Source of the DNA: an uncultured Mycoplasmatota bacterium | GTDB lineage: Bacteria; Bacillota_I; Bacilli_A; RF39; UBA660 | Direction: 5' to 3' | Length of the DNA: 64,000 nucleotides | Assembly (NCBI GenBank): GCA_900549625.1 | Contig: URPE01000002.1 | Coordinates: forward strand, 66,885 to 130,884 | Shown: positions 1 through 64,000 of the stretch, piece by piece | Layout of the letters: the number at the start of each line of letters is the position of its first letter | Position numbering within the stretch: the stretch's first letter is position 1 | Position numbers and translations under genes: made by a program | The notes under the pieces: model-generated | The model's database searches: none | Told to the model about the DNA's origin: nothing | What the model saw: only the letters and a program-made list of their open reading frames with translations

Positions 1-19
1 TTATCCTTAAATACTCACG

Positions 20-42
20 GCCGTTTAGACGGCTCTTTTTTT
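20..42 (+). terminator. Rho-independent terminator (GCCGT-ttag-ACGGC hairpin followed by a T-run), probably for a plus-strand gene ending left of the window
   Basis: perfect 5-bp GC-rich stem followed by TCTTTTTTT on the plus strand. Confidence 0.45.
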
Positions 43-46
43 ATCT

Positions 47-316
47 TCATTTAACTAAATACTTATCTAAAAGACACTTAGCTAACTCTTCTCCTTCTTT
101 AGTTAAAGTTATACTTTTATTGCTATGTTTACTATCATATAAATAATTTTCATCAACTAATTCATTTAAAATATCAAATGAATAACCCTTCCAACAAACT
201 TTTGCCTTTGTAGAAATAATTTCATTATTCTCATAAACATAACCTTCTTCTTCCCATGATGATAAATACATTAATAACAATGTTAATTCTTTAATTTCTT
301 CTTTCACTAAACTCAC
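47..316 (-). CDS. hypothetical protein (89 aa)
   Basis: ORF only, no recognisable motif. Confidence 0.35.
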   Translation of the reverse strand: MSLVKEEIKELTLLLMYLSSWEEEGYVYENNEIISTKAKVCWKGYSFDILNELVDENYLYDSKHSNKSITLTKEGEELAKCLLDKYLVK

Positions 317-602
317 CTATCCCATATCTAATCTCTATTAACTATGTCATACAACTATACACATTAATGGCTTAATATAAGTTTATATAATAAAAAAACT
401 TTTTTCAAGTACTCAAAAATATCAAAAATTAACAAAAATTACAAAAAATTGTTTAAAAAAAAAGAAAATCAACCTTTCATCTTGAATAATATAAGTAGAG
501 GATAATTTTTATTCTCTAAAAAAGAAAGGAGGATTTATGTACAGTTTAATTCAATTTTTCTTATTTGCTATCTGGGAATACTTTGACAAACTAAGAAGAT
601 AA

Positions 603-1667
603 TTAGTTCATTCCCGTTATAAGCATTCTTAAAACTGCAATTAAATTTCTTTTTGTTGCGGCAGGCACACTAGTAAGATTTTTCATCAATTGTAATAATG
701 TTGAAATTTTAAAATCCTTAAGTTGCATAATATTACTAATGCCCGCTTGGGAAAAGACAGCAAAAAAAGTTTCTACAAAATTTTTACGCTCTTCTATACT
801 CATGTCGTCTATATATGCTTTTAAATTAGTTTCTAATTTTCTACTTTTTTTAGATAATTCAGTTTTTACAAGTTGTCCTCCGAAACATTCCCATGTATAG
901 GCATCATGAGATAGAACACCATATCCACTACTATTTACTACTGTATATGTACCATTACCAAGTATCATTCCAATAACGCTATCTTTTGGTACAATCCATT
1001 CTAACTTAGTACTCATTTGTGCATATTTTTTTGATTCATATACAGCACCTAAAAAACCTGGTCCATCATAATTATAAACTTTTTCTACCCTTTTCTTTAA
1101 CTTTTCATTACCGTACATATAGGCATACATGGCTAAATTTCCACCTTTACTATGTCCTCCTACTATAATTTTTCTATCCCAAAAATTAATAGTTTCATTA
1201 AAATAGTCCCTTGCCATTTCTTGTGAATAAATTGGATTTTTATATATCAATTCAAAATCTTCTTTCCAACCAATTACGTTACTATCCGTTCCTTCATAAG
1301 ATACATATGTTATCCCATTAGTAAGTCGAATTGTTAAAGCACCAAACTGTCCTTTTTCGCCAACACTTGGATTATAATGATACAATTTAGTATGATAAAA
1401 ACGTTTAGAACTACCAAGAAGAGTCATTAATTTATAAGAATTTGGAAATAACCAGTTTTCTTTTTTAAAATCATCTTCACAATACCTTTCTAAGAAATAA
1501 GTAACTGCATCTTCCAAATAAATATATTCTTTAATACCCCTTGGTACAATATCATCAAATTTAACATAACTTAAAACTCCAAGTATTAAGGCATCAACCT
1601 CATTAAAAACAAATTCTTTAAAACTTATATCTTTATAAAAATCTAAATAGTCAAATATGTTTTTCAT
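603..1667 (-). CDS. alpha/beta-hydrolase (lipase-fold, DUF2974/Mbeg1-like) protein
   Basis: GHSKGG nucleophile-elbow (GxSxG) motif in a 354-aa ORF. Confidence 0.5.
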   Translation of the reverse strand: MKNIFDYLDFYKDISFKEFVFNEVDALILGVLSYVKFDDIVPRGIKEYIYLEDAVTYFLERYCEDDFKKENWLFPNSYKLMTLLGSSKRFYHTKLYHYNPSVGEKGQFGALTIRLTNGITYVSYEGTDSNVIGWKEDFELIYKNPIYSQEMARDYFNETINFWDRKIIVGGHSKGGNLAMYAYMYGNEKLKKRVEKVYNYDGPGFLGAVYESKKYAQMSTKLEWIVPKDSVIGMILGNGTYTVVNSSGYGVLSHDAYTWECFGGQLVKTELSKKSRKLETNLKAYIDDMSIEERKNFVETFFAVFSQAGISNIMQLKDFKISTLLQLMKNLTSVPAATKRNLIAVLRMLITGMN

Positions 1668-1742
1668 TTATTTTCCTCTTTTCATAATTGTTTCAATTTA
1701 AAAACTTTGTTATAATCATTGTATCATAGAAAGTAGGTAGTT

Positions 1743-3038
1743 ATGAACAAGAAAAAAACTTTATTAATAATAATAATTATTATAATTTTAGCAATGATAG
1801 TATCTTACAGTATCTTTAAATATTCTAATAGTCTTGAACAAAAAGTTGAAAGTAATACATATGCAAGTATTAATGAGTACGCTATATATGGTATTCACTT
1901 TCGTATAAAAGGTTCCATAACATTAGATGAAGAAGTAGATGATTTAAAACTAGTTTTAAAAAATAATAATGAAGAAACAGAACTATCAACTATCTATACT
2001 AATAAAGACAACACTTACACTTTTAAAAACAGTGAATATATTAATGAAGGATTAAATTTAGAAAAATTAAAAATTACAAAATCATATTTACTTATTAAAA
2101 CAACTACAAGTAATAAAACTAAGTATTATACTTTAAAAAACGATACCGAATATAATAACTTAGAATACTACACTATAACTAACAACAATAAAAATAATAA
2201 AATAAATGTTAATTGGCTTTCTTTAAAAGACAAACCATTTTTAGAATTTCAAGTTAAAAAAGAAAGTTTACCAGATAACGTTTATGATATAACTATTGAT
2301 CCAGGTCATGATAGCACAGACCCCGGCACAGTTGGATGCCTTGATGGTTCTATTCCATCTTCCAGTGGTTATTGCATTAACAACGATGCCATCTATGAAA
2401 ATGATATGAATTTAAAAGTATCTCAAGCATTAAAAGACAAATTAACAAGCATGGGTTATAAAGTTATTATGACAAGAAATAGTGAAAGTGATACAGTAAA
2501 TATATATGACCCATATGGCTCTGCTACCATGGCCAATGATACACATTCTAAGTTTAACATAGCAATTCACCATAATTCATCTGGTATGGGTGGTGAAAAC
2601 TCTTTAAAAGGATTAGAACTATACATTGCCAATGATACAAATACTGATTTAGCAGAAATGTTCATAAGTAATATAACCAAAGAGGCAAGTACTTGGACTT
2701 CTCCAAAAATGAAATATAAAATTGGCAATGGTATTTATGAAAGATTTTTTGAAGAATATGAAATAGATGACGAACACACTTATTGGAACACCTCTATGAT
2801 TTACTATTACTATATTCGTGAGGTTGGTGGCATATCTACCCATGCAGCTCAAAATATAGCCCGAAATGGTTATCCTAAAAATGAACACTATAATTCTAAC
2901 AACACTGCAGAACCTTATCTTTTTGAATTAGGTTACTTAGATAATTATTCAGACTTACATAACTTAATAGACAATCGTGAAAAATACGCTCGTGCAATAG
3001 CAAATGCCATACAAGAATACTTAACAAATGAAGACTAA
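1743..3038 (+). CDS. N-acetylmuramoyl-L-alanine amidase (Amidase_3 family) with N-terminal membrane anchor
   Basis: IDPGHDSTDPG Amidase_3 signature; hydrophobic N-terminus. Confidence 0.6.
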   Translation: MNKKKTLLIIIIIIILAMIVSYSIFKYSNSLEQKVESNTYASINEYAIYGIHFRIKGSITLDEEVDDLKLVLKNNNEETELSTIYTNKDNTYTFKNSEYINEGLNLEKLKITKSYLLIKTTTSNKTKYYTLKNDTEYNNLEYYTITNNNKNNKINVNWLSLKDKPFLEFQVKKESLPDNVYDITIDPGHDSTDPGTVGCLDGSIPSSSGYCINNDAIYENDMNLKVSQALKDKLTSMGYKVIMTRNSESDTVNIYDPYGSATMANDTHSKFNIAIHHNSSGMGGENSLKGLELYIANDTNTDLAEMFISNITKEASTWTSPKMKYKIGNGIYERFFEEYEIDDEHTYWNTSMIYYYYIREVGGISTHAAQNIARNGYPKNEHYNSNNTAEPYLFELGYLDNYSDLHNLIDNREKYARAIANAIQEYLTNED

Positions 3039-3067
3039 AAGAACTTATCAACACCAGATAAGTTTTT

Positions 3068-4441
3068 TTAATTTCCAATAATAAACGGATTTTCTTTAGT
3101 ACCTATTCCAGATACTATTTTCACTGTTGGTTTTAAATAAACTACAGGCTTAACTCCATTAACATATGCTGTATCTGGAACATTCACAAATCCGTTAGCA
3201 CCAACATACCAAGAATGTGTAGCATCAGAAGCATCACGAGTTGGTGTTAAACTCCATTGACTACTTACACTATCATGAAGCCAATTATTGGAAACACAAT
3301 TTTCTGCAATACTACTTGACCATTGTAAAAGAGGAATATTTAAACAATTAGCACGATTAATAAAAGAACCATCATACATAGCATATCCATAATCTGAAAG
3401 ATAAAATAAACCAACTTTACCAATCCATGTTAAGTTTCTAGTAGTTGTATCATTACATTTATCACCGCTTGTACACTCTTTACCATGAGTATTTCCTCTT
3501 TCTATTCTATAATAATATGAACTATATCCACTATCATAATTCCAACCAATAGATCCTAAATTCCATAAAGCATCACCTATTAAACTTTTTAAATTAGATT
3601 TTAACCCTGTACTTGTAAAATCACAAGCAATTGTTTGATTATTTTGGCCATGATAGCAGATTCCAGATCTATCATCCCAATATAAAGAACCACCTACTGA
3701 TTCACTTTCATACCCTGGATTTAATAACTTCATTATATCCGCTCTGCTCCACTCATTTACTCCCCATCCTGAATTTACACTTGATTCACTACTATCCCAT
3801 GAATATGACCCAATACTTTCATTTCTAATTAATTTAACTCGGTCACTTTTATTTCCAGTACCATCATCAATGTTTTTCATTACTCCAATAATACGCCACA
3901 ATTCACCATCGACACTTACATAGTTATTTGGATTAGCACCAATATACCTTATATTTCCTCCTGCTTCATCAATAGCTAAATCATAGCTATTATACATTTC
4001 TAAAGATTTTATATAATCACTTAAAGCTATGTCAAATTTCTTAAAATATAAATCACATCTTGTTCTTGTATAATCAGTCGCATTATAGTTTTCATAGCTT
4101 GTTATAACCGCATAGTTATTTTCATCAAAAGAAATAGTAACACCATTTGTACAGGTGCTTTTTGTAATATCTAAAGTATAACCACTACCTTTTTTAGGAA
4201 TTTCTCTCGTTATATCATCATCAACATAATAAGCAAAATAAATATCTCCCGGATCTTGCACTTCACCATTTATTACATTAAAATGTTTCTCTTCCCTAAA
4301 CACAGCATAACTCTTAAAATAAAACATCAAAGAAATAAAAATAATTATTACAAAAAGAAAACATGCAATAACTATTCCTAAATTATTATTACTCCTAAAC
4401 TTTACTAGTCGCACATTATCACCTCTAACACGATATATCAT
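3068..4441 (-). CDS. membrane-anchored secreted protein of unknown function
   Basis: N-terminal TM helix, Cys/Trp/Tyr-rich extracellular part, no family recognised. Confidence 0.4.
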   Translation of the reverse strand: MIYRVRGDNVRLVKFRSNNNLGIVIACFLFVIIIFISLMFYFKSYAVFREEKHFNVINGEVQDPGDIYFAYYVDDDITREIPKKGSGYTLDITKSTCTNGVTISFDENNYAVITSYENYNATDYTRTRCDLYFKKFDIALSDYIKSLEMYNSYDLAIDEAGGNIRYIGANPNNYVSVDGELWRIIGVMKNIDDGTGNKSDRVKLIRNESIGSYSWDSSESSVNSGWGVNEWSRADIMKLLNPGYESESVGGSLYWDDRSGICYHGQNNQTIACDFTSTGLKSNLKSLIGDALWNLGSIGWNYDSGYSSYYYRIERGNTHGKECTSGDKCNDTTTRNLTWIGKVGLFYLSDYGYAMYDGSFINRANCLNIPLLQWSSSIAENCVSNNWLHDSVSSQWSLTPTRDASDATHSWYVGANGFVNVPDTAYVNGVKPVVYLKPTVKIVSGIGTKENPFIIGN

Positions 4442-4516
4442 GTATCATAAATCAATTATACATGAATTATCATGTACATTCAATACATTTATTTTCATGT
4501 ATGAGAAAATCTAAAC

Positions 4517-4756
4517 GTGATGCATATGAATATAAAAAGACTAAAAGAAATACGAGAAAGAAAAGGTTTATTTCAAAAAGATATTGCCAAATTATTAAAT
4601 ACCACTCAACAAGTTTATAGCGAATATGAACTAGGTGTCCGTCTAATACCTTTAGACAAAATAGATAAATTAGCAAATTTTTACGACGTAAGTGTAGATT
4701 ATTTAATAAATAGAACAGATGAAAAAAAGCCCTATCCAAATAAAAAAGAACATTAA
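4517..4756 (+). CDS. XRE-family helix-turn-helix transcriptional regulator
   Basis: HTH_XRE-like segment QKDIAKLLNTTQQVYSEYE. Confidence 0.6.
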   Translation: MMHMNIKRLKEIRERKGLFQKDIAKLLNTTQQVYSEYELGVRLIPLDKIDKLANFYDVSVDYLINRTDEKKPYPNKKEH

Positions 4757-4758
4757 AA

Positions 4759-4788
4759 AACATAGACAACTTATCTATGTTTTTTCTA
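4759..4788. terminator. bidirectional hairpin terminator between convergent XRE gene and htrA
   Basis: CATAGACAAC..TTATCTATG inverted repeat followed by TTTTTT on plus strand and T-rich on minus. Confidence 0.45.
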
Positions 4789-5928
4789 TTAACTAGCTTT
4801 TTGATCAAGTGTTACATTAATTTCAACAGTCTCAGTACCACGCATAACTTTAAGTTTCATCGTTTCCCCTACACTGTGATTATAAAGCAGATATCTTAAA
4901 TAAGCCAAATTAGTAACCTCTTTATCATCTGCTCCAACAATAATATCACCAGTTTTTAAACCAGCCTTAGCAGCAGGAGCTCCAGAAGTAACACTTTCAA
5001 CATAAACACCAGATTCTAAAGAACTAGTATTTAAAGAAGGATGATAATATTTAGCTTCACTTAAATTACGCATAGATATACCAAGTTGAGGTCTTTCAAT
5101 TGTTTCACCTTTTTCTTCCTTAGCAGCATAATTTAAAGCTGTTTCAATTGGAATAGCAAATCCCATTCCTTCAATACTTGCTGTCGTAGAACTACTACCA
5201 GAAGATAACTTTAATGACGTAATACCAATAACCTCACCATTCGCGTTCATTAAAGGTCCCCCAGAATTACCAGAGTTAATAGCCGCATCGGTTTGTAAAA
5301 CACTCATCATCATATCAGACGTACTTGAATTACTTGTAGATACACTAACAAGTCTATTTTTACCAGAAACAATACCTCTTGTAACCGTACCAGAATATGT
5401 ATTAGAATCTATTGGTGCTCCAACAGTAAACACTGTATCTCCTACTCTTGCATCTTCACTACTACCCATTGTAGCCACTGTTGTAACATGTTCACTAGAT
5501 ATTGCTAAAACAGCTGTATCAGAATAACTATCTCGTCCCTTTACTTTTGTCTCTACCACATTGCCATCATTAAATTCAGCATATATAGCATCACCACTTT
5601 CAATAACGTGATTATTAGTTAAGACATATGCAGTATCACCATCTTTTTTATAAACAAATCCAGTTCCAGTAGCGTAAAGTTGTTTATTTTTATATGTCTT
5701 TACAACTACAACCGCATCATACACTTTTTCTACCGCATCAGCAATACCAGTATCCGTAACAGTTACATTCTTAACTTCTTTTTGTTCCGTAATAGTCTTC
5801 ACAAAAGGCTCAGGAAAAAAATACATGAGTGCATATAATCCTGCTGCCCCCACAAAAACCATTAAAATACTTATTAATACATACTTTCCTGCACTATGAA
5901 CAGTTACTACTTTTTCTTTCTTTTCCAT
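4789..5928 (-). CDS. htrA: HtrA/DegP-family serine protease (trypsin domain plus PDZ), membrane anchored
   Basis: GNSGGPL catalytic serine motif, TNNHV histidine region, N-terminal TM, C-terminal PDZ-like segment. Confidence 0.8.
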   Translation of the reverse strand: MEKKEKVVTVHSAGKYVLISILMVFVGAAGLYALMYFFPEPFVKTITEQKEVKNVTVTDTGIADAVEKVYDAVVVVKTYKNKQLYATGTGFVYKKDGDTAYVLTNNHVIESGDAIYAEFNDGNVVETKVKGRDSYSDTAVLAISSEHVTTVATMGSSEDARVGDTVFTVGAPIDSNTYSGTVTRGIVSGKNRLVSVSTSNSSTSDMMMSVLQTDAAINSGNSGGPLMNANGEVIGITSLKLSSGSSSTTASIEGMGFAIPIETALNYAAKEEKGETIERPQLGISMRNLSEAKYYHPSLNTSSLESGVYVESVTSGAPAAKAGLKTGDIIVGADDKEVTNLAYLRYLLYNHSVGETMKLKVMRGTETVEINVTLDQKAS

Positions 5929-5930
5929 TT

Positions 5931-6857
5931 CTATAACCTCACAATCTCTCCATAATTTATTGGAAATCCCATTCTATCAAATACTTTTTCTACAGGAATC
6001 GTCTTCAACCGATCACTAAGTATCTGAATTTCAAATTCAAGTTCACTCATTAACAAGAAAAAATCATCCTTTCTAAGCATTTGTTTCAAAATTAAAACTA
6101 TTGCAAACAAATCATTCTTACCATAAATATACTCATCATTAACTTGGGGTATTTTAAGTAAATTATGATACTTAGTATCCGGAATATTTCTTTGGGCCTT
6201 ATGTTCAAAAAGAATATCTTCATGTGCACACAAATTTCTAAAATTAGCTAAAACCGGTAAATATATTTCCAACGTTTCTTTAGCTAAATTAAAATCATTA
6301 GCAACAATTTCTTGATCATCCGGTTTTAAAATTTGAAAAAGTTCACTTACAATCCCAAATGACAAAACTTTCACTGCAATCCACATTGGTACATATCCAT
6401 ATTTTTCTGAATAATGCATCGTTGCTTGATGCTGTCCTCCATTAATTCTAATTTGTCTTTTCATCTTCCTAAGTAAATCATCAACTTGTTTTTTTCTTTT
6501 CCTATCCAGCACAAAGTTCTTAGGGTTTAAATATTCATCTTCTCTTATACCATAACGACTTGATAAATGAAAAGCCATTATACTTTTAATATTGTTTTCT
6601 ATTATAAGCAAATTTTTAAATAAAATATTCCTAACATGTCTGTCAAACTGAAACATTGAGTAAAGTTCATCAAAAGTTGTTCCTGGCAAGAATTTTTTAT
6701 TTTCTTGACTTTCCATAAAAAGCATCCTATAACCACTTATAAAGAAATAATTCTCTCGCAAAAGAATATCTTTTGTTTCTGGAATGTCGTTAATGATTAG
6801 CCCTTTACTTTGCAATATTTCAACTTGTTCATCTAGTGTTTTAAAAACTTTTGCCAT
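5931..6857 (-). CDS. Abi_2 (AbiD/AbiF-like) abortive-infection family protein
   Basis: 308-aa protein with N-terminal pattern typical of Abi_2 family; 3 nt downstream of htrA. Confidence 0.5.
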   Translation of the reverse strand: MAKVFKTLDEQVEILQSKGLIINDIPETKDILLRENYFFISGYRMLFMESQENKKFLPGTTFDELYSMFQFDRHVRNILFKNLLIIENNIKSIMAFHLSSRYGIREDEYLNPKNFVLDRKRKKQVDDLLRKMKRQIRINGGQHQATMHYSEKYGYVPMWIAVKVLSFGIVSELFQILKPDDQEIVANDFNLAKETLEIYLPVLANFRNLCAHEDILFEHKAQRNIPDTKYHNLLKIPQVNDEYIYGKNDLFAIVLILKQMLRKDDFFLLMSELEFEIQILSDRLKTIPVEKVFDRMGFPINYGEIVRL

Positions 6858-6953
6858 ACTAGCACCCCAAATTCTAAAAATATTATATCACAAAGTACAT
6901 ATATATAATAGTTGTAAATCATGTTAGTAAAGTTATAATTTTGTGAAAATTTA

Positions 6954-7946
6954 GTGAAATACCATGCTATAATAATTAATAAGGTGATTTTTATGCCATC
7001 AATTGTAACACATTATTATTTTGGCAATGACGTATTAAAACGTTTACCTACTAATATAAAAAAGAAAATTAACAAAGAAAAAGCCATATATGATATCTTT
7101 TTACAAAGTTTCGATAATTTATTTTACTATAAATTTTTTACACCATTTCTAGGTAAGAAAGAAAGAGACTTAGGTTATAACGCTCAAAAAGAAAATGTAA
7201 AAAAGTACTTCAAAAACATCCTAATTACAGTTAAAGATAATCAAACAAATGAAAATATAAGTTACTTATATGGTAGTATTTGTCATTATGTATTAGATAG
7301 TTTATGTCATCCCTTTGTTATTTATAACACTGGTCTAGATACATTAAATAAAAAATATAATGGCCTTCATGAAAAAATGGAAGTTAACATTGATGCTCAA
7401 GTATACAAATATAAAACAGGCACTAACTTAAAAGACGCTACAATAAACAATATGCTTTTACCTAAAATAAAATTTAGTAATAATCTAAAAGAAACAATTA
7501 ATGAGGTCTTTTATAAAACCTTTAATATTAAAAATATGGGTAACGTTTATGAAAAAAGTATGCATACAGGCAATATCATTCTAAAGTATTTTGTTACTGA
7601 TAAATTAGGAATTAAAAAAAATATCTATAAATTAAGAGACTTTATCTGTCATAAAAAGAAATACCAGTATTTAAGTTTTCATGTTACAAAGCTAGATACT
7701 AACTATTTAAACTTAGAACATAACAAATGGGTCTATCCAGTTGATAATCAAATAATTAAAACAGATTCCTTTGAAGATTTATACATAAAAGCAATTAAAA
7801 AAAGCACTTATCTAATAACTAGCATTGATGAGTACTTAAATAATGAAATCGACTTAAAAGAGACCCTAGAAATAATAGGTAACACCTCTTACGTTACCGG
7901 CATCGATTGTAACTCCAAAAAAGAAATGCAATACTTTAAATTTTAA
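6954..7946 (+). CDS. hypothetical protein (330 aa)
   Basis: ORF with decent RBS context; N-terminal VTHYYFGND; no secure family. Confidence 0.35.
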   Translation: MKYHAIIINKVIFMPSIVTHYYFGNDVLKRLPTNIKKKINKEKAIYDIFLQSFDNLFYYKFFTPFLGKKERDLGYNAQKENVKKYFKNILITVKDNQTNENISYLYGSICHYVLDSLCHPFVIYNTGLDTLNKKYNGLHEKMEVNIDAQVYKYKTGTNLKDATINNMLLPKIKFSNNLKETINEVFYKTFNIKNMGNVYEKSMHTGNIILKYFVTDKLGIKKNIYKLRDFICHKKKYQYLSFHVTKLDTNYLNLEHNKWVYPVDNQIIKTDSFEDLYIKAIKKSTYLITSIDEYLNNEIDLKETLEIIGNTSYVTGIDCNSKKEMQYFKF

Positions 7947-8634
7947 GAAAGGTCTTAGCCACTACTTTAGCATATTCTCTTAAATATTTATCATTAGTAA
8001 GTTTTTCTCTTTCATTTTTATTAGACAAAAAACCACATTCAATAAGAACCCCTGGTACAGTTAATCTCTGATACATATATATCGTATTAGAGATTTTTTT
8101 TATTTCTCTATCAGTCCCTAAATAACTATTTAATTCTTTTTGTAATTTTATAGCAATATCTTTATTTTTATCATTAACAGTACTATAAAATACCTGTGGT
8201 CCATAATAACTAGAATCATCTAAATAATTTAAATGAATAGAAAGATAATAATCAGCCTGACTATTGTTAATCAAAGAAATACGATGATCAAAATCACTTT
8301 TCTTTCTTCTAAATGCATTAGGAGTAGCTAAATCATAATCACCATCTCTAGTTAAAATAACACGTGCTCCAAGTCGTTCTAATTCCTCCTTAAGATAAAG
8401 AACTATTTGCAAATTAATATCTTTTTCATATATAGAGCCACTTATAGTACCCGGGTCTTTTCCTCCATGTCCCGCATCCAAAACAAATAAGTAAGTCCCT
8501 ATATAAGTAGTCGCTTTTATTTTAAAATTCAAAAAAATAGTAATTATTAACATAATAATAAATAGAATAAATAATATTTTCTTCATAATAAAATATATGT
8601 AGGTAACTAAATAATATATACTAGAAATTATCAA
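7936..8634 (-). CDS. cwlD: germination-specific N-acetylmuramoyl-L-alanine amidase CwlD
   Basis: LDAGHGGKDPG Amidase_3 motif, 232 aa, signal anchor; position near rplM-rpsI as in Bacillus. Confidence 0.7.
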   Translation of the reverse strand: MIISSIYYLVTYIYFIMKKILFILFIIMLIITIFLNFKIKATTYIGTYLFVLDAGHGGKDPGTISGSIYEKDINLQIVLYLKEELERLGARVILTRDGDYDLATPNAFRRKKSDFDHRISLINNSQADYYLSIHLNYLDDSSYYGPQVFYSTVNDKNKDIAIKLQKELNSYLGTDREIKKISNTIYMYQRLTVPGVLIECGFLSNKNEREKLTNDKYLREYAKVVAKTFLKI

Positions 8635-8691
8635 AGAAAACTTAAAAAGCAGTAAATACTATTTCATCTCGGCTGTATGTCCATGTGCAGC

Positions 8692-9190
8692 TTAGTGCAT
8701 TTTATTTTGAACTGTCTTAAAAAATTCTTGTGTAATATCTGCTTTAGGATCATAGAGAATAGAAGTCGCATAAATATCAAGTATCTTTCTCCAAAAAACT
8801 TTTTCAGACGATCTAATATCACGAACTCTGGGTAGTAACTCATCAAAATATACTCCGCCACCAGCACGTTTAAGTAAATCGTCATTCATTGTAAATCCTT
8901 TAATCATATATTCAGTTAATCTTTCATTTGCCCATCTTCTAAAATTAGTTCCTATATTAGACCTAACTCCAATTCCAACGGCAGCAATCACATCAAGATT
9001 ATAATAATTCACATTATAATTTTTACCATCACTTGCAGTTGTTCGGAATTTCCGAACAGTTGAAAATTCTTCTAACTCTCCATCTAGAAATATATATTTA
9101 ATATGCTCAGATATATTGAATTTGCTTGAATTATGTAATTTAACTAACTGTTCTTGATTTAACCAAACAGCATTATCCTGTATTTTTACT
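8692..9190 (-). pseudogene. RhuM-family protein remnant (N-terminally broken, frameshifted)
   Basis: ORF 8692..9012 translates to a RhuM-like C-terminal segment (VRDIRSSEKVF..ILDIYATS..EFFKTVQNKMH); an upstream in-register segment (NIEVKIQDNAVWLNQEQL) lies in a different frame without a start codon. Confidence 0.5.
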
Positions 9191-9340
9191 TCAATATTGG
9201 ATATACATCTTTTTTCTCTTTATCTTATTTTTTTGCTAAATGCAAATTAAATTATACTACATTCTTAAATATTACCTATTAACAATGTTCTATTAAAATA
9301 TAACTTAGCAAAAGCAAAAAAATAGTAGCTACAACTACTA

Positions 9341-9874
9341 CTAATCATTAAATTTAGAATATATGTCTTCTAAGTTATCAAAATACATAACATTTTCCTT
9401 TAATATAGTACCGCCAAAATCATCTATTTTCTCTGATACTTTTTTTCCACCATATTTTTGATAAAACAAAAAAGCATCATTTCCCTCTAAAACATTAAGT
9501 ATCATAGAATTAAACCCCATATTTAAAAGTTCTTTAATACCAGTCATAAAAAGACTTTTCCCTAAACCTAGTCCTTGATAATCTTTAAGAATATAAATAG
9601 ACTTTATTTCACCAGAATCTATATAGTCTTGATTTCTTGACTTACCATAAGACATTATCCCAACAACTTTATTACCATCAAGTGCTACATAAAAATTATC
9701 TTTTGTTTTAATAGCATTAATAATTTTAGGAACTCGGTCATCGATTGTTTTAACACGTTCTTCTAATAATTCATCAGGCATTAACCCTTTATAAGTTGTA
9801 AGCCACGTATATGCATTAACATACGCTATATCCTTAGCATTCTCTTCTTTTGCTTTTCTAATTATAAATTCCAT
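9341..9874 (-). CDS. GNAT-family N-acetyltransferase
   Basis: acetyl-CoA-binding motif region QGLGLGKSLF in a 177-aa ORF. Confidence 0.65.
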   Translation of the reverse strand: MEFIIRKAKEENAKDIAYVNAYTWLTTYKGLMPDELLEERVKTIDDRVPKIINAIKTKDNFYVALDGNKVVGIMSYGKSRNQDYIDSGEIKSIYILKDYQGLGLGKSLFMTGIKELLNMGFNSMILNVLEGNDAFLFYQKYGGKKVSEKIDDFGGTILKENVMYFDNLEDIYSKFND

Positions 9875-10212
9875 AAAGAAACACCTCTCCCATATATTTT
9901 ATTATATATTTAGTTAATTATCTACAAATTTATCAATAACTATAACTTACCAAATTATATAATAATTGATTAAACTTAAAATAAGAATTTTTAAATAGCA
10001 TATCCTTTATTAACAAATTTTAAAATAAGTACTACTATGTTTTCTTGTAAGAAAACATAAGGGAGTAAAAAAGCATATGTTTTCCCACAGGAAAATATAA
10101 AGCGCCATTGCCAATTTTTATAATAGTATTTACATATTGCATTAATTTTAAGAACAATTATACATACAAATTATGATACATTTAAGTTTTTCTTTTTTAT
10201 TATCATTTATTT

Positions 10213-10248
10213 ACCCCAAAAGAAAAACCATAAACATTAAGTCTATGG
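10213..10248 (-). terminator. Rho-independent terminator downstream of rpsI
   Basis: CCATAGAC..GTTTATGG hairpin followed by a T-run on the minus strand. Confidence 0.45.
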
Positions 10249-10268
10249 CATTTAGTAAATAGTAAATA

Positions 10269-10685
10269 TTAACGTTTAGAGAATTGTGGAGCTCTACGAG
10301 CTTTTTTAAGACCGTATTTTTTACGTTCTTTAACTCTAGGATCTCTTGTAATCATTCCCGCAGGTTTTAAGATTTTACGATAAGCAGTATCAGCAGTTTG
10401 ATCAGTATTAGCGTCAAATAATAATAATGCTCTTGTAATACCTAATCTAATAGCCCCAGCTTGTCCAGCATATCCGCCACCTTTAACATTAACTGTAATA
10501 TCGAAACGATTTTCATTATTTGTAAGAGTTAGAGGTTGTTTTAAATCTAAAACTAAAATCTTATCAGGCATATATTCATTAACATCTACACCATTAATAA
10601 TAATATTACCTGTACCACTTGTTAAAGTAACTTGTGCTTGAGCACGTTTTCTACGTCCAGTAGCTTTCCAACTTTGTTTTGCCAT
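10269..10685 (-). CDS. rpsI: 30S ribosomal protein S9
   Basis: C-terminal [15 protein letters not shown]..[11 protein letters not shown] signature. Confidence 0.9.
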
Positions 10686-10695
10686 AACTTCCTCC

Positions 10696-11127
10696 TTAAT
10701 CTACCTTTAATACTTCTGGTTTTTGAGCTTGATGTTTATGATTTTCATCACGGTAAACAAATAGTTTTTTACCCATTTGTCTTCCTAATCTTCCATGAGG
10801 AAGCATTCCCTTAACAGCTCTTTCCATCATTTCTTCAGGATAATTATTAATCATTTCTTTTGCATTACGTTCTCTAAGTCCTCCAGGGAATCCTGAATGA
10901 TTGTAATACATTTTGTCTTCTAACTTATTACCAGTTAATTTTACTTTGTCTGCATTAATGATTATTACATAATCCCCACAGTCAACACTTGGTGTATAAG
11001 TAGGTTTGTGTTTTCCTCTTAAAACTGTAGCAGCCTTAGTAGCAACACGTCCTAAACTAATACCAGTAGCGTCAATTACATACCATTTACGTTCAACGTT
11101 TTCTTTTTTTTGCAAAAATGTACTCAT
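10696..11127 (-). CDS. rplM: 50S ribosomal protein L13
   Basis: N-terminal [25 protein letters not shown] signature. Confidence 0.9.
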
Positions 11128-11295
11128 TTTCTTCTTTTCCTTTCATTCTTCCTTTACAAACATTACTTTCCCAGGGTAATGCCCATAACAAGATAAATAA
11201 AATGTACCGATTAAAATTATAGGTGAGATTTTAAAAAAAGTCAAACAAAATATAACTTAAAATGACTAATTTCATAAAAAAATTGCATATACCCA

Positions 11296-12018
11296 TTAAT
11301 ATTTAATATTTTCCAAATAAAGTCCCTCACTTGGTGCCACAAAAAATGTCTCTAATTCATAAGGATTTTCTAAAGCTTTCTTTATTAAATCAATATCTTT
11401 TTTTCCTAAACCCACATCCAACAAAGCACCAACAAGACTCCTTACCATATATCTATAAAAACTTTTACCAGTTACTCTAAAGTAATAATAATCACCACTT
11501 TTAATAACTGAAAAAGAGTTAATAACTGTCTCATAACTTTCCCTTTCACCACTCACAAAATTTTTAAAATTATGAAGTCCCAAAAAACATTTAGCCGCTT
11601 CTTGCATTTTTTCTAAATCAAACTTATCACGTGTTATATAAGCATAATCACTTAAAAAAGGATTTTTCTCACCTACATAAACCTTATATAGATAAGTTTT
11701 TTCATATACATCATGTCTAGCATGAAAATCATTCTGGACAACTTGCAAATTATTAACTACTACATACGAATTTAATAGCCTATTCATAACATACTTTAAT
11801 TTATCCAAAGAAATATCGATATCTAAATCAAAATGAATACATTGCATATAAGCATGTACCCCACGATCAGTTCTTCCTGATCCATGTACACATACGCTTT
11901 CCTTAGCAATTATAGATAGTACCCTTTCCAGTTCATTTTGAACACCTAATCCATTATTTAATCTTTGAAAACCATAAAAATGACTCCCATCATAACTAAT
12001 ACTTGCTAAATATCTCAT
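11296..12018 (-). CDS. truA: tRNA pseudouridine(38-40) synthase TruA
   Basis: YDGSxFxGFQ and catalytic GSGRTDRGVHA motif. Confidence 0.8.
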   Translation of the reverse strand: MRYLASISYDGSHFYGFQRLNNGLGVQNELERVLSIIAKESVCVHGSGRTDRGVHAYMQCIHFDLDIDISLDKLKYVMNRLLNSYVVVNNLQVVQNDFHARHDVYEKTYLYKVYVGEKNPFLSDYAYITRDKFDLEKMQEAAKCFLGLHNFKNFVSGERESYETVINSFSVIKSGDYYYFRVTGKSFYRYMVRSLVGALLDVGLGKKDIDLIKKALENPYELETFFVAPSEGLYLENIKY

Positions 12019-12659
12019 TGTACACCTCTATATATCGCCTTTAAAGTTTCATTAAACGTATAATCATGATCAATATGAAAACCTAACTCTTCTAAATACT
12101 TAACGAGTGAAACTGCATAAGGCTCATCCACATACTCATAAATTTCCTCATCATAAAAATCACTTATCAACTTACTCTTTCCATTATTATTAAAAAGATA
12201 AAAACTCTTAACTGTCTCACAAACAAAATTCATATCATTACTAATAATAATAAAAGAAATACCTGGCTTCGTCATCAAATGTCGAAACAATCTTTTAAAA
12301 TATTCTTTTTCCTTATATATCATATCATCAAAAAAATGATCAAGCACAATTACACGTGGCACATTAATAAACAATACAGCCAGTTGTAATTTCATATATT
12401 CAAGTCTTGTCAAATCTCTTATTAAAACAGTTTTTAAGCTTGCTTTTAATTCCACCATTATAAGTACTTTCTCTAGCTTTTCATCACTCACATTACACCT
12501 TAATTTAAGATACCCCATAACTGTAATATTATCATTAACACTCTTATTTAAAACATAACCAAACTCTTTATTATTACAAGTATTTTTAAATTTATAAGGA
12601 TAATTAACTATTACTGAAAAAGCATCATTTAAAACATAATCTTTTAACTTTTCTTCCAT
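12015..12659 (-). CDS. degenerate ABC-ATPase-like protein at the EcfA position (no Walker A)
   Basis: signature/Walker-B-like region LQLAVLFINVPRVIVLDHFFDD only; synteny upstream of truA. Confidence 0.35.
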   Translation of the reverse strand: MEEKLKDYVLNDAFSVIVNYPYKFKNTCNNKEFGYVLNKSVNDNITVMGYLKLRCNVSDEKLEKVLIMVELKASLKTVLIRDLTRLEYMKLQLAVLFINVPRVIVLDHFFDDMIYKEKEYFKRLFRHLMTKPGISFIIISNDMNFVCETVKSFYLFNNNGKSKLISDFYDEEIYEYVDEPYAVSLVKYLEELGFHIDHDYTFNETLKAIYRGVQ

Positions 12660-13309
12660 AATTTATCACCAAGCTCTTCTTTTGTTAAACAAACATCTCT
12701 TATAACCCCATAATATCCCAGTTGAATAGAAATATTAACATAAAAAGGTAATGAATAACCTAACAATTTCATTAATTTTTCTTCCTTTAAAATATCTAAT
12801 GTATTACCTTCCATTGCTACTCTGTTATTTTTAAGCACTATTAAATAATCAAAATAAACTGTATCATTAACCTCATTTGTTACATAAAAAATAAGAATAT
12901 TAAAATGTTTTAAATATTGAAAAAAAATTTGTCTTTCATAATTAGTAAGAATATTATGCAAATCTTCACAAAAGAAATAATCTGGATGAGTGAGTACTTT
13001 ACTAAGTAAAGCATATTTATAACCTAAATTCTTTTTATTACTTAAAAACAATTCTAAAAATTCTTTTGTATATGAGTCCCTCTCTTCTAAAGGTAAGTTA
13101 CTCTTTACACTACTAGTCTGTCCTAAATAAAAAGAAACAACTCCCTTATAATCTCTTACTTTTTGTAACTCTTTTAATAACTTACTCTTACCAGTCCCGC
13201 TTTCTCCTAAAACACACATTGATTTAGTAATAGAAAAAGATAAGTCATGAATCATCACTTTATTATTAACGAGTACATTAAAATGTCTTACTAAAAAAAA
13301 CTTCTCCAT
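12644..13309 (-). CDS. ABC-ATPase-like protein at the EcfA position, Walker A present, signature degenerate
   Basis: GESGTGKS Walker A; LSGGQ replaced; Walker B-like DYFFCEDLH. Confidence 0.4.
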   Translation of the reverse strand: MEKFFLVRHFNVLVNNKVMIHDLSFSITKSMCVLGESGTGKSKLLKELQKVRDYKGVVSFYLGQTSSVKSNLPLEERDSYTKEFLELFLSNKKNLGYKYALLSKVLTHPDYFFCEDLHNILTNYERQIFFQYLKHFNILIFYVTNEVNDTVYFDYLIVLKNNRVAMEGNTLDILKEEKLMKLLGYSLPFYVNISIQLGYYGVIRDVCLTKEELGDKLWKKS

Positions 13310-13360
13310 AATATCACTGCTTTAATTTTAAAATAAAAGCAAAAAAAAAGAAAGTATAAA

Positions 13361-13687
13361 TTACTTTTCATCTGGTACTTTTATAATATATTCTCCTGGC
13401 AATGAATACATATACTTTTCTCTTGCATAACGTGCAATATAATCTTTATCATGTAATTTTGTAACTTCACTTGTTAAACTTTCTTCTTCATCCATTAATT
13501 TACTATAATAATTAGTAAGTGATGCTATTTCATTTTTATTATCTATTATTTGTACCCAATCATGAAAAATAGACGCAAAAGAAAGAAACACTATTCCCAG
13601 AAATACAATCGATAAAATCAAAAATCTTTTTTTTGCTTTTCTAGAGCCTTTCTTCTTCATTAGTCCACCCTTCTTTACTAACAACAT
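13361..13687 (-). CDS. divIC: septum formation initiator DivIC/FtsB family protein
   Basis: basic N-terminus, single TM, coiled coil, C-terminal DKDYIARYAREKYMYSLPGE typical of FtsB/DivIC; yabP-yabQ-divIC synteny. Confidence 0.6.
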   Translation of the reverse strand: MLLVKKGGLMKKKGSRKAKKRFLILSIVFLGIVFLSFASIFHDWVQIIDNKNEIASLTNYYSKLMDEEESLTSEVTKLHDKDYIARYAREKYMYSLPGEYIIKVPDEK

Positions 13688-13695
13688 AAATTATA

Positions 13696-14010
13696 TCACT
13701 TGTTAAAAAACTTATCTACTTGCCTTTGTTTAATTCTTTTGAACTTTACGTTATTTGACAATACTCTTTCTAAAATAAAACCAATGATAACTAAAACTAA
13801 AAAATAAAAATGTAATATTCCCCCATTAATATTATAAAGAAGATAAATATAAGAAAGACTTATAACACTCATAAACAAGAAAGTATATATATACCACCAA
13901 AATATATTTAACTTTTTAATAAAGAAAAAGTGAATTTTAGAAAGAATTGAAAAGAAAAAGCCAAAAACTAAGGAAGCCAAAAAAGAAAGTATCTGTAACT
14001 CTACTGTCAT
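13696..14010 (-). CDS. yabQ: YabQ-like spore cortex biosynthesis membrane protein
   Basis: small polytopic membrane protein at the conserved yabP-yabQ-divIC position. Confidence 0.4.
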   Translation of the reverse strand: MTVELQILSFLASLVFGFFFSILSKIHFFFIKKLNIFWWYIYTFLFMSVISLSYIYLLYNINGGILHFYFLVLVIIGFILERVLSNNVKFKRIKQRQVDKFFNK

Positions 14011-14312
14011 TACTTAAACAACTTAGCCATAAAACTTTCTTCTTTTTTCTTTGATTCACCTTTATCTAAATATTGATAGCTTACTATTTTACCTTTAATA
14101 CGAACATTACCATCATGGGTATCTAATTTTAGCAATTCTAAATTATTACCTTTTAAAAGTAATACCCCCATTGTTGTATCTAATAAAAACTCTTGTTCAT
14201 CAAAACTAGTAATTTTTTTTACACCCGTCAAGTATATTTCTCTTCTATCAATTATTTTAACCTCATGACTACTACTAACTAAATTAATACTAGTTTGTTC
14301 CATATTCTTCAC
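14010..14312 (-). CDS. yabP: sporulation protein YabP
   Basis: LTGVKKITSFDEQEF..LKGNNLEL..G.VRIKG pattern matching YabP. Confidence 0.65.
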   Translation of the reverse strand: MKNMEQTSINLVSSSHEVKIIDRREIYLTGVKKITSFDEQEFLLDTTMGVLLLKGNNLELLKLDTHDGNVRIKGKIVSYQYLDKGESKKKEESFMAKLFK

Positions 14313-14364
14313 CTATAAAAATATATGCTAAATAATAAAAAAAATTCTAGTCTAACTAGAACTT

Positions 14365-14634
14365 TTAATCAGAAGTGTTTTTATATTCTTCTAAAATTGC
14401 GTCTGTAAATTCACTACGAACATCTGGATTAATAGGATGGCAAACGTCTTTATATTCTCCAGTAGCTGTTTTTCTACTTGGCATAGCAATAAATAAACCA
14501 TTGTCTCCTTCAATAATACGAATGTCATGAACAGCAAAAGCATCGTCAATCAAAACTGATGCAATTCCTCTCAATCGTGAATTTTCTTTCGTAATTTTAC
14601 GAACGCTTACAGATGTAATTTTCATCATCTTCAC
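14365..14634 (-). CDS. spoVG: septation regulator SpoVG
   Basis: LRGIASVLIDDAFAVHDIRIIEGDNGLFIAMPSRKT..HPIN strongly SpoVG-like. Confidence 0.85.
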   Translation of the reverse strand: MKMMKITSVSVRKITKENSRLRGIASVLIDDAFAVHDIRIIEGDNGLFIAMPSRKTATGEYKDVCHPINPDVRSEFTDAILEEYKNTSD

Positions 14635-14703
14635 TCCTCTTCTTAAAGTTATGATTAACTTCTAATATCATTTTATAGCATAATATAAAGAAATTCAAGC
14701 ATT

Positions 14704-14916
14704 TTACATTAATTTTACAACCACATCACCAATTATAACATCGGCATAATTAAAACTTTTTTCAGTGCCATCAATATTAACTGTGAAAACATAAGGATAT
14801 ACCCCTGATAAAACTCCTCTATAGGTATTATTTTTATTACGCATGCCATAGACATGAATAACCACGTCCTTATCAAGATAACTTTTAATTTTATCTCTTA
14901 CTATATCTAAATTCAT
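14704..14916 (-). CDS. veg: Veg-family small protein
   Basis: 70-aa protein with YPYVFTVNIDG..SF.YADV pattern; ksgA-yabG-veg synteny. Confidence 0.55.
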   Translation of the reverse strand: MNLDIVRDKIKSYLDKDVVIHVYGMRNKNNTYRGVLSGVYPYVFTVNIDGTEKSFNYADVIIGDVVVKLM

Positions 14917-14924
14917 AATCCTCC

Positions 14925-15701
14925 TTATCTTGGAAATCCTACATACATCATGCCATTACTAATAATTCCTCCCATGCCACTCGCACCATACTTAGTTTTT
15001 TTAAGTAAACTAACTAAATCAATCTCCTTATTACGTTCACTTGTTGCCAACACACATGCGATTATAGCCGGATCTAAAGCATGAATATTTACTCTTTTAG
15101 GTGAACTAGCAAAATTTGCTCCAGCTTTAATTAACTCTTCATAATTACTCTGACAAGCTCCAGCAATAATTACTAATTTTTCATGACTCTTCTCATAACG
15201 TCTAGCCTCTTTAACGGCTTCTACAAAATACTTCGTATTACGATAATTTTTAATATCTTTTGTATCACCTTTTTTTGAATAATAAGCATCATGCCCAGTA
15301 ATAATGACAATATCCGGTTGATAATCTACTAATAAGTCTTTAATTTGTTTAGGAACATCTTTTTCTGTAATCTTTTTACCAACAGCCATTACTTTATTAT
15401 TTTGATAAAAACGCATACATCTTGCTAAATAATCAGCATCAGCATCAATATGGAGCACCTTACCAGGTAAGTAAAAATAGTCCCCAAGAAATCTATCACT
15501 AAGCATTTCATCTTCTTCTACAGTTCTATCGTCATCTTCATAAATTGCTAGATCTTCTAAAGGTGCATCAGCATAAAGTCTTACTTGCGTCCCTTTTAAA
15601 TATGCAACTTCACCCCGAATACTAAGGATCTTAAAAACAACATCATTTTTATAACTATTACGAGTAACTAAATCTCCTTCATGAAATTCCATACTTTTCA
15701 C
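14925..15701 (-). CDS. yabG: sporulation-specific protease YabG
   Basis: ITGHDAY, AGACQS and GANFASSPKRVNIHALDP motifs as in B. subtilis YabG. Confidence 0.8.
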   Translation of the reverse strand: MKSMEFHEGDLVTRNSYKNDVVFKILSIRGEVAYLKGTQVRLYADAPLEDLAIYEDDDRTVEEDEMLSDRFLGDYFYLPGKVLHIDADADYLARCMRFYQNNKVMAVGKKITEKDVPKQIKDLLVDYQPDIVIITGHDAYYSKKGDTKDIKNYRNTKYFVEAVKEARRYEKSHEKLVIIAGACQSNYEELIKAGANFASSPKRVNIHALDPAIIACVLATSERNKEIDLVSLLKKTKYGASGMGGIISNGMMYVGFPR

Positions 15702-15730
15702 CTATAAAATTGTATGAAAAAACTAGCAAT

Positions 15731-16507
15731 TTATGCTAGACTTTTAAAAATAGTAACAAACTCTTCATAAGAAAGTTCTTCTGCTCTTACTGTATTTGGA
15801 TTAGCAAAGGTCCTAAGTACAATTTCAATTTTATGCCAATCATAACCCTTTAAATTATTTCGTAAAGTCTTTCTTTTATTTTGAAAACAATCCTTTAAGA
15901 ATACTTGAAATTCGTTAATGTCAATACTTTCTCTATTCTCTTTTTTTACTAATTTCACCACTTCACTCATAACTTTAGGAGCTGGCGTAAAACAACTAGG
16001 ACTTACAGAAAAAAGTGATTCAGATTCAAAAAAATGTTTTAAGTAAACTGTAAAATAACCATATGTTTTAGTTCCAGGCGTGGCGCAAAATCTTTCTGCT
16101 ACTTCTTTTTGAACAAGTAAAGTCATACCAGCTATATCTAAGCCACTTGATAAAACATGTTCAATAATAGGCGTTGTAATATAATAAGGAATATTAGCAA
16201 TAACATAAATACTACCATGCTCTAAAGGAATATCCTGTGTTATATCTCTTTTTAAAAAGTCATCAAATATTATGCTTGTATCCTCTGATTCAAAATGCAA
16301 AAGTAAACTTTCCATTCGTGTATCAATTTCATAACATATAAGATGGCCATTTTTCTCTACTAAATGCTTAGTAAGTGCTCCTTGTCCTGGGCCAATTTCT
16401 ATTATGACATCATCACAAGTTGTCGAAAAACTATTTGCTATTTTTTTTAATATATTTTCATCCTTCAAAAAATTTTGACCTAAACTTTTTTTTGCTTTTA
16501 TATCCAT
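15731..16507 (-). CDS. rsmA: 16S rRNA (adenine1518/1519-N6)-dimethyltransferase RsmA/KsgA
   Basis: SLGQNFL and EIGPGQGALT SAM-binding motifs. Confidence 0.85.
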   Translation of the reverse strand: MDIKAKKSLGQNFLKDENILKKIANSFSTTCDDVIIEIGPGQGALTKHLVEKNGHLICYEIDTRMESLLLHFESEDTSIIFDDFLKRDITQDIPLEHGSIYVIANIPYYITTPIIEHVLSSGLDIAGMTLLVQKEVAERFCATPGTKTYGYFTVYLKHFFESESLFSVSPSCFTPAPKVMSEVVKLVKKENRESIDINEFQVFLKDCFQNKRKTLRNNLKGYDWHKIEIVLRTFANPNTVRAEELSYEEFVTIFKSLA

Positions 16508-16510
16508 TAC

Positions 16511-17053
16511 TTAACGAGTCCATCCTTCTCTTAAAACATCATAACCAAGTGTCTTACGTCCAACATACTTTGTTGCTTCGCTTTCATTAGCCATTAAAAT
16601 ATCCAAATCATTACCTAAGACACCACGATCAAGCACTATTGCTATAATTGGCTCCATAGATAAACTATTCATTTGAAAACGCACTATTGAACCACATGGT
16701 AAATTACTAGATGAAGCCACAATTCTTACATTACCATATGCTAAATCAGGATATGTTGTTGTACCATCTTTAACATTATAAGAACTATTGCAAGCAAGTC
16801 TTCCCGAGCAAAGAGGACAATCAGCAGCATAACCAGTTATATCACCAGTATAAGTATCTTTAGCACTATATAAATCATTTTTTATATCACTTTCAAGTTT
16901 TAAAGCCATTGTTGATAAATCAATAACTCTATTACTAGCATCATTACTAACTTTAGTAACTTCTTTTGTTGTACTAACATTAGCAATAAAAATAAAGGAA
17001 ACCATTATAAATACTTGTAAAAGTTTTTTAATATTTTTAGTAAATTTTTGCAT
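16511..17053 (-). CDS. 3D-domain (YabE/YuiC-like) secreted protein
   Basis: signal anchor and C-terminal D..D..G.RK pattern of 3D domains; position upstream of ksgA as for yabE. Confidence 0.45.
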   Translation of the reverse strand: MQKFTKNIKKLLQVFIMVSFIFIANVSTTKEVTKVSNDASNRVIDLSTMALKLESDIKNDLYSAKDTYTGDITGYAADCPLCSGRLACNSSYNVKDGTTTYPDLAYGNVRIVASSSNLPCGSIVRFQMNSLSMEPIIAIVLDRGVLGNDLDILMANESEATKYVGRKTLGYDVLREGWTR

Positions 17054-17185
17054 CTAAGGAACACCTCTTTTTACAAGAAAATAATAACATAGATAAAATA
17101 TTTTGTCAAAAATTGTCGAACACAACATTTTTATAGATCATTAAAAAAGAAAGTTTAATTATCACTTTCTAAAAATAAGTAAATA

Positions 17186-17788
17186 TTATCTGTTTTTACT
17201 ATTACTATTTTGTATTTCTTCTAAAATATATTCACTTTCATTATTTGTTTTTTCTTTTGCCATATTTAATATCAACCGCTGTTCTTGCATTATTTTCTTA
17301 TAATCAAAAATATTTGTTATCAAAGAAAATGGTATTGGCTTTTCTGAAGGAGAAGATTTAATATGTCGAACATTAATATCTAAACTCATTCCATAACCAG
17401 AGTTACTTGTTAAAGTATAATAATCTTTATAAGCAGGACATTCAATTATTATATAACCATATCTATTAGGACAAGCTCCACCTAAATACCAATCTATCCC
17501 AGCATTATTTTCCCCATTAACATACTCATCTTTTCTTTCATCTATTATAAATCCTTTATGTTGATAAATTTTTAGCGTATCAAAAGATATGCACCTATAA
17601 CAATGATTAGGTTTACATTCATAATCCCCAATTTTCCTTATGGTATGATCTCTTCCACCTTTACTTTTACAAGCCATTCTAATTTTTTCTTGCATAGTTA
17701 ATTCTTCACCATTAAGTTGTTTTTCTTGTATTTTTCTTATTTCTAAATCATTTGATAATGGCAAATCACATACATTATATAAATCCAT
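17186..17788 (-). CDS. hypothetical Cys-rich protein (200 aa)
   Basis: ORF only. Confidence 0.35.
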   Translation of the reverse strand: MDLYNVCDLPLSNDLEIRKIQEKQLNGEELTMQEKIRMACKSKGGRDHTIRKIGDYECKPNHCYRCISFDTLKIYQHKGFIIDERKDEYVNGENNAGIDWYLGGACPNRYGYIIIECPAYKDYYTLTSNSGYGMSLDINVRHIKSSPSEKPIPFSLITNIFDYKKIMQEQRLILNMAKEKTNNESEYILEEIQNSNSKNR

Positions 17789-17796
17789 AAATTCTC

Positions 17797-18171
17797 CTAT
17801 TTAACACTATAAACATTACTAATATTATTATTAACATCCTTAATCCAAACATAATATTTCTTACCACCATACACCGTAGTAGAAGCAGTTTCTCCTATCA
17901 TATCTTTCCAACATATATTATTATCGTTTGGAATAGTCTTAGTAGATTTCACACAATATTTTGAAGTATTACCAGAGGCTTTAATAACTAACTTACCATT
18001 TACAATATTAACTGACTCTATTTTAGCGTCCACATTATCATCAACTTTTACATAATAAGAATTACTTTCATTATTATTAGATACTAAATTACTAGCCACT
18101 ACAAAAGTAAAAATACATAATATAGTTAACCCACCAAAAATAATAAATGAAACAGAACTATTACTTTGCAT
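17797..18171 (-). CDS. small membrane-anchored/secreted hypothetical protein
   Basis: N-terminal TM, overlaps start of ATPase gene by 11 nt. Confidence 0.35.
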   Translation of the reverse strand: MQSNSSVSFIIFGGLTILCIFTFVVASNLVSNNNESNSYYVKVDDNVDAKIESVNIVNGKLVIKASGNTSKYCVKSTKTIPNDNNICWKDMIGETASTTVYGGKKYYVWIKDVNNNISNVYSVK

Positions 18172-20782
18172 TATCTTTCACCTCCGTATAATCTTTAAAT
18201 AATTTAGCATAAAGTGGCTTAACAACCTCACCAATCACAAATAATAATAAACATATACCTAAGACAACAACAATGTTTATAATTCCTATATTATCCACCA
18301 CAAAAAATTTAGACAAACCAGTAGTTAACACCAAAACTTGTACAATTAATAATCCTGCGAGTCCCAAAGATAAACGCTTATTACTAAATATATCTTTATT
18401 TAAAACTGAACATTTTAAATTTCTACAAGATAATGAATAAAGTAACTCATTACCAATTAAGAAAATAAACATTAAAGATCCTGCCACTCCACTATCATAA
18501 GTCTTTGCATAATAAACAAACAATACTAACATTATTATTGATTTAACCAATGCACTTATAACTATTTTTGCTATTAAAAATGGTGTAAAAAAACTTGTAT
18601 TTACTCTATTAGGCACATTTTCCATAATATCTTTTTCACTTTTTTCAAAAGCAAGCATTATTGCTGGTATTGAATCTGTCACAAGATTTATCCACAAAAG
18701 CTGTAAAGTTGTAAACATTTCCATATTTAAAAGCATTGAAGCAAAAACCAAAATTACCTCTATAATATTTCCAGCCAACAAATACAAAATAACCTTTTTT
18801 ATATTTGTTGTTATTCTTCTGCCTTCTTCAACGCCATCTACTATCGTTGAAAAACTATCATCTACTAATATACAATCAGCCACCTTTTTTACAACCTCTG
18901 TACCAGTAATACCCATACCGATACCTATATCAGCCTTTTGTATAGCCGGAGCATCATTTACTCCATCACCAGTCATTGCTACAACATAGCCAAGTGATTG
19001 TAATGCTTCTACAATTCTTAATTTAGCACTTGGTGTAATTCTTGCATAAACTTGATATTTTTTTACTGCATCTAATAGCTCATCATCAGTCATCTTATCA
19101 ATGTATTTACCTTCAATTGCTTTTTCATCGCTATCTATAATATTAACAGATTTAGCAATAGCAATAGCCGTATTAATACTATCACCTGTAATCATCACTG
19201 GCTTTAATCCGGCGTGATAGCAAACATCAATTGCATTAGGCACGCTCTCTCTAGGTGGATCCATCATACCAATCATACCAATAAAAATCATATCAGTTTC
19301 AGGATTATCAAAATCTTGTCTTTTATAAGCAAAAGCAAGTAGTCTTAATGACTTCCGCGATAAATCTTTTTCAATCGCAAATATTTTTTTCTTATATTCT
19401 TCATCAAGTTCATAAACTTTATCATTAATTACATAGCTCTTACAATTGTTAATAACAGCATCTAAACTGCCCTTAGTAAATGAGTAAACACTATCACCAA
19501 ATTGATTAATTGTACTCATCATTTTTCGATCAGAATCAAAAGGATACTCCTTTAATCTTTTACAATTATCAACCGAGAAATTAGTACTTTCTAAATACTT
19601 ATAAATGGATACCTCTGTTTCATCACCCATATAGCCATTTTCATTTTTAACTACGTTTTGACAAAGAGACGCACACAACTTTAATAAGAAAACACTAGGA
19701 ACAATATCTTTATCTGTATACAATATATCATTAACAAATATAGATTTTACAAGCATTTTATTTTGCGTAATAGTTCCTGTTTTATCAGAACATATTATAT
19801 CAGTTGACCCAAGTGTTTCAACCGAAGCCATCTTTCTTATAATTACATTTCTTTTAGCCATTGTACTCATTCCAAGTGATAAAATAATTGTTATAATAGA
19901 ACTTAAACCCTCAGGTATAGCCGCAACTGCAAGAGATATTGAAAGCATCAAAATATCAAAAAAATCATTTTTCATTAAAAGTCCTAACCCCATCATAACA
20001 AATATTATTGCCAAAACAACGTACGTCAATACCCTACTAATTTGATTTACTTTCTTTTGTAATGGTGTAATATCAGCCTTTTTGTTAGTTAAACTAGTCG
20101 CAATTTTACCAAGTTCCGTATTCATCCCAGTCGCACATACAAGAACAAACGCATGCCCATTAATCACATTACAACCAGCATAGACCATATTTTTTCTTTC
20201 ATATAATTCTTTTTCTTCAAATATATCATTACTATCTTTTTTAATTGACTTAGATTCACCAGTTAATGTTGATTCATTTATTTCTAATTTTTCTGACGAT
20301 ATAACCCTAGCATCCGCAGAAACATAATCACCAGCTTCCAATTCTACAATATCTCCAACTACAATTTCTCTAACGTCAACAAGTTTTTTTTCGCCATTCC
20401 TAATAACGTAATTATTGGTTACAAACATTTTGTTTAACTCATCAATCGCTGCATCTGCTTTCTTTTCTTGAACAAAACTAAGAACAGCATTTATTATAAC
20501 AATTATAATTATAATTATAGAATCAGCATAAGATTCATGTTGGATATATGACACAACTGCTGAAAATAAAGAAGCACAAATAAGTAATATAACCATAAAA
20601 TCATTAAATTGTTCCAAAAACAATAAAAAATTTGATTTTCTTTTTTGATCGGCAAGTTTATTCTCACCATACTTCTCTAATCTTTTTTTTGCCTCTTCTA
20701 AAGATAGACCATGTATATTAGTATCTAATCTTTCGTACAACTCACTAATACTTTCATTATAAAAGTTTTTTTTATTTTCCAT
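18161..20782 (-). CDS. P-type cation-transporting ATPase (P2A, Ca2+-ATPase-like)
   Basis: DKTGTIT phosphorylation site, TGDGVNDAPA hinge motif, about 10 TM helices. Confidence 0.85.
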   Translation of the reverse strand: MENKKNFYNESISELYERLDTNIHGLSLEEAKKRLEKYGENKLADQKRKSNFLLFLEQFNDFMVILLICASLFSAVVSYIQHESYADSIIIIIIVIINAVLSFVQEKKADAAIDELNKMFVTNNYVIRNGEKKLVDVREIVVGDIVELEAGDYVSADARVISSEKLEINESTLTGESKSIKKDSNDIFEEKELYERKNMVYAGCNVINGHAFVLVCATGMNTELGKIATSLTNKKADITPLQKKVNQISRVLTYVVLAIIFVMMGLGLLMKNDFFDILMLSISLAVAAIPEGLSSIITIILSLGMSTMAKRNVIIRKMASVETLGSTDIICSDKTGTITQNKMLVKSIFVNDILYTDKDIVPSVFLLKLCASLCQNVVKNENGYMGDETEVSIYKYLESTNFSVDNCKRLKEYPFDSDRKMMSTINQFGDSVYSFTKGSLDAVINNCKSYVINDKVYELDEEYKKKIFAIEKDLSRKSLRLLAFAYKRQDFDNPETDMIFIGMIGMMDPPRESVPNAIDVCYHAGLKPVMITGDSINTAIAIAKSVNIIDSDEKAIEGKYIDKMTDDELLDAVKKYQVYARITPSAKLRIVEALQSLGYVVAMTGDGVNDAPAIQKADIGIGMGITGTEVVKKVADCILVDDSFSTIVDGVEEGRRITTNIKKVILYLLAGNIIEVILVFASMLLNMEMFTTLQLLWINLVTDSIPAIMLAFEKSEKDIMENVPNRVNTSFFTPFLIAKIVISALVKSIIMLVLFVYYAKTYDSGVAGSLMFIFLIGNELLYSLSCRNLKCSVLNKDIFSNKRLSLGLAGLLIVQVLVLTTGLSKFFVVDNIGIINIVVVLGICLLLFVIGEVVKPLYAKLFKDYTEVKDNAK

Positions 20783-20803
20783 AACTATTTTCTCCTTTAA
20801 ATT

Positions 20804-20995
20804 CTAATCAATAACATAAGATAAAATAAGTAAAACAATAACAAACATAAGACCTGCAACAGCCACAATAGTTCCCAAATTTATAAGAACATAATGTGTA
20901 TTTTTTTTTAATATTAACCCACAATTTCGACAATATATATCGGTATTTCTATTAGTACCATTACAGTTAAAACACTTTTTCATTTCATTCTCCAT
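20804..20995 (-). CDS. small zinc-ribbon membrane protein
   Basis: CFNCNG..CRNCG zinc ribbon then TM helix. Confidence 0.35.
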   Translation of the reverse strand: MENEMKKCFNCNGTNRNTDIYCRNCGLILKKNTHYVLINLGTIVAVAGLMFVIVLLILSYVID

Positions 20996-22205
20996 ATAAA
21001 TATTTTCTTAAAATATTAATAATTTCATAACTACTACTCTCTAAAGAGTCTCCATGTAAATAATAATCATGTACAGCCTCCGCAATCGTTTCATCAGCAA
21101 TTAAATTACCATTTTCATCTTTTGCATCAGCATATTTTGAAATTGTTAAAGCAAACGAATCAAAATCTAAGTTCGTACCATATTTTTCATTAAAATTAGT
21201 AAGAGCCTCAGTAAGAATCTCTAAAGAAAAACTACCATTATTAAATCGTTCTAAAACATCTTCTATCTTTTTTTCATTATCTTTATTAACAAAAGTAATA
21301 TTTAAAAGTTCGTTTTGCTTTAATAACGCAACAAAAGAAATATAATGACCCAACTCATGTGCAACCGTGCTAGACCAATTAGCATCTTTAACATACCAGC
21401 CATCCCCCACAAAATCAGAAACAGGATTTTGCATAATATCAGCATTTAAAAAATAATAACTATTTAATAAAATTTGGGTCTTGTTTACCTTGTTATACTT
21501 GCTTGTATCCATATTAGCATTTGCAAATTGAAAACTAGGTTGAAAACGTGCAATATACTCTCTATTAGTCTCAGCATTAGTAATAGAGATATTTGTTAAA
21601 GCCCCAGATATATTTGGAAATAGCATATATATTCTTTTAACAACGCTAAGTATATCTTCAGCTACCATGTCTGTTGCGTCGCAAAAACTTACAACAGGTA
21701 TCGACCCAATATTTTGTATCTCACTTTCATATTGAAAGGTATCTGCACGATGACTGCATTTAAAGTTTTGACTATTTAAATCCTTTGTTATTAATGAAAT
21801 GGCTTCCTCATAATTATCTACCTGAACCTTTTGATAAACATTATCTGTCTTTATAATTGAGGTATTATATCCATAAACATAACTAATTACTCTTCTTTTT
21901 AAATAAAATAATGGTTTATACAAATCAGCACCTCTAAAAGAACTAAATATTACAAAAGAAAAAAGAGACACTATAAAAACACAAAGCATTAACGAAAAAT
22001 TATTCTCTCTTTTAATTGCTTCACCTTTTAATATTTCTAAAACATTTTCTTCTTTTTGTATAAACGAAAAGCCTCTTGCAGTCCAATGTCCACATTTATA
22101 GCAAAAATTATCATCATTTTCAATTTCCGTAGCATCACAAGATTGATTTAAACACTTCACATCCACCACCCTACTATCTGCCAAAATTATAACATAAATT
22201 CTCAA
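20985..22205 (-). CDS. zinc-ribbon, single-TM protein with extracytoplasmic HExxH (HELGH) metallopeptidase-like domain
   Basis: CxxxC..CYKCGHW ribbon, TM, VAHELGHY motif. Confidence 0.4.
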   Translation of the reverse strand: MRIYVIILADSRVVDVKCLNQSCDATEIENDDNFCYKCGHWTARGFSFIQKEENVLEILKGEAIKRENNFSLMLCVFIVSLFSFVIFSSFRGADLYKPLFYLKRRVISYVYGYNTSIIKTDNVYQKVQVDNYEEAISLITKDLNSQNFKCSHRADTFQYESEIQNIGSIPVVSFCDATDMVAEDILSVVKRIYMLFPNISGALTNISITNAETNREYIARFQPSFQFANANMDTSKYNKVNKTQILLNSYYFLNADIMQNPVSDFVGDGWYVKDANWSSTVAHELGHYISFVALLKQNELLNITFVNKDNEKKIEDVLERFNNGSFSLEILTEALTNFNEKYGTNLDFDSFALTISKYADAKDENGNLIADETIAEAVHDYYLHGDSLESSSYEIINILRKYLYGE

Positions 22206-22288
22206 AAAAGGGTACTATGTCATAAATTTCAAACGATAAATTAATGGGAAAATTATAATATCAACAATATTGTAAGAAGGTTAGAACT

Positions 22289-22519
22289 ATGGATAATGAT
22301 AATTTATATTATTTAGTATTTCAAAACATAAAAAAACAACGCAAACTAAAAGGGTGGACACAGGTAAAACTAGCAATGAAAAGTAACATAAGTATTGATT
22401 ACTTGAAGAAAATTGAAACCAAAAGCGGTTGCACTAAACAGTTTTCATTAGACACCGTTGGCAAAACAGCCAAAGGCTTAGAAATAGATGTGAAAGATTT
22501 ATTTGATAAATTAGACTAA
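22289..22519 (+). CDS. XRE-family HTH regulator
   Basis: LKGWTQVKLAMKSNISIDYLKKIE HTH segment; divergent from 20985..22205. Confidence 0.55.
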   Translation: MDNDNLYYLVFQNIKKQRKLKGWTQVKLAMKSNISIDYLKKIETKSGCTKQFSLDTVGKTAKGLEIDVKDLFDKLD

Positions 22520-22541
22520 AAAAAGAGGGTTTGCCACCTCT
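22517..22541 (-). terminator. Rho-independent terminator for gene 22541..23374 (also abuts XRE stop)
   Basis: AGAGG..CCTCT hairpin with A-run on plus, i.e. T-run on minus. Confidence 0.5.
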
Positions 22542-23374
22542 TAAATCATAATAACAACGCCATCTAAATTACAAATATAACAGTTAGGCAATAACTTTTT
22601 TATTTTCTTTAAAATGTCAATATTACTTTCATACTCTCTCCCAACTAATATTCCTTCAATCAAGTTAGATGGCACACCAAAAAGAATTGCACTTTCTCGG
22701 TCTGTAAAAAAATCATCTTTATTTCTTCTATCTTTAATAAATTTTTCATAATAATCTGGATTAACAAATTCTTTAACCTCTTCATCACTTATATTATTTG
22801 ATAAAATATCACCCTTAAGTAATCTTTTTATTGCATCATTATTGCTATTAAAGATAATTCCAATTTGAACTTTACTTTGAACTAAACTTGGTAAAAACCT
22901 TGCCTCTTTAGTTTGCTCCATACGCCACCGAAAACAAAGATTTGTATCTATCGTACTCATAATGTTTTTCATTTCATTATATGGAATTACAGAAGTTTTT
23001 ATTTTTTCACCATTCATTTTTTTATATTCAATCGTGCCCCCACTATAAAAATTAACATAATCTTTCAAATAATAATCTTTCTGTAAATTCCATACTCCGA
23101 CACATGATGGATATTTAGAAATCTTATCATTAATAAACAAACTAGCAATCAATCCATTTTGACAAATTTCTCTTAATCCATCAATATTTTTATAAGTGCC
23201 ATGTAAAAGTGTCCCTTTTTTTAAATACACTAGGTCCCCAACATTATAAGTATGATGTTTTAATAAGATGTTTTTTACGTCAAAAAAATTATCAATTTGT
23301 TTTATCATAATCTCTTTTGTTTTAAAATTACTAATCTTATCATTAACTAGATTAATATATTCTTCTTTCTCCAT
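22541..23374 (-). CDS. hypothetical protein (277 aa), cotranscribed downstream of tatD
   Basis: ORF 9 nt downstream of tatD; no motif recognised. Confidence 0.4.
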   Translation of the reverse strand: MEKEEYINLVNDKISNFKTKEIMIKQIDNFFDVKNILLKHHTYNVGDLVYLKKGTLLHGTYKNIDGLREICQNGLIASLFINDKISKYPSCVGVWNLQKDYYLKDYVNFYSGGTIEYKKMNGEKIKTSVIPYNEMKNIMSTIDTNLCFRWRMEQTKEARFLPSLVQSKVQIGIIFNSNNDAIKRLLKGDILSNNISDEEVKEFVNPDYYEKFIKDRRNKDDFFTDRESAILFGVPSNLIEGILVGREYESNIDILKKIKKLLPNCYICNLDGVVIMI

Positions 23375-23383
23375 AAATCTTCC

Positions 23384-24139
23384 TCACTTAATTTTCTTAT
23401 AAACATCTCTAACATTTTTCTCTGTTAAGGAAGATAAAGTATTAATATCTAGCCCAACATAATCACTAATAAAACTAGCAATTAAAGGAATATAACTAGG
23501 ACTATTCTTAGTACCCCTATAAGGATGCGGCGTTAAATATGGTGCATCAGTTTCTAAAACAATAATATCTAACATCTCTTCTAAAATCTCTTTTAAATGA
23601 CTATTTTTAAAAGTTACAACTCCATTAATACCTAATTTGTAACCCATTTTTTTATAAATTCTAGCTATTTCAATACTCCCTGAAAAAGAATGAATAACTC
23701 CTTTAACAGTCGGATATCTCTTTAAAATATTAATCGTGTCTTCAGTGGCTTCTCTTGAATGAATTACAACCGGTAAATTATATTTTTTAGCCAGTTCTAA
23801 TTGCTTAATAAACAATTCTTTTTGAGCATCTTTATTTAAAGTATCATAGTGATAATCAAGTCCAATCTCACCAATGCCCACTATTTTCTCATCTTTTAAA
23901 TGTCTTTCAATGTCTAAAATATCTTCTAAAGTATAAGTAAGCACATATTCTGGGTGTATACCTATTACCCCATACATAAATTTATACTTACTTACTTTTT
24001 CTATAACCTCTTTATTAGATAAACCATCACAACCAGCATTAATAAAAGAATGTACTCCCTTATTTATAGAATCATTAATTATCTCACCAAGAGACTCATA
24101 ATACTCATCATATAAATGACAATGTGTATCAGTAAACAT
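23384..24139 (-). CDS. tatD: TatD-family metal-dependent hydrolase/DNase (YabD)
   Basis: N-terminal DTHCHL, 251 aa, conserved His/Asp/Glu ligand positions. Confidence 0.85.
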   Translation of the reverse strand: MFTDTHCHLYDEYYESLGEIINDSINKGVHSFINAGCDGLSNKEVIEKVSKYKFMYGVIGIHPEYVLTYTLEDILDIERHLKDEKIVGIGEIGLDYHYDTLNKDAQKELFIKQLELAKKYNLPVVIHSREATEDTINILKRYPTVKGVIHSFSGSIEIARIYKKMGYKLGINGVVTFKNSHLKEILEEMLDIIVLETDAPYLTPHPYRGTKNSPSYIPLIASFISDYVGLDINTLSSLTEKNVRDVYKKIK

Positions 24140-24141
24140 AA

Positions 24142-26052
24142 CTATAAAGTCTCCAAAGAATCAATATTTCCTTGAAAGAAAGAAGTTCTATTTCTCTCTT
24201 CATTAGAATTACTATTAGTTATAGGTGCCTGCTCTATTGTAGCACTAGCCCCACCCATAATATCACTAGATATCTCTTCATTTAAATTAGTATTACTTTC
24301 CCAATAACTTGAAACATCACAACTAGATGAATATGGCCTTGGATTAGGCATTTCCATTTTAATAATCATTGGAATTTTAAAAGCACTACCAAAAGAAACA
24401 CAAGTACCAGGTTGTAAAATTTTCATTTTTTCAATAACATCTTGACTAATATTAGGAAGCATCTCCTCGATATATTTTATATCCTTAGGGTGTGTCATTT
24501 TAAAAATCAAGAAATTAGAACATTGTGAAACAACTGTATCACTTATTTCCATTGGTCTTTGACTAATTATTCCTAAAATAACCCCATACTTTCTTCCTTC
24601 TTTAGCAATACGTTCAAATATATTATAACCAAGTAAATAAACATCTATATCTTTTTGAATATAACGATGGGCTTCCTCTAAAAACAAATGAAAAGGAATT
24701 GTTGCCCTATTAGCGTTCTCTTTAGAAAAATCAAAAATAAGTCTTGTATATATTTTTACAATTGCCTTAGATATATTATCATCAAGTCCTTCTAAGTTTA
24801 TATTAATTATCTGGGCTTTCTTATTATTTTTACTAACTAATTTAGTAACAAACTCTCCCATCGTAACAGCTTTATCAGAAGAAAATAACTTACCAACTGG
24901 TCCATGAATAATTGAATAAAGTCTTACCTTTAATAACTGAGCATCATCCATCAAATTACGGTTATTTTGAAACCCTTCACTTATTAAAGTAAATTCTAAA
25001 GCCCGAGAAAAATCCATTAAAGAATAAGCAACGTCTCCCATACTTTCATCAATTTCTAATGTCTCATCTATATATTTAAGAATATATTCAGTAATTAAAA
25101 CCTCTTCCCCAAACTTTCCTCTAGAGTCTATTTGGAAACATTCTGAGAAAGTTCTTGTATAACCAACGCCAGGTATCTTGGTATCTAAATTAAATTCTTT
25201 TGTATGACAAGTATGAATAATACTAAAAATATCATCTTTTTTCTTATCAGTTGTTTCACTACTATATAAAACAGTTATTAAAGCACTAGCAATAATATGA
25301 TTTTTATAACGATTAGATTCAGGTGTATCTAAAGAAAACATTTTAGCAAGCTTCATAGCTCGTTCTAATATTGTTAACTGTGAATGCTTATCTGCTTGTA
25401 AAAGAATAGCCATATCATCTACTTTAAGTAAATTCATCGGAATATTAATCATTTCATCATCATTATCTTTAATTCTTGACGTTACAAATTTATATTGATA
25501 ATAAGGACTAATATTAGAAATGCTTTTAAAGGCATTTTTATATTCCCCAAAAGAATCAAAGAAAAGCATATTTGCATTATATGAAACAGCAAATTTATTA
25601 CTTAATAAGTTTTGTACTACTCTTGCTACACCACATGATTTACCAGAACCAGTATTACCAAATATACATAAATGATTAGCAAGCATTTCATTAATCGAAG
25701 GACAAATATAAGAATCTTTATATGTTGCACTTTTACCCATTACAAAGTTTTTCTTAGATTGAACACCCATTAACTCTGTTCTTTCTTCTTCATTAATTGT
25801 TCTTATATTACTATTTAAACTAGCTTTTTTTAAAACACCATTGTAATAATGGCCATCAATAAATTCCCCTAAAAATTTAACCCTTATTTCATCTGATTTA
25901 ACTTCAGTGATTTCACTAAGAACTTTATGATCTCCATTTTCAAATATTAAATGTAAGTTAAGTAAATCAGCACTTACATCATCAGTCATCTTATTTTCAA
26001 TATACCCAATATTATCACTTAAATATAATATTTTTCCAAACATAGCAAGCAT
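24142..26052 (-). CDS. HerA/DUF87-family ATPase (FtsK-HerA superfamily)
   Basis: Walker A IFGNTGSGKS, Walker B LFLEEAHRY, C-terminal GRKYGVILGIISQRP HerA-type motif; stop codon 2 nt from tatD start. Confidence 0.6.
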   Translation of the reverse strand: MLAMFGKILYLSDNIGYIENKMTDDVSADLLNLHLIFENGDHKVLSEITEVKSDEIRVKFLGEFIDGHYYNGVLKKASLNSNIRTINEEERTELMGVQSKKNFVMGKSATYKDSYICPSINEMLANHLCIFGNTGSGKSCGVARVVQNLLSNKFAVSYNANMLFFDSFGEYKNAFKSISNISPYYQYKFVTSRIKDNDDEMINIPMNLLKVDDMAILLQADKHSQLTILERAMKLAKMFSLDTPESNRYKNHIIASALITVLYSSETTDKKKDDIFSIIHTCHTKEFNLDTKIPGVGYTRTFSECFQIDSRGKFGEEVLITEYILKYIDETLEIDESMGDVAYSLMDFSRALEFTLISEGFQNNRNLMDDAQLLKVRLYSIIHGPVGKLFSSDKAVTMGEFVTKLVSKNNKKAQIININLEGLDDNISKAIVKIYTRLIFDFSKENANRATIPFHLFLEEAHRYIQKDIDVYLLGYNIFERIAKEGRKYGVILGIISQRPMEISDTVVSQCSNFLIFKMTHPKDIKYIEEMLPNISQDVIEKMKILQPGTCVSFGSAFKIPMIIKMEMPNPRPYSSSCDVSSYWESNTNLNEEISSDIMGGASATIEQAPITNSNSNEERNRTSFFQGNIDSLETL

Positions 26053-26143
26053 CTCCTATCTTTAATAAACTAATTTTATCATAGAAAAAGAAAAAATTAA
26101 ATGCTGTACACTTAATTTTTAAAAGTAGACAAAACTTTATTTA

Positions 26144-26593
26144 TTAGCTTAAACTTTTACTAATACTAGCTTCTTTTTTGCCAATTTCTTTCTTTTTCTT
26201 ATCAATTTTATCTTGAACTGATTGATTAATTACTCTTTCACGATGCGTATGGGACACTCCATTACTATCCGTTGTAGTGTATTTTTTTATCTTCCATTTT
26301 TTCTTTTCCAAATCATTAATATCTTTTTCTAAATCTTGAATATCACTAATTTGTTTTGAAATAGAAGAAACTAATTTTAAATTATCTCTTAAAACTGCCA
26401 CAGATCCATTTAAAGATGTAGAACTCATAACATTATCAAATGAAGAAAAAACGTTCGTTTTAGCAGAAGATTCCATTGTTGGCGGTAATAATGACTGCTT
26501 CAAAGATTTTAAATCATAGCTATCAAGTTCGCTTAAAGCATCGCTAACAGCATTACTTAAAGACTTAATAGAAATTTTAGAATATATACTCAT
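26144..26593 (-). CDS. coiled-coil hypothetical protein in T7SS locus
   Basis: ORF, helical/charged. Confidence 0.35.
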   Translation of the reverse strand: MSIYSKISIKSLSNAVSDALSELDSYDLKSLKQSLLPPTMESSAKTNVFSSFDNVMSSTSLNGSVAVLRDNLKLVSSISKQISDIQDLEKDINDLEKKKWKIKKYTTTDSNGVSHTHRERVINQSVQDKIDKKKKEIGKKEASISKSLS

Positions 26594-26601
26594 TTTATCA
26601 C

Positions 26602-26892
26602 CTAAAACTTAAAGGCATTATTTAAGCCTTGTTCCAATGAAGAATAATTTTCAATAACTGTTTCCAAATAAGAATTAATATTTAAAATCAAGTTCCCTAT
26701 AATTTCATCATTCTTTTTCACCATATTAAATTTTTGATTAAAATAATCTCTAGTAACAGAATCCCAATTAGAAAGCTGCATTAGTAAATCTCCATCATCT
26801 TCAATTTCCATTAAAGTTTTTGTTATTTTTGAAAAAATTTTATTTAATTGAGTTGATTTATCTAAAAGTTCTTTATAATCACAAGAAATCAT
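26602..26892 (-). CDS. small alpha-helical T7SS-associated protein (96 aa, possible WXG100-like/EsxB-like)
   Basis: size and helical character; central NWDSV instead of WxG. Confidence 0.3.
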   Translation of the reverse strand: MISCDYKELLDKSTQLNKIFSKITKTLMEIEDDGDLLMQLSNWDSVTRDYFNQKFNMVKKNDEIIGNLILNINSYLETVIENYSSLEQGLNNAFKF

Positions 26893-26900
26893 TTAATCAC

Positions 26901-27194
26901 CTACTTTAGTTCAATATTTTTATTTTCAAATGTTAAATCTATTGCTTTATGAGCCTCTATATAACCAGCCAAAAAAGACTGATAAGTTTCTAACTGTTCA
27001 ACATAATTATTAAGTTCCTTAGCAAAATCATTCATTTTGGAAGAAAAATTATTATATTCTTCACCATTCCAAATCGAACTAATGTCATCTACAAGTTTAT
27101 TCATATCATCTATAAAGTCTTTAAAATCGGTTATACTATCATTTATTTTTTTTACATTACTTTCAAATACACTTTTATTGACTTTAACTATCAT
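26901..27194 (-). CDS. esxA: WXG100-family secreted protein (EsxA-like)
   Basis: 97 aa, central SIWNGEEY W-x-G motif, helical hairpin architecture. Confidence 0.6.
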   Translation of the reverse strand: MIVKVNKSVFESNVKKINDSITDFKDFIDDMNKLVDDISSIWNGEEYNNFSSKMNDFAKELNNYVEQLETYQSFLAGYIEAHKAIDLTFENKNIELK

Positions 27195-27266
27195 ACACAG
27201 TACCCCTTTTATAGGTAAATTTTAATAACTTAAAACTTACCTATAAAAGTCACCTAAGTGACTATA

Positions 27267-27923
27267 TTATATTGAATCAGCAGCTTGTGCATTTTCACCA
27301 GCTGTTTCAATATTTTTTATACATGTATCTAATGAATCAAAAATCTCTGGCATATTGCTATTTAAAACATCTAAAAGTGAATCTTTAGCGTTTTCTGAAG
27401 CATCACCATCCCAAATATTAGAACCACTATTTAATTCTGAAATTTTTCTTTTTAAACCTTCATTAACATTTTCAAGAGAAACTCTAATATTTTTTAAAAC
27501 AGACCCAATACTAATAATAGTTGCATAATTATATCTTACATAACTTTTATTAATATTTTCTTCAGATAATGCTGAAAGTTGGTTATAAGATAATGTACCA
27601 AATGTTGAACTAACATTAGTATCCTGACCTAAGTTAGCAATCTCTAAATCTGCTACACTTTTATTTACTTTATTCATAGCTTCTTGGAACGTATCTCCAA
27701 AAGTATTAGTAAATTTAATAAGAGCATTATGAGTTGTCATAAAATCTTGATAATTTTTAGAAGCAGCTGACCCAGTCCAAACATCAGGTTGAACTAATTT
27801 TTCCATTTGTTCATTAAATTTTTTTGAACAAACAAATACACTATCTCCTTCACCATTTAAATAATCTACGACCTCATTTGACCATTTTTTAGCCAATTCT
27901 GGATCATATTGAAATACTGCCAT
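27267..27923 (-). CDS. WXG-motif T7SS-associated protein (218 aa)
   Basis: DVWTGSAAS W-x-G motif in helical N-terminal region. Confidence 0.4.
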   Translation of the reverse strand: MAVFQYDPELAKKWSNEVVDYLNGEGDSVFVCSKKFNEQMEKLVQPDVWTGSAASKNYQDFMTTHNALIKFTNTFGDTFQEAMNKVNKSVADLEIANLGQDTNVSSTFGTLSYNQLSALSEENINKSYVRYNYATIISIGSVLKNIRVSLENVNEGLKRKISELNSGSNIWDGDASENAKDSLLDVLNSNMPEIFDSLDTCIKNIETAGENAQAADSI

Positions 27924-28057
27924 GTTATCCCTCCTCTAAACACATACATGTCGTACTCTAAAAAAAGAATAACATTTATCTAATAGAAACTCAATAAACA
28001 ATCATAAAATAACGTAAAACCAATGTAAAAGGCAGATAAATATCTGCCAATTATAAA

Positions 28058-31000
28058 TCAATGTTGTTCAAAAGAAGATAATAATTTTATTTTAACAAGT
28101 TTGGAATTATTAATTATAAACCCAAAGTCAATCGGTATTTCTTCACGATCTTCTCTAGTTATTTTAGCTACTTTAAACAAATTTTGTTCATCTATACCAC
28201 TGCCGACAAAAATGCCTTTTGACGTATCTGCACCAACTTTAAACCATTCATCATAGGCAAATGTTTTTATTACATCAGGATTGTCAACAATAACAAAAGA
28301 TACTAAATTCATTTGATTATTTTTTTGTAAAGTACCACTAAATTTCTTTTTTAACTCATCAGACAATTTATTCATAAAATCATTTATTCCACAAATAAAT
28401 ACACAAAGTTTTTTATGTTCAAGTAAACTAGCATCATTGAATCCATTACCTTGATAAATATCGTAAACCTTATCAACATAATCAGCTACTTTATTTATAA
28501 TTGAATCATAATTATTATTGTAAATTTTTTTCTCAATATCTACTATATCAAACTTTATATCATTACCGTTTAATATTAAAACATCATAAACATTTACATA
28601 TAAAATTTCCTTAATTAACGCCTGTAAGAAACCAGTAATTTTCTCTATTTCATAACTACTAATAAGTGAAATACTAGATTTTCCAAAATTATATTTTTCA
28701 GTTTCTAAAGTATTTTTATTTAAACCAATAGCCATACTAGTATCACGAGATATATTTTTAATTACATCATCAAAAGAAACACTATCAGGCAAAGATGGTA
28801 TAGGTAAAGCCTTATCTATATAAGTTTCACTTAATTCATTACCAAGATTTTTAATAAATTCCGAAAAATTATTTTTGTCTGTTGAATATGCGGTTTGAAA
28901 TTCATACACATTTTCTTTTTTAAATAAGCCACGGCCTTTAATCTTAGCCGGTGTTTTCCCTCTTATATTACCAAAAATATTAGCATAATCAGAATCATTA
29001 TTTTGTTGTAAAGCATATGTAAGTGAAATGTTTTGTTTAATTTTAACTCTAACACTTGTTTCACTACTAGCACTAATCACAAAATATATTCCATAACGAT
29101 AACTTTCTCTTAAAATAGAAGCAAGTTGTTCATTTAAATCTTCAAAATTTTCCAGAAATGATTCATAGTTATTAATAATTACAACAACTGCCGGAACATT
29201 TTCTCCGGAATTTTGATTATAGCCTTCATATGTACCTCCAAAAGAAGAAAATAACTTTTTACGTTCAACTAACAACTCATTAACCATTTTAAAGAGATTT
29301 ATAATTTTATCAGTATCATTTAAATATGCCACATCACCAACATGAGGAACATTTTTAAAAACACCCAATGTCTCAGAACCAAAATCTAAAATATAATAAT
29401 TAATTTCTAAAGGCGAATAACTCGTTATACCAGAGTAGATCATCGTGCTTATAAAAGTATCTTTGCCAGAGCCAGTTGTACCATAAAGAATAGCATTACC
29501 ATACTTTGTAAGTGGTATTGTTAACAAATATTGATTTTGTGTATTTGGATCATCATACTCGCCAATAACTAAATTAATATCAAAATCCTTCTTAAGATAA
29601 TTATATTTACTCTTTAAAGCATCAACATATATTTTATCTGGTATCTTATCTAGCCACAATTTATGTATTTTTATATTTTCAGATATGGCTAAATCACTTA
29701 AATATTTTACAATATTAGTTAGTTCTTCTCCTTGAGATTCAATTTTATAACTTTTAGTATTATCTTTGGACATTGTAACAAAACCAATATTATTAATTGC
29801 ATTAACTGAATTATCAGTTTGTTTTTTAAAAGTCACACTTGGATAATACTGTCCTCCAGCCCAAGCAGATTGTCCTAACGTAAATATTTCATCATAACCA
29901 ACTTGCAAGTAGAATCTACCTGTTTTTTTCAAAAATGCAGCATCAGGTTTCTTCAATACCTCCTGTGAATCTCCAGTATCTTGAACTTTCAAGCAAACTC
30001 TAAATCTAGTATTGGACCATATTTGTTGATCAACAACTCCACCAGGTTTTTGGGTAGCCAAAATTAAATGAATTCCTAAACTACGACCTACACGTGCCAC
30101 ACTTATAAGTTTATCCATAAAGTCAGGTTGTTGCTCCTTTAATTCTGCAAATTCATCGCTAATAATAAACAAATGTGAAATTGGCTCCTTACCAACTAAC
30201 CTTCCTTCTTTCCAAAGTTTTTGATATTTATAAATGTCCATTGTACTTTCATTCGTAACAACTTTTGCATCATTAAATTCTTTTTGTCTTCTCTTTACCT
30301 CACTTTCAATTGAAGCAAGTGATCTATTAAGTTCATTTCCATCTAAATTAGTGATTGTTCCCGCTAAATGTGGAAGAACATATTTATCATTTTTAAAAGC
30401 ACCGGCTAAACTACCACCTTTATAATCTATCAAAATAATTTGTACATCATAAGGACTATAATTAATTGCTAAAGATAAAACAAAAGTTATAATAAATTCT
30501 GATTTACCAGAACCAGTAGTTCCAGCAATCAAACCATGTGGTCCATGATAACGCTCATGTAAATCAAGACTAATTATTTCACCACTTTTTCCAATACCAA
30601 CTGGTGCTTGTAAGGAAAGAACAGGGTTACTCTTCTTCCATCTATCAAAAGAATTCAAATGTTCAACCTTACCTACTTGATACATTTCTAAATAATGATA
30701 AACGTCTGGCAAACTAGTTTGAGCATCATTCTTTAGTTCAATCTCAATATTTGCCAGTTCAACTGCGCAATTATATAGTTCTTCAACTGAAGATTCATCA
30801 ATAACAAACTGTTGATTACTCAAGTTAATAACACTATTAAAAATATAACAACCACTTTTATTCAAATTAATAAAATTTTTGCATTCATTTGGACAAGCAG
30901 AAACTCTATCCACAAGCATGACCATACTAAAACCAATATTTTCTCCATTACTCAAAACATTTTTGATTAGGTCATAGTTATCAACTGATTTTATTGCATC

Positions 31001-32653
31001 AGTAATAATTATATAATGTGGAATATTCCTAGCATCATTATCATTTTCTACTCTAGATTGAAAAACTTTTTCTAAATTATAAGCAATTTCTCTATATTCA
31101 TCATTACTAGAAGCAAAATAACGAAAAGTTTTATCGTTAGACCAACAATGTGGTAAAACTTTAACATAATCCCAAGCCGCCTCATTTTCCATAGATGTTA
31201 ATAAAACAATTTTAACCTCATCATAACTATATCTTGTAACAATTTGTAAAATAAGTCTATCTATAAAATCTTTGTTAATTTTATAATTGCCAACTATACC
31301 AGTTGCCACATTATCATAAAAAGAATATGTAATTGGAACATCTTTAAGAATTCTTTCCTTTTGTCCTAACTTATGCACCTCATCTAACAAATTATCTTCA
31401 TCTAAAGAAAAATGTTCTTCGGGATACTTTATTTCAATTTGCATTGGTAAATTGCCAATACCAATTGGTAAAGTCAAAAAATCATCATCAGTTATTCTTT
31501 TTTGCCAAAGTTTAACATTATGACCTTTAATTATATCTTGACATTGACTAATACTAAAATTATTTTCAATTAACCCTTGACGCTGTTTTTCTAATTCATT
31601 TAAAATTTCTTTTTCTTTTTTAGTCAAATATTTCATATACAATTTTTGACGTTTTCTTTCTAAATTTTTATTAGAAAATTTTTGATAGGCTCTTGTAAGC
31701 ATTGGCCATAGTAAACTACTAGCTAGCATAACGACACACATTGCAATGCTTGTCCAAGAATCATCAAAAGTACGTTTTCCAGATCCAATGGAATTCATTG
31801 TTGACATAAGCATTACCACTGACATCATAGACATTGTAAGCATTGGTCCAATCGTTAAAATTTCAGGAGTGCCATCATCATTAACTTTTGTTGGTGGCGC
31901 ATCAATTTGTAATATATAATGAGAAAGTTTTTGATAAAAATATGGCGTACGATAAAAATAATCCTTAGAAAAATTTAAACTTTCATCATTTAATTCAGCA
32001 TAATCTTCATTATAAGAAATTTTTTGTGGAACAACATTAACAAACGCAGCATTAAAGGCAAGTAATCCTCCAGGATTATTAATAAGAAAATAATCAATAC
32101 CATCTTGTTTCATTAAAATAAGTTTTAACCCATACCAGAAAATAATATCACCATATAAAATTCTTTGATGTTTATCCACTCTATTTTGATTAACAAAAAT
32201 TAATGAATTATCATCATTAACAGTTAAATAATAATAATTATCTTTCTTATTTATTGTAAAAGCAACCTCACTTATACCACCTAAATTATAACAAATTTCA
32301 TTTTTAGAAGAATTACCCACATGAATAACACTTTCATTATTAACACCAAATTCCTTATAAGAATTATCATAAACTGGTGAACAATATAAATAGTATTTTT
32401 CATGTCGAAAATTATTTTGTAAAGAATAGAAATGATAATTTTGTAGTATAACATTTGGTATCATAATATCTTGGTTATCAACAATAAAAGCATCATCATT
32501 GCTTATTAGTTTCCACCCATCACTTGAAGCTTCTATATTAACCATGTTTATCTTACGTCCATTTTCATAATTGGTAATCCAATAATTACCTACAACATTT
32601 TCTGGAAGTTTAAACACATTTAACTTATTTTCTTTAATAATTACTATTTCCAT
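28058..32653 (-). CDS. essC: type VIIb secretion FtsK/SpoIIIE-family ATPase EssC/YukB
   Basis: 1531 aa; N-terminal FHA-like domains, TM segments, three P-loop domains (GTTGSGKSE, GTTGSGKD). Confidence 0.85.
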   Translation of the reverse strand: MEIVIIKENKLNVFKLPENVVGNYWITNYENGRKINMVNIEASSDGWKLISNDDAFIVDNQDIMIPNVILQNYHFYSLQNNFRHEKYYLYCSPVYDNSYKEFGVNNESVIHVGNSSKNEICYNLGGISEVAFTINKKDNYYYLTVNDDNSLIFVNQNRVDKHQRILYGDIIFWYGLKLILMKQDGIDYFLINNPGGLLAFNAAFVNVVPQKISYNEDYAELNDESLNFSKDYFYRTPYFYQKLSHYILQIDAPPTKVNDDGTPEILTIGPMLTMSMMSVVMLMSTMNSIGSGKRTFDDSWTSIAMCVVMLASSLLWPMLTRAYQKFSNKNLERKRQKLYMKYLTKKEKEILNELEKQRQGLIENNFSISQCQDIIKGHNVKLWQKRITDDDFLTLPIGIGNLPMQIEIKYPEEHFSLDEDNLLDEVHKLGQKERILKDVPITYSFYDNVATGIVGNYKINKDFIDRLILQIVTRYSYDEVKIVLLTSMENEAAWDYVKVLPHCWSNDKTFRYFASSNDEYREIAYNLEKVFQSRVENDNDARNIPHYIIITDAIKSVDNYDLIKNVLSNGENIGFSMVMLVDRVSACPNECKNFINLNKSGCYIFNSVINLSNQQFVIDESSVEELYNCAVELANIEIELKNDAQTSLPDVYHYLEMYQVGKVEHLNSFDRWKKSNPVLSLQAPVGIGKSGEIISLDLHERYHGPHGLIAGTTGSGKSEFIITFVLSLAINYSPYDVQIILIDYKGGSLAGAFKNDKYVLPHLAGTITNLDGNELNRSLASIESEVKRRQKEFNDAKVVTNESTMDIYKYQKLWKEGRLVGKEPISHLFIISDEFAELKEQQPDFMDKLISVARVGRSLGIHLILATQKPGGVVDQQIWSNTRFRVCLKVQDTGDSQEVLKKPDAAFLKKTGRFYLQVGYDEIFTLGQSAWAGGQYYPSVTFKKQTDNSVNAINNIGFVTMSKDNTKSYKIESQGEELTNIVKYLSDLAISENIKIHKLWLDKIPDKIYVDALKSKYNYLKKDFDINLVIGEYDDPNTQNQYLLTIPLTKYGNAILYGTTGSGKDTFISTMIYSGITSYSPLEINYYILDFGSETLGVFKNVPHVGDVAYLNDTDKIINLFKMVNELLVERKKLFSSFGGTYEGYNQNSGENVPAVVVIINNYESFLENFEDLNEQLASILRESYRYGIYFVISASSETSVRVKIKQNISLTYALQQNNDSDYANIFGNIRGKTPAKIKGRGLFKKENVYEFQTAYSTDKNNFSEFIKNLGNELSETYIDKALPIPSLPDSVSFDDVIKNISRDTSMAIGLNKNTLETEKYNFGKSSISLISSYEIEKITGFLQALIKEILYVNVYDVLILNGNDIKFDIVDIEKKIYNNNYDSIINKVADYVDKVYDIYQGNGFNDASLLEHKKLCVFICGINDFMNKLSDELKKKFSGTLQKNNQMNLVSFVIVDNPDVIKTFAYDEWFKVGADTSKGIFVGSGIDEQNLFKVAKITREDREEIPIDFGFIINNSKLVKIKLLSSFEQH

Positions 32654-32665
32654 ATACTCACCTCC

Positions 32666-32920
32666 CTAATACAAAATTAATTTAGAACCATTTTTTATAG
32701 AACTATATCTTACAAACTGTGCTTCATCAATAACGTTACCACTAACTCTATCATATAATCTCTTACAGCCATCATCAACAAAGGCATGATTACTTAGTTC
32801 TTCCACCATCTTAATAATTAAACTTTTAACAGTACCAACTTTTTTCCTAATAGGAATATACATATCATACTCTTCATCTATTATTGGCACTATAATTGTA
32901 ACTAAAATTTTATCCTTCAT
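32666..32920 (-). CDS. esaB: ubiquitin-like T7SS protein EsaB/YukD
   Basis: 84 aa, beta-grasp-like pattern, immediately upstream of essC. Confidence 0.5.
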   Translation of the reverse strand: MKDKILVTIIVPIIDEEYDMYIPIRKKVGTVKSLIIKMVEELSNHAFVDDGCKRLYDRVSGNVIDEAQFVRYSSIKNGSKLILY

Positions 32921-32970
32921 ATTGTCACTCCCCTTATAAATATTAAAATTATATTTATTAAAAAAGTATT

Positions 32971-33948
32971 TTATCTCGTACGATTATTATAATTCCCAAA
33001 ATTTATAGAATCCACAAAATTTTCACTAAGTTCATCTAAATAGTCATTTTGTTTTAATTTATTTAACCATTTTTTGGGAATGTTTTCTCTTCCATATATA
33101 ATGCCATTAATTGAACCAGTAATTGCTCCAATTGTATCAGTATCATCACCTAAATTAATAGCAGAAATAACAGCAGACTCATAAGAGTCATTTTGTATAG
33201 TACACCATAAACTTGCCTCCAATGAATCGACAACATACCCAGAAGATTTAACTTCTGAAATATCCAAAAATTTTATATCACCATTTAAAATTCTTTGATA
33301 TGCCTTAATACTATCAGCTGAATAATATTTAACATAGTCATTATTTTTAAGTAAATCTAAAGCCTCAATTTTATCAACATTGTCAAGTAACGAAGAAACA
33401 TAATCTGAAAATATCTTACAACCAAGTTTACTTATTTCATGTGCATGAGTTAACGCAGAAGCTTGATTAATTATTGAAATGTTTTCGCTTTCTGAATAAT
33501 TAGAATATTTCAAATAATATACAAAAGGTAAAATTCTCATTAATGAGCCATTACCATTTTCGGTTATTCTCTTCATACCACAATCAACAGCATTAATTCC
33601 GTTTTTAAAATTCAAAATTGCGTTTCTAGTAGATATTCCAATATCAAATAATTCACCAGTAGCAGTATATTTTGCGTAATCTACCCATTCGGTAAATCTA
33701 TACATTATATCATTAAAATCAATTCTTCCTTTTATAACAATAGAATCCATTGTTGCAATCATAAGTGATGTGTCATCACTCCAAGTTCCTTCTGGAACGT
33801 CATGACTTCCAAAACCAAACATTCCTTTAACAGGATTTTTTTGTAATATTTTTCTACTTAAAAATTCCACAGGAACACCAAGTGCATCACCAACAGCAAA
33901 CCCTAGTATTCCAGCTTTCATCTTTTCATTCATTTTTATCACCATCAC
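32971..33948 (-). CDS. ADP-ribosylglycohydrolase (ARH/DraG/Tri1-like), predicted immunity protein for the adjacent ART toxin
   Basis: N-terminal GILGFAVGDALGVPVEF ARH signature, 325 aa, C-terminal GDDTDTIGAITGS metal-site motif. Confidence 0.7.
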   Translation of the reverse strand: MMVIKMNEKMKAGILGFAVGDALGVPVEFLSRKILQKNPVKGMFGFGSHDVPEGTWSDDTSLMIATMDSIVIKGRIDFNDIMYRFTEWVDYAKYTATGELFDIGISTRNAILNFKNGINAVDCGMKRITENGNGSLMRILPFVYYLKYSNYSESENISIINQASALTHAHEISKLGCKIFSDYVSSLLDNVDKIEALDLLKNNDYVKYYSADSIKAYQRILNGDIKFLDISEVKSSGYVVDSLEASLWCTIQNDSYESAVISAINLGDDTDTIGAITGSINGIIYGRENIPKKWLNKLKQNDYLDELSENFVDSINFGNYNNRTR

Positions 33949-34157
33949 TTAATTTGCCTGGGACTATCATTAGTAATATTATTTTTATTATTATTATTAT
34001 TAGAATCAGATGGAATTGAAAGACCTCTAGAGGCTAATAGCATGTCCCTTTTCCTCAAAAGTTCTTCTATTTCTTTTTTTATCTCAATATCACTCTTGCC
34101 TTCAGTATCGAATGTAAATTTAACATCAAGAGCTTTTTCTTTTTCATTATCAATCAT
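33945..34157 (-). CDS. small hypothetical protein (70 aa) between toxin and ARH gene
   Basis: ORF overlapping ARH start by 4 nt. Confidence 0.3.
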   Translation of the reverse strand: MIDNEKEKALDVKFTFDTEGKSDIEIKKEIEELLRKRDMLLASRGLSIPSDSNNNNNKNNITNDSPRQIK

Positions 34158-34176
34158 ACATATCTCCTATCTATAT

Positions 34177-37152
34177 TTATTTTACCACACATTTAACTAT
34201 TATTTTTTCAAGACCATTAATATCTTTTACAGGTGATGACACATCTACTATTGTTAATTCAGTATTCCTTGCTAATAAAAATTCATTTTCCAAGTTATAG
34301 AAATCAGAAATTTGATTTATATAAGCACCTGGAGTACCCTTTTTAGCAATTATATCTAAAACTATTGGACAATCCATTCTTTTAGCAAAGGAAGTACTAT
34401 ATGCAGGAGAGGTACTTACATAACTTAAATCCTTAAAAGGTTTACCGATAAGAGTTTCCAAAGTAGTTGAAATTCTTGGCAAATCATTTTCAGCAATACC
34501 ATCAAACAAAGCGGCATAAACTGAGCTTTGAGCTGTAAAAGCAGATAAATTCACTCCCCTATATAATTCAGTTGCCTGCTCCAATCCGCCATATTTCATA
34601 ATAGCAGAATCAATATTTTTAACAAGTTTTTTTGCATCAAAACCATTTATATTACCATGAACATTTTTGGCCCTTATTTGACCATTTATAATGCTATACG
34701 CACTACTACTATAAATCCTTAAAGCAGAAATCTCGTCAGTTGTAAGCCGTGATAAAAATCTTCCCTGAATAGTATTATTCAAAAAATTCTGAAAAGAGGC
34801 TTTTGAAGCTCCAGATAATTTTCCAAGAACTTGTTGAACGGAGTATCCATGAACAAACATGTCATGAATAATTTTGCCTGCATCTCCATAATATGAAGAC
34901 ATTTGCCTTTTTGCTTCATCAAGCAATATACTAAATGAAATATAATTAGTTGGTTCACCAAAAGAATTTAAATCTGAAACATTTTCAGATAAGTTTTCTA
35001 TAGTTTGATTATTATTTAATTTCTGTAAATTCATAGTTTCAGTTATATCTAAAGAATCAAGTTGATTGTTACTAATATTATCATTTATATCAGATAAATT
35101 CATGGTTATCGTAACATCATTAGAAATATCTTGTTGTCTAGAAAATTTAGTATTAGCAATCATAGAAGGAGTATTTAATATACCAGCAGTAATACCTCCG
35201 TATAATGCACTTTGTATTACATTTCCTTTTAATTCATTTCCATCTATTTTCTCTCCAGTTATTAATGATTTTACTTCTTCTCCAAATATCTCTTGCCCGC
35301 CTTCTTCTAAGCCTTCTTTTGCCATTGAATGTATATAACTTTTGAAACTATCAACTGGTACATCATTAAAAAAACTTATTCCACCTAAAAATTTCTCGGT
35401 TATACTTTCTGTTGCTCCTGATATTACCCCATATGTTAAGGCTTGACTATTTGTATATCCTTCTGTTAACATTTCATGATAACTATTGCCTCCAGCTGAT
35501 ATTCCTAATAAGGCCGAACCTATTGCTCCTCCTCCTGCCATACTTAATGCTATCGATGGAGCCATATTTCCTATTCCTTGACTTATTGCATAATTATCTT
35601 TTAAATATGCTCCTGTATAATCTCCACTTGCTAAGGCTTGACTTAAATACATATTTTCGTATTCTTCTATTGTATTTGCTCTACTTGGACTTTCTCCTGT
35701 TATAAATGCTCCAGCTGCACTTATTGCATGTTCTATTCCACTTGCACTTGATTGTATTCCACTATCTATCCCTTTTCCTGTTACTTTTAAATGATTGGTA
35801 ATTGCTTCTTTTATATTTTCTTCCTTTGAAAGAGTATTTAAATATGCCTGTGCTTTCTCTTTACCTATTGCTTGATTTACTGTATTCTCTATTACTTTTA
35901 AATATTCATTAGCTTCATATACACCATATTTATCATTTAAATAATTATATATCTTACTATATGTTTCATCTGTCCTTGCTACATGTATTAAATTTAACAA
36001 TTGTTTTGTATGATCATCAACCGAATATGCTTCATTACTTAATTTTGATATTCTCTCTTCTAATCCCCTTGCATATTCTAATTCACTTACTTGTCCATAT
36101 CTTTTACAATATTCTTCATAACTTGTAAAATAATTGACTCCTTCGACATTTTCTATTGTTATTTTACTACTATCTACTTTATCTTTATTTTGATATTTAT
36201 CATAATCACTTAATACAGTTAAACATTCATATTTTGCTACATCTATATTTTGTTCTATTTGTTCTATGTTTGTTTCACAACTTGTTTTTAATTCCTTTAA
36301 TTCACTTATATATTTCTTGTAATCTTCTAATGTTCCAAACTTTTCTTTTATTACCTTTTGTGATTCTTTACTCAACATACTTATATCATCTATTGTTCTT
36401 AAATGATACTTTGCTCGACTAAATTCGTTTTCTATTGTTTCATATTCTTTTAACTCTTCATCTACTGCACTTATATATTGTTTCATTAATGTTTTTTGTG
36501 ATTCTAATGGATTTGTATATTCTTGATATGTTTCATTATACACTTTATCATCTATTACTAACTCTGGTGTTTCTACTTTGCTATCAATAAAACTTAATAA
36601 ACTTTTTAAAACATTTCCTATCTTTGATATCTTTGTTGCTTTACCTACCTCTTCATCACTTGTATTTATTATCTCATTATCACTTATTCTTCTATCTGTT
36701 TCTTTTATAAACTTACTTATATATTTTGACATTTCTTGTGTATTAGAACTTTGTTCGTTATATGTGTTTATCTCAAATAATTCTGTATCATTAACACTAG
36801 ATGAATCTATAGACATACTTATCTTACTTGCTACTATACTTGCATTGCTTTCTTTTACAATACCACCTTTTTCACTAACTTTGTTTTCTAAGCCTTCTAT
36901 ATCATTACAATATTCTTGCATATAAGAAACTATATTATTTATATTATTAGAAATATCATTATAATTACTTTTTATCTTCTTTAATAATCCATTAAAAGCT
37001 GATATATCATCATAATTGTCTGTTTGATAATTACTTATATCAAATACTTCCTTTTTATTAAGATAGTACTTACTATAATTTTCTAAAGTGTCAATAACTT
37101 TTCTTATATTATCCGTGTTTACTTCAGTTATCACCTTCATGAGAAAAACCAA
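34177..37152 (-). CDS. LXG-type polymorphic toxin with C-terminal C3/VIP2-like (R-S-E class) mono-ADP-ribosyltransferase domain
   Basis: C-terminal ELYRGV (Arg), YVSTSPAYSTS (STS) and ENEFLLARNTEL (E-x-E ARTT loop) motifs; N-terminal helical secretion domain shared with 37631..44467. Confidence 0.7.
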   Translation of the reverse strand: MVFLMKVITEVNTDNIRKVIDTLENYSKYYLNKKEVFDISNYQTDNYDDISAFNGLLKKIKSNYNDISNNINNIVSYMQEYCNDIEGLENKVSEKGGIVKESNASIVASKISMSIDSSSVNDTELFEINTYNEQSSNTQEMSKYISKFIKETDRRISDNEIINTSDEEVGKATKISKIGNVLKSLLSFIDSKVETPELVIDDKVYNETYQEYTNPLESQKTLMKQYISAVDEELKEYETIENEFSRAKYHLRTIDDISMLSKESQKVIKEKFGTLEDYKKYISELKELKTSCETNIEQIEQNIDVAKYECLTVLSDYDKYQNKDKVDSSKITIENVEGVNYFTSYEEYCKRYGQVSELEYARGLEERISKLSNEAYSVDDHTKQLLNLIHVARTDETYSKIYNYLNDKYGVYEANEYLKVIENTVNQAIGKEKAQAYLNTLSKEENIKEAITNHLKVTGKGIDSGIQSSASGIEHAISAAGAFITGESPSRANTIEEYENMYLSQALASGDYTGAYLKDNYAISQGIGNMAPSIALSMAGGGAIGSALLGISAGGNSYHEMLTEGYTNSQALTYGVISGATESITEKFLGGISFFNDVPVDSFKSYIHSMAKEGLEEGGQEIFGEEVKSLITGEKIDGNELKGNVIQSALYGGITAGILNTPSMIANTKFSRQQDISNDVTITMNLSDINDNISNNQLDSLDITETMNLQKLNNNQTIENLSENVSDLNSFGEPTNYISFSILLDEAKRQMSSYYGDAGKIIHDMFVHGYSVQQVLGKLSGASKASFQNFLNNTIQGRFLSRLTTDEISALRIYSSSAYSIINGQIRAKNVHGNINGFDAKKLVKNIDSAIMKYGGLEQATELYRGVNLSAFTAQSSVYAALFDGIAENDLPRISTTLETLIGKPFKDLSYVSTSPAYSTSFAKRMDCPIVLDIIAKKGTPGAYINQISDFYNLENEFLLARNTELTIVDVSSPVKDINGLEKIIVKCVVK

Positions 37153-37266
37153 CCTTTTAAACGTCTAATGTTTCTAAAGAGGCTACTGCTTGTTCATATT
37201 CTTTTTTTGCTTTCTTTATTTCTGTCGTTTGATATATATTCATTAATTTATTTTTAAACTCTTTTC
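35159..37266. repeat. 2108-bp direct repeat, copy A (identical to 42474..44581)
   Basis: position-by-position identity with offset 7315; identical spurious antisense ORFs in track. Confidence 0.9.
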
Positions 37267-37504
37267 CTAAATCACTTTCATAACCCTTAAATAACACTTT
37301 ATCAATATCTTCATGATTAAATAAAATATTATTATCAGTAGCAAGAATACCTTCTGGATACAATGCTCCAAGATAATCATAAACTAAATTATCATTATCC
37401 AAAGTGGGATAAGCATAACCAATTACCATTAATGGCTTTTTACCATTTTTTAATAACACAACACTACCTAAATTTAAAAAATCTTTATCATTCATAATAT
37501 ACAA
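37157..37504 (-). CDS. DUF4176-like small T7SS/LXG-associated protein
   Basis: 115 aa with GSVVLLKNGKKPLMVIG and YDYLGALYPEG pattern; directly upstream of LXG gene. Confidence 0.45.
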   Translation of the reverse strand: MYIMNDKDFLNLGSVVLLKNGKKPLMVIGYAYPTLDNDNLVYDYLGALYPEGILATDNNILFNHEDIDKVLFKGYESDLGKEFKNKLMNIYQTTEIKKAKKEYEQAVASLETLDV

Positions 37505-37555
37505 TCCTCTTATTCTTTCATATCTTTTCTATTCTATACCTAAGTCTAACATATG

Positions 37556-37582
37556 AAAGAAAAAAAATCTAGATGCCTAGAT
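37556..37582 (-). terminator. Rho-independent terminator downstream of giant LXG gene
   Basis: ATCTAG-atgc-CTAGAT hairpin with flanking T-run on the minus strand. Confidence 0.55.
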
Positions 37583-37630
37583 TAATTTTTCTTTGTTTAA
37601 AATATTAATTCAAAATAATATTTATATTAG

Positions 37631-40600
37631 CTAACTAGCTTTTTCAATTTGAAGGTCATTAATTTTAATATCTATCTTTTCTAACAAAGAATCTATATCA
37701 ATATCTATCTTATTAATTCTTTGAGTCTTCTCATTGGTAACATCAAACTTTCTATTTTCATCCTTAATAGTGTTCTTTATAAATAATAAATTGTCAATGT
37801 CGTCTGAATTTTTAATGGCTTCATTTAATAAGTTAGTAACTCTATCAGCTGAAAAATATTTAGTTATTAGTTCACTATCCGTTGCATTTCTATATCCACT
37901 TCTATTATTTTCATGTAATGTTAATATTGATTTTATCAATTCAACATTTCCAGTACTTTTATACTCTTTTATCAATTTATCTATTTTAATACTTTCTGAC
38001 TGTGCTAGTTTAGACTTATTAATATACACTAATGGAACATTAAAATCTACACTTGCTTTATATGCATTTTGTTTCTGTTCAGCACTCATCTCTTCAAATA
38101 CAACAACATAATCTGGTTGAATATTAGCAAGACGACCTTCACCAGTCAAATTTGTTCTTTCTAAATTAAATTCATTGTGTGTATGTCTAGTCTCATTCAT
38201 AACATCTTTTCCAGGTAAATATAATAGCTGGCGTTGACTTTTTATTACATATCCATCATTCATTGTAAAAATATCATAAGGTGCCATCATATTCATTTGT
38301 TCATTTGAAAAACTATTAAAGCCTATTACAACACCTTTACCCTTAACCATAGCCATTCCCATATTATTATTAGAAATCAAAGAACAGCATATACCATGAT
38401 TAGCAGTTCTACTAGACAAATTCCATGAATCAAAATAACTATCATTTATTATAGGCATTCCGCCATAGTTAGTATAGGTACTCTGAATTAGCATTTGAAA
38501 ATCACTTTCTGGTTCATAAACAGGAATTTTTTTCCCTTCATACTCGACATAATTGGTTATTTTAGTAGGATTAAACAAAGTTGCTTTTAGGCTTTTTGTA
38601 TAGACTTGTTTAATTGCGTTTATTATATTTAATGTATCATTCATATTATAACTGCTTGTTGATTCTAAACTAGAATAAACATTTTTAGCATTTTCAAGAG
38701 ATGATATATTTAAAATATCATTGATTTTACTCAAATAGGTTGTTGCAATTCCATTAGCATCTAAATCTTTAATTGATGAAAAATTACTGCCATACATTCT
38801 ATACAATTCAGTTGCGTCCTCTAAACTCATAGAAAAATATTTATTAAAAATTAAATTTTGAACCTCTGTAACATTAGTAGCATGCTTCAACAATGAATCA
38901 CACTTTTCAGCTAATTTAATATTATAATTTCTTAAATTATAATTATCTGGAGTAACAAGACTTCTCTCTCTCTTAACTTCTTGATTATTACCATTCACAA
39001 CAGAAAACAAATCGACTTGTTTTAAAATAATATTTCTTGCATTTTCCAAATCTGTTAAATCATGTATATTTAACAATTCAGCATTCACATCATTTTTTAG
39101 AAGATAATTTAACATAAAAGACATTTTTTGATCAGCTACTATTGAACTGGCAGAAGAATTATCATTAATAACAGATTGAACAAATAAATCAAATTTATCA
39201 TTATTACTCTTAAGTTGATTAATCTGCTCTACAACATCATAATATTTACTTAACTTAGTTAAGAATTTATCCCCAAACTTATAAATAGCTTCTTCAAATA
39301 AAGAATAATTAAATGTTGATAAAACAAATCTATTTTTTTCTTTAATTTTAGATAATACATTTAGCTTTTCATCATTAATCAAACCTTTTTTATATGCTTC
39401 AGCAAAAAGAGATTTTTGAGGTATAGTAGCTTCTTTTAACAAATTATTAATTTGGTTATTTCCAATATCATTTATAAACTTATCAATCTTATCGGTTAAT
39501 AATTTTTTGTTTTCAGCAGATAAATTTTCGTAAATAAGTTCAGCATCAGTATACATAAAATTATTTAATATTAAATCATTACTTTTTATCATTTCATTAA
39601 ACTTACTATTTAAATCTTTTCGTTTTGAAAATGAAAGTAAAAATCCCAAAAAATCATTATCAGCATTATTTAAAATATAATCAATATACTGTGGTTCTAA
39701 ACTATCAAAAAAGCCATCAAAATATTTTAAATTATCTGCATCGATAGACTTTCTAAATTTATTATCACTTATAATTTCTTCTATTAATTTAAATTTTGTA
39801 TCTTTATTTTTAACAAGTCCACGAAACAACATATAATATTTATCAGTACTTTCCAATGAATCTAATATTTCAAGTTGTTGAGTAGTTTCATAATGACTAA
39901 GTAATTCTGAAAAATAATGATACTGATAAGATGAATAAGAAGTACGATTAAAATTAAAGCCTTCAATCATATTTTTTATTTTTTCTAAATCAAGCTTTGT
40001 AAAAGCTTCTTTTCTAGCTAATTCTAAAACTGTTTCAGTATTAATATTATCATAAAACTTATTTATATCACCATTTTCTTTTAGTAAACTCAAAAAATCT
40101 ATTGTCTCATTATGACTAGAGTAATTATTCATTATATTTATTAATTGAGGAAATTCTCTAAAAGCTTCTATATACTCTTGTTCAAGTCCAAGTTGCATGA
40201 CATATTCATAATTAAAAGCGACTAATTTTTGCTTTTTTGAAAGATAATTTATTACCTTTTTATAAGCTTCTTCATTATAATTTGCCATTGCCCTTAAGTG
40301 GTCACCAGATATACCACGACATTCCTTAGATTTTATTTTATCTATCACAATATCTACCAATTGTTCACTATTGAATAATCCAATTGTTGAAAATAGTGTA
40401 TCAATTGGTATATTGTCTTTTATTTTCTGTTTACCAATAGGATCTGCAGCTTCATACAAATCAATTAAAGTACCTTCATAACCCATTTGGATACTCTTAA
40501 AATCATTGGCAATCAATTTATCAATAACAGCATCTATTGCCTTTTGATTTCCAAGTTTAGCTAAATCAGAATATTTTTCACTTGGTAACTCAAGGGCAGC

Positions 40601-49250: not shown

Positions 49251-52200
49251 TTATACTATTACATCGCTAGTTATTAATCCCATTAATTTAACAACATCAT
49301 ATATAAAATGTTTCTTTTGATTAACTATATTTAAAGATATATTAATTTCTCTATTCACATATTGTAAAGCAAAATTTGGATTAATATTATATGCTTCTAA
49401 AAATAACTTATCTCCCTTTATTTTATTTGAAATACCCTCCGGCAAAGTAATCTTAATCATACGATCACTCTGATATACTTTTGTTATATTTAACTTAATT
49501 GCTAATTTTTCAAACCATTCTTCATACATATATATTTCCATTTCTGGTGTTATATCACCAAATCTATCTTTTAATTGTTCTTTAATACTTACTAATTTAT
49601 CATAACTATCAATCTCATTAATTAACTTATGTATTTCAATTTTAACTGATTCATCAGATACATAACTATCATCAATATGTGTTTCAACTTTTAATAAAGC
49701 ATCATGTGCTTCATCTTCTATTACCTCTTCCCCTTTTAATTTCTTCATTTCCTCTTCAATCATTTTCATGTATAAACTAATACCAACTGTATCGACAAAT
49801 CCCGCCTGCTCACTACCAAGTAAATCTCCTGCTCCTCTTATAGATAAATCTCGCATAGCGATTTTATAGCCACTTCCAAGTTCCGTAAAATCTCTTATTG
49901 CTTGTAATCTTTTTACAGCTACATCATTAAGCATTTTGCCTTGATCATATAATAAGTAAGCATACGCAATTCGTTCACTACGACCAACACGGCCTCGTAA
50001 TTGATAAAGCTGACTTAACCCAAAACGATCAGCGTCATATATAATAAGGGTATTAGCATTTGGTATATCAATACCAGTTTCAATTATAGTTGTACTAACT
50101 AAAATATCAAAATCATGTTTAATAAAAGAATCCATTATATCATCAAGTTCTGTTTTAGTCATTCTTCCATGCGCAAATCTTATTCTTGCTTCTGGTACTA
50201 TTTTACTAAGATGATGCATCATATCATCAATCGTATCAACTCGGTTATATAAAACAAACACTTGCCCATTCCTAGAAAGTTCTTTATATATAGCATCTTT
50301 TACAATAACATCACTTTCTTTAATAACATAAGTTTGAATTGGTGATCGATTTATTGGGGGTGTATCAATTATTGATAAATCCCTAAGTCCTGATAAACTC
50401 ATCTTTAAAGTTCTAGGAATAGGAGTAGCTGATAAAGTAAGAACATTAACATCTGCTTTTAATTTTTTGATTTTTTCCTTATGTGTTACGCCAAACCTCT
50501 GCTCTTCATCAATAACAAGCAAACCCAAACTTTTTGGCTTTATCTCATCACTTAGTAATCTATGTGTACCAAATAAAATATCAATCTTTCCATTTTTGAA
50601 ATCTTCTATTATTTTATCTGCTTCCTTCTTAGTAGTAAAACGATTAAATAAACGAATTTCTACTGGATATTCTTTAAATCTTTCTAATGCCGAAGCATAT
50701 TGTTGTTTAGATAAAATAGTTGTTGGACAAAAATACATTACTTGCTTATTATTACAAATAGTTTTAAACATACCTCTAAAAGCAACTTCCGTTTTTCCAA
50801 ATCCAACATCACCACATAAAAGTCTATCCATAGGAATAACAGAATCCAAATCATGATTAATATCATTAATAGCTCGTGCTTGATCTCTTGTAAGTGTATA
50901 TATAAACTGTGAACCAAAAATATCTTCCTCTGGATAATCTTTATAAGCCTCACCTTTAACACTATTTCTTTTCGCATAAAGTTTGATTAATTCACCAGAA
51001 ATATCTCTTATTTTCTTTTGAACCTCTCTTTTCTTTCGTTCCCAATTAGTAGAACCAAGCTTATTTATCTGAGGTTTCATACCATCTTTATCACTATATT
51101 TATATATTGAAGAAATTTTTTCCACCGGAATATATACCTTATCATTACCAAAATATGATATTTGTAAAAAATCCTTCTTTAGTCCTTGTACTTTTAATGT
51201 TACAACCCCAGCGTAAATACCTATCCCGTGTGCTCTATGAACAACATAATCACCTATTTCTAAAGCATCAAGAGCCCGAACACGTTGCCCAATATGTAAG
51301 TTGTTTTTATATTTAATTTCTTTTTTTACTTCTTCAACATCATATGGACTAATATATATATAACTATTCCATTTAAAGCCTTTAAATAAATCACCTTCTA
51401 CAATATTAACTGCAGCATTCCTTAATACTTTATCATGTACTACACTAGCTGTTGGAAATAAATGTTTAATATCTTCTATCTGTCGCCTTGTTTTCAAAAC
51501 AAAAACAATCGTATTATTTTTAATTAACTGAGTATTAACAAACTTTTGTAATAAATCATAATCACCCTTAAAATTAGTAACTTCACTAGTGTGATAATGA
51601 ACAACATTTTTACTATTATCGGTATCAATGGTATTGATATATATTTTTTCAGCCGGTTTTATTTCATCAAAACTATAAAAGTGTTTTTGATAACCATTTC
51701 CTTGTTCCTCATCATAAGCCCTACTTTCAACTAGCAACTTTTCATACATTGCATTTATTTGTGAATAATCAAAATAAATTGTCTTAGCCTCAGGCATATA
51801 ATCTAGCAAAGAATTATGTTTATCAGTTTGAGCAAGAGTAATTGGTAAACATGTTATAGACTCTATCTCAACAGTTGTTCTTTGTGTTTCTGGATCAAAA
51901 TAACGTATTGATTCAATTACATCACCAAAAAATTCAATTCTAATTGGATTATCTTCTTGTGTTAAAAATATATCAAGAACAAACCAACGTACAGCATATT
52001 CTCCAGTTGATGTAACCATTGAATCCCTTTCATAGCCCATCATATCAAACTTGGCAACCAAACTATCTCTAGATATTTGCATATTTTTAGTCAATTTAAC
52101 TTTCAAAGTATCTTGAACACTTTTAGGAGGTAATAATTTCAAATACCCCATCAAATTAGTAATAACAATTACAGGTCCTTCATTTATTTTTTCTAAAGTT

Positions 52201-52508
52201 TCTAGTCTTTTTAACTTTAACTCTGGCGAAACTGATAATGAGGCGGCTGTAAAAAAGTCATCCATTAAAAATAAATAAGCTGCATTAGTATAAGCATTTA
52301 TCACCTGATAAAATTTATTCGCGTCATATAAAGACCCCATAACGACTAAAACAGATTTTTCACTTTTTCTAAAACATTCTAAAACGTAAAAAGCCGTTAA
52401 CTCTTCAGTTAACCCATCTATTACTAAGCCATCATCAAATTTAAAATCATTGAAATTCATACAATCACATTCTTCCATTAAACTTACCCATTGTATCATT
52501 AATACCAT
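49251..52508 (-). CDS. mfd: transcription-repair coupling factor Mfd (start codon uncertain)
   Basis: superfamily-2 helicase motifs (GDVGFGKTEVA, DEEQRFG), TRG motif region; start may be the internal Met at 52478 or 52460 because the longest ORF overlaps pth. Confidence 0.9.
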   Translation of the reverse strand: MVLMIQWVSLMEECDCMNFNDFKFDDGLVIDGLTEELTAFYVLECFRKSEKSVLVVMGSLYDANKFYQVINAYTNAAYLFLMDDFFTAASLSVSPELKLKRLETLEKINEGPVIVITNLMGYLKLLPPKSVQDTLKVKLTKNMQISRDSLVAKFDMMGYERDSMVTSTGEYAVRWFVLDIFLTQEDNPIRIEFFGDVIESIRYFDPETQRTTVEIESITCLPITLAQTDKHNSLLDYMPEAKTIYFDYSQINAMYEKLLVESRAYDEEQGNGYQKHFYSFDEIKPAEKIYINTIDTDNSKNVVHYHTSEVTNFKGDYDLLQKFVNTQLIKNNTIVFVLKTRRQIEDIKHLFPTASVVHDKVLRNAAVNIVEGDLFKGFKWNSYIYISPYDVEEVKKEIKYKNNLHIGQRVRALDALEIGDYVVHRAHGIGIYAGVVTLKVQGLKKDFLQISYFGNDKVYIPVEKISSIYKYSDKDGMKPQINKLGSTNWERKKREVQKKIRDISGELIKLYAKRNSVKGEAYKDYPEEDIFGSQFIYTLTRDQARAINDINHDLDSVIPMDRLLCGDVGFGKTEVAFRGMFKTICNNKQVMYFCPTTILSKQQYASALERFKEYPVEIRLFNRFTTKKEADKIIEDFKNGKIDILFGTHRLLSDEIKPKSLGLLVIDEEQRFGVTHKEKIKKLKADVNVLTLSATPIPRTLKMSLSGLRDLSIIDTPPINRSPIQTYVIKESDVIVKDAIYKELSRNGQVFVLYNRVDTIDDMMHHLSKIVPEARIRFAHGRMTKTELDDIMDSFIKHDFDILVSTTIIETGIDIPNANTLIIYDADRFGLSQLYQLRGRVGRSERIAYAYLLYDQGKMLNDVAVKRLQAIRDFTELGSGYKIAMRDLSIRGAGDLLGSEQAGFVDTVGISLYMKMIEEEMKKLKGEEVIEDEAHDALLKVETHIDDSYVSDESVKIEIHKLINEIDSYDKLVSIKEQLKDRFGDITPEMEIYMYEEWFEKLAIKLNITKVYQSDRMIKITLPEGISNKIKGDKLFLEAYNINPNFALQYVNREINISLNIVNQKKHFIYDVVKLMGLITSDVIV

Positions 52509-53019
52509 TACAGATAAAGTTTAAAATTATCTCTCTATAAAGTTCACACTTATCATAAAAAACACTTAATTCTTTCTTAGAAAAAGTACCTAACACATAA
52601 TCCTTAGTATCAACAGATTTATCATGTGCTATCCCAATTTTTAACCGTGCAAACTTTTGAGTATTTAAAGAAGCAATTATTGATTTAATGCCATTATGCC
52701 CACCACTTGAACTATCAAACTTACATTTAAAATGATTAAATGGCAAGTCTAAATCATCATGTACAACTAAAATATCATCAGATTTTATTTTATAATAATT
52801 AACAACCTTTATAACAGAATTACCACTAAGATTCATATAAGTAGTTGGTTTTATAAAAATTACATCTTCACTATTTATTTTCTTCCTACATAAATATGCT
52901 TGAAACTTTTTCTCTAATTTAAAATCCAAATTCATTGTATCCAAAACCATAAACCCGACATTATGTCTTGTATTCTCATATTCTTTTCCAATATTACCTA
53001 AACCAACGATTAATTTCAT
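52465..53019 (-). CDS. pth: peptidyl-tRNA hydrolase
   Basis: MKLIVGLGNIG.EYENTRHNVGF signature. Confidence 0.9.
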   Translation of the reverse strand: MKLIVGLGNIGKEYENTRHNVGFMVLDTMNLDFKLEKKFQAYLCRKKINSEDVIFIKPTTYMNLSGNSVIKVVNYYKIKSDDILVVHDDLDLPFNHFKCKFDSSSGGHNGIKSIIASLNTQKFARLKIGIAHDKSVDTKDYVLGTFSKKELSVFYDKCELYREIILNFICNGINDTMGKFNGRM

Positions 53020-53040
53020 TACTTACCTCCACCGCAAATT

Positions 53041-53054
53041 ATTTCCCGGGAAAT
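53041..53054. promoter_or_regulatory. Noc-binding-site palindrome between methyltransferase gene and pth
   Basis: exact NBS consensus. Confidence 0.6.
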
Positions 53055-53060
53055 AATTTT

Positions 53061-53771
53061 CTACTTTTTAAATATATTTTGATACGTATCTAGTCCATCA
53101 ATACATATTTCATTCATCACTTTACACCCAAAATTACTCTTTTTAACTAAACAGACCAATACTAAAATTGGCGTTCTTCCTTCTTTAGACGTTACAAATT
53201 GCATTTTCTTTATATGAAAGCCATACTCATTTGCATACAAAATAATCTCTTCAATTCTTTCTGGTATATGTACTAAATAAAACTTTCCCTTATTATTTAA
53301 TAAAAAATTAGCCATTGCCATTAATTCTTTTAAATTGATTTTTATTTCATGTCTAGCAATTCCCTTAACTAATTCATCATTTATAAATTGTTCATTATGA
53401 TATTTAAAATATGGCGGATTAGCTAAAACAACATCAAAATTATTTCCCGGGAAATAATTTTTTAAATTTAAAACGTTATCGTTAAGAATTGTTATATGTT
53501 TTTCCATTTTATTATATAAAACCGAATCACTCGCTAACTCAGCTATTTCTTTTTGTATTTCAACACCATAAATATCTTTTTGATATTTTTGATAAAGTAA
53601 AATAGGAATCACTGCATTACCAGTACATAAATCAATTATTTTATTATCACTTTTTTTTATTTCTGCAAACTCTGCTAATAAAACCGAATCAAGAGAAAAT
53701 TTAAAACCTTCTTCAAATTGATAAACTTTTAAATTTGGATAATCATATAACCAATTAAGAACTTTTTTCAT
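53061..53771 (-). CDS. SAM-dependent N6-adenine methyltransferase (YabB / tRNA m6A37 MTase-like)
   Basis: DLCTGNAVI SAM motif and LANPPYF (NPPY) catalytic motif. Confidence 0.6.
   Translation of the reverse strand: MKKVLNWLYDYPNLKVYQFEEGFKFSLDSVLLAEFAEIKKSDNKIIDLCTGNAVIPILLYQKYQKDIYGVEIQKEIAELASDSVLYNKMEKHITILNDNVLNLKNYFPGNNFDVVLANPPYFKYHNEQFINDELVKGIARHEIKINLKELMAMANFLLNNKGKFYLVHIPERIEEIILYANEYGFHIKKMQFVTSKEGRTPILVLVCLVKKSNFGCKVMNEICIDGLDTYQNIFKK
53442..53455. promoter_or_regulatory. Noc-binding-site palindrome inside methyltransferase gene (encodes YFPGNN)
   Basis: exact NBS consensus. Confidence 0.6.
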
Positions 53772-54543
53772 CTAAATAAATTTCCTTTAACTCTTCATTT
53801 ATTAATACTTTATAACGTCTATTTAAAATATCGATACTAATAACATTCCCAGAGCCGTACTTAGTTTCTACATTATCACCGACACTTGGCATACCCTTCA
53901 TACAACACTGGTATTCCTTATCTTCATATTGTAAACAACATAAAAGTCTACCACATACACCATTTATTTTAGAAGGATTTAAAGCTAAATTTTGATTTTT
54001 GGCCATTGTCATTGAAACAGATTCAAGTCTATTCAAAAAAGATGCACAACAAAGAGTTCTACCACAAACGCCAATTCCTCCAACTTGCTCTGCTTTATCA
54101 CGAGCCCCAACTTGTCTTAATTCAATTCTTGTATGATATACATTTGCTATTCTTTTAGCAAGTTCCCTGAAATCAACTCTATTATCAGCATAAAAATTAA
54201 ATAATAACTGCTTTCTATCAAAAGTAAAACTTGCATCAATAAAGTTCATTTGTAATTCTAGTTCTTTACTAAATTTCTTTGCGTCACGTAAAGCAAGTTC
54301 AGCATCGCGTAAGTTAGTTAAATACTGTTCATAATCTTTTTTAGTAGCAATTCTGATAATTTTCCTTAAACTTTCTTCATTAATGTTAACTTGTTCTAAA
54401 TCTATTTTTTTTACTACCCTACCAAATTGTAAACCTTTTTCTGTCTCTACAATAACTGTAACTCGATCAGGAATTCTTAACTTTTGTCCATTAAAATAAT
54501 AAATTTTACCTTTATCCTTAAAAGTAACACCATAAACATTCAT
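53755..54543 (-). CDS. ricT: PSP1-domain protein YaaT/RicT
   Basis: PSP1 C-terminal domain pattern, Cys cluster; holB-yaaT synteny. Confidence 0.7.
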   Translation of the reverse strand: MNVYGVTFKDKGKIYYFNGQKLRIPDRVTVIVETEKGLQFGRVVKKIDLEQVNINEESLRKIIRIATKKDYEQYLTNLRDAELALRDAKKFSKELELQMNFIDASFTFDRKQLLFNFYADNRVDFRELAKRIANVYHTRIELRQVGARDKAEQVGGIGVCGRTLCCASFLNRLESVSMTMAKNQNLALNPSKINGVCGRLLCCLQYEDKEYQCCMKGMPSVGDNVETKYGSGNVISIDILNRRYKVLINEELKEIYLDEKSS

Positions 54544-55383
54544 TTAATCACTTCCTTCCAACACAAATCGATCCAAAATAAGTGAAATATTAACATTAAA
54601 ATTTATCTCTTTTAATATTTGTAAAACTAACATTTGGTATTTTTTTATTTGCTTCTCATCTTTTTCTAAAAAATAAGCATATTCACTAATCGGTTCTCTA
54701 ACGCCAAGTTTAATATCATAAATTTTTTGTAATAAATAAAATAAACTTTGAAATAAATATAAAAGTTCCTTTCGATCATGAACTAAAGGTGTTAATACAG
54801 TTTTATTATAAAGAATAGCTTCATCTTGAACCATAAAACATTCTTTCAAATAATTAAAGGCAATTGTTTGCCATACTAAAGGAATATTCTTACCATATTC
54901 ACCATCATAATAGTCTAATATTATTTGACACCTACTTTTAATCGTGTCAATTATATTCTCTTTATTATTTGTAAGAAAAAAGGCAAGAATATTTTCTTCT
55001 GGTTCTTCAATAAACTTAAGCATAGTATTAGCACTTGAGGCATTTAACAACTCCGCATTTTTAATAATATACATATTATATTTAGAAAAAATAGGTTTTG
55101 TTTGAAACATTTTTTTAATTTCCATTACTTGTTCTTTTTTTATTGTATTACCATCTGGCTCTACTACTAAGAGGCTTGGCAAATTACCATTACCTATTAA
55201 ATGACATAAATTACATTCTTGACAATTTTCCTTATAATCACTTGGACAATTTATTACTTTTAAAAATTGCAAAATAGCCAAATAACTTTTATCCATATCA
55301 TTTGTTTCAACCAAAAAAGCATGAGCAAGTCTATTCTCATGAAAATGTTTAATTAGTTCTTGATATACTTGACTTTCTGTCAC
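54544..55383 (-). CDS. holB: DNA polymerase III delta-prime subunit
   Basis: AAA+ fold with degenerate P-loop (RLAHAFLVE), zinc-module Cys (CxxCxxC), 279 aa. Confidence 0.65.
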   Translation of the reverse strand: MTESQVYQELIKHFHENRLAHAFLVETNDMDKSYLAILQFLKVINCPSDYKENCQECNLCHLIGNGNLPSLLVVEPDGNTIKKEQVMEIKKMFQTKPIFSKYNMYIIKNAELLNASSANTMLKFIEEPEENILAFFLTNNKENIIDTIKSRCQIILDYYDGEYGKNIPLVWQTIAFNYLKECFMVQDEAILYNKTVLTPLVHDRKELLYLFQSLFYLLQKIYDIKLGVREPISEYAYFLEKDEKQIKKYQMLVLQILKEINFNVNISLILDRFVLEGSD

Positions 55384-55398
55384 ATTTCTTCACCAACA

Positions 55399-55587
55399 TT
55401 ATTTTACTATAAAAAATAAAATAATTAAAGAAGAAAGGCCCGGAATTCCTAAAAAAGTCACAATCAAAAGCGTTATCAAGTTTATCGGAATAAATATTTG
55501 TAAAGAAGATAAAAAATAGTTAAAGAGATACAGCATCACAAAAGATAAAACTAATTTTTTCATTAACTTGTAAATTTTCTTAAACAT
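55399..55587 (-). CDS. bofA: BofA-like small membrane protein (pro-sigma-K processing inhibitor family)
   Basis: IFIPINLITLLIVTFLGIPGLSSLIILFFIVK matches BofA C-terminal consensus (PINLVT..GILGIPG). Confidence 0.5.
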   Translation of the reverse strand: MFKKIYKLMKKLVLSFVMLYLFNYFLSSLQIFIPINLITLLIVTFLGIPGLSSLIILFFIVK

Positions 55588-55628
55588 AAGTATCTTCCCC
55601 TATAAAAGAATATGAAAAAAATCGGCTT

Positions 55629-56234
55629 TTATTCCGATATTTTCTTTCTATCTTCAAGTGCTTTATCTAAAGTAAGCATATCTAAATAATCAATTTCCGC
55701 TCCACTAGGAAGACCATAAGACAATCTACTAATTGTAACATTTTTATCTTCAAAAATCTTTTTAATATAAAGCATTGTAGTTTCTCCTTCAATAGAGCTC
55801 TTTAAAGCTAAAATTATTTCGGGATTATCTAAACTTTCTACTCTTCTTACTAAAGAACTTAATTGTATATCTTCGGCACCTATATTATCCATAGGTGATA
55901 TTAATCCTTTCAAAATATGATAAGTCCCTTTATAATTACCAGCCTTTTCAAAAGCAAAAGCACTTTTATCATCTTCTACAACACATATAAGATTTTTTTC
56001 TCTAATCGTTGAAGAACATACAGAACAAGTATCCTGATCCGTAAGCAATCCACATACAGAACAAGGACGTAAATTTTTTTTGCTTCTAACTAATATATCA
56101 CTAGCATCTTCTATTTCTTCTAAAGTAAGATTAAGAGTCGAAAAAGCCATTCTTTCAGCACTTTTTTCACCAATACCAGGCAATTTTTTAAAAAAGTTCA
56201 TAAGTGCTTCAAATGTATCTGGATAAACTTTCAT
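55629..56234 (-). CDS. recR: recombination protein RecR
   Basis: helix-hairpin-helix LPGIGEKSAERMAF, C4 zinc finger CSVCG..CSVC, Toprim. Confidence 0.9.
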   Translation of the reverse strand: MKVYPDTFEALMNFFKKLPGIGEKSAERMAFSTLNLTLEEIEDASDILVRSKKNLRPCSVCGLLTDQDTCSVCSSTIREKNLICVVEDDKSAFAFEKAGNYKGTYHILKGLISPMDNIGAEDIQLSSLVRRVESLDNPEIILALKSSIEGETTMLYIKKIFEDKNVTISRLSYGLPSGAEIDYLDMLTLDKALEDRKKISE

Positions 56235-56235
56235 G

Positions 56236-56532
56236 TTACATTAAACCATCTAACATACCAGCATATTGTCCTAGTTTATTCTCGTATTCTTTTTCAACTT
56301 TATTAATTGCGTCTTTTGTAGCCATAATAATAAAGTCTTCTAGCATCTCAATATCTTCTTTTTCTAAAGACTCTTTATTAATTTTGCATTTAACCATCTC
56401 TTTTTTACCATTTAAAGTTACTTCAACAAACTCATATTTCCCGGGAAATAATTGAGCACCAATTTCATCTTTCTTTTTTTGTAAATCTCTTTGCATTCTT
56501 TGGGCCTGAGCCATGATACTTTGCATATTCAT
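56236..56532 (-). CDS. ybaB: nucleoid-associated protein YbaB/EbfC
   Basis: 98 aa, MQSIMAQAQRMQ..L..E..G signature between recR and dnaX. Confidence 0.85.
   Translation of the reverse strand: MNMQSIMAQAQRMQRDLQKKKDEIGAQLFPGKYEFVEVTLNGKKEMVKCKINKESLEKEDIEMLEDFIIMATKDAINKVEKEYENKLGQYAGMLDGLM
56436..56449. promoter_or_regulatory. Noc-binding-site palindrome inside ybaB (encodes LFPGKY)
   Basis: exact NBS consensus. Confidence 0.6.
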
Positions 56533-56550
56533 TTTCTATTCCTTCTTTCT

Positions 56551-58218
56551 TTAAACTTCTTCTATTTTATCACTATTAAAAACATTTGTCGCTATTTGAT
56601 CAAGTGATGACACATTATTATTGTCAATAAAATCCTCTTTTTCATCATTTTCTGTATCTTCTTCAATCAATTTATATGTAACATTTGCTTTTAAATTTGC
56701 AACATAAATCTTTTTTTCTTCATTCCATTCATCAGTAGTTAAACATATGAACTTAACATTTGTTTTAGCTTTTTTTAAAAATTCATCTTTAAGTTCATCT
56801 AACTTTTGATTTATTAGAAGAACAGTACTTGGTAAAGCACTAGCTAAAATGACATGATCTAAAGATGCTGCTACAATATCAGAATCAATTAGTAATGATA
56901 GAAGTTCTGGATCTGTATTAGTATCATCACGCATTTCTTGAAAGTATGTTTTATAATCTATTAAAACACTCTTTTTTGCATTTACAAAGCAATTATTTAT
57001 CCGAATCTTTTTAAGTTTTACTAAATAATCATCATTAATTTTATATGTATTAGAATTAACTGAAGATAAAGACTTTTCACCGTTTTGTTCTGATGAAACT
57101 CTTTCCTTAAATACATCATCTTTACTTTTAGTATCATTTACCTCTACAACTTTTTTAGGTTGTTCACTAAAATCAATATTTTTTTCTGTATTTGTTTCAC
57201 CAATATAATTTAAAAGTAACATTTCTATCAAAAGATAAGGATTAACATTAATATTTATACTATTCATACATTCATTTAGTTCAAATATCATATTCTTAAT
57301 ATCTTTATAAAGTAATCTGGTGGATACAGACTCTTCCTTAATTTTAACCGCAAAATGAGCAAGTTCTTTAATTAATTTTTTAATAAAAATTTTATAATCA
57401 GAAGATGTATTTTGTAGTTCCTCTAAAGCATCGCACACTTTTTGTAAGTCACCATTATCAATTGCAACAATTAAATCATTAACAAATTTAGTTGATATAG
57501 AGCCATAATTACTTAATATTTTATCAATTGTAATTTTTTCACCATTAGCTGCTAATTGATCAAGCAAACTAAGTGCGTCACGCATACCACCTTCTGATAA
57601 ATACGCAATTTCTGTTATGGCATCTGCATCTATTTCAATATTTTCTTCTTTACAAACATATGTAATTTGACTAACTAAATCTTCTAAACTAAATTTTTTA
57701 AAATTAAAACGTTGACAACGAGACAATATTGTTATTGGTACACTTTCAACATTTGTTGTAGCCATTATAAAAACAGCATGACTAGGAGGTTCTTCTAAAG
57801 TTAATAATAAGGCATTAAATGCGCTAGATGTCATCATATGTACCTCATCAATAATATATATTTTATATTTTCCCTCAGTAGGTGCTATTTTTACATTGTT
57901 GATAAGTTCTCTTATATCATCCACACCATTATTAGAAGCAGCATCAATTTCAATAATATCAGGACTGCTATCAAATGCTAAACAATTTGCACACTTTCCA
58001 CATGCCTCACCGTTTTGAACATCTAAACAATTAATAGTTTTTGCAAATACTTTAGCTGTACTAGTTTTACCAGTTCCACGTGGTCCAGTAAACAAATAAG
58101 CATGTGAAATTTTATCATGAATAATAGCATTCTGAAGCATTTTAATAGTATAATCTTGTCCAACTATATTTTTAAAACAATCTGGACGATATTTTCGATA
58201 TAAAACCTTATATTCCAT
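56551..58218 (-). CDS. dnaX: DNA polymerase III subunit gamma/tau
   Basis: Walker A GPRGTGKTS, DEVHM box, SRC motif, zinc-binding Cys cluster. Confidence 0.9.
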   Translation of the reverse strand: MEYKVLYRKYRPDCFKNIVGQDYTIKMLQNAIIHDKISHAYLFTGPRGTGKTSTAKVFAKTINCLDVQNGEACGKCANCLAFDSSPDIIEIDAASNNGVDDIRELINNVKIAPTEGKYKIYIIDEVHMMTSSAFNALLLTLEEPPSHAVFIMATTNVESVPITILSRCQRFNFKKFSLEDLVSQITYVCKEENIEIDADAITEIAYLSEGGMRDALSLLDQLAANGEKITIDKILSNYGSISTKFVNDLIVAIDNGDLQKVCDALEELQNTSSDYKIFIKKLIKELAHFAVKIKEESVSTRLLYKDIKNMIFELNECMNSININVNPYLLIEMLLLNYIGETNTEKNIDFSEQPKKVVEVNDTKSKDDVFKERVSSEQNGEKSLSSVNSNTYKINDDYLVKLKKIRINNCFVNAKKSVLIDYKTYFQEMRDDTNTDPELLSLLIDSDIVAASLDHVILASALPSTVLLINQKLDELKDEFLKKAKTNVKFICLTTDEWNEEKKIYVANLKANVTYKLIEEDTENDEKEDFIDNNNVSSLDQIATNVFNSDKIEEV

Positions 58219-58268
58219 AATTCCTCCTTAAAAAGCAATTATATTATAGCAAAATAAGTACTAAAACA

Positions 58269-58682
58269 CTATCTTTTTTGAGCAAAAAAATCACTCAATA
58301 TATTATGATACATTTGTTCGTTAATATTATTTGTGACCTTTATAAATTCAGTCTTATTATACTCTTTTTTTGTACTAGGTTTATCTAATAAATAGTAAAC
58401 ATTCCTAATTCTAGACTGTTTAATTATCTCCATACACATTGAACAAGGTTTTAATGTTACAAATAAATCACAATCTGCCAAATTCCACTTATTTAGATGT
58501 TGACTAGCTTTCACAATTGCATTAATTTCGGCATGGCCTAGTATAGACTTTGTTGCCTCCCTAGTATTGTGACCTTTTTCGACAAAATTCCCCATAGAAT
58601 CGACAATAATTGCCCCAATTGGCACGTCATCAGTCTGAAGGCTTAATAAAGCCTCATCAATGCATTCTTTCCATATATCCAT
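58269..58682 (-). CDS. tadA: tRNA-specific adenosine deaminase TadA (CDA fold)
   Basis: HAEINAI and PCSMC zinc-binding motifs, 137 aa, position next to dnaX. Confidence 0.65.
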   Translation of the reverse strand: MDIWKECIDEALLSLQTDDVPIGAIIVDSMGNFVEKGHNTREATKSILGHAEINAIVKASQHLNKWNLADCDLFVTLKPCSMCMEIIKQSRIRNVYYLLDKPSTKKEYNKTEFIKVTNNINEQMYHNILSDFFAQKR

Positions 58683-58703
58683 AATTCATCACCCATAAAA
58701 AAA

Positions 58704-58777
58704 GTGCACACAAGTAGGGATTGACGTGGCTGCTATCTTCCGATCCTGACCAATTTACAATATACTTGTTGCACGAC
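58704..58777 (-). ncRNA. ffs: signal recognition particle RNA (small 4.5S-type; exact ends uncertain)
   Basis: minus-strand GGTCAGGATCGGAAGATAGCAGCCACG matches the conserved SRP RNA domain IV core; closing helix GTGCAACAAGTA/TACTTGTGTGCAC; T-run terminator. Confidence 0.5.
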
Positions 58778-58822
58778 TAAATATTATCAAACATTTATCA
58801 AAAAATCAATCAAAAATTTATA

Positions 58823-58850
58823 TGTTTCACGTGAAACATTGTTATTCACA
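58823..58850. promoter_or_regulatory. parS site (TGTTTCACGTGAAACA, 58823..58838) abutting DnaA box TTATTCACA (58842..58850)
   Basis: perfect match to B. subtilis-type parS consensus; 1-mismatch DnaA box. Confidence 0.75.
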
Positions 58851-58853
58851 ATT

Positions 58854-58867
58854 ATTTCCCGGGAAAT
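58854..58867. promoter_or_regulatory. Noc-binding-site palindrome ATTTCCCGGGAAAT
   Basis: exact match to the published B. subtilis NBS consensus; 16-bp palindrome TATTTCCCGGGAAATA. Confidence 0.65.
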
Positions 58868-58999
58868 ATTTTAAATACTATTTATATTAAATAATAATCT
58901 TGCAAAACTAAAAATAATTAACACGCTAAAAAATAAAAAGTATTTAAAATAAATTATATATTTGTTTGATTTTTATCCAAATTTTATAAATTTTGCATA

Positions 59000-59026
59000 T
59001 GTCTCACGTGAAACATCTTATCCACA
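59000..59026. promoter_or_regulatory. parS-like site TGTCTCACGTGAAACA (1 mismatch) abutting perfect DnaA box TTATCCACA (59018..59026)
   Basis: sequence match. Confidence 0.7.
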
Positions 59027-59181
59027 ATACTAACAAATTAAAATCAATTCAAGAATACAATAATTAAATTTATATCACCATTCAAAATAAAGTCCTTGTA
59101 TTTTGCATCGAAATTAGTCTGTTAATATAATTATTTGGTTTATTTCAAGCTTTTATTTTAAATTTATATCTATATTTTATA

Positions 59182-59208
59182 TGTTTCACGTGAAACATCT
59201 TATCAACA
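59182..59208. promoter_or_regulatory. parS site (59182..59197) abutting DnaA box TTATCAACA (59200..59208)
   Basis: sequence match. Confidence 0.75.
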
Positions 59209-59375
59209 ATTGCTAACGATTTAACATTAATTCAAAGATTCAATAATCAAATTTATATTAATATTCATAATAAAGCTCTTGTATTTTGCATCGAAATTAG
59301 TAATTTAACATAACTATATGGTTTAATTTAAGCTTGTTTTTTTGTTTTTTATGCGATTTTAATTGATTTTGCATA

Positions 59376-59403
59376 TGTTTCACGTGAAACATTGTTATTC
59401 ACA
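59376..59403. promoter_or_regulatory. parS site (59376..59391) abutting DnaA box TTATTCACA (59395..59403)
   Basis: sequence match. Confidence 0.75.
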
Positions 59404-59516
59404 ATTAATAAAATTTAATAATTAATTTAGTTAATAAAGAAATAAACTTTTTTTTAAGATGAGGAGTTTCATTATCATTTTATTTATAAAATATATGTTT
59501 TTTACATTTTTAACTA

Positions 59517-59543
59517 TGTTTCACGTGAAACATCTTATCAACA
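59517..59543. promoter_or_regulatory. parS site (59517..59532) abutting DnaA box TTATCAACA (59535..59543)
   Basis: sequence match. Confidence 0.75.
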
Positions 59544-59726
59544 ATTACGAATTTAATATAATTTATTAAAAAAATTTAAAATTAACTTTAATTTAAAAGG
59601 GTTAACATAGAATATTAATAATAGAATCTTTGTATTTTGCATTGAAATTAGCAAATTAACATAACCATATAATTAATTTTAAGTTTATTTTTTGCTTTTT
59701 TATGCGATTTTAATTAATTTTGCATA

Positions 59727-59753
59727 TGTTTCACGTGAAACATCTTATCAACA
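59727..59753. promoter_or_regulatory. parS site (59727..59742) abutting DnaA box TTATCAACA (59745..59753)
   Basis: sequence match. Confidence 0.75.
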
Positions 59754-59855
59754 TTATAATAAAAACTAATGTTTTAAAATTATTACAAACAGTTTATTAA
59801 AATCAACAGTAGCAATATTAATGGGATATCAGCAATAAGTATTTATGGTAAAATT

Positions 59856-59872
59856 TTCGACACCATTCGACA
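59856..59872. promoter_or_regulatory. two tandem Spo0A-box matches (TTCGACA = TGTCGAA on minus strand) 10 bp apart
   Basis: TTCGACAccaTTCGACA; perfect 7-mer 0A boxes at 59856..59862 and 59866..59872. Confidence 0.45.
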
Positions 59873-59889
59873 AAGAAATATTTAATATA

Positions 59890-59917
59890 TGTTTCACGTG
59901 AAACATTGTTATTCACA
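59890..59917. promoter_or_regulatory. parS site (59890..59905) abutting DnaA box TTATTCACA (59909..59917)
   Basis: sequence match. Confidence 0.75.
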
Positions 59918-59921
59918 AATT

Positions 59922-59935
59922 ATTTCCCGGGAAAT
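59922..59935. promoter_or_regulatory. Noc-binding-site palindrome ATTTCCCGGGAAAT
   Basis: exact NBS consensus. Confidence 0.65.
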
Positions 59936-59942
59936 AATTACA

Positions 59943-59968
59943 TAAAAAAAACAGAGATTTTAATTCTC
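59943..59968 (-). terminator. weak hairpin plus T8 run downstream of gyrA
   Basis: GAGA..TCTC stem overlapping gyrA stop followed by TTTTTTTT on the minus strand. Confidence 0.3.
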
Positions 59969-62410
59969 CGCTTTTTCTTCAGAAGTAATATTTGATTCTT
60001 CTTTTAATTCATGTTCCACAATACTAATAGTAGATACTGATTGATTGTCTTTTAAATTAATTAACCTAACTCCCTGTGTAACTCTACCTAAAGTAGATAC
60101 TTGATCTAATGGCATTCTAATTAACATACCAGTATTAGTTATAATAACAACATCAGAATTATCCTCTACTAATTTAAAGGCCGCTATAGAACCATTTTTT
60201 TCAGTTATATTAAGAGCTTTTACTCCTTTACTTCCCCTACTAGTTTGTCTATAATCACGAACATATGTTTGTTTGCCATAACCTTTCTCTGTAACTATTA
60301 ATATCTTGTTATCATCTGTTGCAATCTCAGCCCCAATACATTCAGAATCCTCTAAGTTAATGCCTCTTACACCACTGGCTGTACGTCCCATGACTCTAAC
60401 ACTTTCCTCATTAAATTTTACCATTCTACCAGCACTAGAGCCAAGTAAAATCATATCATTACCACCAGTTTTACGAACACTTATTAATTCATCAGAATCC
60501 CTTAAAGAAATACAAATTTTTCCGTTCGTTCTAATATTTTCAAATTCCTCTAAAGACGTCTTTTTAACAATTCCTTTCTTGGTAACAAATAATAAATATT
60601 TTGAATTATCTTCTCTTGTTACACTTATCATTGAATTAATTGATTCATCTTTATCAATTTGTAATAAGTTGATAACCGGTATACCCTTAGATTGACGACT
60701 ATATTCAGGAATTTCATAACCTTTTAAGCGATATACCTTACCTTTATTGGTAAAGAACAATACATAATCATGTGTTGATAAGCTAAGTAAATGTTCTACG
60801 AAATCCTCTTCATTAGTTCCCATTCCTTTAACTCCAACACCACCTCTATTTTGTGATTTAAATGTATCTATTGTCGTACGTTTAATATAGCCTTTATTAG
60901 TTAAAGCAATCATAATATTTTCTTCTGGAATTAATGATTCATCTTCAATATATTCAACCGCAGTCATATCAATATGTGTTCTACGTTCATCTGCATATTT
61001 AGCCTTAATTTCTAGAAGTTCATCACGAATAATGCCTAACACCTTCTCATCACTAGCTAAAATAGCCCGTAACTCTTCAATTCGTTTCAATAAGTCATTT
61101 AACTCATTCTCAATCTTTTCCTTCTCTAAGCCCGTTAAACGACGTAATTTCATCTCTAAAATTGCATCACATTGAATCTCAGATAAACCAAACCTACTCA
61201 TTAACGTTTCTTTAGCTAAAATATCTGTTTTACTTTCTTTAATTATCTTTATAACTTCATCAATATTATCTAAAGCAATTTTTAAGCCTTCTAATATATG
61301 TACTCTATCCTCTGCTTTTTTCAAATCAAACTTAGTACGGCGAATAATTACTTCTTTTTGAAAATCTATATACTTACTAATAATATCTTTAAGTCCCAAA
61401 GTTTTTGGTACACCTTGATCAATCATCAATAAAATTATACCATATGTTGTTTGAAAAGCCGTATGTTTATATAAATTATTTAACACAACCTGAGGATTTG
61501 CATCACGCTTCAAAGTAATTGTAATTTTAATACCATCTTTTAAATCTGAATGATAATCACTTATTCCATCAATTACTTTATTATGAACTAATTCAGCCAC
61601 TTTATTTTTTAATTCTAAAGTATTAACACCATAAGGAACCTCATCAATAACAATTTGATAACGACCATTTTTTTCCTCAATATTGGCTTTACTTCTTATT
61701 GTTATAGTTCCTCTACCAGTTTCATAAGCTTTTTTAATACCACTATTACCAAGAATAATTGCCCCAGTTGGAAAATCTGGACCCTTAATATATTCCATTA
61801 ATCCTAAAGTATCAATATCGGGATTATTAATATAAGCAACACATCCATCAATTACTTCGCCTAAATTATGAGGAGGAATATTTGTAGCCATACCAACTGC
61901 TATACCCATTGTACCATTTACTAAAATATTAGGAAATCTACTAGGAAGAACAACCGGCTCTTCTTCTAACTCATCAAAATTAGGTGTCATATCTACCGTA
62001 TTTTTATTAATATCTCTTAATAATTCACTAGATATTTTTGCAAGTCTTGATTCAGTGTAACGCATCGCCGCGGCACCATCACCATCCATATTACCAAAGT
62101 TACCATGTCCATCAACAAGTGGATAACGATAACTAAAATCTTGTGCCATACGTACTAAAGCTTCGTATATTGATGAATCGCCATGTGGGTGAAATTTACC
62201 CATAACATCACCAACGATACGCGCTGATTTTTTATGTTGTTTATCATTAGTATAACCAGATTGATACATTGAATATAAAATACGACGATGAACTGGTTTT
62301 AAACCATCTCTTAAATCTGGTAAAGCACGTGAGGTAATAACACTTAAAGAATAGTTTACAAACGACGTACTAACTTCAGAAACAATATTATTTTTTTCTA
62401 ATCTATCCAT
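59960..62410 (-). CDS. gyrA: DNA gyrase subunit A
   Basis: active-site region and AAMRYTE motif (catalytic Tyr), QRDR-like [14 protein letters not shown], 816 aa. Confidence 0.95.
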
Positions 62411-62419
62411 AATTACCTC

Positions 62420-64000
62420 CTATATATCCAAATCTGCATATTTAGCATTCTCTTCAATAAACTTACGACGTGGTTCTACCTCTTCGCCCATTAAAGTACT
62501 AAATATTTCATCTGCCGCAATAGTATCTTCAACTGTAATTTGTCTAAGTACCCTTTTTTCTATATCCATAGTAGTCTCATATAACTCTTCAGCATCCATT
62601 TCTCCTAAACCTTTCATTCGACCTATTTCATATCTAGTATTTGGCGACAAACTAGCTATATATTCATTTTTTTCTTCTTCAGTCAAAACATATTTAATAG
62701 TCTTACCATGTTTAATACTAAATAAAGGAGGTTGAGCTGCATAAACATGTCCAGCTTCTACAATTGGTTTAAAGAAACGATAAAATAAAGTTAATAATAA
62801 AACTCTAATATGATCGCCATCAACATCGGCATCAGTCATGATAATAATTTTATTATAACGTAATTTTTCTAAATTAAATTCATCACCAATACCAGTACCA
62901 AAAGCCGTAATAATTGTTCTAATTTCTTCATTAGATAATGCTCTATCAAGACGTGCTTTTTCAACATTAAGAATCTTACCTCTTAATGGTAGTATTGCTT
63001 GAGTCATACTATTTCTACCTTTTTTAGCAGACCCACCTGCACTATCACCCTCGACTAAGAATATTTCACATTCAGAAGGGTCCTTGCTTTTGCAATCTGA
63101 TAACTTTCCATAGAAATTAGTAACATCCAAATCCCCTTTTCTTCTAGTAAGCTCTCTTGCTTTTTTTGCGGCAAGTCTTGCTCTAGAAGCGGTCATACAT
63201 TTTTCTACAATTGCCCTTGCAGCATCAGGATTTTCCATCAAGAATCGTTCAAGCCCATTACCAAAAACGTCACTTGCTATTTTTCTTACCTCACTATTAC
63301 CAAGTTTTGTTTTGGTTTGACCTTCAAACTGAGGATTAGGGTGTTTACAAGAAACAATCATAACAAGCCCTTCTCTAGTATCTTCTCCTGTTATACTATC
63401 ATCATTATCTTTTAAAATTTTAGCTTGTTTAGCATAATTATTAATTACTCTCGTTAAAGCTTGTTTAACACCATCTTCATGTGTTCCACCTTCAGTAGTG
63501 TGAATATTATTAGTAAATGAATATATTTGTGAGTTATAAGAATCATTGTATTGCATTGCAACTTCAATTAAAATATCATCTTCTCTTCCCTCAACATAAA
63601 CAACATCATCAAATATTGGTTGTTTATTTTTATTTAACATATTTACATATTCAATAATCCCACCATTATAATGGAAAATCTCTTTTCTTTCATCTTCTCT
63701 ATGGTCAATTAAAGTAATTCTTATTCCTTTATTTAAAAAAGCCATTTCTTGTAATCTTTTATGCAAAATATCCCAATTATAAATAGTTGTTTCAAAACAA
63801 GAAGGGTCTGCATGGAAAGTAACGGTTGTACCAGTTCTTTCTTGGCTACATTTATCAATAATTTTTAAAGGTTCTACTGGATGCCCACCATTTTCAAAAC
63901 GCATAAAATAAACATTTCCATCACGATAAACTCTAACCTCAAGCCAATCAGATAAAGCGTTTACAACACTAGCACCAACACCATGTAAACCACCACTTAC
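62420..64000 (-). CDS. gyrB: DNA gyrase subunit B (N-terminus lies beyond window end)
   Basis: Toprim [26 protein letters not shown]-terminal region; reading frame stays open to 64000 (..[15 protein letters not shown]). Confidence 0.95.

Follow-up and report, generated by a model that had tools for sequence, protein, structure and literature searches.

Within the 64,000-nucleotide window, the whole stretch of DNA analysed here, a gene for a putative ADP-ribosyltransferase (ART) toxin raises the question of how its producer would be protected: by the ADP-ribosylhydrolase (ARH) encoded two ORFs downstream, or also by the 70-aa protein encoded between them. The best explanation, to which we assign a probability of about 70%, is that four genes, for a DUF4176 chaperone, the toxin, the small protein and the hydrolase, form a cassette that serves an antibacterial toxin secreted by the type VII route and a two-part immunity to it. 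The toxin, 70-aa and ARH ORFs all lie on the minus strand, where the sequence-only reading had placed them, in that order from 5' to 3' (Table 1). The intergenic gaps of the cassette are tight, with 4-16 nt between the end of the DUF4176 gene and the toxin start, and no terminators were found in the intergenic regions.

Table 1. Features of the proposed cassette and its neighbourhood, with positions in the window.
Feature	Position	Strand	Basis
DUF4176 (Ltc-type) toxin chaperone gene, 115 aa	37157..37504	minus	PF13780, E=9.5e-23
Polymorphic toxin gene, 987 aa	34177..37140	minus	ORF listing to TTG 37152 = 991 aa
N-terminal ~135-aa helical-hairpin domain, residues 1-135, predicted trafficking role	36736..37140	minus	Family of 37 matches and AlphaFold2 model
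Direct-duplication copy 1, 2,108 bp	35159..37266	minus	Identical to 42474-44581
ART domain, residues 796-983	34192..34755	minus	PF03496, 93 bits, E=2e-26
70-aa conserved small protein, proposed immunity module	33945..34157	minus	Ribosome-binding site and family
ARH, DraG/Tri1 family, 320-324 aa, proposed enzymatic immunity	32971..33945 (scanned ORF 32971-33948)	minus	PF03747
84-aa ORF, EsaB/YukD position, directly before essC	32666..32920	minus	Position only
EssC-type FtsK/SpoIIIE ATPase, 1,531 aa, T7SS motor	28058..32653	minus	PF01580, E=5.5e-47
Paralogous toxin-like gene, 2,274 aa	37631..44455	minus	First 661 residues identical to the 987-aa toxin

The sequence-only reading had described the toxin C-terminus as a C3/VIP2-like ART with an R-S-E triad (ELYRGV, YVSTS, ENEFLL), and profile and PDB searches agree with both. 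The C-terminal 247 aa matched Pfam PF03496 (ADPrib_exo_Tox) with 93 bits and E=2e-26 (cut-off 23.4); the match was visible only with the isolated domain and was absent when the full-length toxin was searched. The PDB matches included C3, C2-I, VIP2, CdtA and Certhrax, with E-values down to 4e-7, SpvB was also among the best, and the alignments to solved structures span R, STS and ExE. Lmo0066, the ART chain of the complex 8ZA7, was found at E=0.005, while Tre1 was absent from the PDB matches. In the 987-aa numbering the motifs are ELYRG with R861, YVSTS with S909/T910/S911 and LENEF with E951/E953, and six relatives carry R, S-x-S and E-N-E without exception. Judged by its sequence, the toxin C-terminus is a C3/VIP2-family R-S-ExE ART whose motif likeness is not due to chance. 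ExE is the arginine-specific signature of ARTs, and from the R-S-ExE site the transfer of ADP-ribose onto arginine is predicted; we infer that the enzyme is specific for arginine and that its target lies in a bacterium. The nearest solved ARTs mostly act on eukaryotic proteins, e.g., actin, Rho and vinculin.

The toxin had been read as a 991-aa protein. The ORF 34177-37152 does have this length when counted from a TTG, but translation almost certainly begins at the ATG at 37140, which gives 987 aa, because the gene callers chose it and the N-terminal domain family begins there. The exact 987-aa protein is a singleton cluster found only in this gut-metagenome organism. Its N-terminal domain family comprises 37 matches, nearly all at the extreme N-terminus of proteins of up to 5,100 aa, and these proteins carry varied C-termini (transglutaminase, cell-wall hydrolase, ART). 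A shared N-terminus with varied C-termini is the hallmark of polymorphic toxins. AlphaFold2 with an alignment modeled the domain at pLDDT 81 with helices at residues 9-32, 43-88 and 98-110, and a Foldseek search with this model gave WXG100/EsxA proteins as best matches, yet with E-values of at least 1.5. The N-terminus belongs to a separate, unannotated family for which a helical hairpin is predicted. The direct duplication is exact, bounded by mismatches on both sides, and runs from within the DUF4176 gene, of which it takes in the final 114 nt, across the intergenic spacer and through toxin codons 1-661 (1-664 from the TTG); the remaining ~1,613 aa of the 2,274-aa paralogue show no recognisable domain.

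A Gram-positive T7SSb LXG context had also been proposed. The locus is indeed a type VII secretion locus, since a profile scan of the island around the cassette found EssC, WXG100 proteins and the DUF4176 chaperone; EssC matched PF01580 in two stretches and gave a weak FHA match. The LXG label, however, was not supported: the N-terminal 200 aa of the toxin gave no PF04740 (LXG) match even at E<=1, at E<=0.001 the match was absent from all 27 proteins with this N-terminal domain and from all 8 related ART toxins, and the domain has no LxG or WxG motif. The T7SSb label did not hold either, as EsaA, EssA and EssB had no match among the scanned island ORFs of at least 80 aa (the 118-aa plus-strand ORF 46056-46412 lay outside the scan). 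Unlike LXG toxins with Lap targeting factors, the island also yielded no DUF3130 or DUF3958 Lap genes. In other respects the toxin resembles the LXG toxins of T7SSb such as TelA and TelB (PMC5555719, PMC12478183), with a helical N-terminal domain, a long middle and a C-terminal toxin that varies; it is likewise encoded beside essC and immediately after a DUF4176 gene. In T7SSb, DUF4176 proteins act as toxin-specific chaperones (PMC12478183).

The gene two ORFs downstream of the toxin, previously assigned to the DraG/ARH family, passed the profile check with 224.6 bits and E=2.7e-66 for PF03747 (ORF 32971-33948; probable start ATG 33933). The motifs E27, D57-D58, D101, H167 and D268-T-D270-T271 are invariant in 8 orthologues of 48-72% identity, so by these signatures the gene is a DraG/Tri1-type ARH with all catalytic motifs intact, and it probably confers enzymatic immunity. 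Its closest solved relative is Lmo0067 (8ZA7_A, E=5e-74 over 313 residues), the ARH of a Listeria monocytogenes T7SS-locus complex in which Lmo0066 is the ART. This structure shows that the ARH clade physically pairs with an ART; the partner ART chain likewise matches the ART described here, although the two ART domains are only distantly related. The arginine hydrolase Tri1 (6DRE) matched with E=6e-42, the alignment beginning only at Tri1 residue 70. The ARH therefore lacks the ~65-aa N-terminal part of Tri1 that enters the Tre1 active site, and on the NCBIfam Tri1 model it scored 172 bits, under the 490-bit equivalog cut-off.

The 70-aa ORF, noticed in the sequence-only reading as a possible adaptor or second immunity factor, proved to be a genuine, conserved third gene. 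The ATG of this ORF is preceded, 6 nt away, by a ribosome-binding site (AGGAG), and the stop overlaps the ARH start or sits no more than 11 nt from it. The family of the small protein comprises 51 unannotated clusters of 34-111 aa, which in every context inspected sit with a PF03496 toxin gene on one side and a PF03747 ARH gene on the other. Searches of Pfam and the PDB gave no relative, and the sequence has no detectable likeness to the N-terminus of Tri1 or to any known family. In one locus, L010, a single 378-aa ORF encodes the small protein joined in frame to the N-terminus of the ARH, the same layout as in Tri1. The fusion is known from one metagenome-assembled genome; a search of a second collection did not recover its junction, and the fused form is absent among the 51 clusters.

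The ARH gene came after the toxin gene in 8/8 related reference-genome loci and in all 11 related metagenome contigs inspected, in at least four different chromosomal neighbourhoods. Such consistent succession across all these loci is, at the genome level, the mark of a toxin paired with its immunity gene. The small protein was present in 17 of the 19 loci, and one further locus, L010, has it fused to the ARH as described above. L013 and L015, which have the most divergent ART, keep the ARH and carry a different 226-aa ORF in place of the small protein, and L080 has a related ARH with an unrelated Cys-rich N-terminal extension. It follows that a variable module goes with the toxin while the hydrolase stays constant.

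In the mechanism that we propose, the helical-hairpin N-terminus would direct the toxin to the EssC machine, while its long middle region would be stabilised by the adjacent DUF4176 chaperone. The C-terminal C3/VIP2-family mono-ADP-ribosyltransferase would be the warhead, using NAD+ to ADP-ribosylate an arginine in some essential protein of a competing bacterium. Immunity would be split between an enzymatic eraser, the DraG/Tri1-family hydrolase that strips ADP-ribose from the modified arginine, and a toxin-binding plug. The latter would be the 70-aa protein, as a stand-alone counterpart of the Tri1 N-terminal extension that blocks the cognate toxin domain stoichiometrically. This toxin-binding role is drawn by analogy with Tri1, and we give it slightly less than even odds.

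It is also conceivable, but rather unlikely, that the ARH alone provides immunity by binding and/or hydrolysis, as in Lmo0066-Lmo0067, and that the 70-aa protein is a toxin accessory, either stabilising the toxin domain before export or acting as a release or targeting adaptor. The close ARH relative in 8ZA7 aligns from its residue 19, without an extension of Tri1 length, and nevertheless forms a complex with an ART, so the ARH here might do likewise and leave another job to the small protein; no third chain of 8ZA7 was among the PDB matches obtained. The lack of similarity to the Tri1 N-terminus points the same way, as does the need of T7SS toxins for a number of small helper proteins (PMC12478183). 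However, the genes of the known targeting factors and chaperones of T7SSs precede the toxin gene, and their products work on the N-terminal or middle region of the toxin, whereas the 70-aa gene is downstream and translationally coupled to the ARH; a helper exported together with the toxin would also hardly be expected to be fused, as in L010, to an immunity enzyme of the cytoplasm.

Two further explanations concern the toxin activity itself. C3, C2-I, VIP2, CdtA, Certhrax and SpvB, the best PDB matches of the ART, are all anti-eukaryotic toxins and the source organism lives in the human gut, so the toxin might be aimed at host proteins such as actin or Rho, with the ARH as a shield from accidental self-modification or a housekeeping enzyme. 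We consider this improbable, because a strictly linked, dedicated reversing enzyme and a second linked protein in every locus imply a sensitive target in the producer itself; the polymorphic-toxin layout of shared N-terminus and variable C-termini is typical of interbacterial antagonism, and the nearest ARH relatives of named function, Tri1 and DraG, act on bacterial proteins. Secreted toxin families, at least in the excerpts of the literature consulted, include ART-fold NADases and RNA/DNA modifiers, and the domain could accordingly kill as an NAD+ glycohydrolase or nucleic-acid modifier that the ARH-fold protein neutralises purely by binding. This is highly improbable given the complete R-S-ExE triad with its arginine-specific ExE, and the strongly conserved metal-binding and catalytic ARH motifs would be needless in a pure binder.

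The design of toxin plus eraser that underlies the two-part immunity reading is already known. According to the excerpted text of the 2012 polymorphic-toxin catalogue of Zhang et al. (PMC3482391), Tox-ART-RSE toxins are exported by the T7SS (WXG, LXG, LDXD) in Firmicutes, and immunity is provided by an active ADP-ribosylglycohydrolase, Imm-ADP-RGHD (Imm-ARG), predicted to reverse the modification. The cassette belongs to this same class, although its N-terminal domain does not match LXG as in the LXG toxins of the catalogue. ARH immunity was demonstrated in 2018 by Ting et al. for Tre1/Tri1, summarised in the excerpted PMC11606950 as a Serratia proteamaculans T6SS ART toxin with a bifunctional immunity protein, the ~65-aa N-terminal part of which inserts into the Tre1 active site. 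As there, an R-S-ExE toxin is paired here with an ARH that is predicted to reverse the modification; the secretion route here, in an organism of Gram-positive type, is type VII and not type VI, the ART belongs with the C3/VIP2 type (PF03496), and the putative plug and the hydrolase, united in Tri1, are encoded by two adjacent genes, fused in L010. As the Tri1 N-terminus and the small protein share no similarity, this parallel is one of architecture only. The Tre1/Tri1-like logic of the sequence-only reading was supported by the gene order, and its interpretation was mostly right, but its novelty was overstated, given the 2012 catalogue and 8ZA7. The excerpted catalogue text mentions no separate small protein between toxin and hydrolase, and, measured against these excerpts, the free-standing small partner is the sole part not previously described.

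With C3 exoenzyme, C2-I, VIP2 and the iota-type toxins the ART shares the catalytic domain family PF03496 and the aligned R/STS/ExE. Those are exotoxins, stand-alone or binary, that attack eukaryotic actin or Rho and, to our knowledge, have no immunity gene, whereas the ART here forms the C-terminus of a polymorphic T7SS toxin for which dedicated immunity is proposed. One LXG toxin, a predicted ART, has already been noted for its abundance in human gut metagenomes.

The 84-aa ORF before essC gave no Pfam or NCBIfam match, and in L010 an ORF 34% identical to it adjoins EssC. Most related ART toxin genes are immediately preceded by a DUF4176 gene (L002-L008, L012, L096, L097); in L098/L099 it adjoins the toxin on the opposite strand, and the sole DUF4176 gene of L010 is downstream of the toxin.

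The C-terminal domain of the toxin and the hydrolase gene two positions downstream point to a T7SS-associated ADP-ribosyltransferase (ART) toxin with ADP-ribosylhydrolase (ARH) immunity, a reading that we hold with a probability of about 0.8. When the full-length 987-aa toxin was searched against Pfam and NCBIfam, no ART or LXG match was obtained; the ART domain came to light only in a separate search with the C-terminal part. The C-terminal 247 aa then matched PF03496 (ADPrib_exo_Tox) with 93 bits, compared to a cut-off of 23.4 bits (E=2e-26). Among solved structures the domain matches C3, C2-I, VIP2, CdtA, Certhrax, SpvB, and Listeria Lmo0066. The catalytic motifs R861 (ELYRG), S909-T910-S911 (YVSTS), and E951-N-E953 are all intact and align with the equivalent motifs in C3 and C2-I, and the catalytic residues are invariant in seven sequences, i.e., the toxin and six relatives of 40-66% identity. 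The C3/VIP2-like ART with an R-S-E triad proposed in the sequence-only reading is therefore confirmed at the level of domain and motifs. In the ART family, E-x-E instead of Q-x-E is the mark of arginine-specific transferases.

Profile searches also support the assignment of the downstream gene to the DraG/ARH family, as the same reading had claimed. The ARH matched PF03747 with 224.6 bits over a cut-off of 26.2, with profile positions 2-286 of 287 covered. Its top solved relative is Lmo0067 (8ZA7 chain A, E=5e-74), which was crystallised with Lmo0066, the ART also matched by the ART domain of the window, followed by Tri1 (6DRE/6DRH, E=6e-42), the immunity protein against the Serratia proteamaculans T6SS toxin Tre1, and then by DraG. 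As the score against the NCBIfam Tri1 equivalog NF041672 was 172.1 bits and thus below the 490-bit cut-off, the ARH is regarded as a relative of Tri1 and not as its orthologue. The alignment begins at Tri1 residue 70 (NF041672 model position 67), and there is no N-terminal extension on the same polypeptide. The ARH carries the motifs GDALGVPVEF (E27), WSDDTS (D57, D58), FDIG (D101), NGNGSLMR, LTHAH (H167), SSGYVVDSLEA, and LGDDTDT (D268, T269, D270, T271). At the catalytic positions no variation was seen among eight orthologues, and their motifs line up with those of Tri1. The conserved acidic and Thr residues build the binuclear metal site in DraG and ARH3. With all motifs present and the catalytic positions invariant, the protein is more likely an active enzyme than a relic that only binds.

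The linkage of the two genes was surveyed by a pattern scan for this ART subtype, with one genome per species, which gave eight loci in the reference genomes; the ARH gene was downstream of the ART gene in all of them. The same order, toxin and then ARH, was seen in the six metagenome contigs with the closest ART and in five contigs reached via relatives of the 70-aa small protein. A DUF4176 gene was located at or beside the toxin gene in the related loci, mostly directly upstream. The neighbourhoods of the cassette differ, as it lies beside essC, secE-nusG, a topoisomerase gene, or HD/Band_7-domain genes, and the whole cassette thus moves as a unit. Conserved linkage in a moving unit is the signature expected of a toxin-immunity module, to which the gene order of these loci points. 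Within a collection of 15 billion proteins, the toxin sequence itself forms a singleton; relatives come from assemblies of uncultured Bacilli, 'Tenericutes', and Clostridium sp. CAG:417. The source contig derives from a human-gut metagenome, and among human-gut Bacilli cassettes of this family are common.

The novelty initially attached to the ART and ARH pairing was overstated. Zhang et al. 2012 (PMC3482391) catalogued T7SS-exported (WXG, LXG, LDXD) Tox-ART-RSE toxins of Firmicutes, whose immunity protein is an active ADP-ribosylglycohydrolase predicted to reverse the modification. Whitney et al. [quoted passage not shown] For Tre1/Tri1 the mechanism has been established experimentally (PMC11606950), and 8ZA7 is a Gram-positive ART-ARH complex. 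Since the pairing of toxin and hydrolase was already established, its occurrence here is a confirmation and not a discovery. Immunity by an enzymatic 'eraser' is still a rarity in bacterial toxin systems, and the identity of the ART target would be the main biological prize.

The toxin had been called an LXG toxin in the sequence-only reading, and this label did not survive the searches. No match to PF04740 (LXG) was found in the N-terminal 200 aa of the toxin even at E<=1, in 27 scanned proteins that share its N-terminal domain, or in eight related ART toxins at E<=0.001. L.G and W.G are absent from residues 1-260, a YxxxD/E motif is likewise missing, and in the alignment of the N-terminal family no LxG column is common to at least 8 of the 28 sequences. 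Genes for Lap1/Lap2 (DUF3130/DUF3958) gave no Pfam match among the ORFs of the island; WXG100-like proteins are encoded downstream of essC instead. The toxin begins with a different domain of about 130 aa, with the consensus M..I..NT...YY.nKKs.F...YL.DY..D.EglEN. Residues 1-240 retrieved 37 proteins in an exhaustive HMMER search, with the match at residues ~5-135 in almost all of them. The family heads at least 35 clusters (P0014-P0048) of proteins that reach 5,100 aa and differ in their C-termini, which include transglutaminase, cell-wall hydrolase, and ART domains. Its profile gave nothing meaningful against PDB sequences. An AlphaFold2 model of residues 1-250 from the single sequence was unusable (pLDDT 45), while the rerun with the 28-sequence family alignment reached a pLDDT of 81 and predicted a two-helix hairpin and a third helix. 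In Foldseek, EsxA/EsxB came on top for this model (3ZBH: probability 0.96, TM 0.75 on target), all with E>=1.5; as these matches are non-significant, no LXG homology is claimed from the structure. The modelled fold would be consistent with a T7SS substrate.

The DUF4176, toxin, 70-aa, ARH, 84-aa, and essC-type genes, followed by the WXG100/ESAT-6-like ORFs, the 149-aa ORF, and the DUF87/HerA ATPase gene, form, in that order, a tight operon on the minus strand (Table). The gap between the toxin gene and the small ORF is 19 nt and that between the small ORF and the ARH gene 0-11 nt; a promoter and terminator scan detected no terminator-like sites between the genes, and promoter-like matches were below chance. 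The probable toxin start is the ATG that gives 987 aa, which the gene callers choose and at which the N-terminal domain family begins. PF06013 (WXG100) was found in a 218-aa ORF, as a C-terminal WXG100 domain, and in a 97-aa ORF of the island. The EssC, WXG100, and DUF4176 chaperone genes together support an association with a T7SS. DUF4176 proteins stabilise T7SSb toxins via their middle region (PMC12478183). The more specific T7SSb label failed: EssC and WXG100 proteins were found, but EsaA, EssA, and EssB had no match among the scanned ORFs of at least 80 aa between metG and tatD, a scan that covered all such ORFs except one of 118 aa on the plus strand (46056-46412). The genes for these three components could lie outside the window. 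Moreover, the gene set of the island, with its Ser/Thr kinase and HerA-like ATPase, fits none of the T7SSa-j layouts described in PMC11217815. Surveys keyed on Pfam LXG or on T7SSb core genes would miss both the N-terminal export family and the atypical T7SS gene set. As a whole, the earlier interpretation was thus right about the ART toxin/ARH core, and its LXG/T7SSb label is not supported.

Table. Features of the island and its borders, in window coordinates.
Feature	Position	Strand	Evidence or remark
tatD	23384-24139		flanks the island
Island	24142-46400		
DUF87/HerA ATPase	24142-26052		downstream of essC
Three WXG100/ESAT-6-like ORFs			downstream of essC
149-aa ORF			downstream of essC; no family match
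EssC-type ATPase	28058-32653	-	PF01580, E=5.5e-47
84-aa ORF, YukD position	32666-32920	-	position
ARH gene	32971-33948	-	PF03747
70-aa ORF	33945-34157	-	AGGAG ribosome-binding site
Toxin ORF as listed	34177-37152	-	ATG at 37140 gives 987 aa
N-terminal domain family	36736-37140		
Duplication, first copy	35159-37266		
DUF4176 gene	37157-37504	-	PF13780, E=9.5e-23; immediately upstream of toxin
C-terminal ~1,613 aa of 2,274-aa paralogue	37631-42472		
Duplication, second copy	42474-44581		
Ser/Thr kinase, 250 aa	44674-45426		
metG	46402-47955		flanks the island

The 70-aa protein belongs to a family that a profile search expanded to 51 clusters of 34-111 aa, none of them annotated, and one cluster occurs on at least 1,000 contigs. 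The members have a strand-like N-terminal motif ([FI]P[ED]V[EK]FTF), a helix-like stretch with an invariant Arg (EIEELLxKRxxLL), and an acidic or polar tail that usually closes in P-R-x-x-R/K. In all contexts examined, the small protein sits between the PF03496 toxin and the PF03747 ARH. The family profile had no match among PDB sequences, Tri1 chains included, or in Pfam; homology of the small protein to the Tri1 N-terminus is unsupported by these searches. In Tri1, the toxin-binding extension and the hydrolase are on one polypeptide, whereas in the window a separate 70-aa gene occupies the place of the extension. According to PMC11606950, a helix of the Tri1 N-terminus (residues 27-33) reaches into the active site of Tre1. 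Because the ARH lacks the Tri1 N-terminus that plugs Tre1, the small gene and the ARH gene may represent the Tri1 architecture in two pieces. In L010 (MAG Lapin-026 bin92, CANRDF010000003.1), an uncultured Bacilli genome from rabbit gut, a single 378-aa ORF joins the small-protein module in frame to the N-terminus of the ARH, which would reproduce the Tri1 architecture in one piece. This fusion is a single observation, as an exact junction search of the metagenome contigs and the 51 small-protein clusters gave no second case.

The partner of the hydrolase varies at other loci. In L013 and L015, the loci with the most divergent ARTs, an unrelated 226-aa ORF takes the place of the small protein and the ARH is kept. 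Among 80 metagenome loci fetched with the ARH alignment, most of which hold unlinked ARH paralogues, an ART was present only in L018 and L080. In L080 (2502-4951, on a metagenome contig of high GC content), a PF03496 ART (E=3e-37) forms part of a 429-aa protein whose N-terminus is helical. The stop of this gene and the start of the next one overlap; the latter encodes a 387-aa ARH with a Cys-rich N-terminal extension of ~75 aa that is unrelated in sequence to the 70-aa family. In L018 (5-4263), the ART (LYRGV, FMSTSP, ENEFLL) and the ARH are separated by 137-aa and 171-aa ORFs. The loci fetched in this way say little about the small protein itself and show other variable modules adjoining or fused to the ARH. 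Beyond the window, in L013, L015, L080, and L018, the hydrolase is thus again the constant element and its partner the variable one. Inspection by eye also revealed an HD-hydrolase-like 'HDVVED' motif in the 171-aa ORF of L018. In L013 (2901-11732) and L015 (167-6362) the ART is internal, at residues 1719-1891 of a 2,394-aa protein, and the 226-aa ORF is conserved.

A role of the small protein as the half of the immunity that binds the toxin is, on these gene arrangements, close to an even bet and slightly on the lower side. Against a plug role stands 8ZA7, in which an ARH of the same clade forms a complex with its ART although it has no extension of Tri1 length. A little more tentatively still, we propose that the 70-aa protein is an unrecognised third component of ART/ARH systems, a toxin-specific plug beside a generic eraser, in the setting of a non-LXG export family and a minimal T7SS locus. 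The two functions joined in Tri1 would then be carried by separate, translationally coupled polypeptides, and the plug would be swapped while the toxin diversifies and the hydrolase is retained. More speculatively, the invariant helix Arg or the basic C-terminal P-R-x-x-R tail might act as a pseudo-substrate in an arginine-specific active site. A natural split of the two Tri1 functions would make binding-based and catalysis-based immunity separable by simple genetics. In the sources consulted, we found no description of a conserved free-standing small protein as split bifunctional immunity, nor of the non-LXG N-terminal family.

The toxin gene also shares an exact 2,108-bp direct duplication with a larger gene in the island, with mismatches bounding both sides. 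The duplicated span runs from the final 114 nt of the DUF4176 gene through the spacer and into the toxin gene as far as codon 661; consequently, the ART toxin and the 2,274-aa protein are identical over the N-terminal two-thirds of the former. For the C-terminal ~1,613 aa of the paralogue, neither Pfam nor the PDB gave a match. The next gene after the paralogue is the DUF4176 chaperone of the ART toxin and not an obvious immunity gene, and only the tail of a DUF4176 gene precedes it. The duplication has the look of a very recent exchange of C-terminal payloads by recombination, and it may also be an assembly artefact. A different assembly effect was observed in L002-L007 (~5400-5500), the common human-gut relative, in which the toxin gene really encodes ~839 aa. 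An N-run within a repetitive stretch rich in Lys, Ala, and Ser breaks the scaffold there, so that the gene callers give only a C-terminal fragment of 303 aa under the name 'bH3531 protein', which leaves this toxin truncated in database entries.

Follow-up and report, generated by a model that had tools for sequence, protein, structure and literature searches.

A parS array paired with DnaA-like boxes beside gyrA, a candidate chromosomal centromere in an uncultured Mycoplasmatota bacterium

Introduction

In Bacillus subtilis, parS occurs as single sites that lie mostly inside genes; Listeria is reported to have about 22 parS; the F plasmid has an iterated centromere, sopC, of 12 x 43 bp; and in Escherichia coli a DnaA-box cluster near oriC, datA, restrains initiation. 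The eight origin-proximal parS of B. subtilis are distributed across the oriC-proximal region (PMC3245932) and serve Spo0J/SMC loading (PMC7333895). The DnaA-box clusters outside oriC (DBCs) of the same organism, which consist of closely spaced consensus boxes and lie apart from parS, also restrain initiation, and deletions of the DBCs and of spo0J are synergistic (PMC3245932). The binding sites of the ParB paralogue and division regulator Noc (NBS) are scattered round the B. subtilis chromosome (PMC7383237, PMC8429893). In Myxococcus xanthus, 22 parS repeats are clustered within about 3 kb, some 4 kb from parA, and the parS-cluster passages of the source (PMC3899335) mention neither DnaA boxes nor Noc sites adjacent to them. 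In Caulobacter crescentus, DnaA boxes lie inside the parS locus, about 8 kb from the origin, and so bring the initiator to the site of segregation (Mera et al. 2014, as related in PMC6399470). The Deinococcus cisII and cisMP repeats bind both DnaA and ParB and also serve as origins (PMC7671480). Variation in parS number, the clustering of sites and centromere expansion are treated as open questions in reviews (PMC7333895, PMC5815017).

Here we analyse an array of seven parS sites, each followed by a DnaA-like box, in a 64,000-nt stretch of DNA (the window) from an uncultured gut bacterium of the Mycoplasmatota. With the parS of B. subtilis the array shares the 16-bp consensus, the origin-proximal location and the class Bacilli; however, instead of being spread, its sites are packed into 1.1 kb of non-coding DNA. 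Many near-consensus parS within a few kb near the origin, at about 6-7 per kb, make it resemble the Myxococcus cluster (PMC3899335). That cluster adjoins parAB and belongs to a different phylum, whereas the array follows gyrA and has no parAB nearby. Caulobacter (PMC6399470) is an alphaproteobacterium in which segregation is ParA-driven and the parS locus is not a repeated one-box-per-parS module; here a polar module of parS and predicted DnaA site recurs 7-11 times. The boxes also differ from those of the DBCs: each stands singly with its own parS, more than 130 bp from the next, and most deviate from the consensus. As in the Deinococcus repeats, DnaA and ParB sites, predicted in our case, stand in one repeat region, and as in sopC some relatives (L012-L015) have tandem units with one ParB site each, but those systems belong to plasmids and secondary replicons and the array to the main chromosome, where it is separate from oriC. 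The original prediction, which called such an array not a standard feature, went too far: dense parS arrays are known from Myxococcus (PMC3899335) and centromeric DnaA binding from Caulobacter (PMC6399470).

Results

The parS palindrome TGTTTCACGTGAAACA was found seven times in the window at up to two mismatches, always within 58823-59905, and six of these copies are perfect. Shuffling gave a chance expectation of 0.02, and 0 of 100 shuffles reached seven copies, confirming the original prediction of seven parS in 1.1 kb, six of them perfect. A...T flanks on all seven extend them to an 18-bp palindrome around the 16-bp palindrome that defines the chromosomal parS centromere (tGTTNCACGTGAAACa). 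No parS was detected elsewhere in the window at up to two mismatches, nor, in this species, within about 20 kb on the far side of oriC; within about 85 kb, every detectable parS sits in one 1.1-kb array.

The array (58818..59940) is located between gyrA (59960..62410, minus strand; NCBIfam gyrA, 1133 bits), which forms its conserved oriC-side boundary, and the SRP (4.5S/scr) RNA gene (58698..58778, minus strand; Rfam RF00169), whose upstream region abuts unit 1. It is non-coding, with a longest ORF of 36 aa, and its GC content is 19.7%, compared to 27.6% in the window. Beyond the SRP RNA gene lies a 137-aa deaminase that scores 54 bits, below the 150-bit cut-off, and appears TadA-like by synteny. 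The placement of the array between gyrA and tadA thus held on the gyrA side and not on the other, where the SRP RNA gene stands in between.

The seven parS-box units are all on the plus strand and follow each other at a spacing of 141-210 bp; both end units also contain an NBS. Unit 1 (58823..58850) has a perfect parS (58823-58838), a TTG linker and the box TTATTCACA (58842-58850), and a perfect NBS, TATTTCCCGGGAAATA, comes 2 nt past the box (58853..58868), so that the unit is a parS-box-NBS triplet. The combination of perfect parS, TTG linker and TTATTCACA recurs in unit 4 (59376..59403, box from 59395) and in unit 7 (59890..59917, box from 59909); 3 nt past the latter box is the other perfect TATTTCCCGGGAAATA (59921..59936), 24 nt from the gyrA stop codon. 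Units 3 (59182..59208), 5 (59517..59543) and 6 (59727..59753) join a perfect parS by a TC linker to the box TTATCAACA, which starts at 59200, 59535 and 59745, respectively. In unit 2 (59000..59026) a parS with one mismatch, TGTCTCACGTGAAACA, is followed by a TC linker and by the one perfect box among the seven paired ones (TTATCCACA, 59018-59026). This parS, which reads TGTCTC... in the window, is perfect in a same-species allele (L049).

For comparison we used 80 related loci from uncultured gut Bacilli, with GyrA 70-100% identical. The gene order dnaA..gyrB-gyrA-array-deaminase-dnaX is conserved, and all 47 complete loci have a parS cluster, of 2-14 sites, in the gyrA-dnaX interval, so that close relatives do carry the array at this position. 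Over the 80 loci, the gyrA-downstream spacer contains 353 parS in 65 kb and the remaining DNA 29 in 1,309 kb (5.4 versus 0.02 per kb), an enrichment of about 245-fold. Complete gyrA-downstream spacers hold a median of 5 parS and a maximum of 14. Most of the 29 off-spacer sites fall in the following gap, between deaminase and dnaX, or a short way into dnaX, and the three complete spacers without parS have theirs in the same places. The conserved position and the enrichment support the centromere-like ParB loading platform that had been proposed for the array; the opposite case, a generic dispersed repeat, does not agree with parS being confined to the array within the window and concentrated in the same spacer in the relatives.

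Alleles with 7, 9 and 11 units exist in the same species, and their end units are constant; such copy numbers derive from short-read metagenome assemblies, whose contigs break at the array in 33 of the 80 loci. Some relatives have tight tandem arrays of 37-41 bp, and in L012-L015 the tandem units measure 40-41 bp and reach 14 copies. Within the species, only 1 of 157 motif columns differs, against 79 of 781 spacer columns (p = 6e-6), and by this comparison of sequences the array motifs are under purifying selection there.

The box that had been predicted after every parS is indeed there: a DnaA-like TTAT[C/T][C/A]ACA begins 2-3 nt past each parS 16-mer, on the oriC side and on the plus strand only. 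At up to one mismatch to TTATCCACA, the 1.1-kb array has 8 boxes, all on one strand, whereas the window-wide density is 0.64 per kb on both strands. Having several boxes in a short non-coding stretch, the array also resembles a DnaA-box cluster outside oriC (DBC or datA-like). Because the units arose partly by duplication, the seven pairings in this genome are not independent, which the tests across species and on polymorphism offset only in part. In a sub-clade with GyrA at least 85% identical (82 parS), TTATNNACN is present 2-6 nt from parS on the gyrA side in 61 of the 82, despite diverged spacers and variable linkers, and on the other side in 0 of 82, against a background of 1.35%. Position 9 of the box, though not imposed by the search, is A in 53 of the 61, and an unbiased 6-mer enrichment returned box-derived words only. 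Within the species, 0 of 45 box columns are polymorphic, compared to 10% in the spacers. In these genomes, DNA of the genuine oriC is enriched in the same position 5-6 classes (CA, TC, AA, GC, AC and TA), which reach about 12 per kb there and 1.6 per kb in coding DNA. In the wider clade, 36 of 58 arrays have no boxes, which are therefore not needed for the core function of the array. The DnaA-like box thus appears lineage-specific, yet under selection. The coupling to DnaA that had been suggested stands in so far as the predicted boxes are selected and fall into the same variant classes as those of oriC, but it would apply to some lineages only. With single boxes separated by more than 130 bp, DnaA is unlikely to form cooperative filaments here.

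The dnaA-dnaN region lies just right of the window, as had been predicted. In a same-species locus (L049) the oriC boxes stand on both sides of dnaA, at distances of 7-9.6 kb from the array. Upstream of dnaA, 5 boxes are perfect and 3 near-perfect; the 5' end of the gene contains 2 more. Of the 3 boxes in the dnaA-dnaN spacer one is perfect, and a tandem pair there precedes a TAT/TAA trinucleotide (DnaA-trio-like) run. Judged by these signatures, the true oriC lies about 7 kb from the array, around dnaA, and is a bipartite origin of the ordinary kind.

Perfect NBS 16-mers (TATTTCCCGGGAAATA) occur 7 times in the window (0.2 expected), concentrated in its origin-proximal 17 kb; the two in the array bracket the parS sites. 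In relatives, NBS alternate with parS in tandem units of 66-118 bp, and a few lineages have NBS but no parS in the spacer downstream of gyrA. The two NBS of the end units did not figure in the earlier description of the array. In the same species, rsmG is followed by a gene for a 409-aa ParB-family protein with the specificity residues Q-K-N-R, which by the rule separating ParB from Noc (PMC7383237) are those of a Noc paralogue (Q173, K179 and/or K184, R201). This protein scores 202 bits to Noc structures and 163 bits to B. subtilis Spo0J, and reaches 295 bits with NCBIfam nucleoid_noc, below the 315 cut-off. On its sequence features we class the rsmG-linked gene as Noc-type. The identical 16-bp NBS palindrome, the position of the paralogue after rsmG and the Noc-type residues are as in the B. 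subtilis Noc system, from which the locus differs in that the NBS are concentrated near the origin, bracketing the parS array. The rsmG-linked Noc-type proteins are 409-490 aa long, with a long low-complexity insert, and the protein of this species has only about 5 residues before the ParB N-domain, where Noc has its N-terminal membrane-targeting amphipathic helix. A conserved internal motif, KFFNFLEDE, might substitute for that helix.

To look for ParB and ParA we ran tblastn with approximate B. subtilis Spo0J and the clade's own ParB-family queries against the window and all loci. The ParB search matched the rsmG-linked Noc-type genes only: the window, 84 related loci and about 20 kb beyond oriC yielded no gene for a parS-type ParB (R173/G201), and the window and the same 20-kb stretch no parA/soj gene. 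The result was the same, for both parS-type ParB and ParA, when same-species contigs were followed past jag. The Soj/ParA route to DnaA that had been suggested thus has no Soj/ParA gene near oriC in this species. Hybrid parS/NBS sites, as expected of one promiscuous protein, were absent at up to one mismatch.

Discussion

The explanation that we favour, and consider reasonably probable, is that the array is a chromosomal centromere about 7 kb from oriC, with predicted recruitment of DnaA and Noc to the same locus. The parS array would be a cluster of ParB nucleation sites near oriC, on which we infer that a parS-specific ParB (Spo0J-type, a CTP-dependent clamp) loads densely, so that the origin region is organised and segregated once it has been replicated, presumably via SMC loading. 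Unequal recombination between the 140-210-bp units would change the size of the array. In the lineage of the window, each parS would have gained a 9-bp DnaA box, facing oriC in a fixed orientation and of a non-consensus class also found in the oriC of the lineage, and these boxes would recruit DnaA to the centromere. Most likely DnaA would act there as an origin-proximal sink or sensor, perhaps with an effect on initiation, like the B. subtilis DnaA-box clusters but merged with the ParB platform. The NBS at the array ends would bring the membrane-associated ParB paralogue Noc to the locus.

A more elaborate version of this idea, which we hold to be rather unlikely, makes the locus a landing pad for three proteins, in which DnaA on the oriC side of each parS is a polar partner of the ParB-CTP clamp. 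DnaA would act as a roadblock, by which sliding is confined or given a direction, or else as a loader or sensor, and centromere assembly would answer to DnaA status without Soj/ParA. Noc loaded alongside would tether the locus to the membrane, and the interleaved parS/NBS units of the relatives would represent an ancestral centromere plus membrane anchor.

The array could also be a centromere in which TTATNMACA is not a DnaA site, being instead bound by some other factor (a ParB/Noc accessory or an unknown regulator) or an extended ParB contact. We regard this as rather unlikely. Positions 5-6 of the motif are unusually relaxed, and in about half of the sub-clade boxes position 6 is A, which in model organisms lowers DnaA affinity. 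The base directly before the motif is G/C in 61 of 61 sub-clade sites and is less constrained at oriC boxes (87 of 164), the side and orientation relative to parS are strict, as a composite site predicts, and no ParA-DnaA link was found near the oriC of the species. However, the conserved block is exactly 9 bp long, with the DnaA-box consensus at 7 fixed positions and at position 9, and its variants recur at elevated density in the true oriC. The linker between parS and motif can be anywhere from 2 to 6 nt long, which favours two separate sites, and perfect TGTGGATAA boxes beside parS occur in other orientations in L040, L074 and L043, fitting an independent DnaA site and not an extension of the parS contact.

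Other readings depart further from a centromere. Operators or promoters for scr or gyrA, or small-RNA genes, come to mind since unit 1 abuts the upstream region of the SRP RNA gene, some spacers contain TTGCAT-N17-TATAAT-like strings and a promoter-like TTTACA stands beside parS in phage-like contigs. Such regulatory DNA is very unlikely: the promoter-like matches number 19 where shuffles give 19.0 and differ between units, there are no terminators, no Rfam family matches in the array, and the spacers diverge freely, parS, box and NBS alone being conserved. We give still less weight to a second or displaced replication origin or a part of a bipartite oriC, which the original prediction had entertained and to which the eight DnaA-like boxes of the array, 1.1 kb long, very AT-rich and near dnaA, lend some colour. 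The array is not a displaced origin because the same species has a complete bipartite oriC of the conventional kind around dnaA, about 7 kb off. The array itself has one perfect box and neither box pairs nor a trio run, a signature that only the dnaA-dnaN spacer shows; in the clade, arrays without boxes are the majority, and the GC-skew check that had been advised revealed no switch at the array. The least probable reading sees in the array a repeat that is selfish or mobile, the centromere of an integrated plasmid or phage, or an artefact of assembly. It would account for tandem units of variable copy number, for the likeness of the 37-41-bp arrays of some relatives to plasmid centromeres such as F sopC and for the frequent contig breaks, but not for the same syntenic position in 80 independent assemblies from many species, and there are no mobility genes nearby and no copies of the unit elsewhere in the window.

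Taken as a centromere with predicted DnaA and Noc sites, the locus bears on the questions left open in the reviews. The clade would show centromere expansion under way at one syntenic locus, with 2-14 sites across species and, within one species, 7, 9 or 11 units produced by unit duplication. The modules, of about 30 bp each and combining a ParB site and a predicted DnaA site in fixed polarity, offer a compact natural substrate on which the response of ParB clamps to a bound initiator (block, direction or stimulation) could be tested in vitro. The alternating ParB and Noc sites of the relatives would likewise allow two paralogous CTP-dependent clamps to be tested side by side. If DnaA binds, this would be the second independent case, after Caulobacter, of an initiator wired into the centromere. 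On the practical side, the arrays break metagenome assemblies just past gyrA in about 40% of the MAGs examined.

Some candidates were tried and rejected on their own account. A coding array was dismissed, as no ORF exceeds 36 aa, and so was an RNA gene in the array, for which Rfam, at gathering and at E<=1, returned only the neighbouring SRP RNA. A plasmid origin was discarded after blastn against 72,556 plasmids gave no match. The same applied to a phage or phage-plasmid origin: the repeated composite of the array has no tandem counterpart in 2.9 million viral contigs. The composite pattern was present in 89 viral contigs as isolated sites only, and most of these contigs belong to a family of ~15 kb in which 'TTATTTACA' is a -35-like element beside parS.

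An array of parS sites and DnaA-like boxes downstream of gyrA

The array (58818-59940) is non-coding and has a GC content of 19.7%, compared with 27.6% for the whole window. All the genes around it lie on the minus strand: gyrA (59960-62410) and gyrB, truncated by the window edge, on one side, and on the other the SRP RNA gene (58698-58778; Rfam RF00169), a gene for a 137-aa deaminase (TadA-like by position, with an NCBIfam score under the cut-off) and then dnaX, ybaB, recR, bofA, holB and ricT, in that order. Within the array we found no Rfam family match and no ORF longer than 36 aa.

The Spo0J/ParB site, TGTTTCACGTGAAACA, occurs seven times in the array, six copies being perfect and the one at 59000 carrying a single mismatch; 0.02 would be expected by chance in 64 kb, and none of 100 shuffles reached seven. 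A scan of the window allowing up to two mismatches found no parS outside the array. Each 16-mer is followed, 2-3 nt later and on the plus strand in all seven cases, by a 9-mer that differs from the DnaA box at no more than one position (TTATCCACA once, TTATCAACA and TTATTCACA three times each), against a background of 0.64 such 9-mers per kb, counting both strands. The pattern is far beyond chance, and the original description of seven parS, six of them perfect, in 1.1 kb, with a box (one perfect) beside each, was borne out.

Successive units lie 141-210 bp from each other and are partly copied from one another; Tandem Repeats Finder reported a 183-bp period (83% identity), and there are repeat families with lengths of 59-133 nt. 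A 59-nt module, parS-box-TATTTCCCGGGAAATA, is common to both end units; its last element is the Bacillus Noc-binding site palindrome (NBS), absent from the first description. The array also contains two Spo0A-box heptamers, TGTCGAA, 10 bp apart on the minus strand (59856-59862 and 59866-59872), one of them intact in the allele at L049, a same-species locus that reaches dnaA; the window as a whole has 12 such heptamers (3.0 expected).

Conservation of the parS cluster

A GyrA scan, taking one genome per species, yielded 80 loci, all from MAGs of uncultured gut Bacilli (labelled Bacilli, 'Tenericutes', Candidatus Ventrenecus, CAG:877 and similar; GyrA identity 70-100%), in which the order dnaA...gyrB-gyrA-spacer-deaminase-dnaX-ybaB-recR-holB-ricT was kept throughout. 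Allowing both known degenerate positions of parS, we counted 353 sites in the 65 kb of gyrA-downstream spacer versus 29 in the remaining 1,309 kb; the cluster seen in the window recurs at the same place across its relatives. Most of the 29 outlying sites occupy the following non-coding gap, between the deaminase gene and dnaX, or the first part of dnaX, and there too lie the parS of the three loci whose complete spacers have none. The median complete spacer has 5 parS and the maximum is 14; the architecture ranges from tight tandem units of 37-41 bp (L012, up to 14 copies) to units several hundred bp long. Three assemblies of the window's species have 7, 9 and 11 units, copy numbers that are provisional as they come from short-read assemblies; the end units of these alleles are identical, and internal units have been duplicated or deleted. 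Of the 80 contigs, 33 stop in the gyrA-downstream spacer (within ~2 kb of gyrA, most less than 500 bp from it). Presumably short-read assembly fails at the parS/NBS repeats, which would leave the origin regions of this clade systematically fragmented in MAGs.

A parS cluster both conserved and evolutionarily dynamic points to the centromere of the clade. In agreement with the centromere-like ParB platform first proposed, the array is very probably an origin-proximal centromere of these uncultured gut Bacilli.

The origin of replication and other alternatives

GC skew is negative over the entire window, placing the origin to its right, as had been anticipated. At L049 the DNA upstream of dnaA holds five perfect TTATCCACA boxes, one TTATTCACA and two TTATCAACA, the 5' end of dnaA two further perfect boxes, and the dnaA-dnaN spacer TTATCCACATTATCCACC, then a run of TAT/TAA trinucleotides and AT-rich DNA, by its sequence the usual arrangement of box pair and DnaA-trio. 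The original prediction had also considered the array as a displaced or bipartite oriC. The oriC signature lies 7-9.6 kb away, and the array, with a single perfect box, lacks both a box pair and a trio run, so this proposal is not supported: the array is not an origin. Promoter or terminator DNA was likewise rejected, promoter-like strings occurring at the shuffle rate and terminators being absent, as was a plasmid origin (no similarity to plasmids) and a viral one (no tandem composites in viral contigs). On the far side of oriC, no parS or NBS was found in the ~20 kb examined.

Viral contigs of ~15 kb that form a large family (L090-L092 and others) carry 4-6 parS each, with parS pairs adjoining a promoter-like TTTACA-N17-TATGAT. 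Another contig classed as 'viral' (L093:3250-3280; IMGVR_UViG_3300025617_000871) has a parS surrounded by several perfect GTTATCCACA boxes and resembles a piece of a bacterial oriC. In the origin region of the window's species, dnaN and recF are separated by a ComK-family gene (Pfam PF06338; L049:5540-6019; L081:4768-5247).

DnaA-like boxes beside parS

Among the 82 parS of the sub-clade defined by a GyrA identity of 85% or more, searched within 20 nt, TTATNNACN was found on the gyrA/oriC side of 61, reading away from parS, and on the opposite side of none (background 1.35%). The linker is 2-6 nt, with the 9-mer retained; position 9, left free in the search, is A in 53 of the 61, and an unbiased 6-mer comparison of flanks with spacers returned box-derived words only. 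The variants next to parS, which have CA, TC, AA, GC, AC or TA at positions 5-6, are the ones that, along with the perfect CC form, are enriched in the true oriC DNA of these genomes, with 164 matches in ~14 kb versus 106 in 66 kb of coding DNA. Between two same-species alleles, 1 of 157 parS, box and NBS columns differs, compared with 79 of 781 spacer columns (Fisher p = 6e-6), and none of the 45 box columns does. The predicted DnaA boxes of the window's lineage are, on this comparison, under selection.

Across the whole clade a box lies near 89 of 376 parS (~3% expected), and in the 58 arrays that have three or more parS the association is strong in 11, partial in 11 and absent in 36. At L024 the box is on the far side of parS and directed toward it, L074 has a perfect extended palindrome, box-parS-box, and L040 reads NBS-a-TGTGGATAA-ca-parS, the triplet of the window's end units with a perfect box. 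This suggests that the 9-mer is a separate 9-bp site repeatedly placed beside parS, rather than an extension of the ParB site. Since many arrays have no box, the array's core function does not depend on it. The coupling of ParB and DnaA originally proposed is partly supported: the boxes are associated with parS and under selection in the window's lineage, but they accompany parS in some lineages only. We consider it somewhat probable that DnaA binds the array boxes; their most plausible role, put forward tentatively, would be to act as a sink or a sensor for DnaA combined with the ParB platform.

In Caulobacter, segregation is promoted by DnaA, which binds boxes within the parS locus (Mera et al. 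2014, as summarised in PMC6399470). Clusters of DnaA boxes near the B. subtilis oriC hold initiation back, and deleting them acts synergistically with Spo0J loss (PMC3245932); repeats of Deinococcus secondary replicons bind both DnaA and ParB (PMC7671480). Dense chromosomal parS arrays are also known, with 22 sites in ~3 kb in Myxococcus xanthus (PMC3899335), and ~22 parS are reported for Streptomyces coelicolor and Listeria innocua (PMC5815017, PMC7333895). The feature is thus less unusual than first claimed in its density, but we found no published account of a one-box-per-parS module of fixed polarity repeated 7-11 times, nor of NBS bracketing or interleaving parS at one conserved locus.

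Predicted Noc sites and a Noc-type protein

The window contains seven perfect NBS 16-mers (0.2 expected), all between 47.7 and 59.9 kb: the 17 kb closest to the origin hold every one, and the remaining 47 kb are free of them. Five lie outside the array (47719-47734, 48452-48467, 53040-53055, 53441-53456 and 56435-56450), some inside genes (metS, ybaB); the other two, in the end units, flank the array as predicted Noc sites. TTATCAACA directly follows the NBS at 47719, and another of these perfect NBS sits between a 160-aa ORF (47952-48434) and a minus-strand T-box leader (48490-48672; Rfam RF00230, 122 bits), located ~535 bp upstream of metS (46402-47955) with that ORF intervening. By strict 16-mer count, NBS occur in 24 of 47 complete spacers. 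In several genomes parS and NBS alternate, one each, in composite tandem units (76 bp at L042:12561-12820, about 118 bp at L063:6681-6960, 66 bp at L048:12501-12694), and L050:12561-12826 is an array of NBS alone with a period of 71-72 bp. No parS/NBS hybrid sites were seen among the related loci.

Using the species' Jag protein as query, we obtained longer same-species contigs extending beyond oriC, with the order rpmH-rnpA-yidC-jag-(664-aa protein)-mnmE-mnmG-rsmG and then a single ParB-family gene encoding 409 aa (L081:16843-18072). The 664-aa protein, without Pfam or NCBIfam match, is absent, single (L081:10729-12723) or double (L082:10729-12723 and 12865-14859) by strain. The 409-aa protein scored 202 bits against Noc structures, 163 bits against Spo0J and 295 bits on NCBIfam nucleoid_noc, under the cut-off of 315. 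Four residues, RTAG in ParB and QKKR in Noc, have been shown to convert the specificity of ParB to that of Noc (PMC7383237). In the 409-aa protein and its 490-aa rsmG-linked homologue (L017:1194-2666) they are Q-K-N-R, and the 409-aa protein is accordingly predicted to bind NBS, not parS. Both proteins are unusually long, contain an insert rich in Asn, Asp and Glu, and share the conserved motif MPNKFFNFLEDE in their interior; in contrast to B. subtilis Noc, which has a membrane-targeting helix at its N-terminus, they have almost no N-terminal extension. Neither is followed by parA or a second parB, and the same-species contigs have none on the far side of oriC; the predicted parS-binding ParB gene would have to sit elsewhere in the genome, beyond the oriC region examined, and this is the main weakness of the centromere model. 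The array offers a clean natural substrate for tests of ParB-DnaA and ParB-Noc interplay.

Elsewhere in the window, two very large minus-strand ORFs of 2278 aa (37631-44467) and 991 aa (34177-37152), without Pfam match, lie near genes for an FtsK/SpoIIIE-family protein of 1531 aa (28058-32653) and a HerA-like DUF87 protein (24142-26052).
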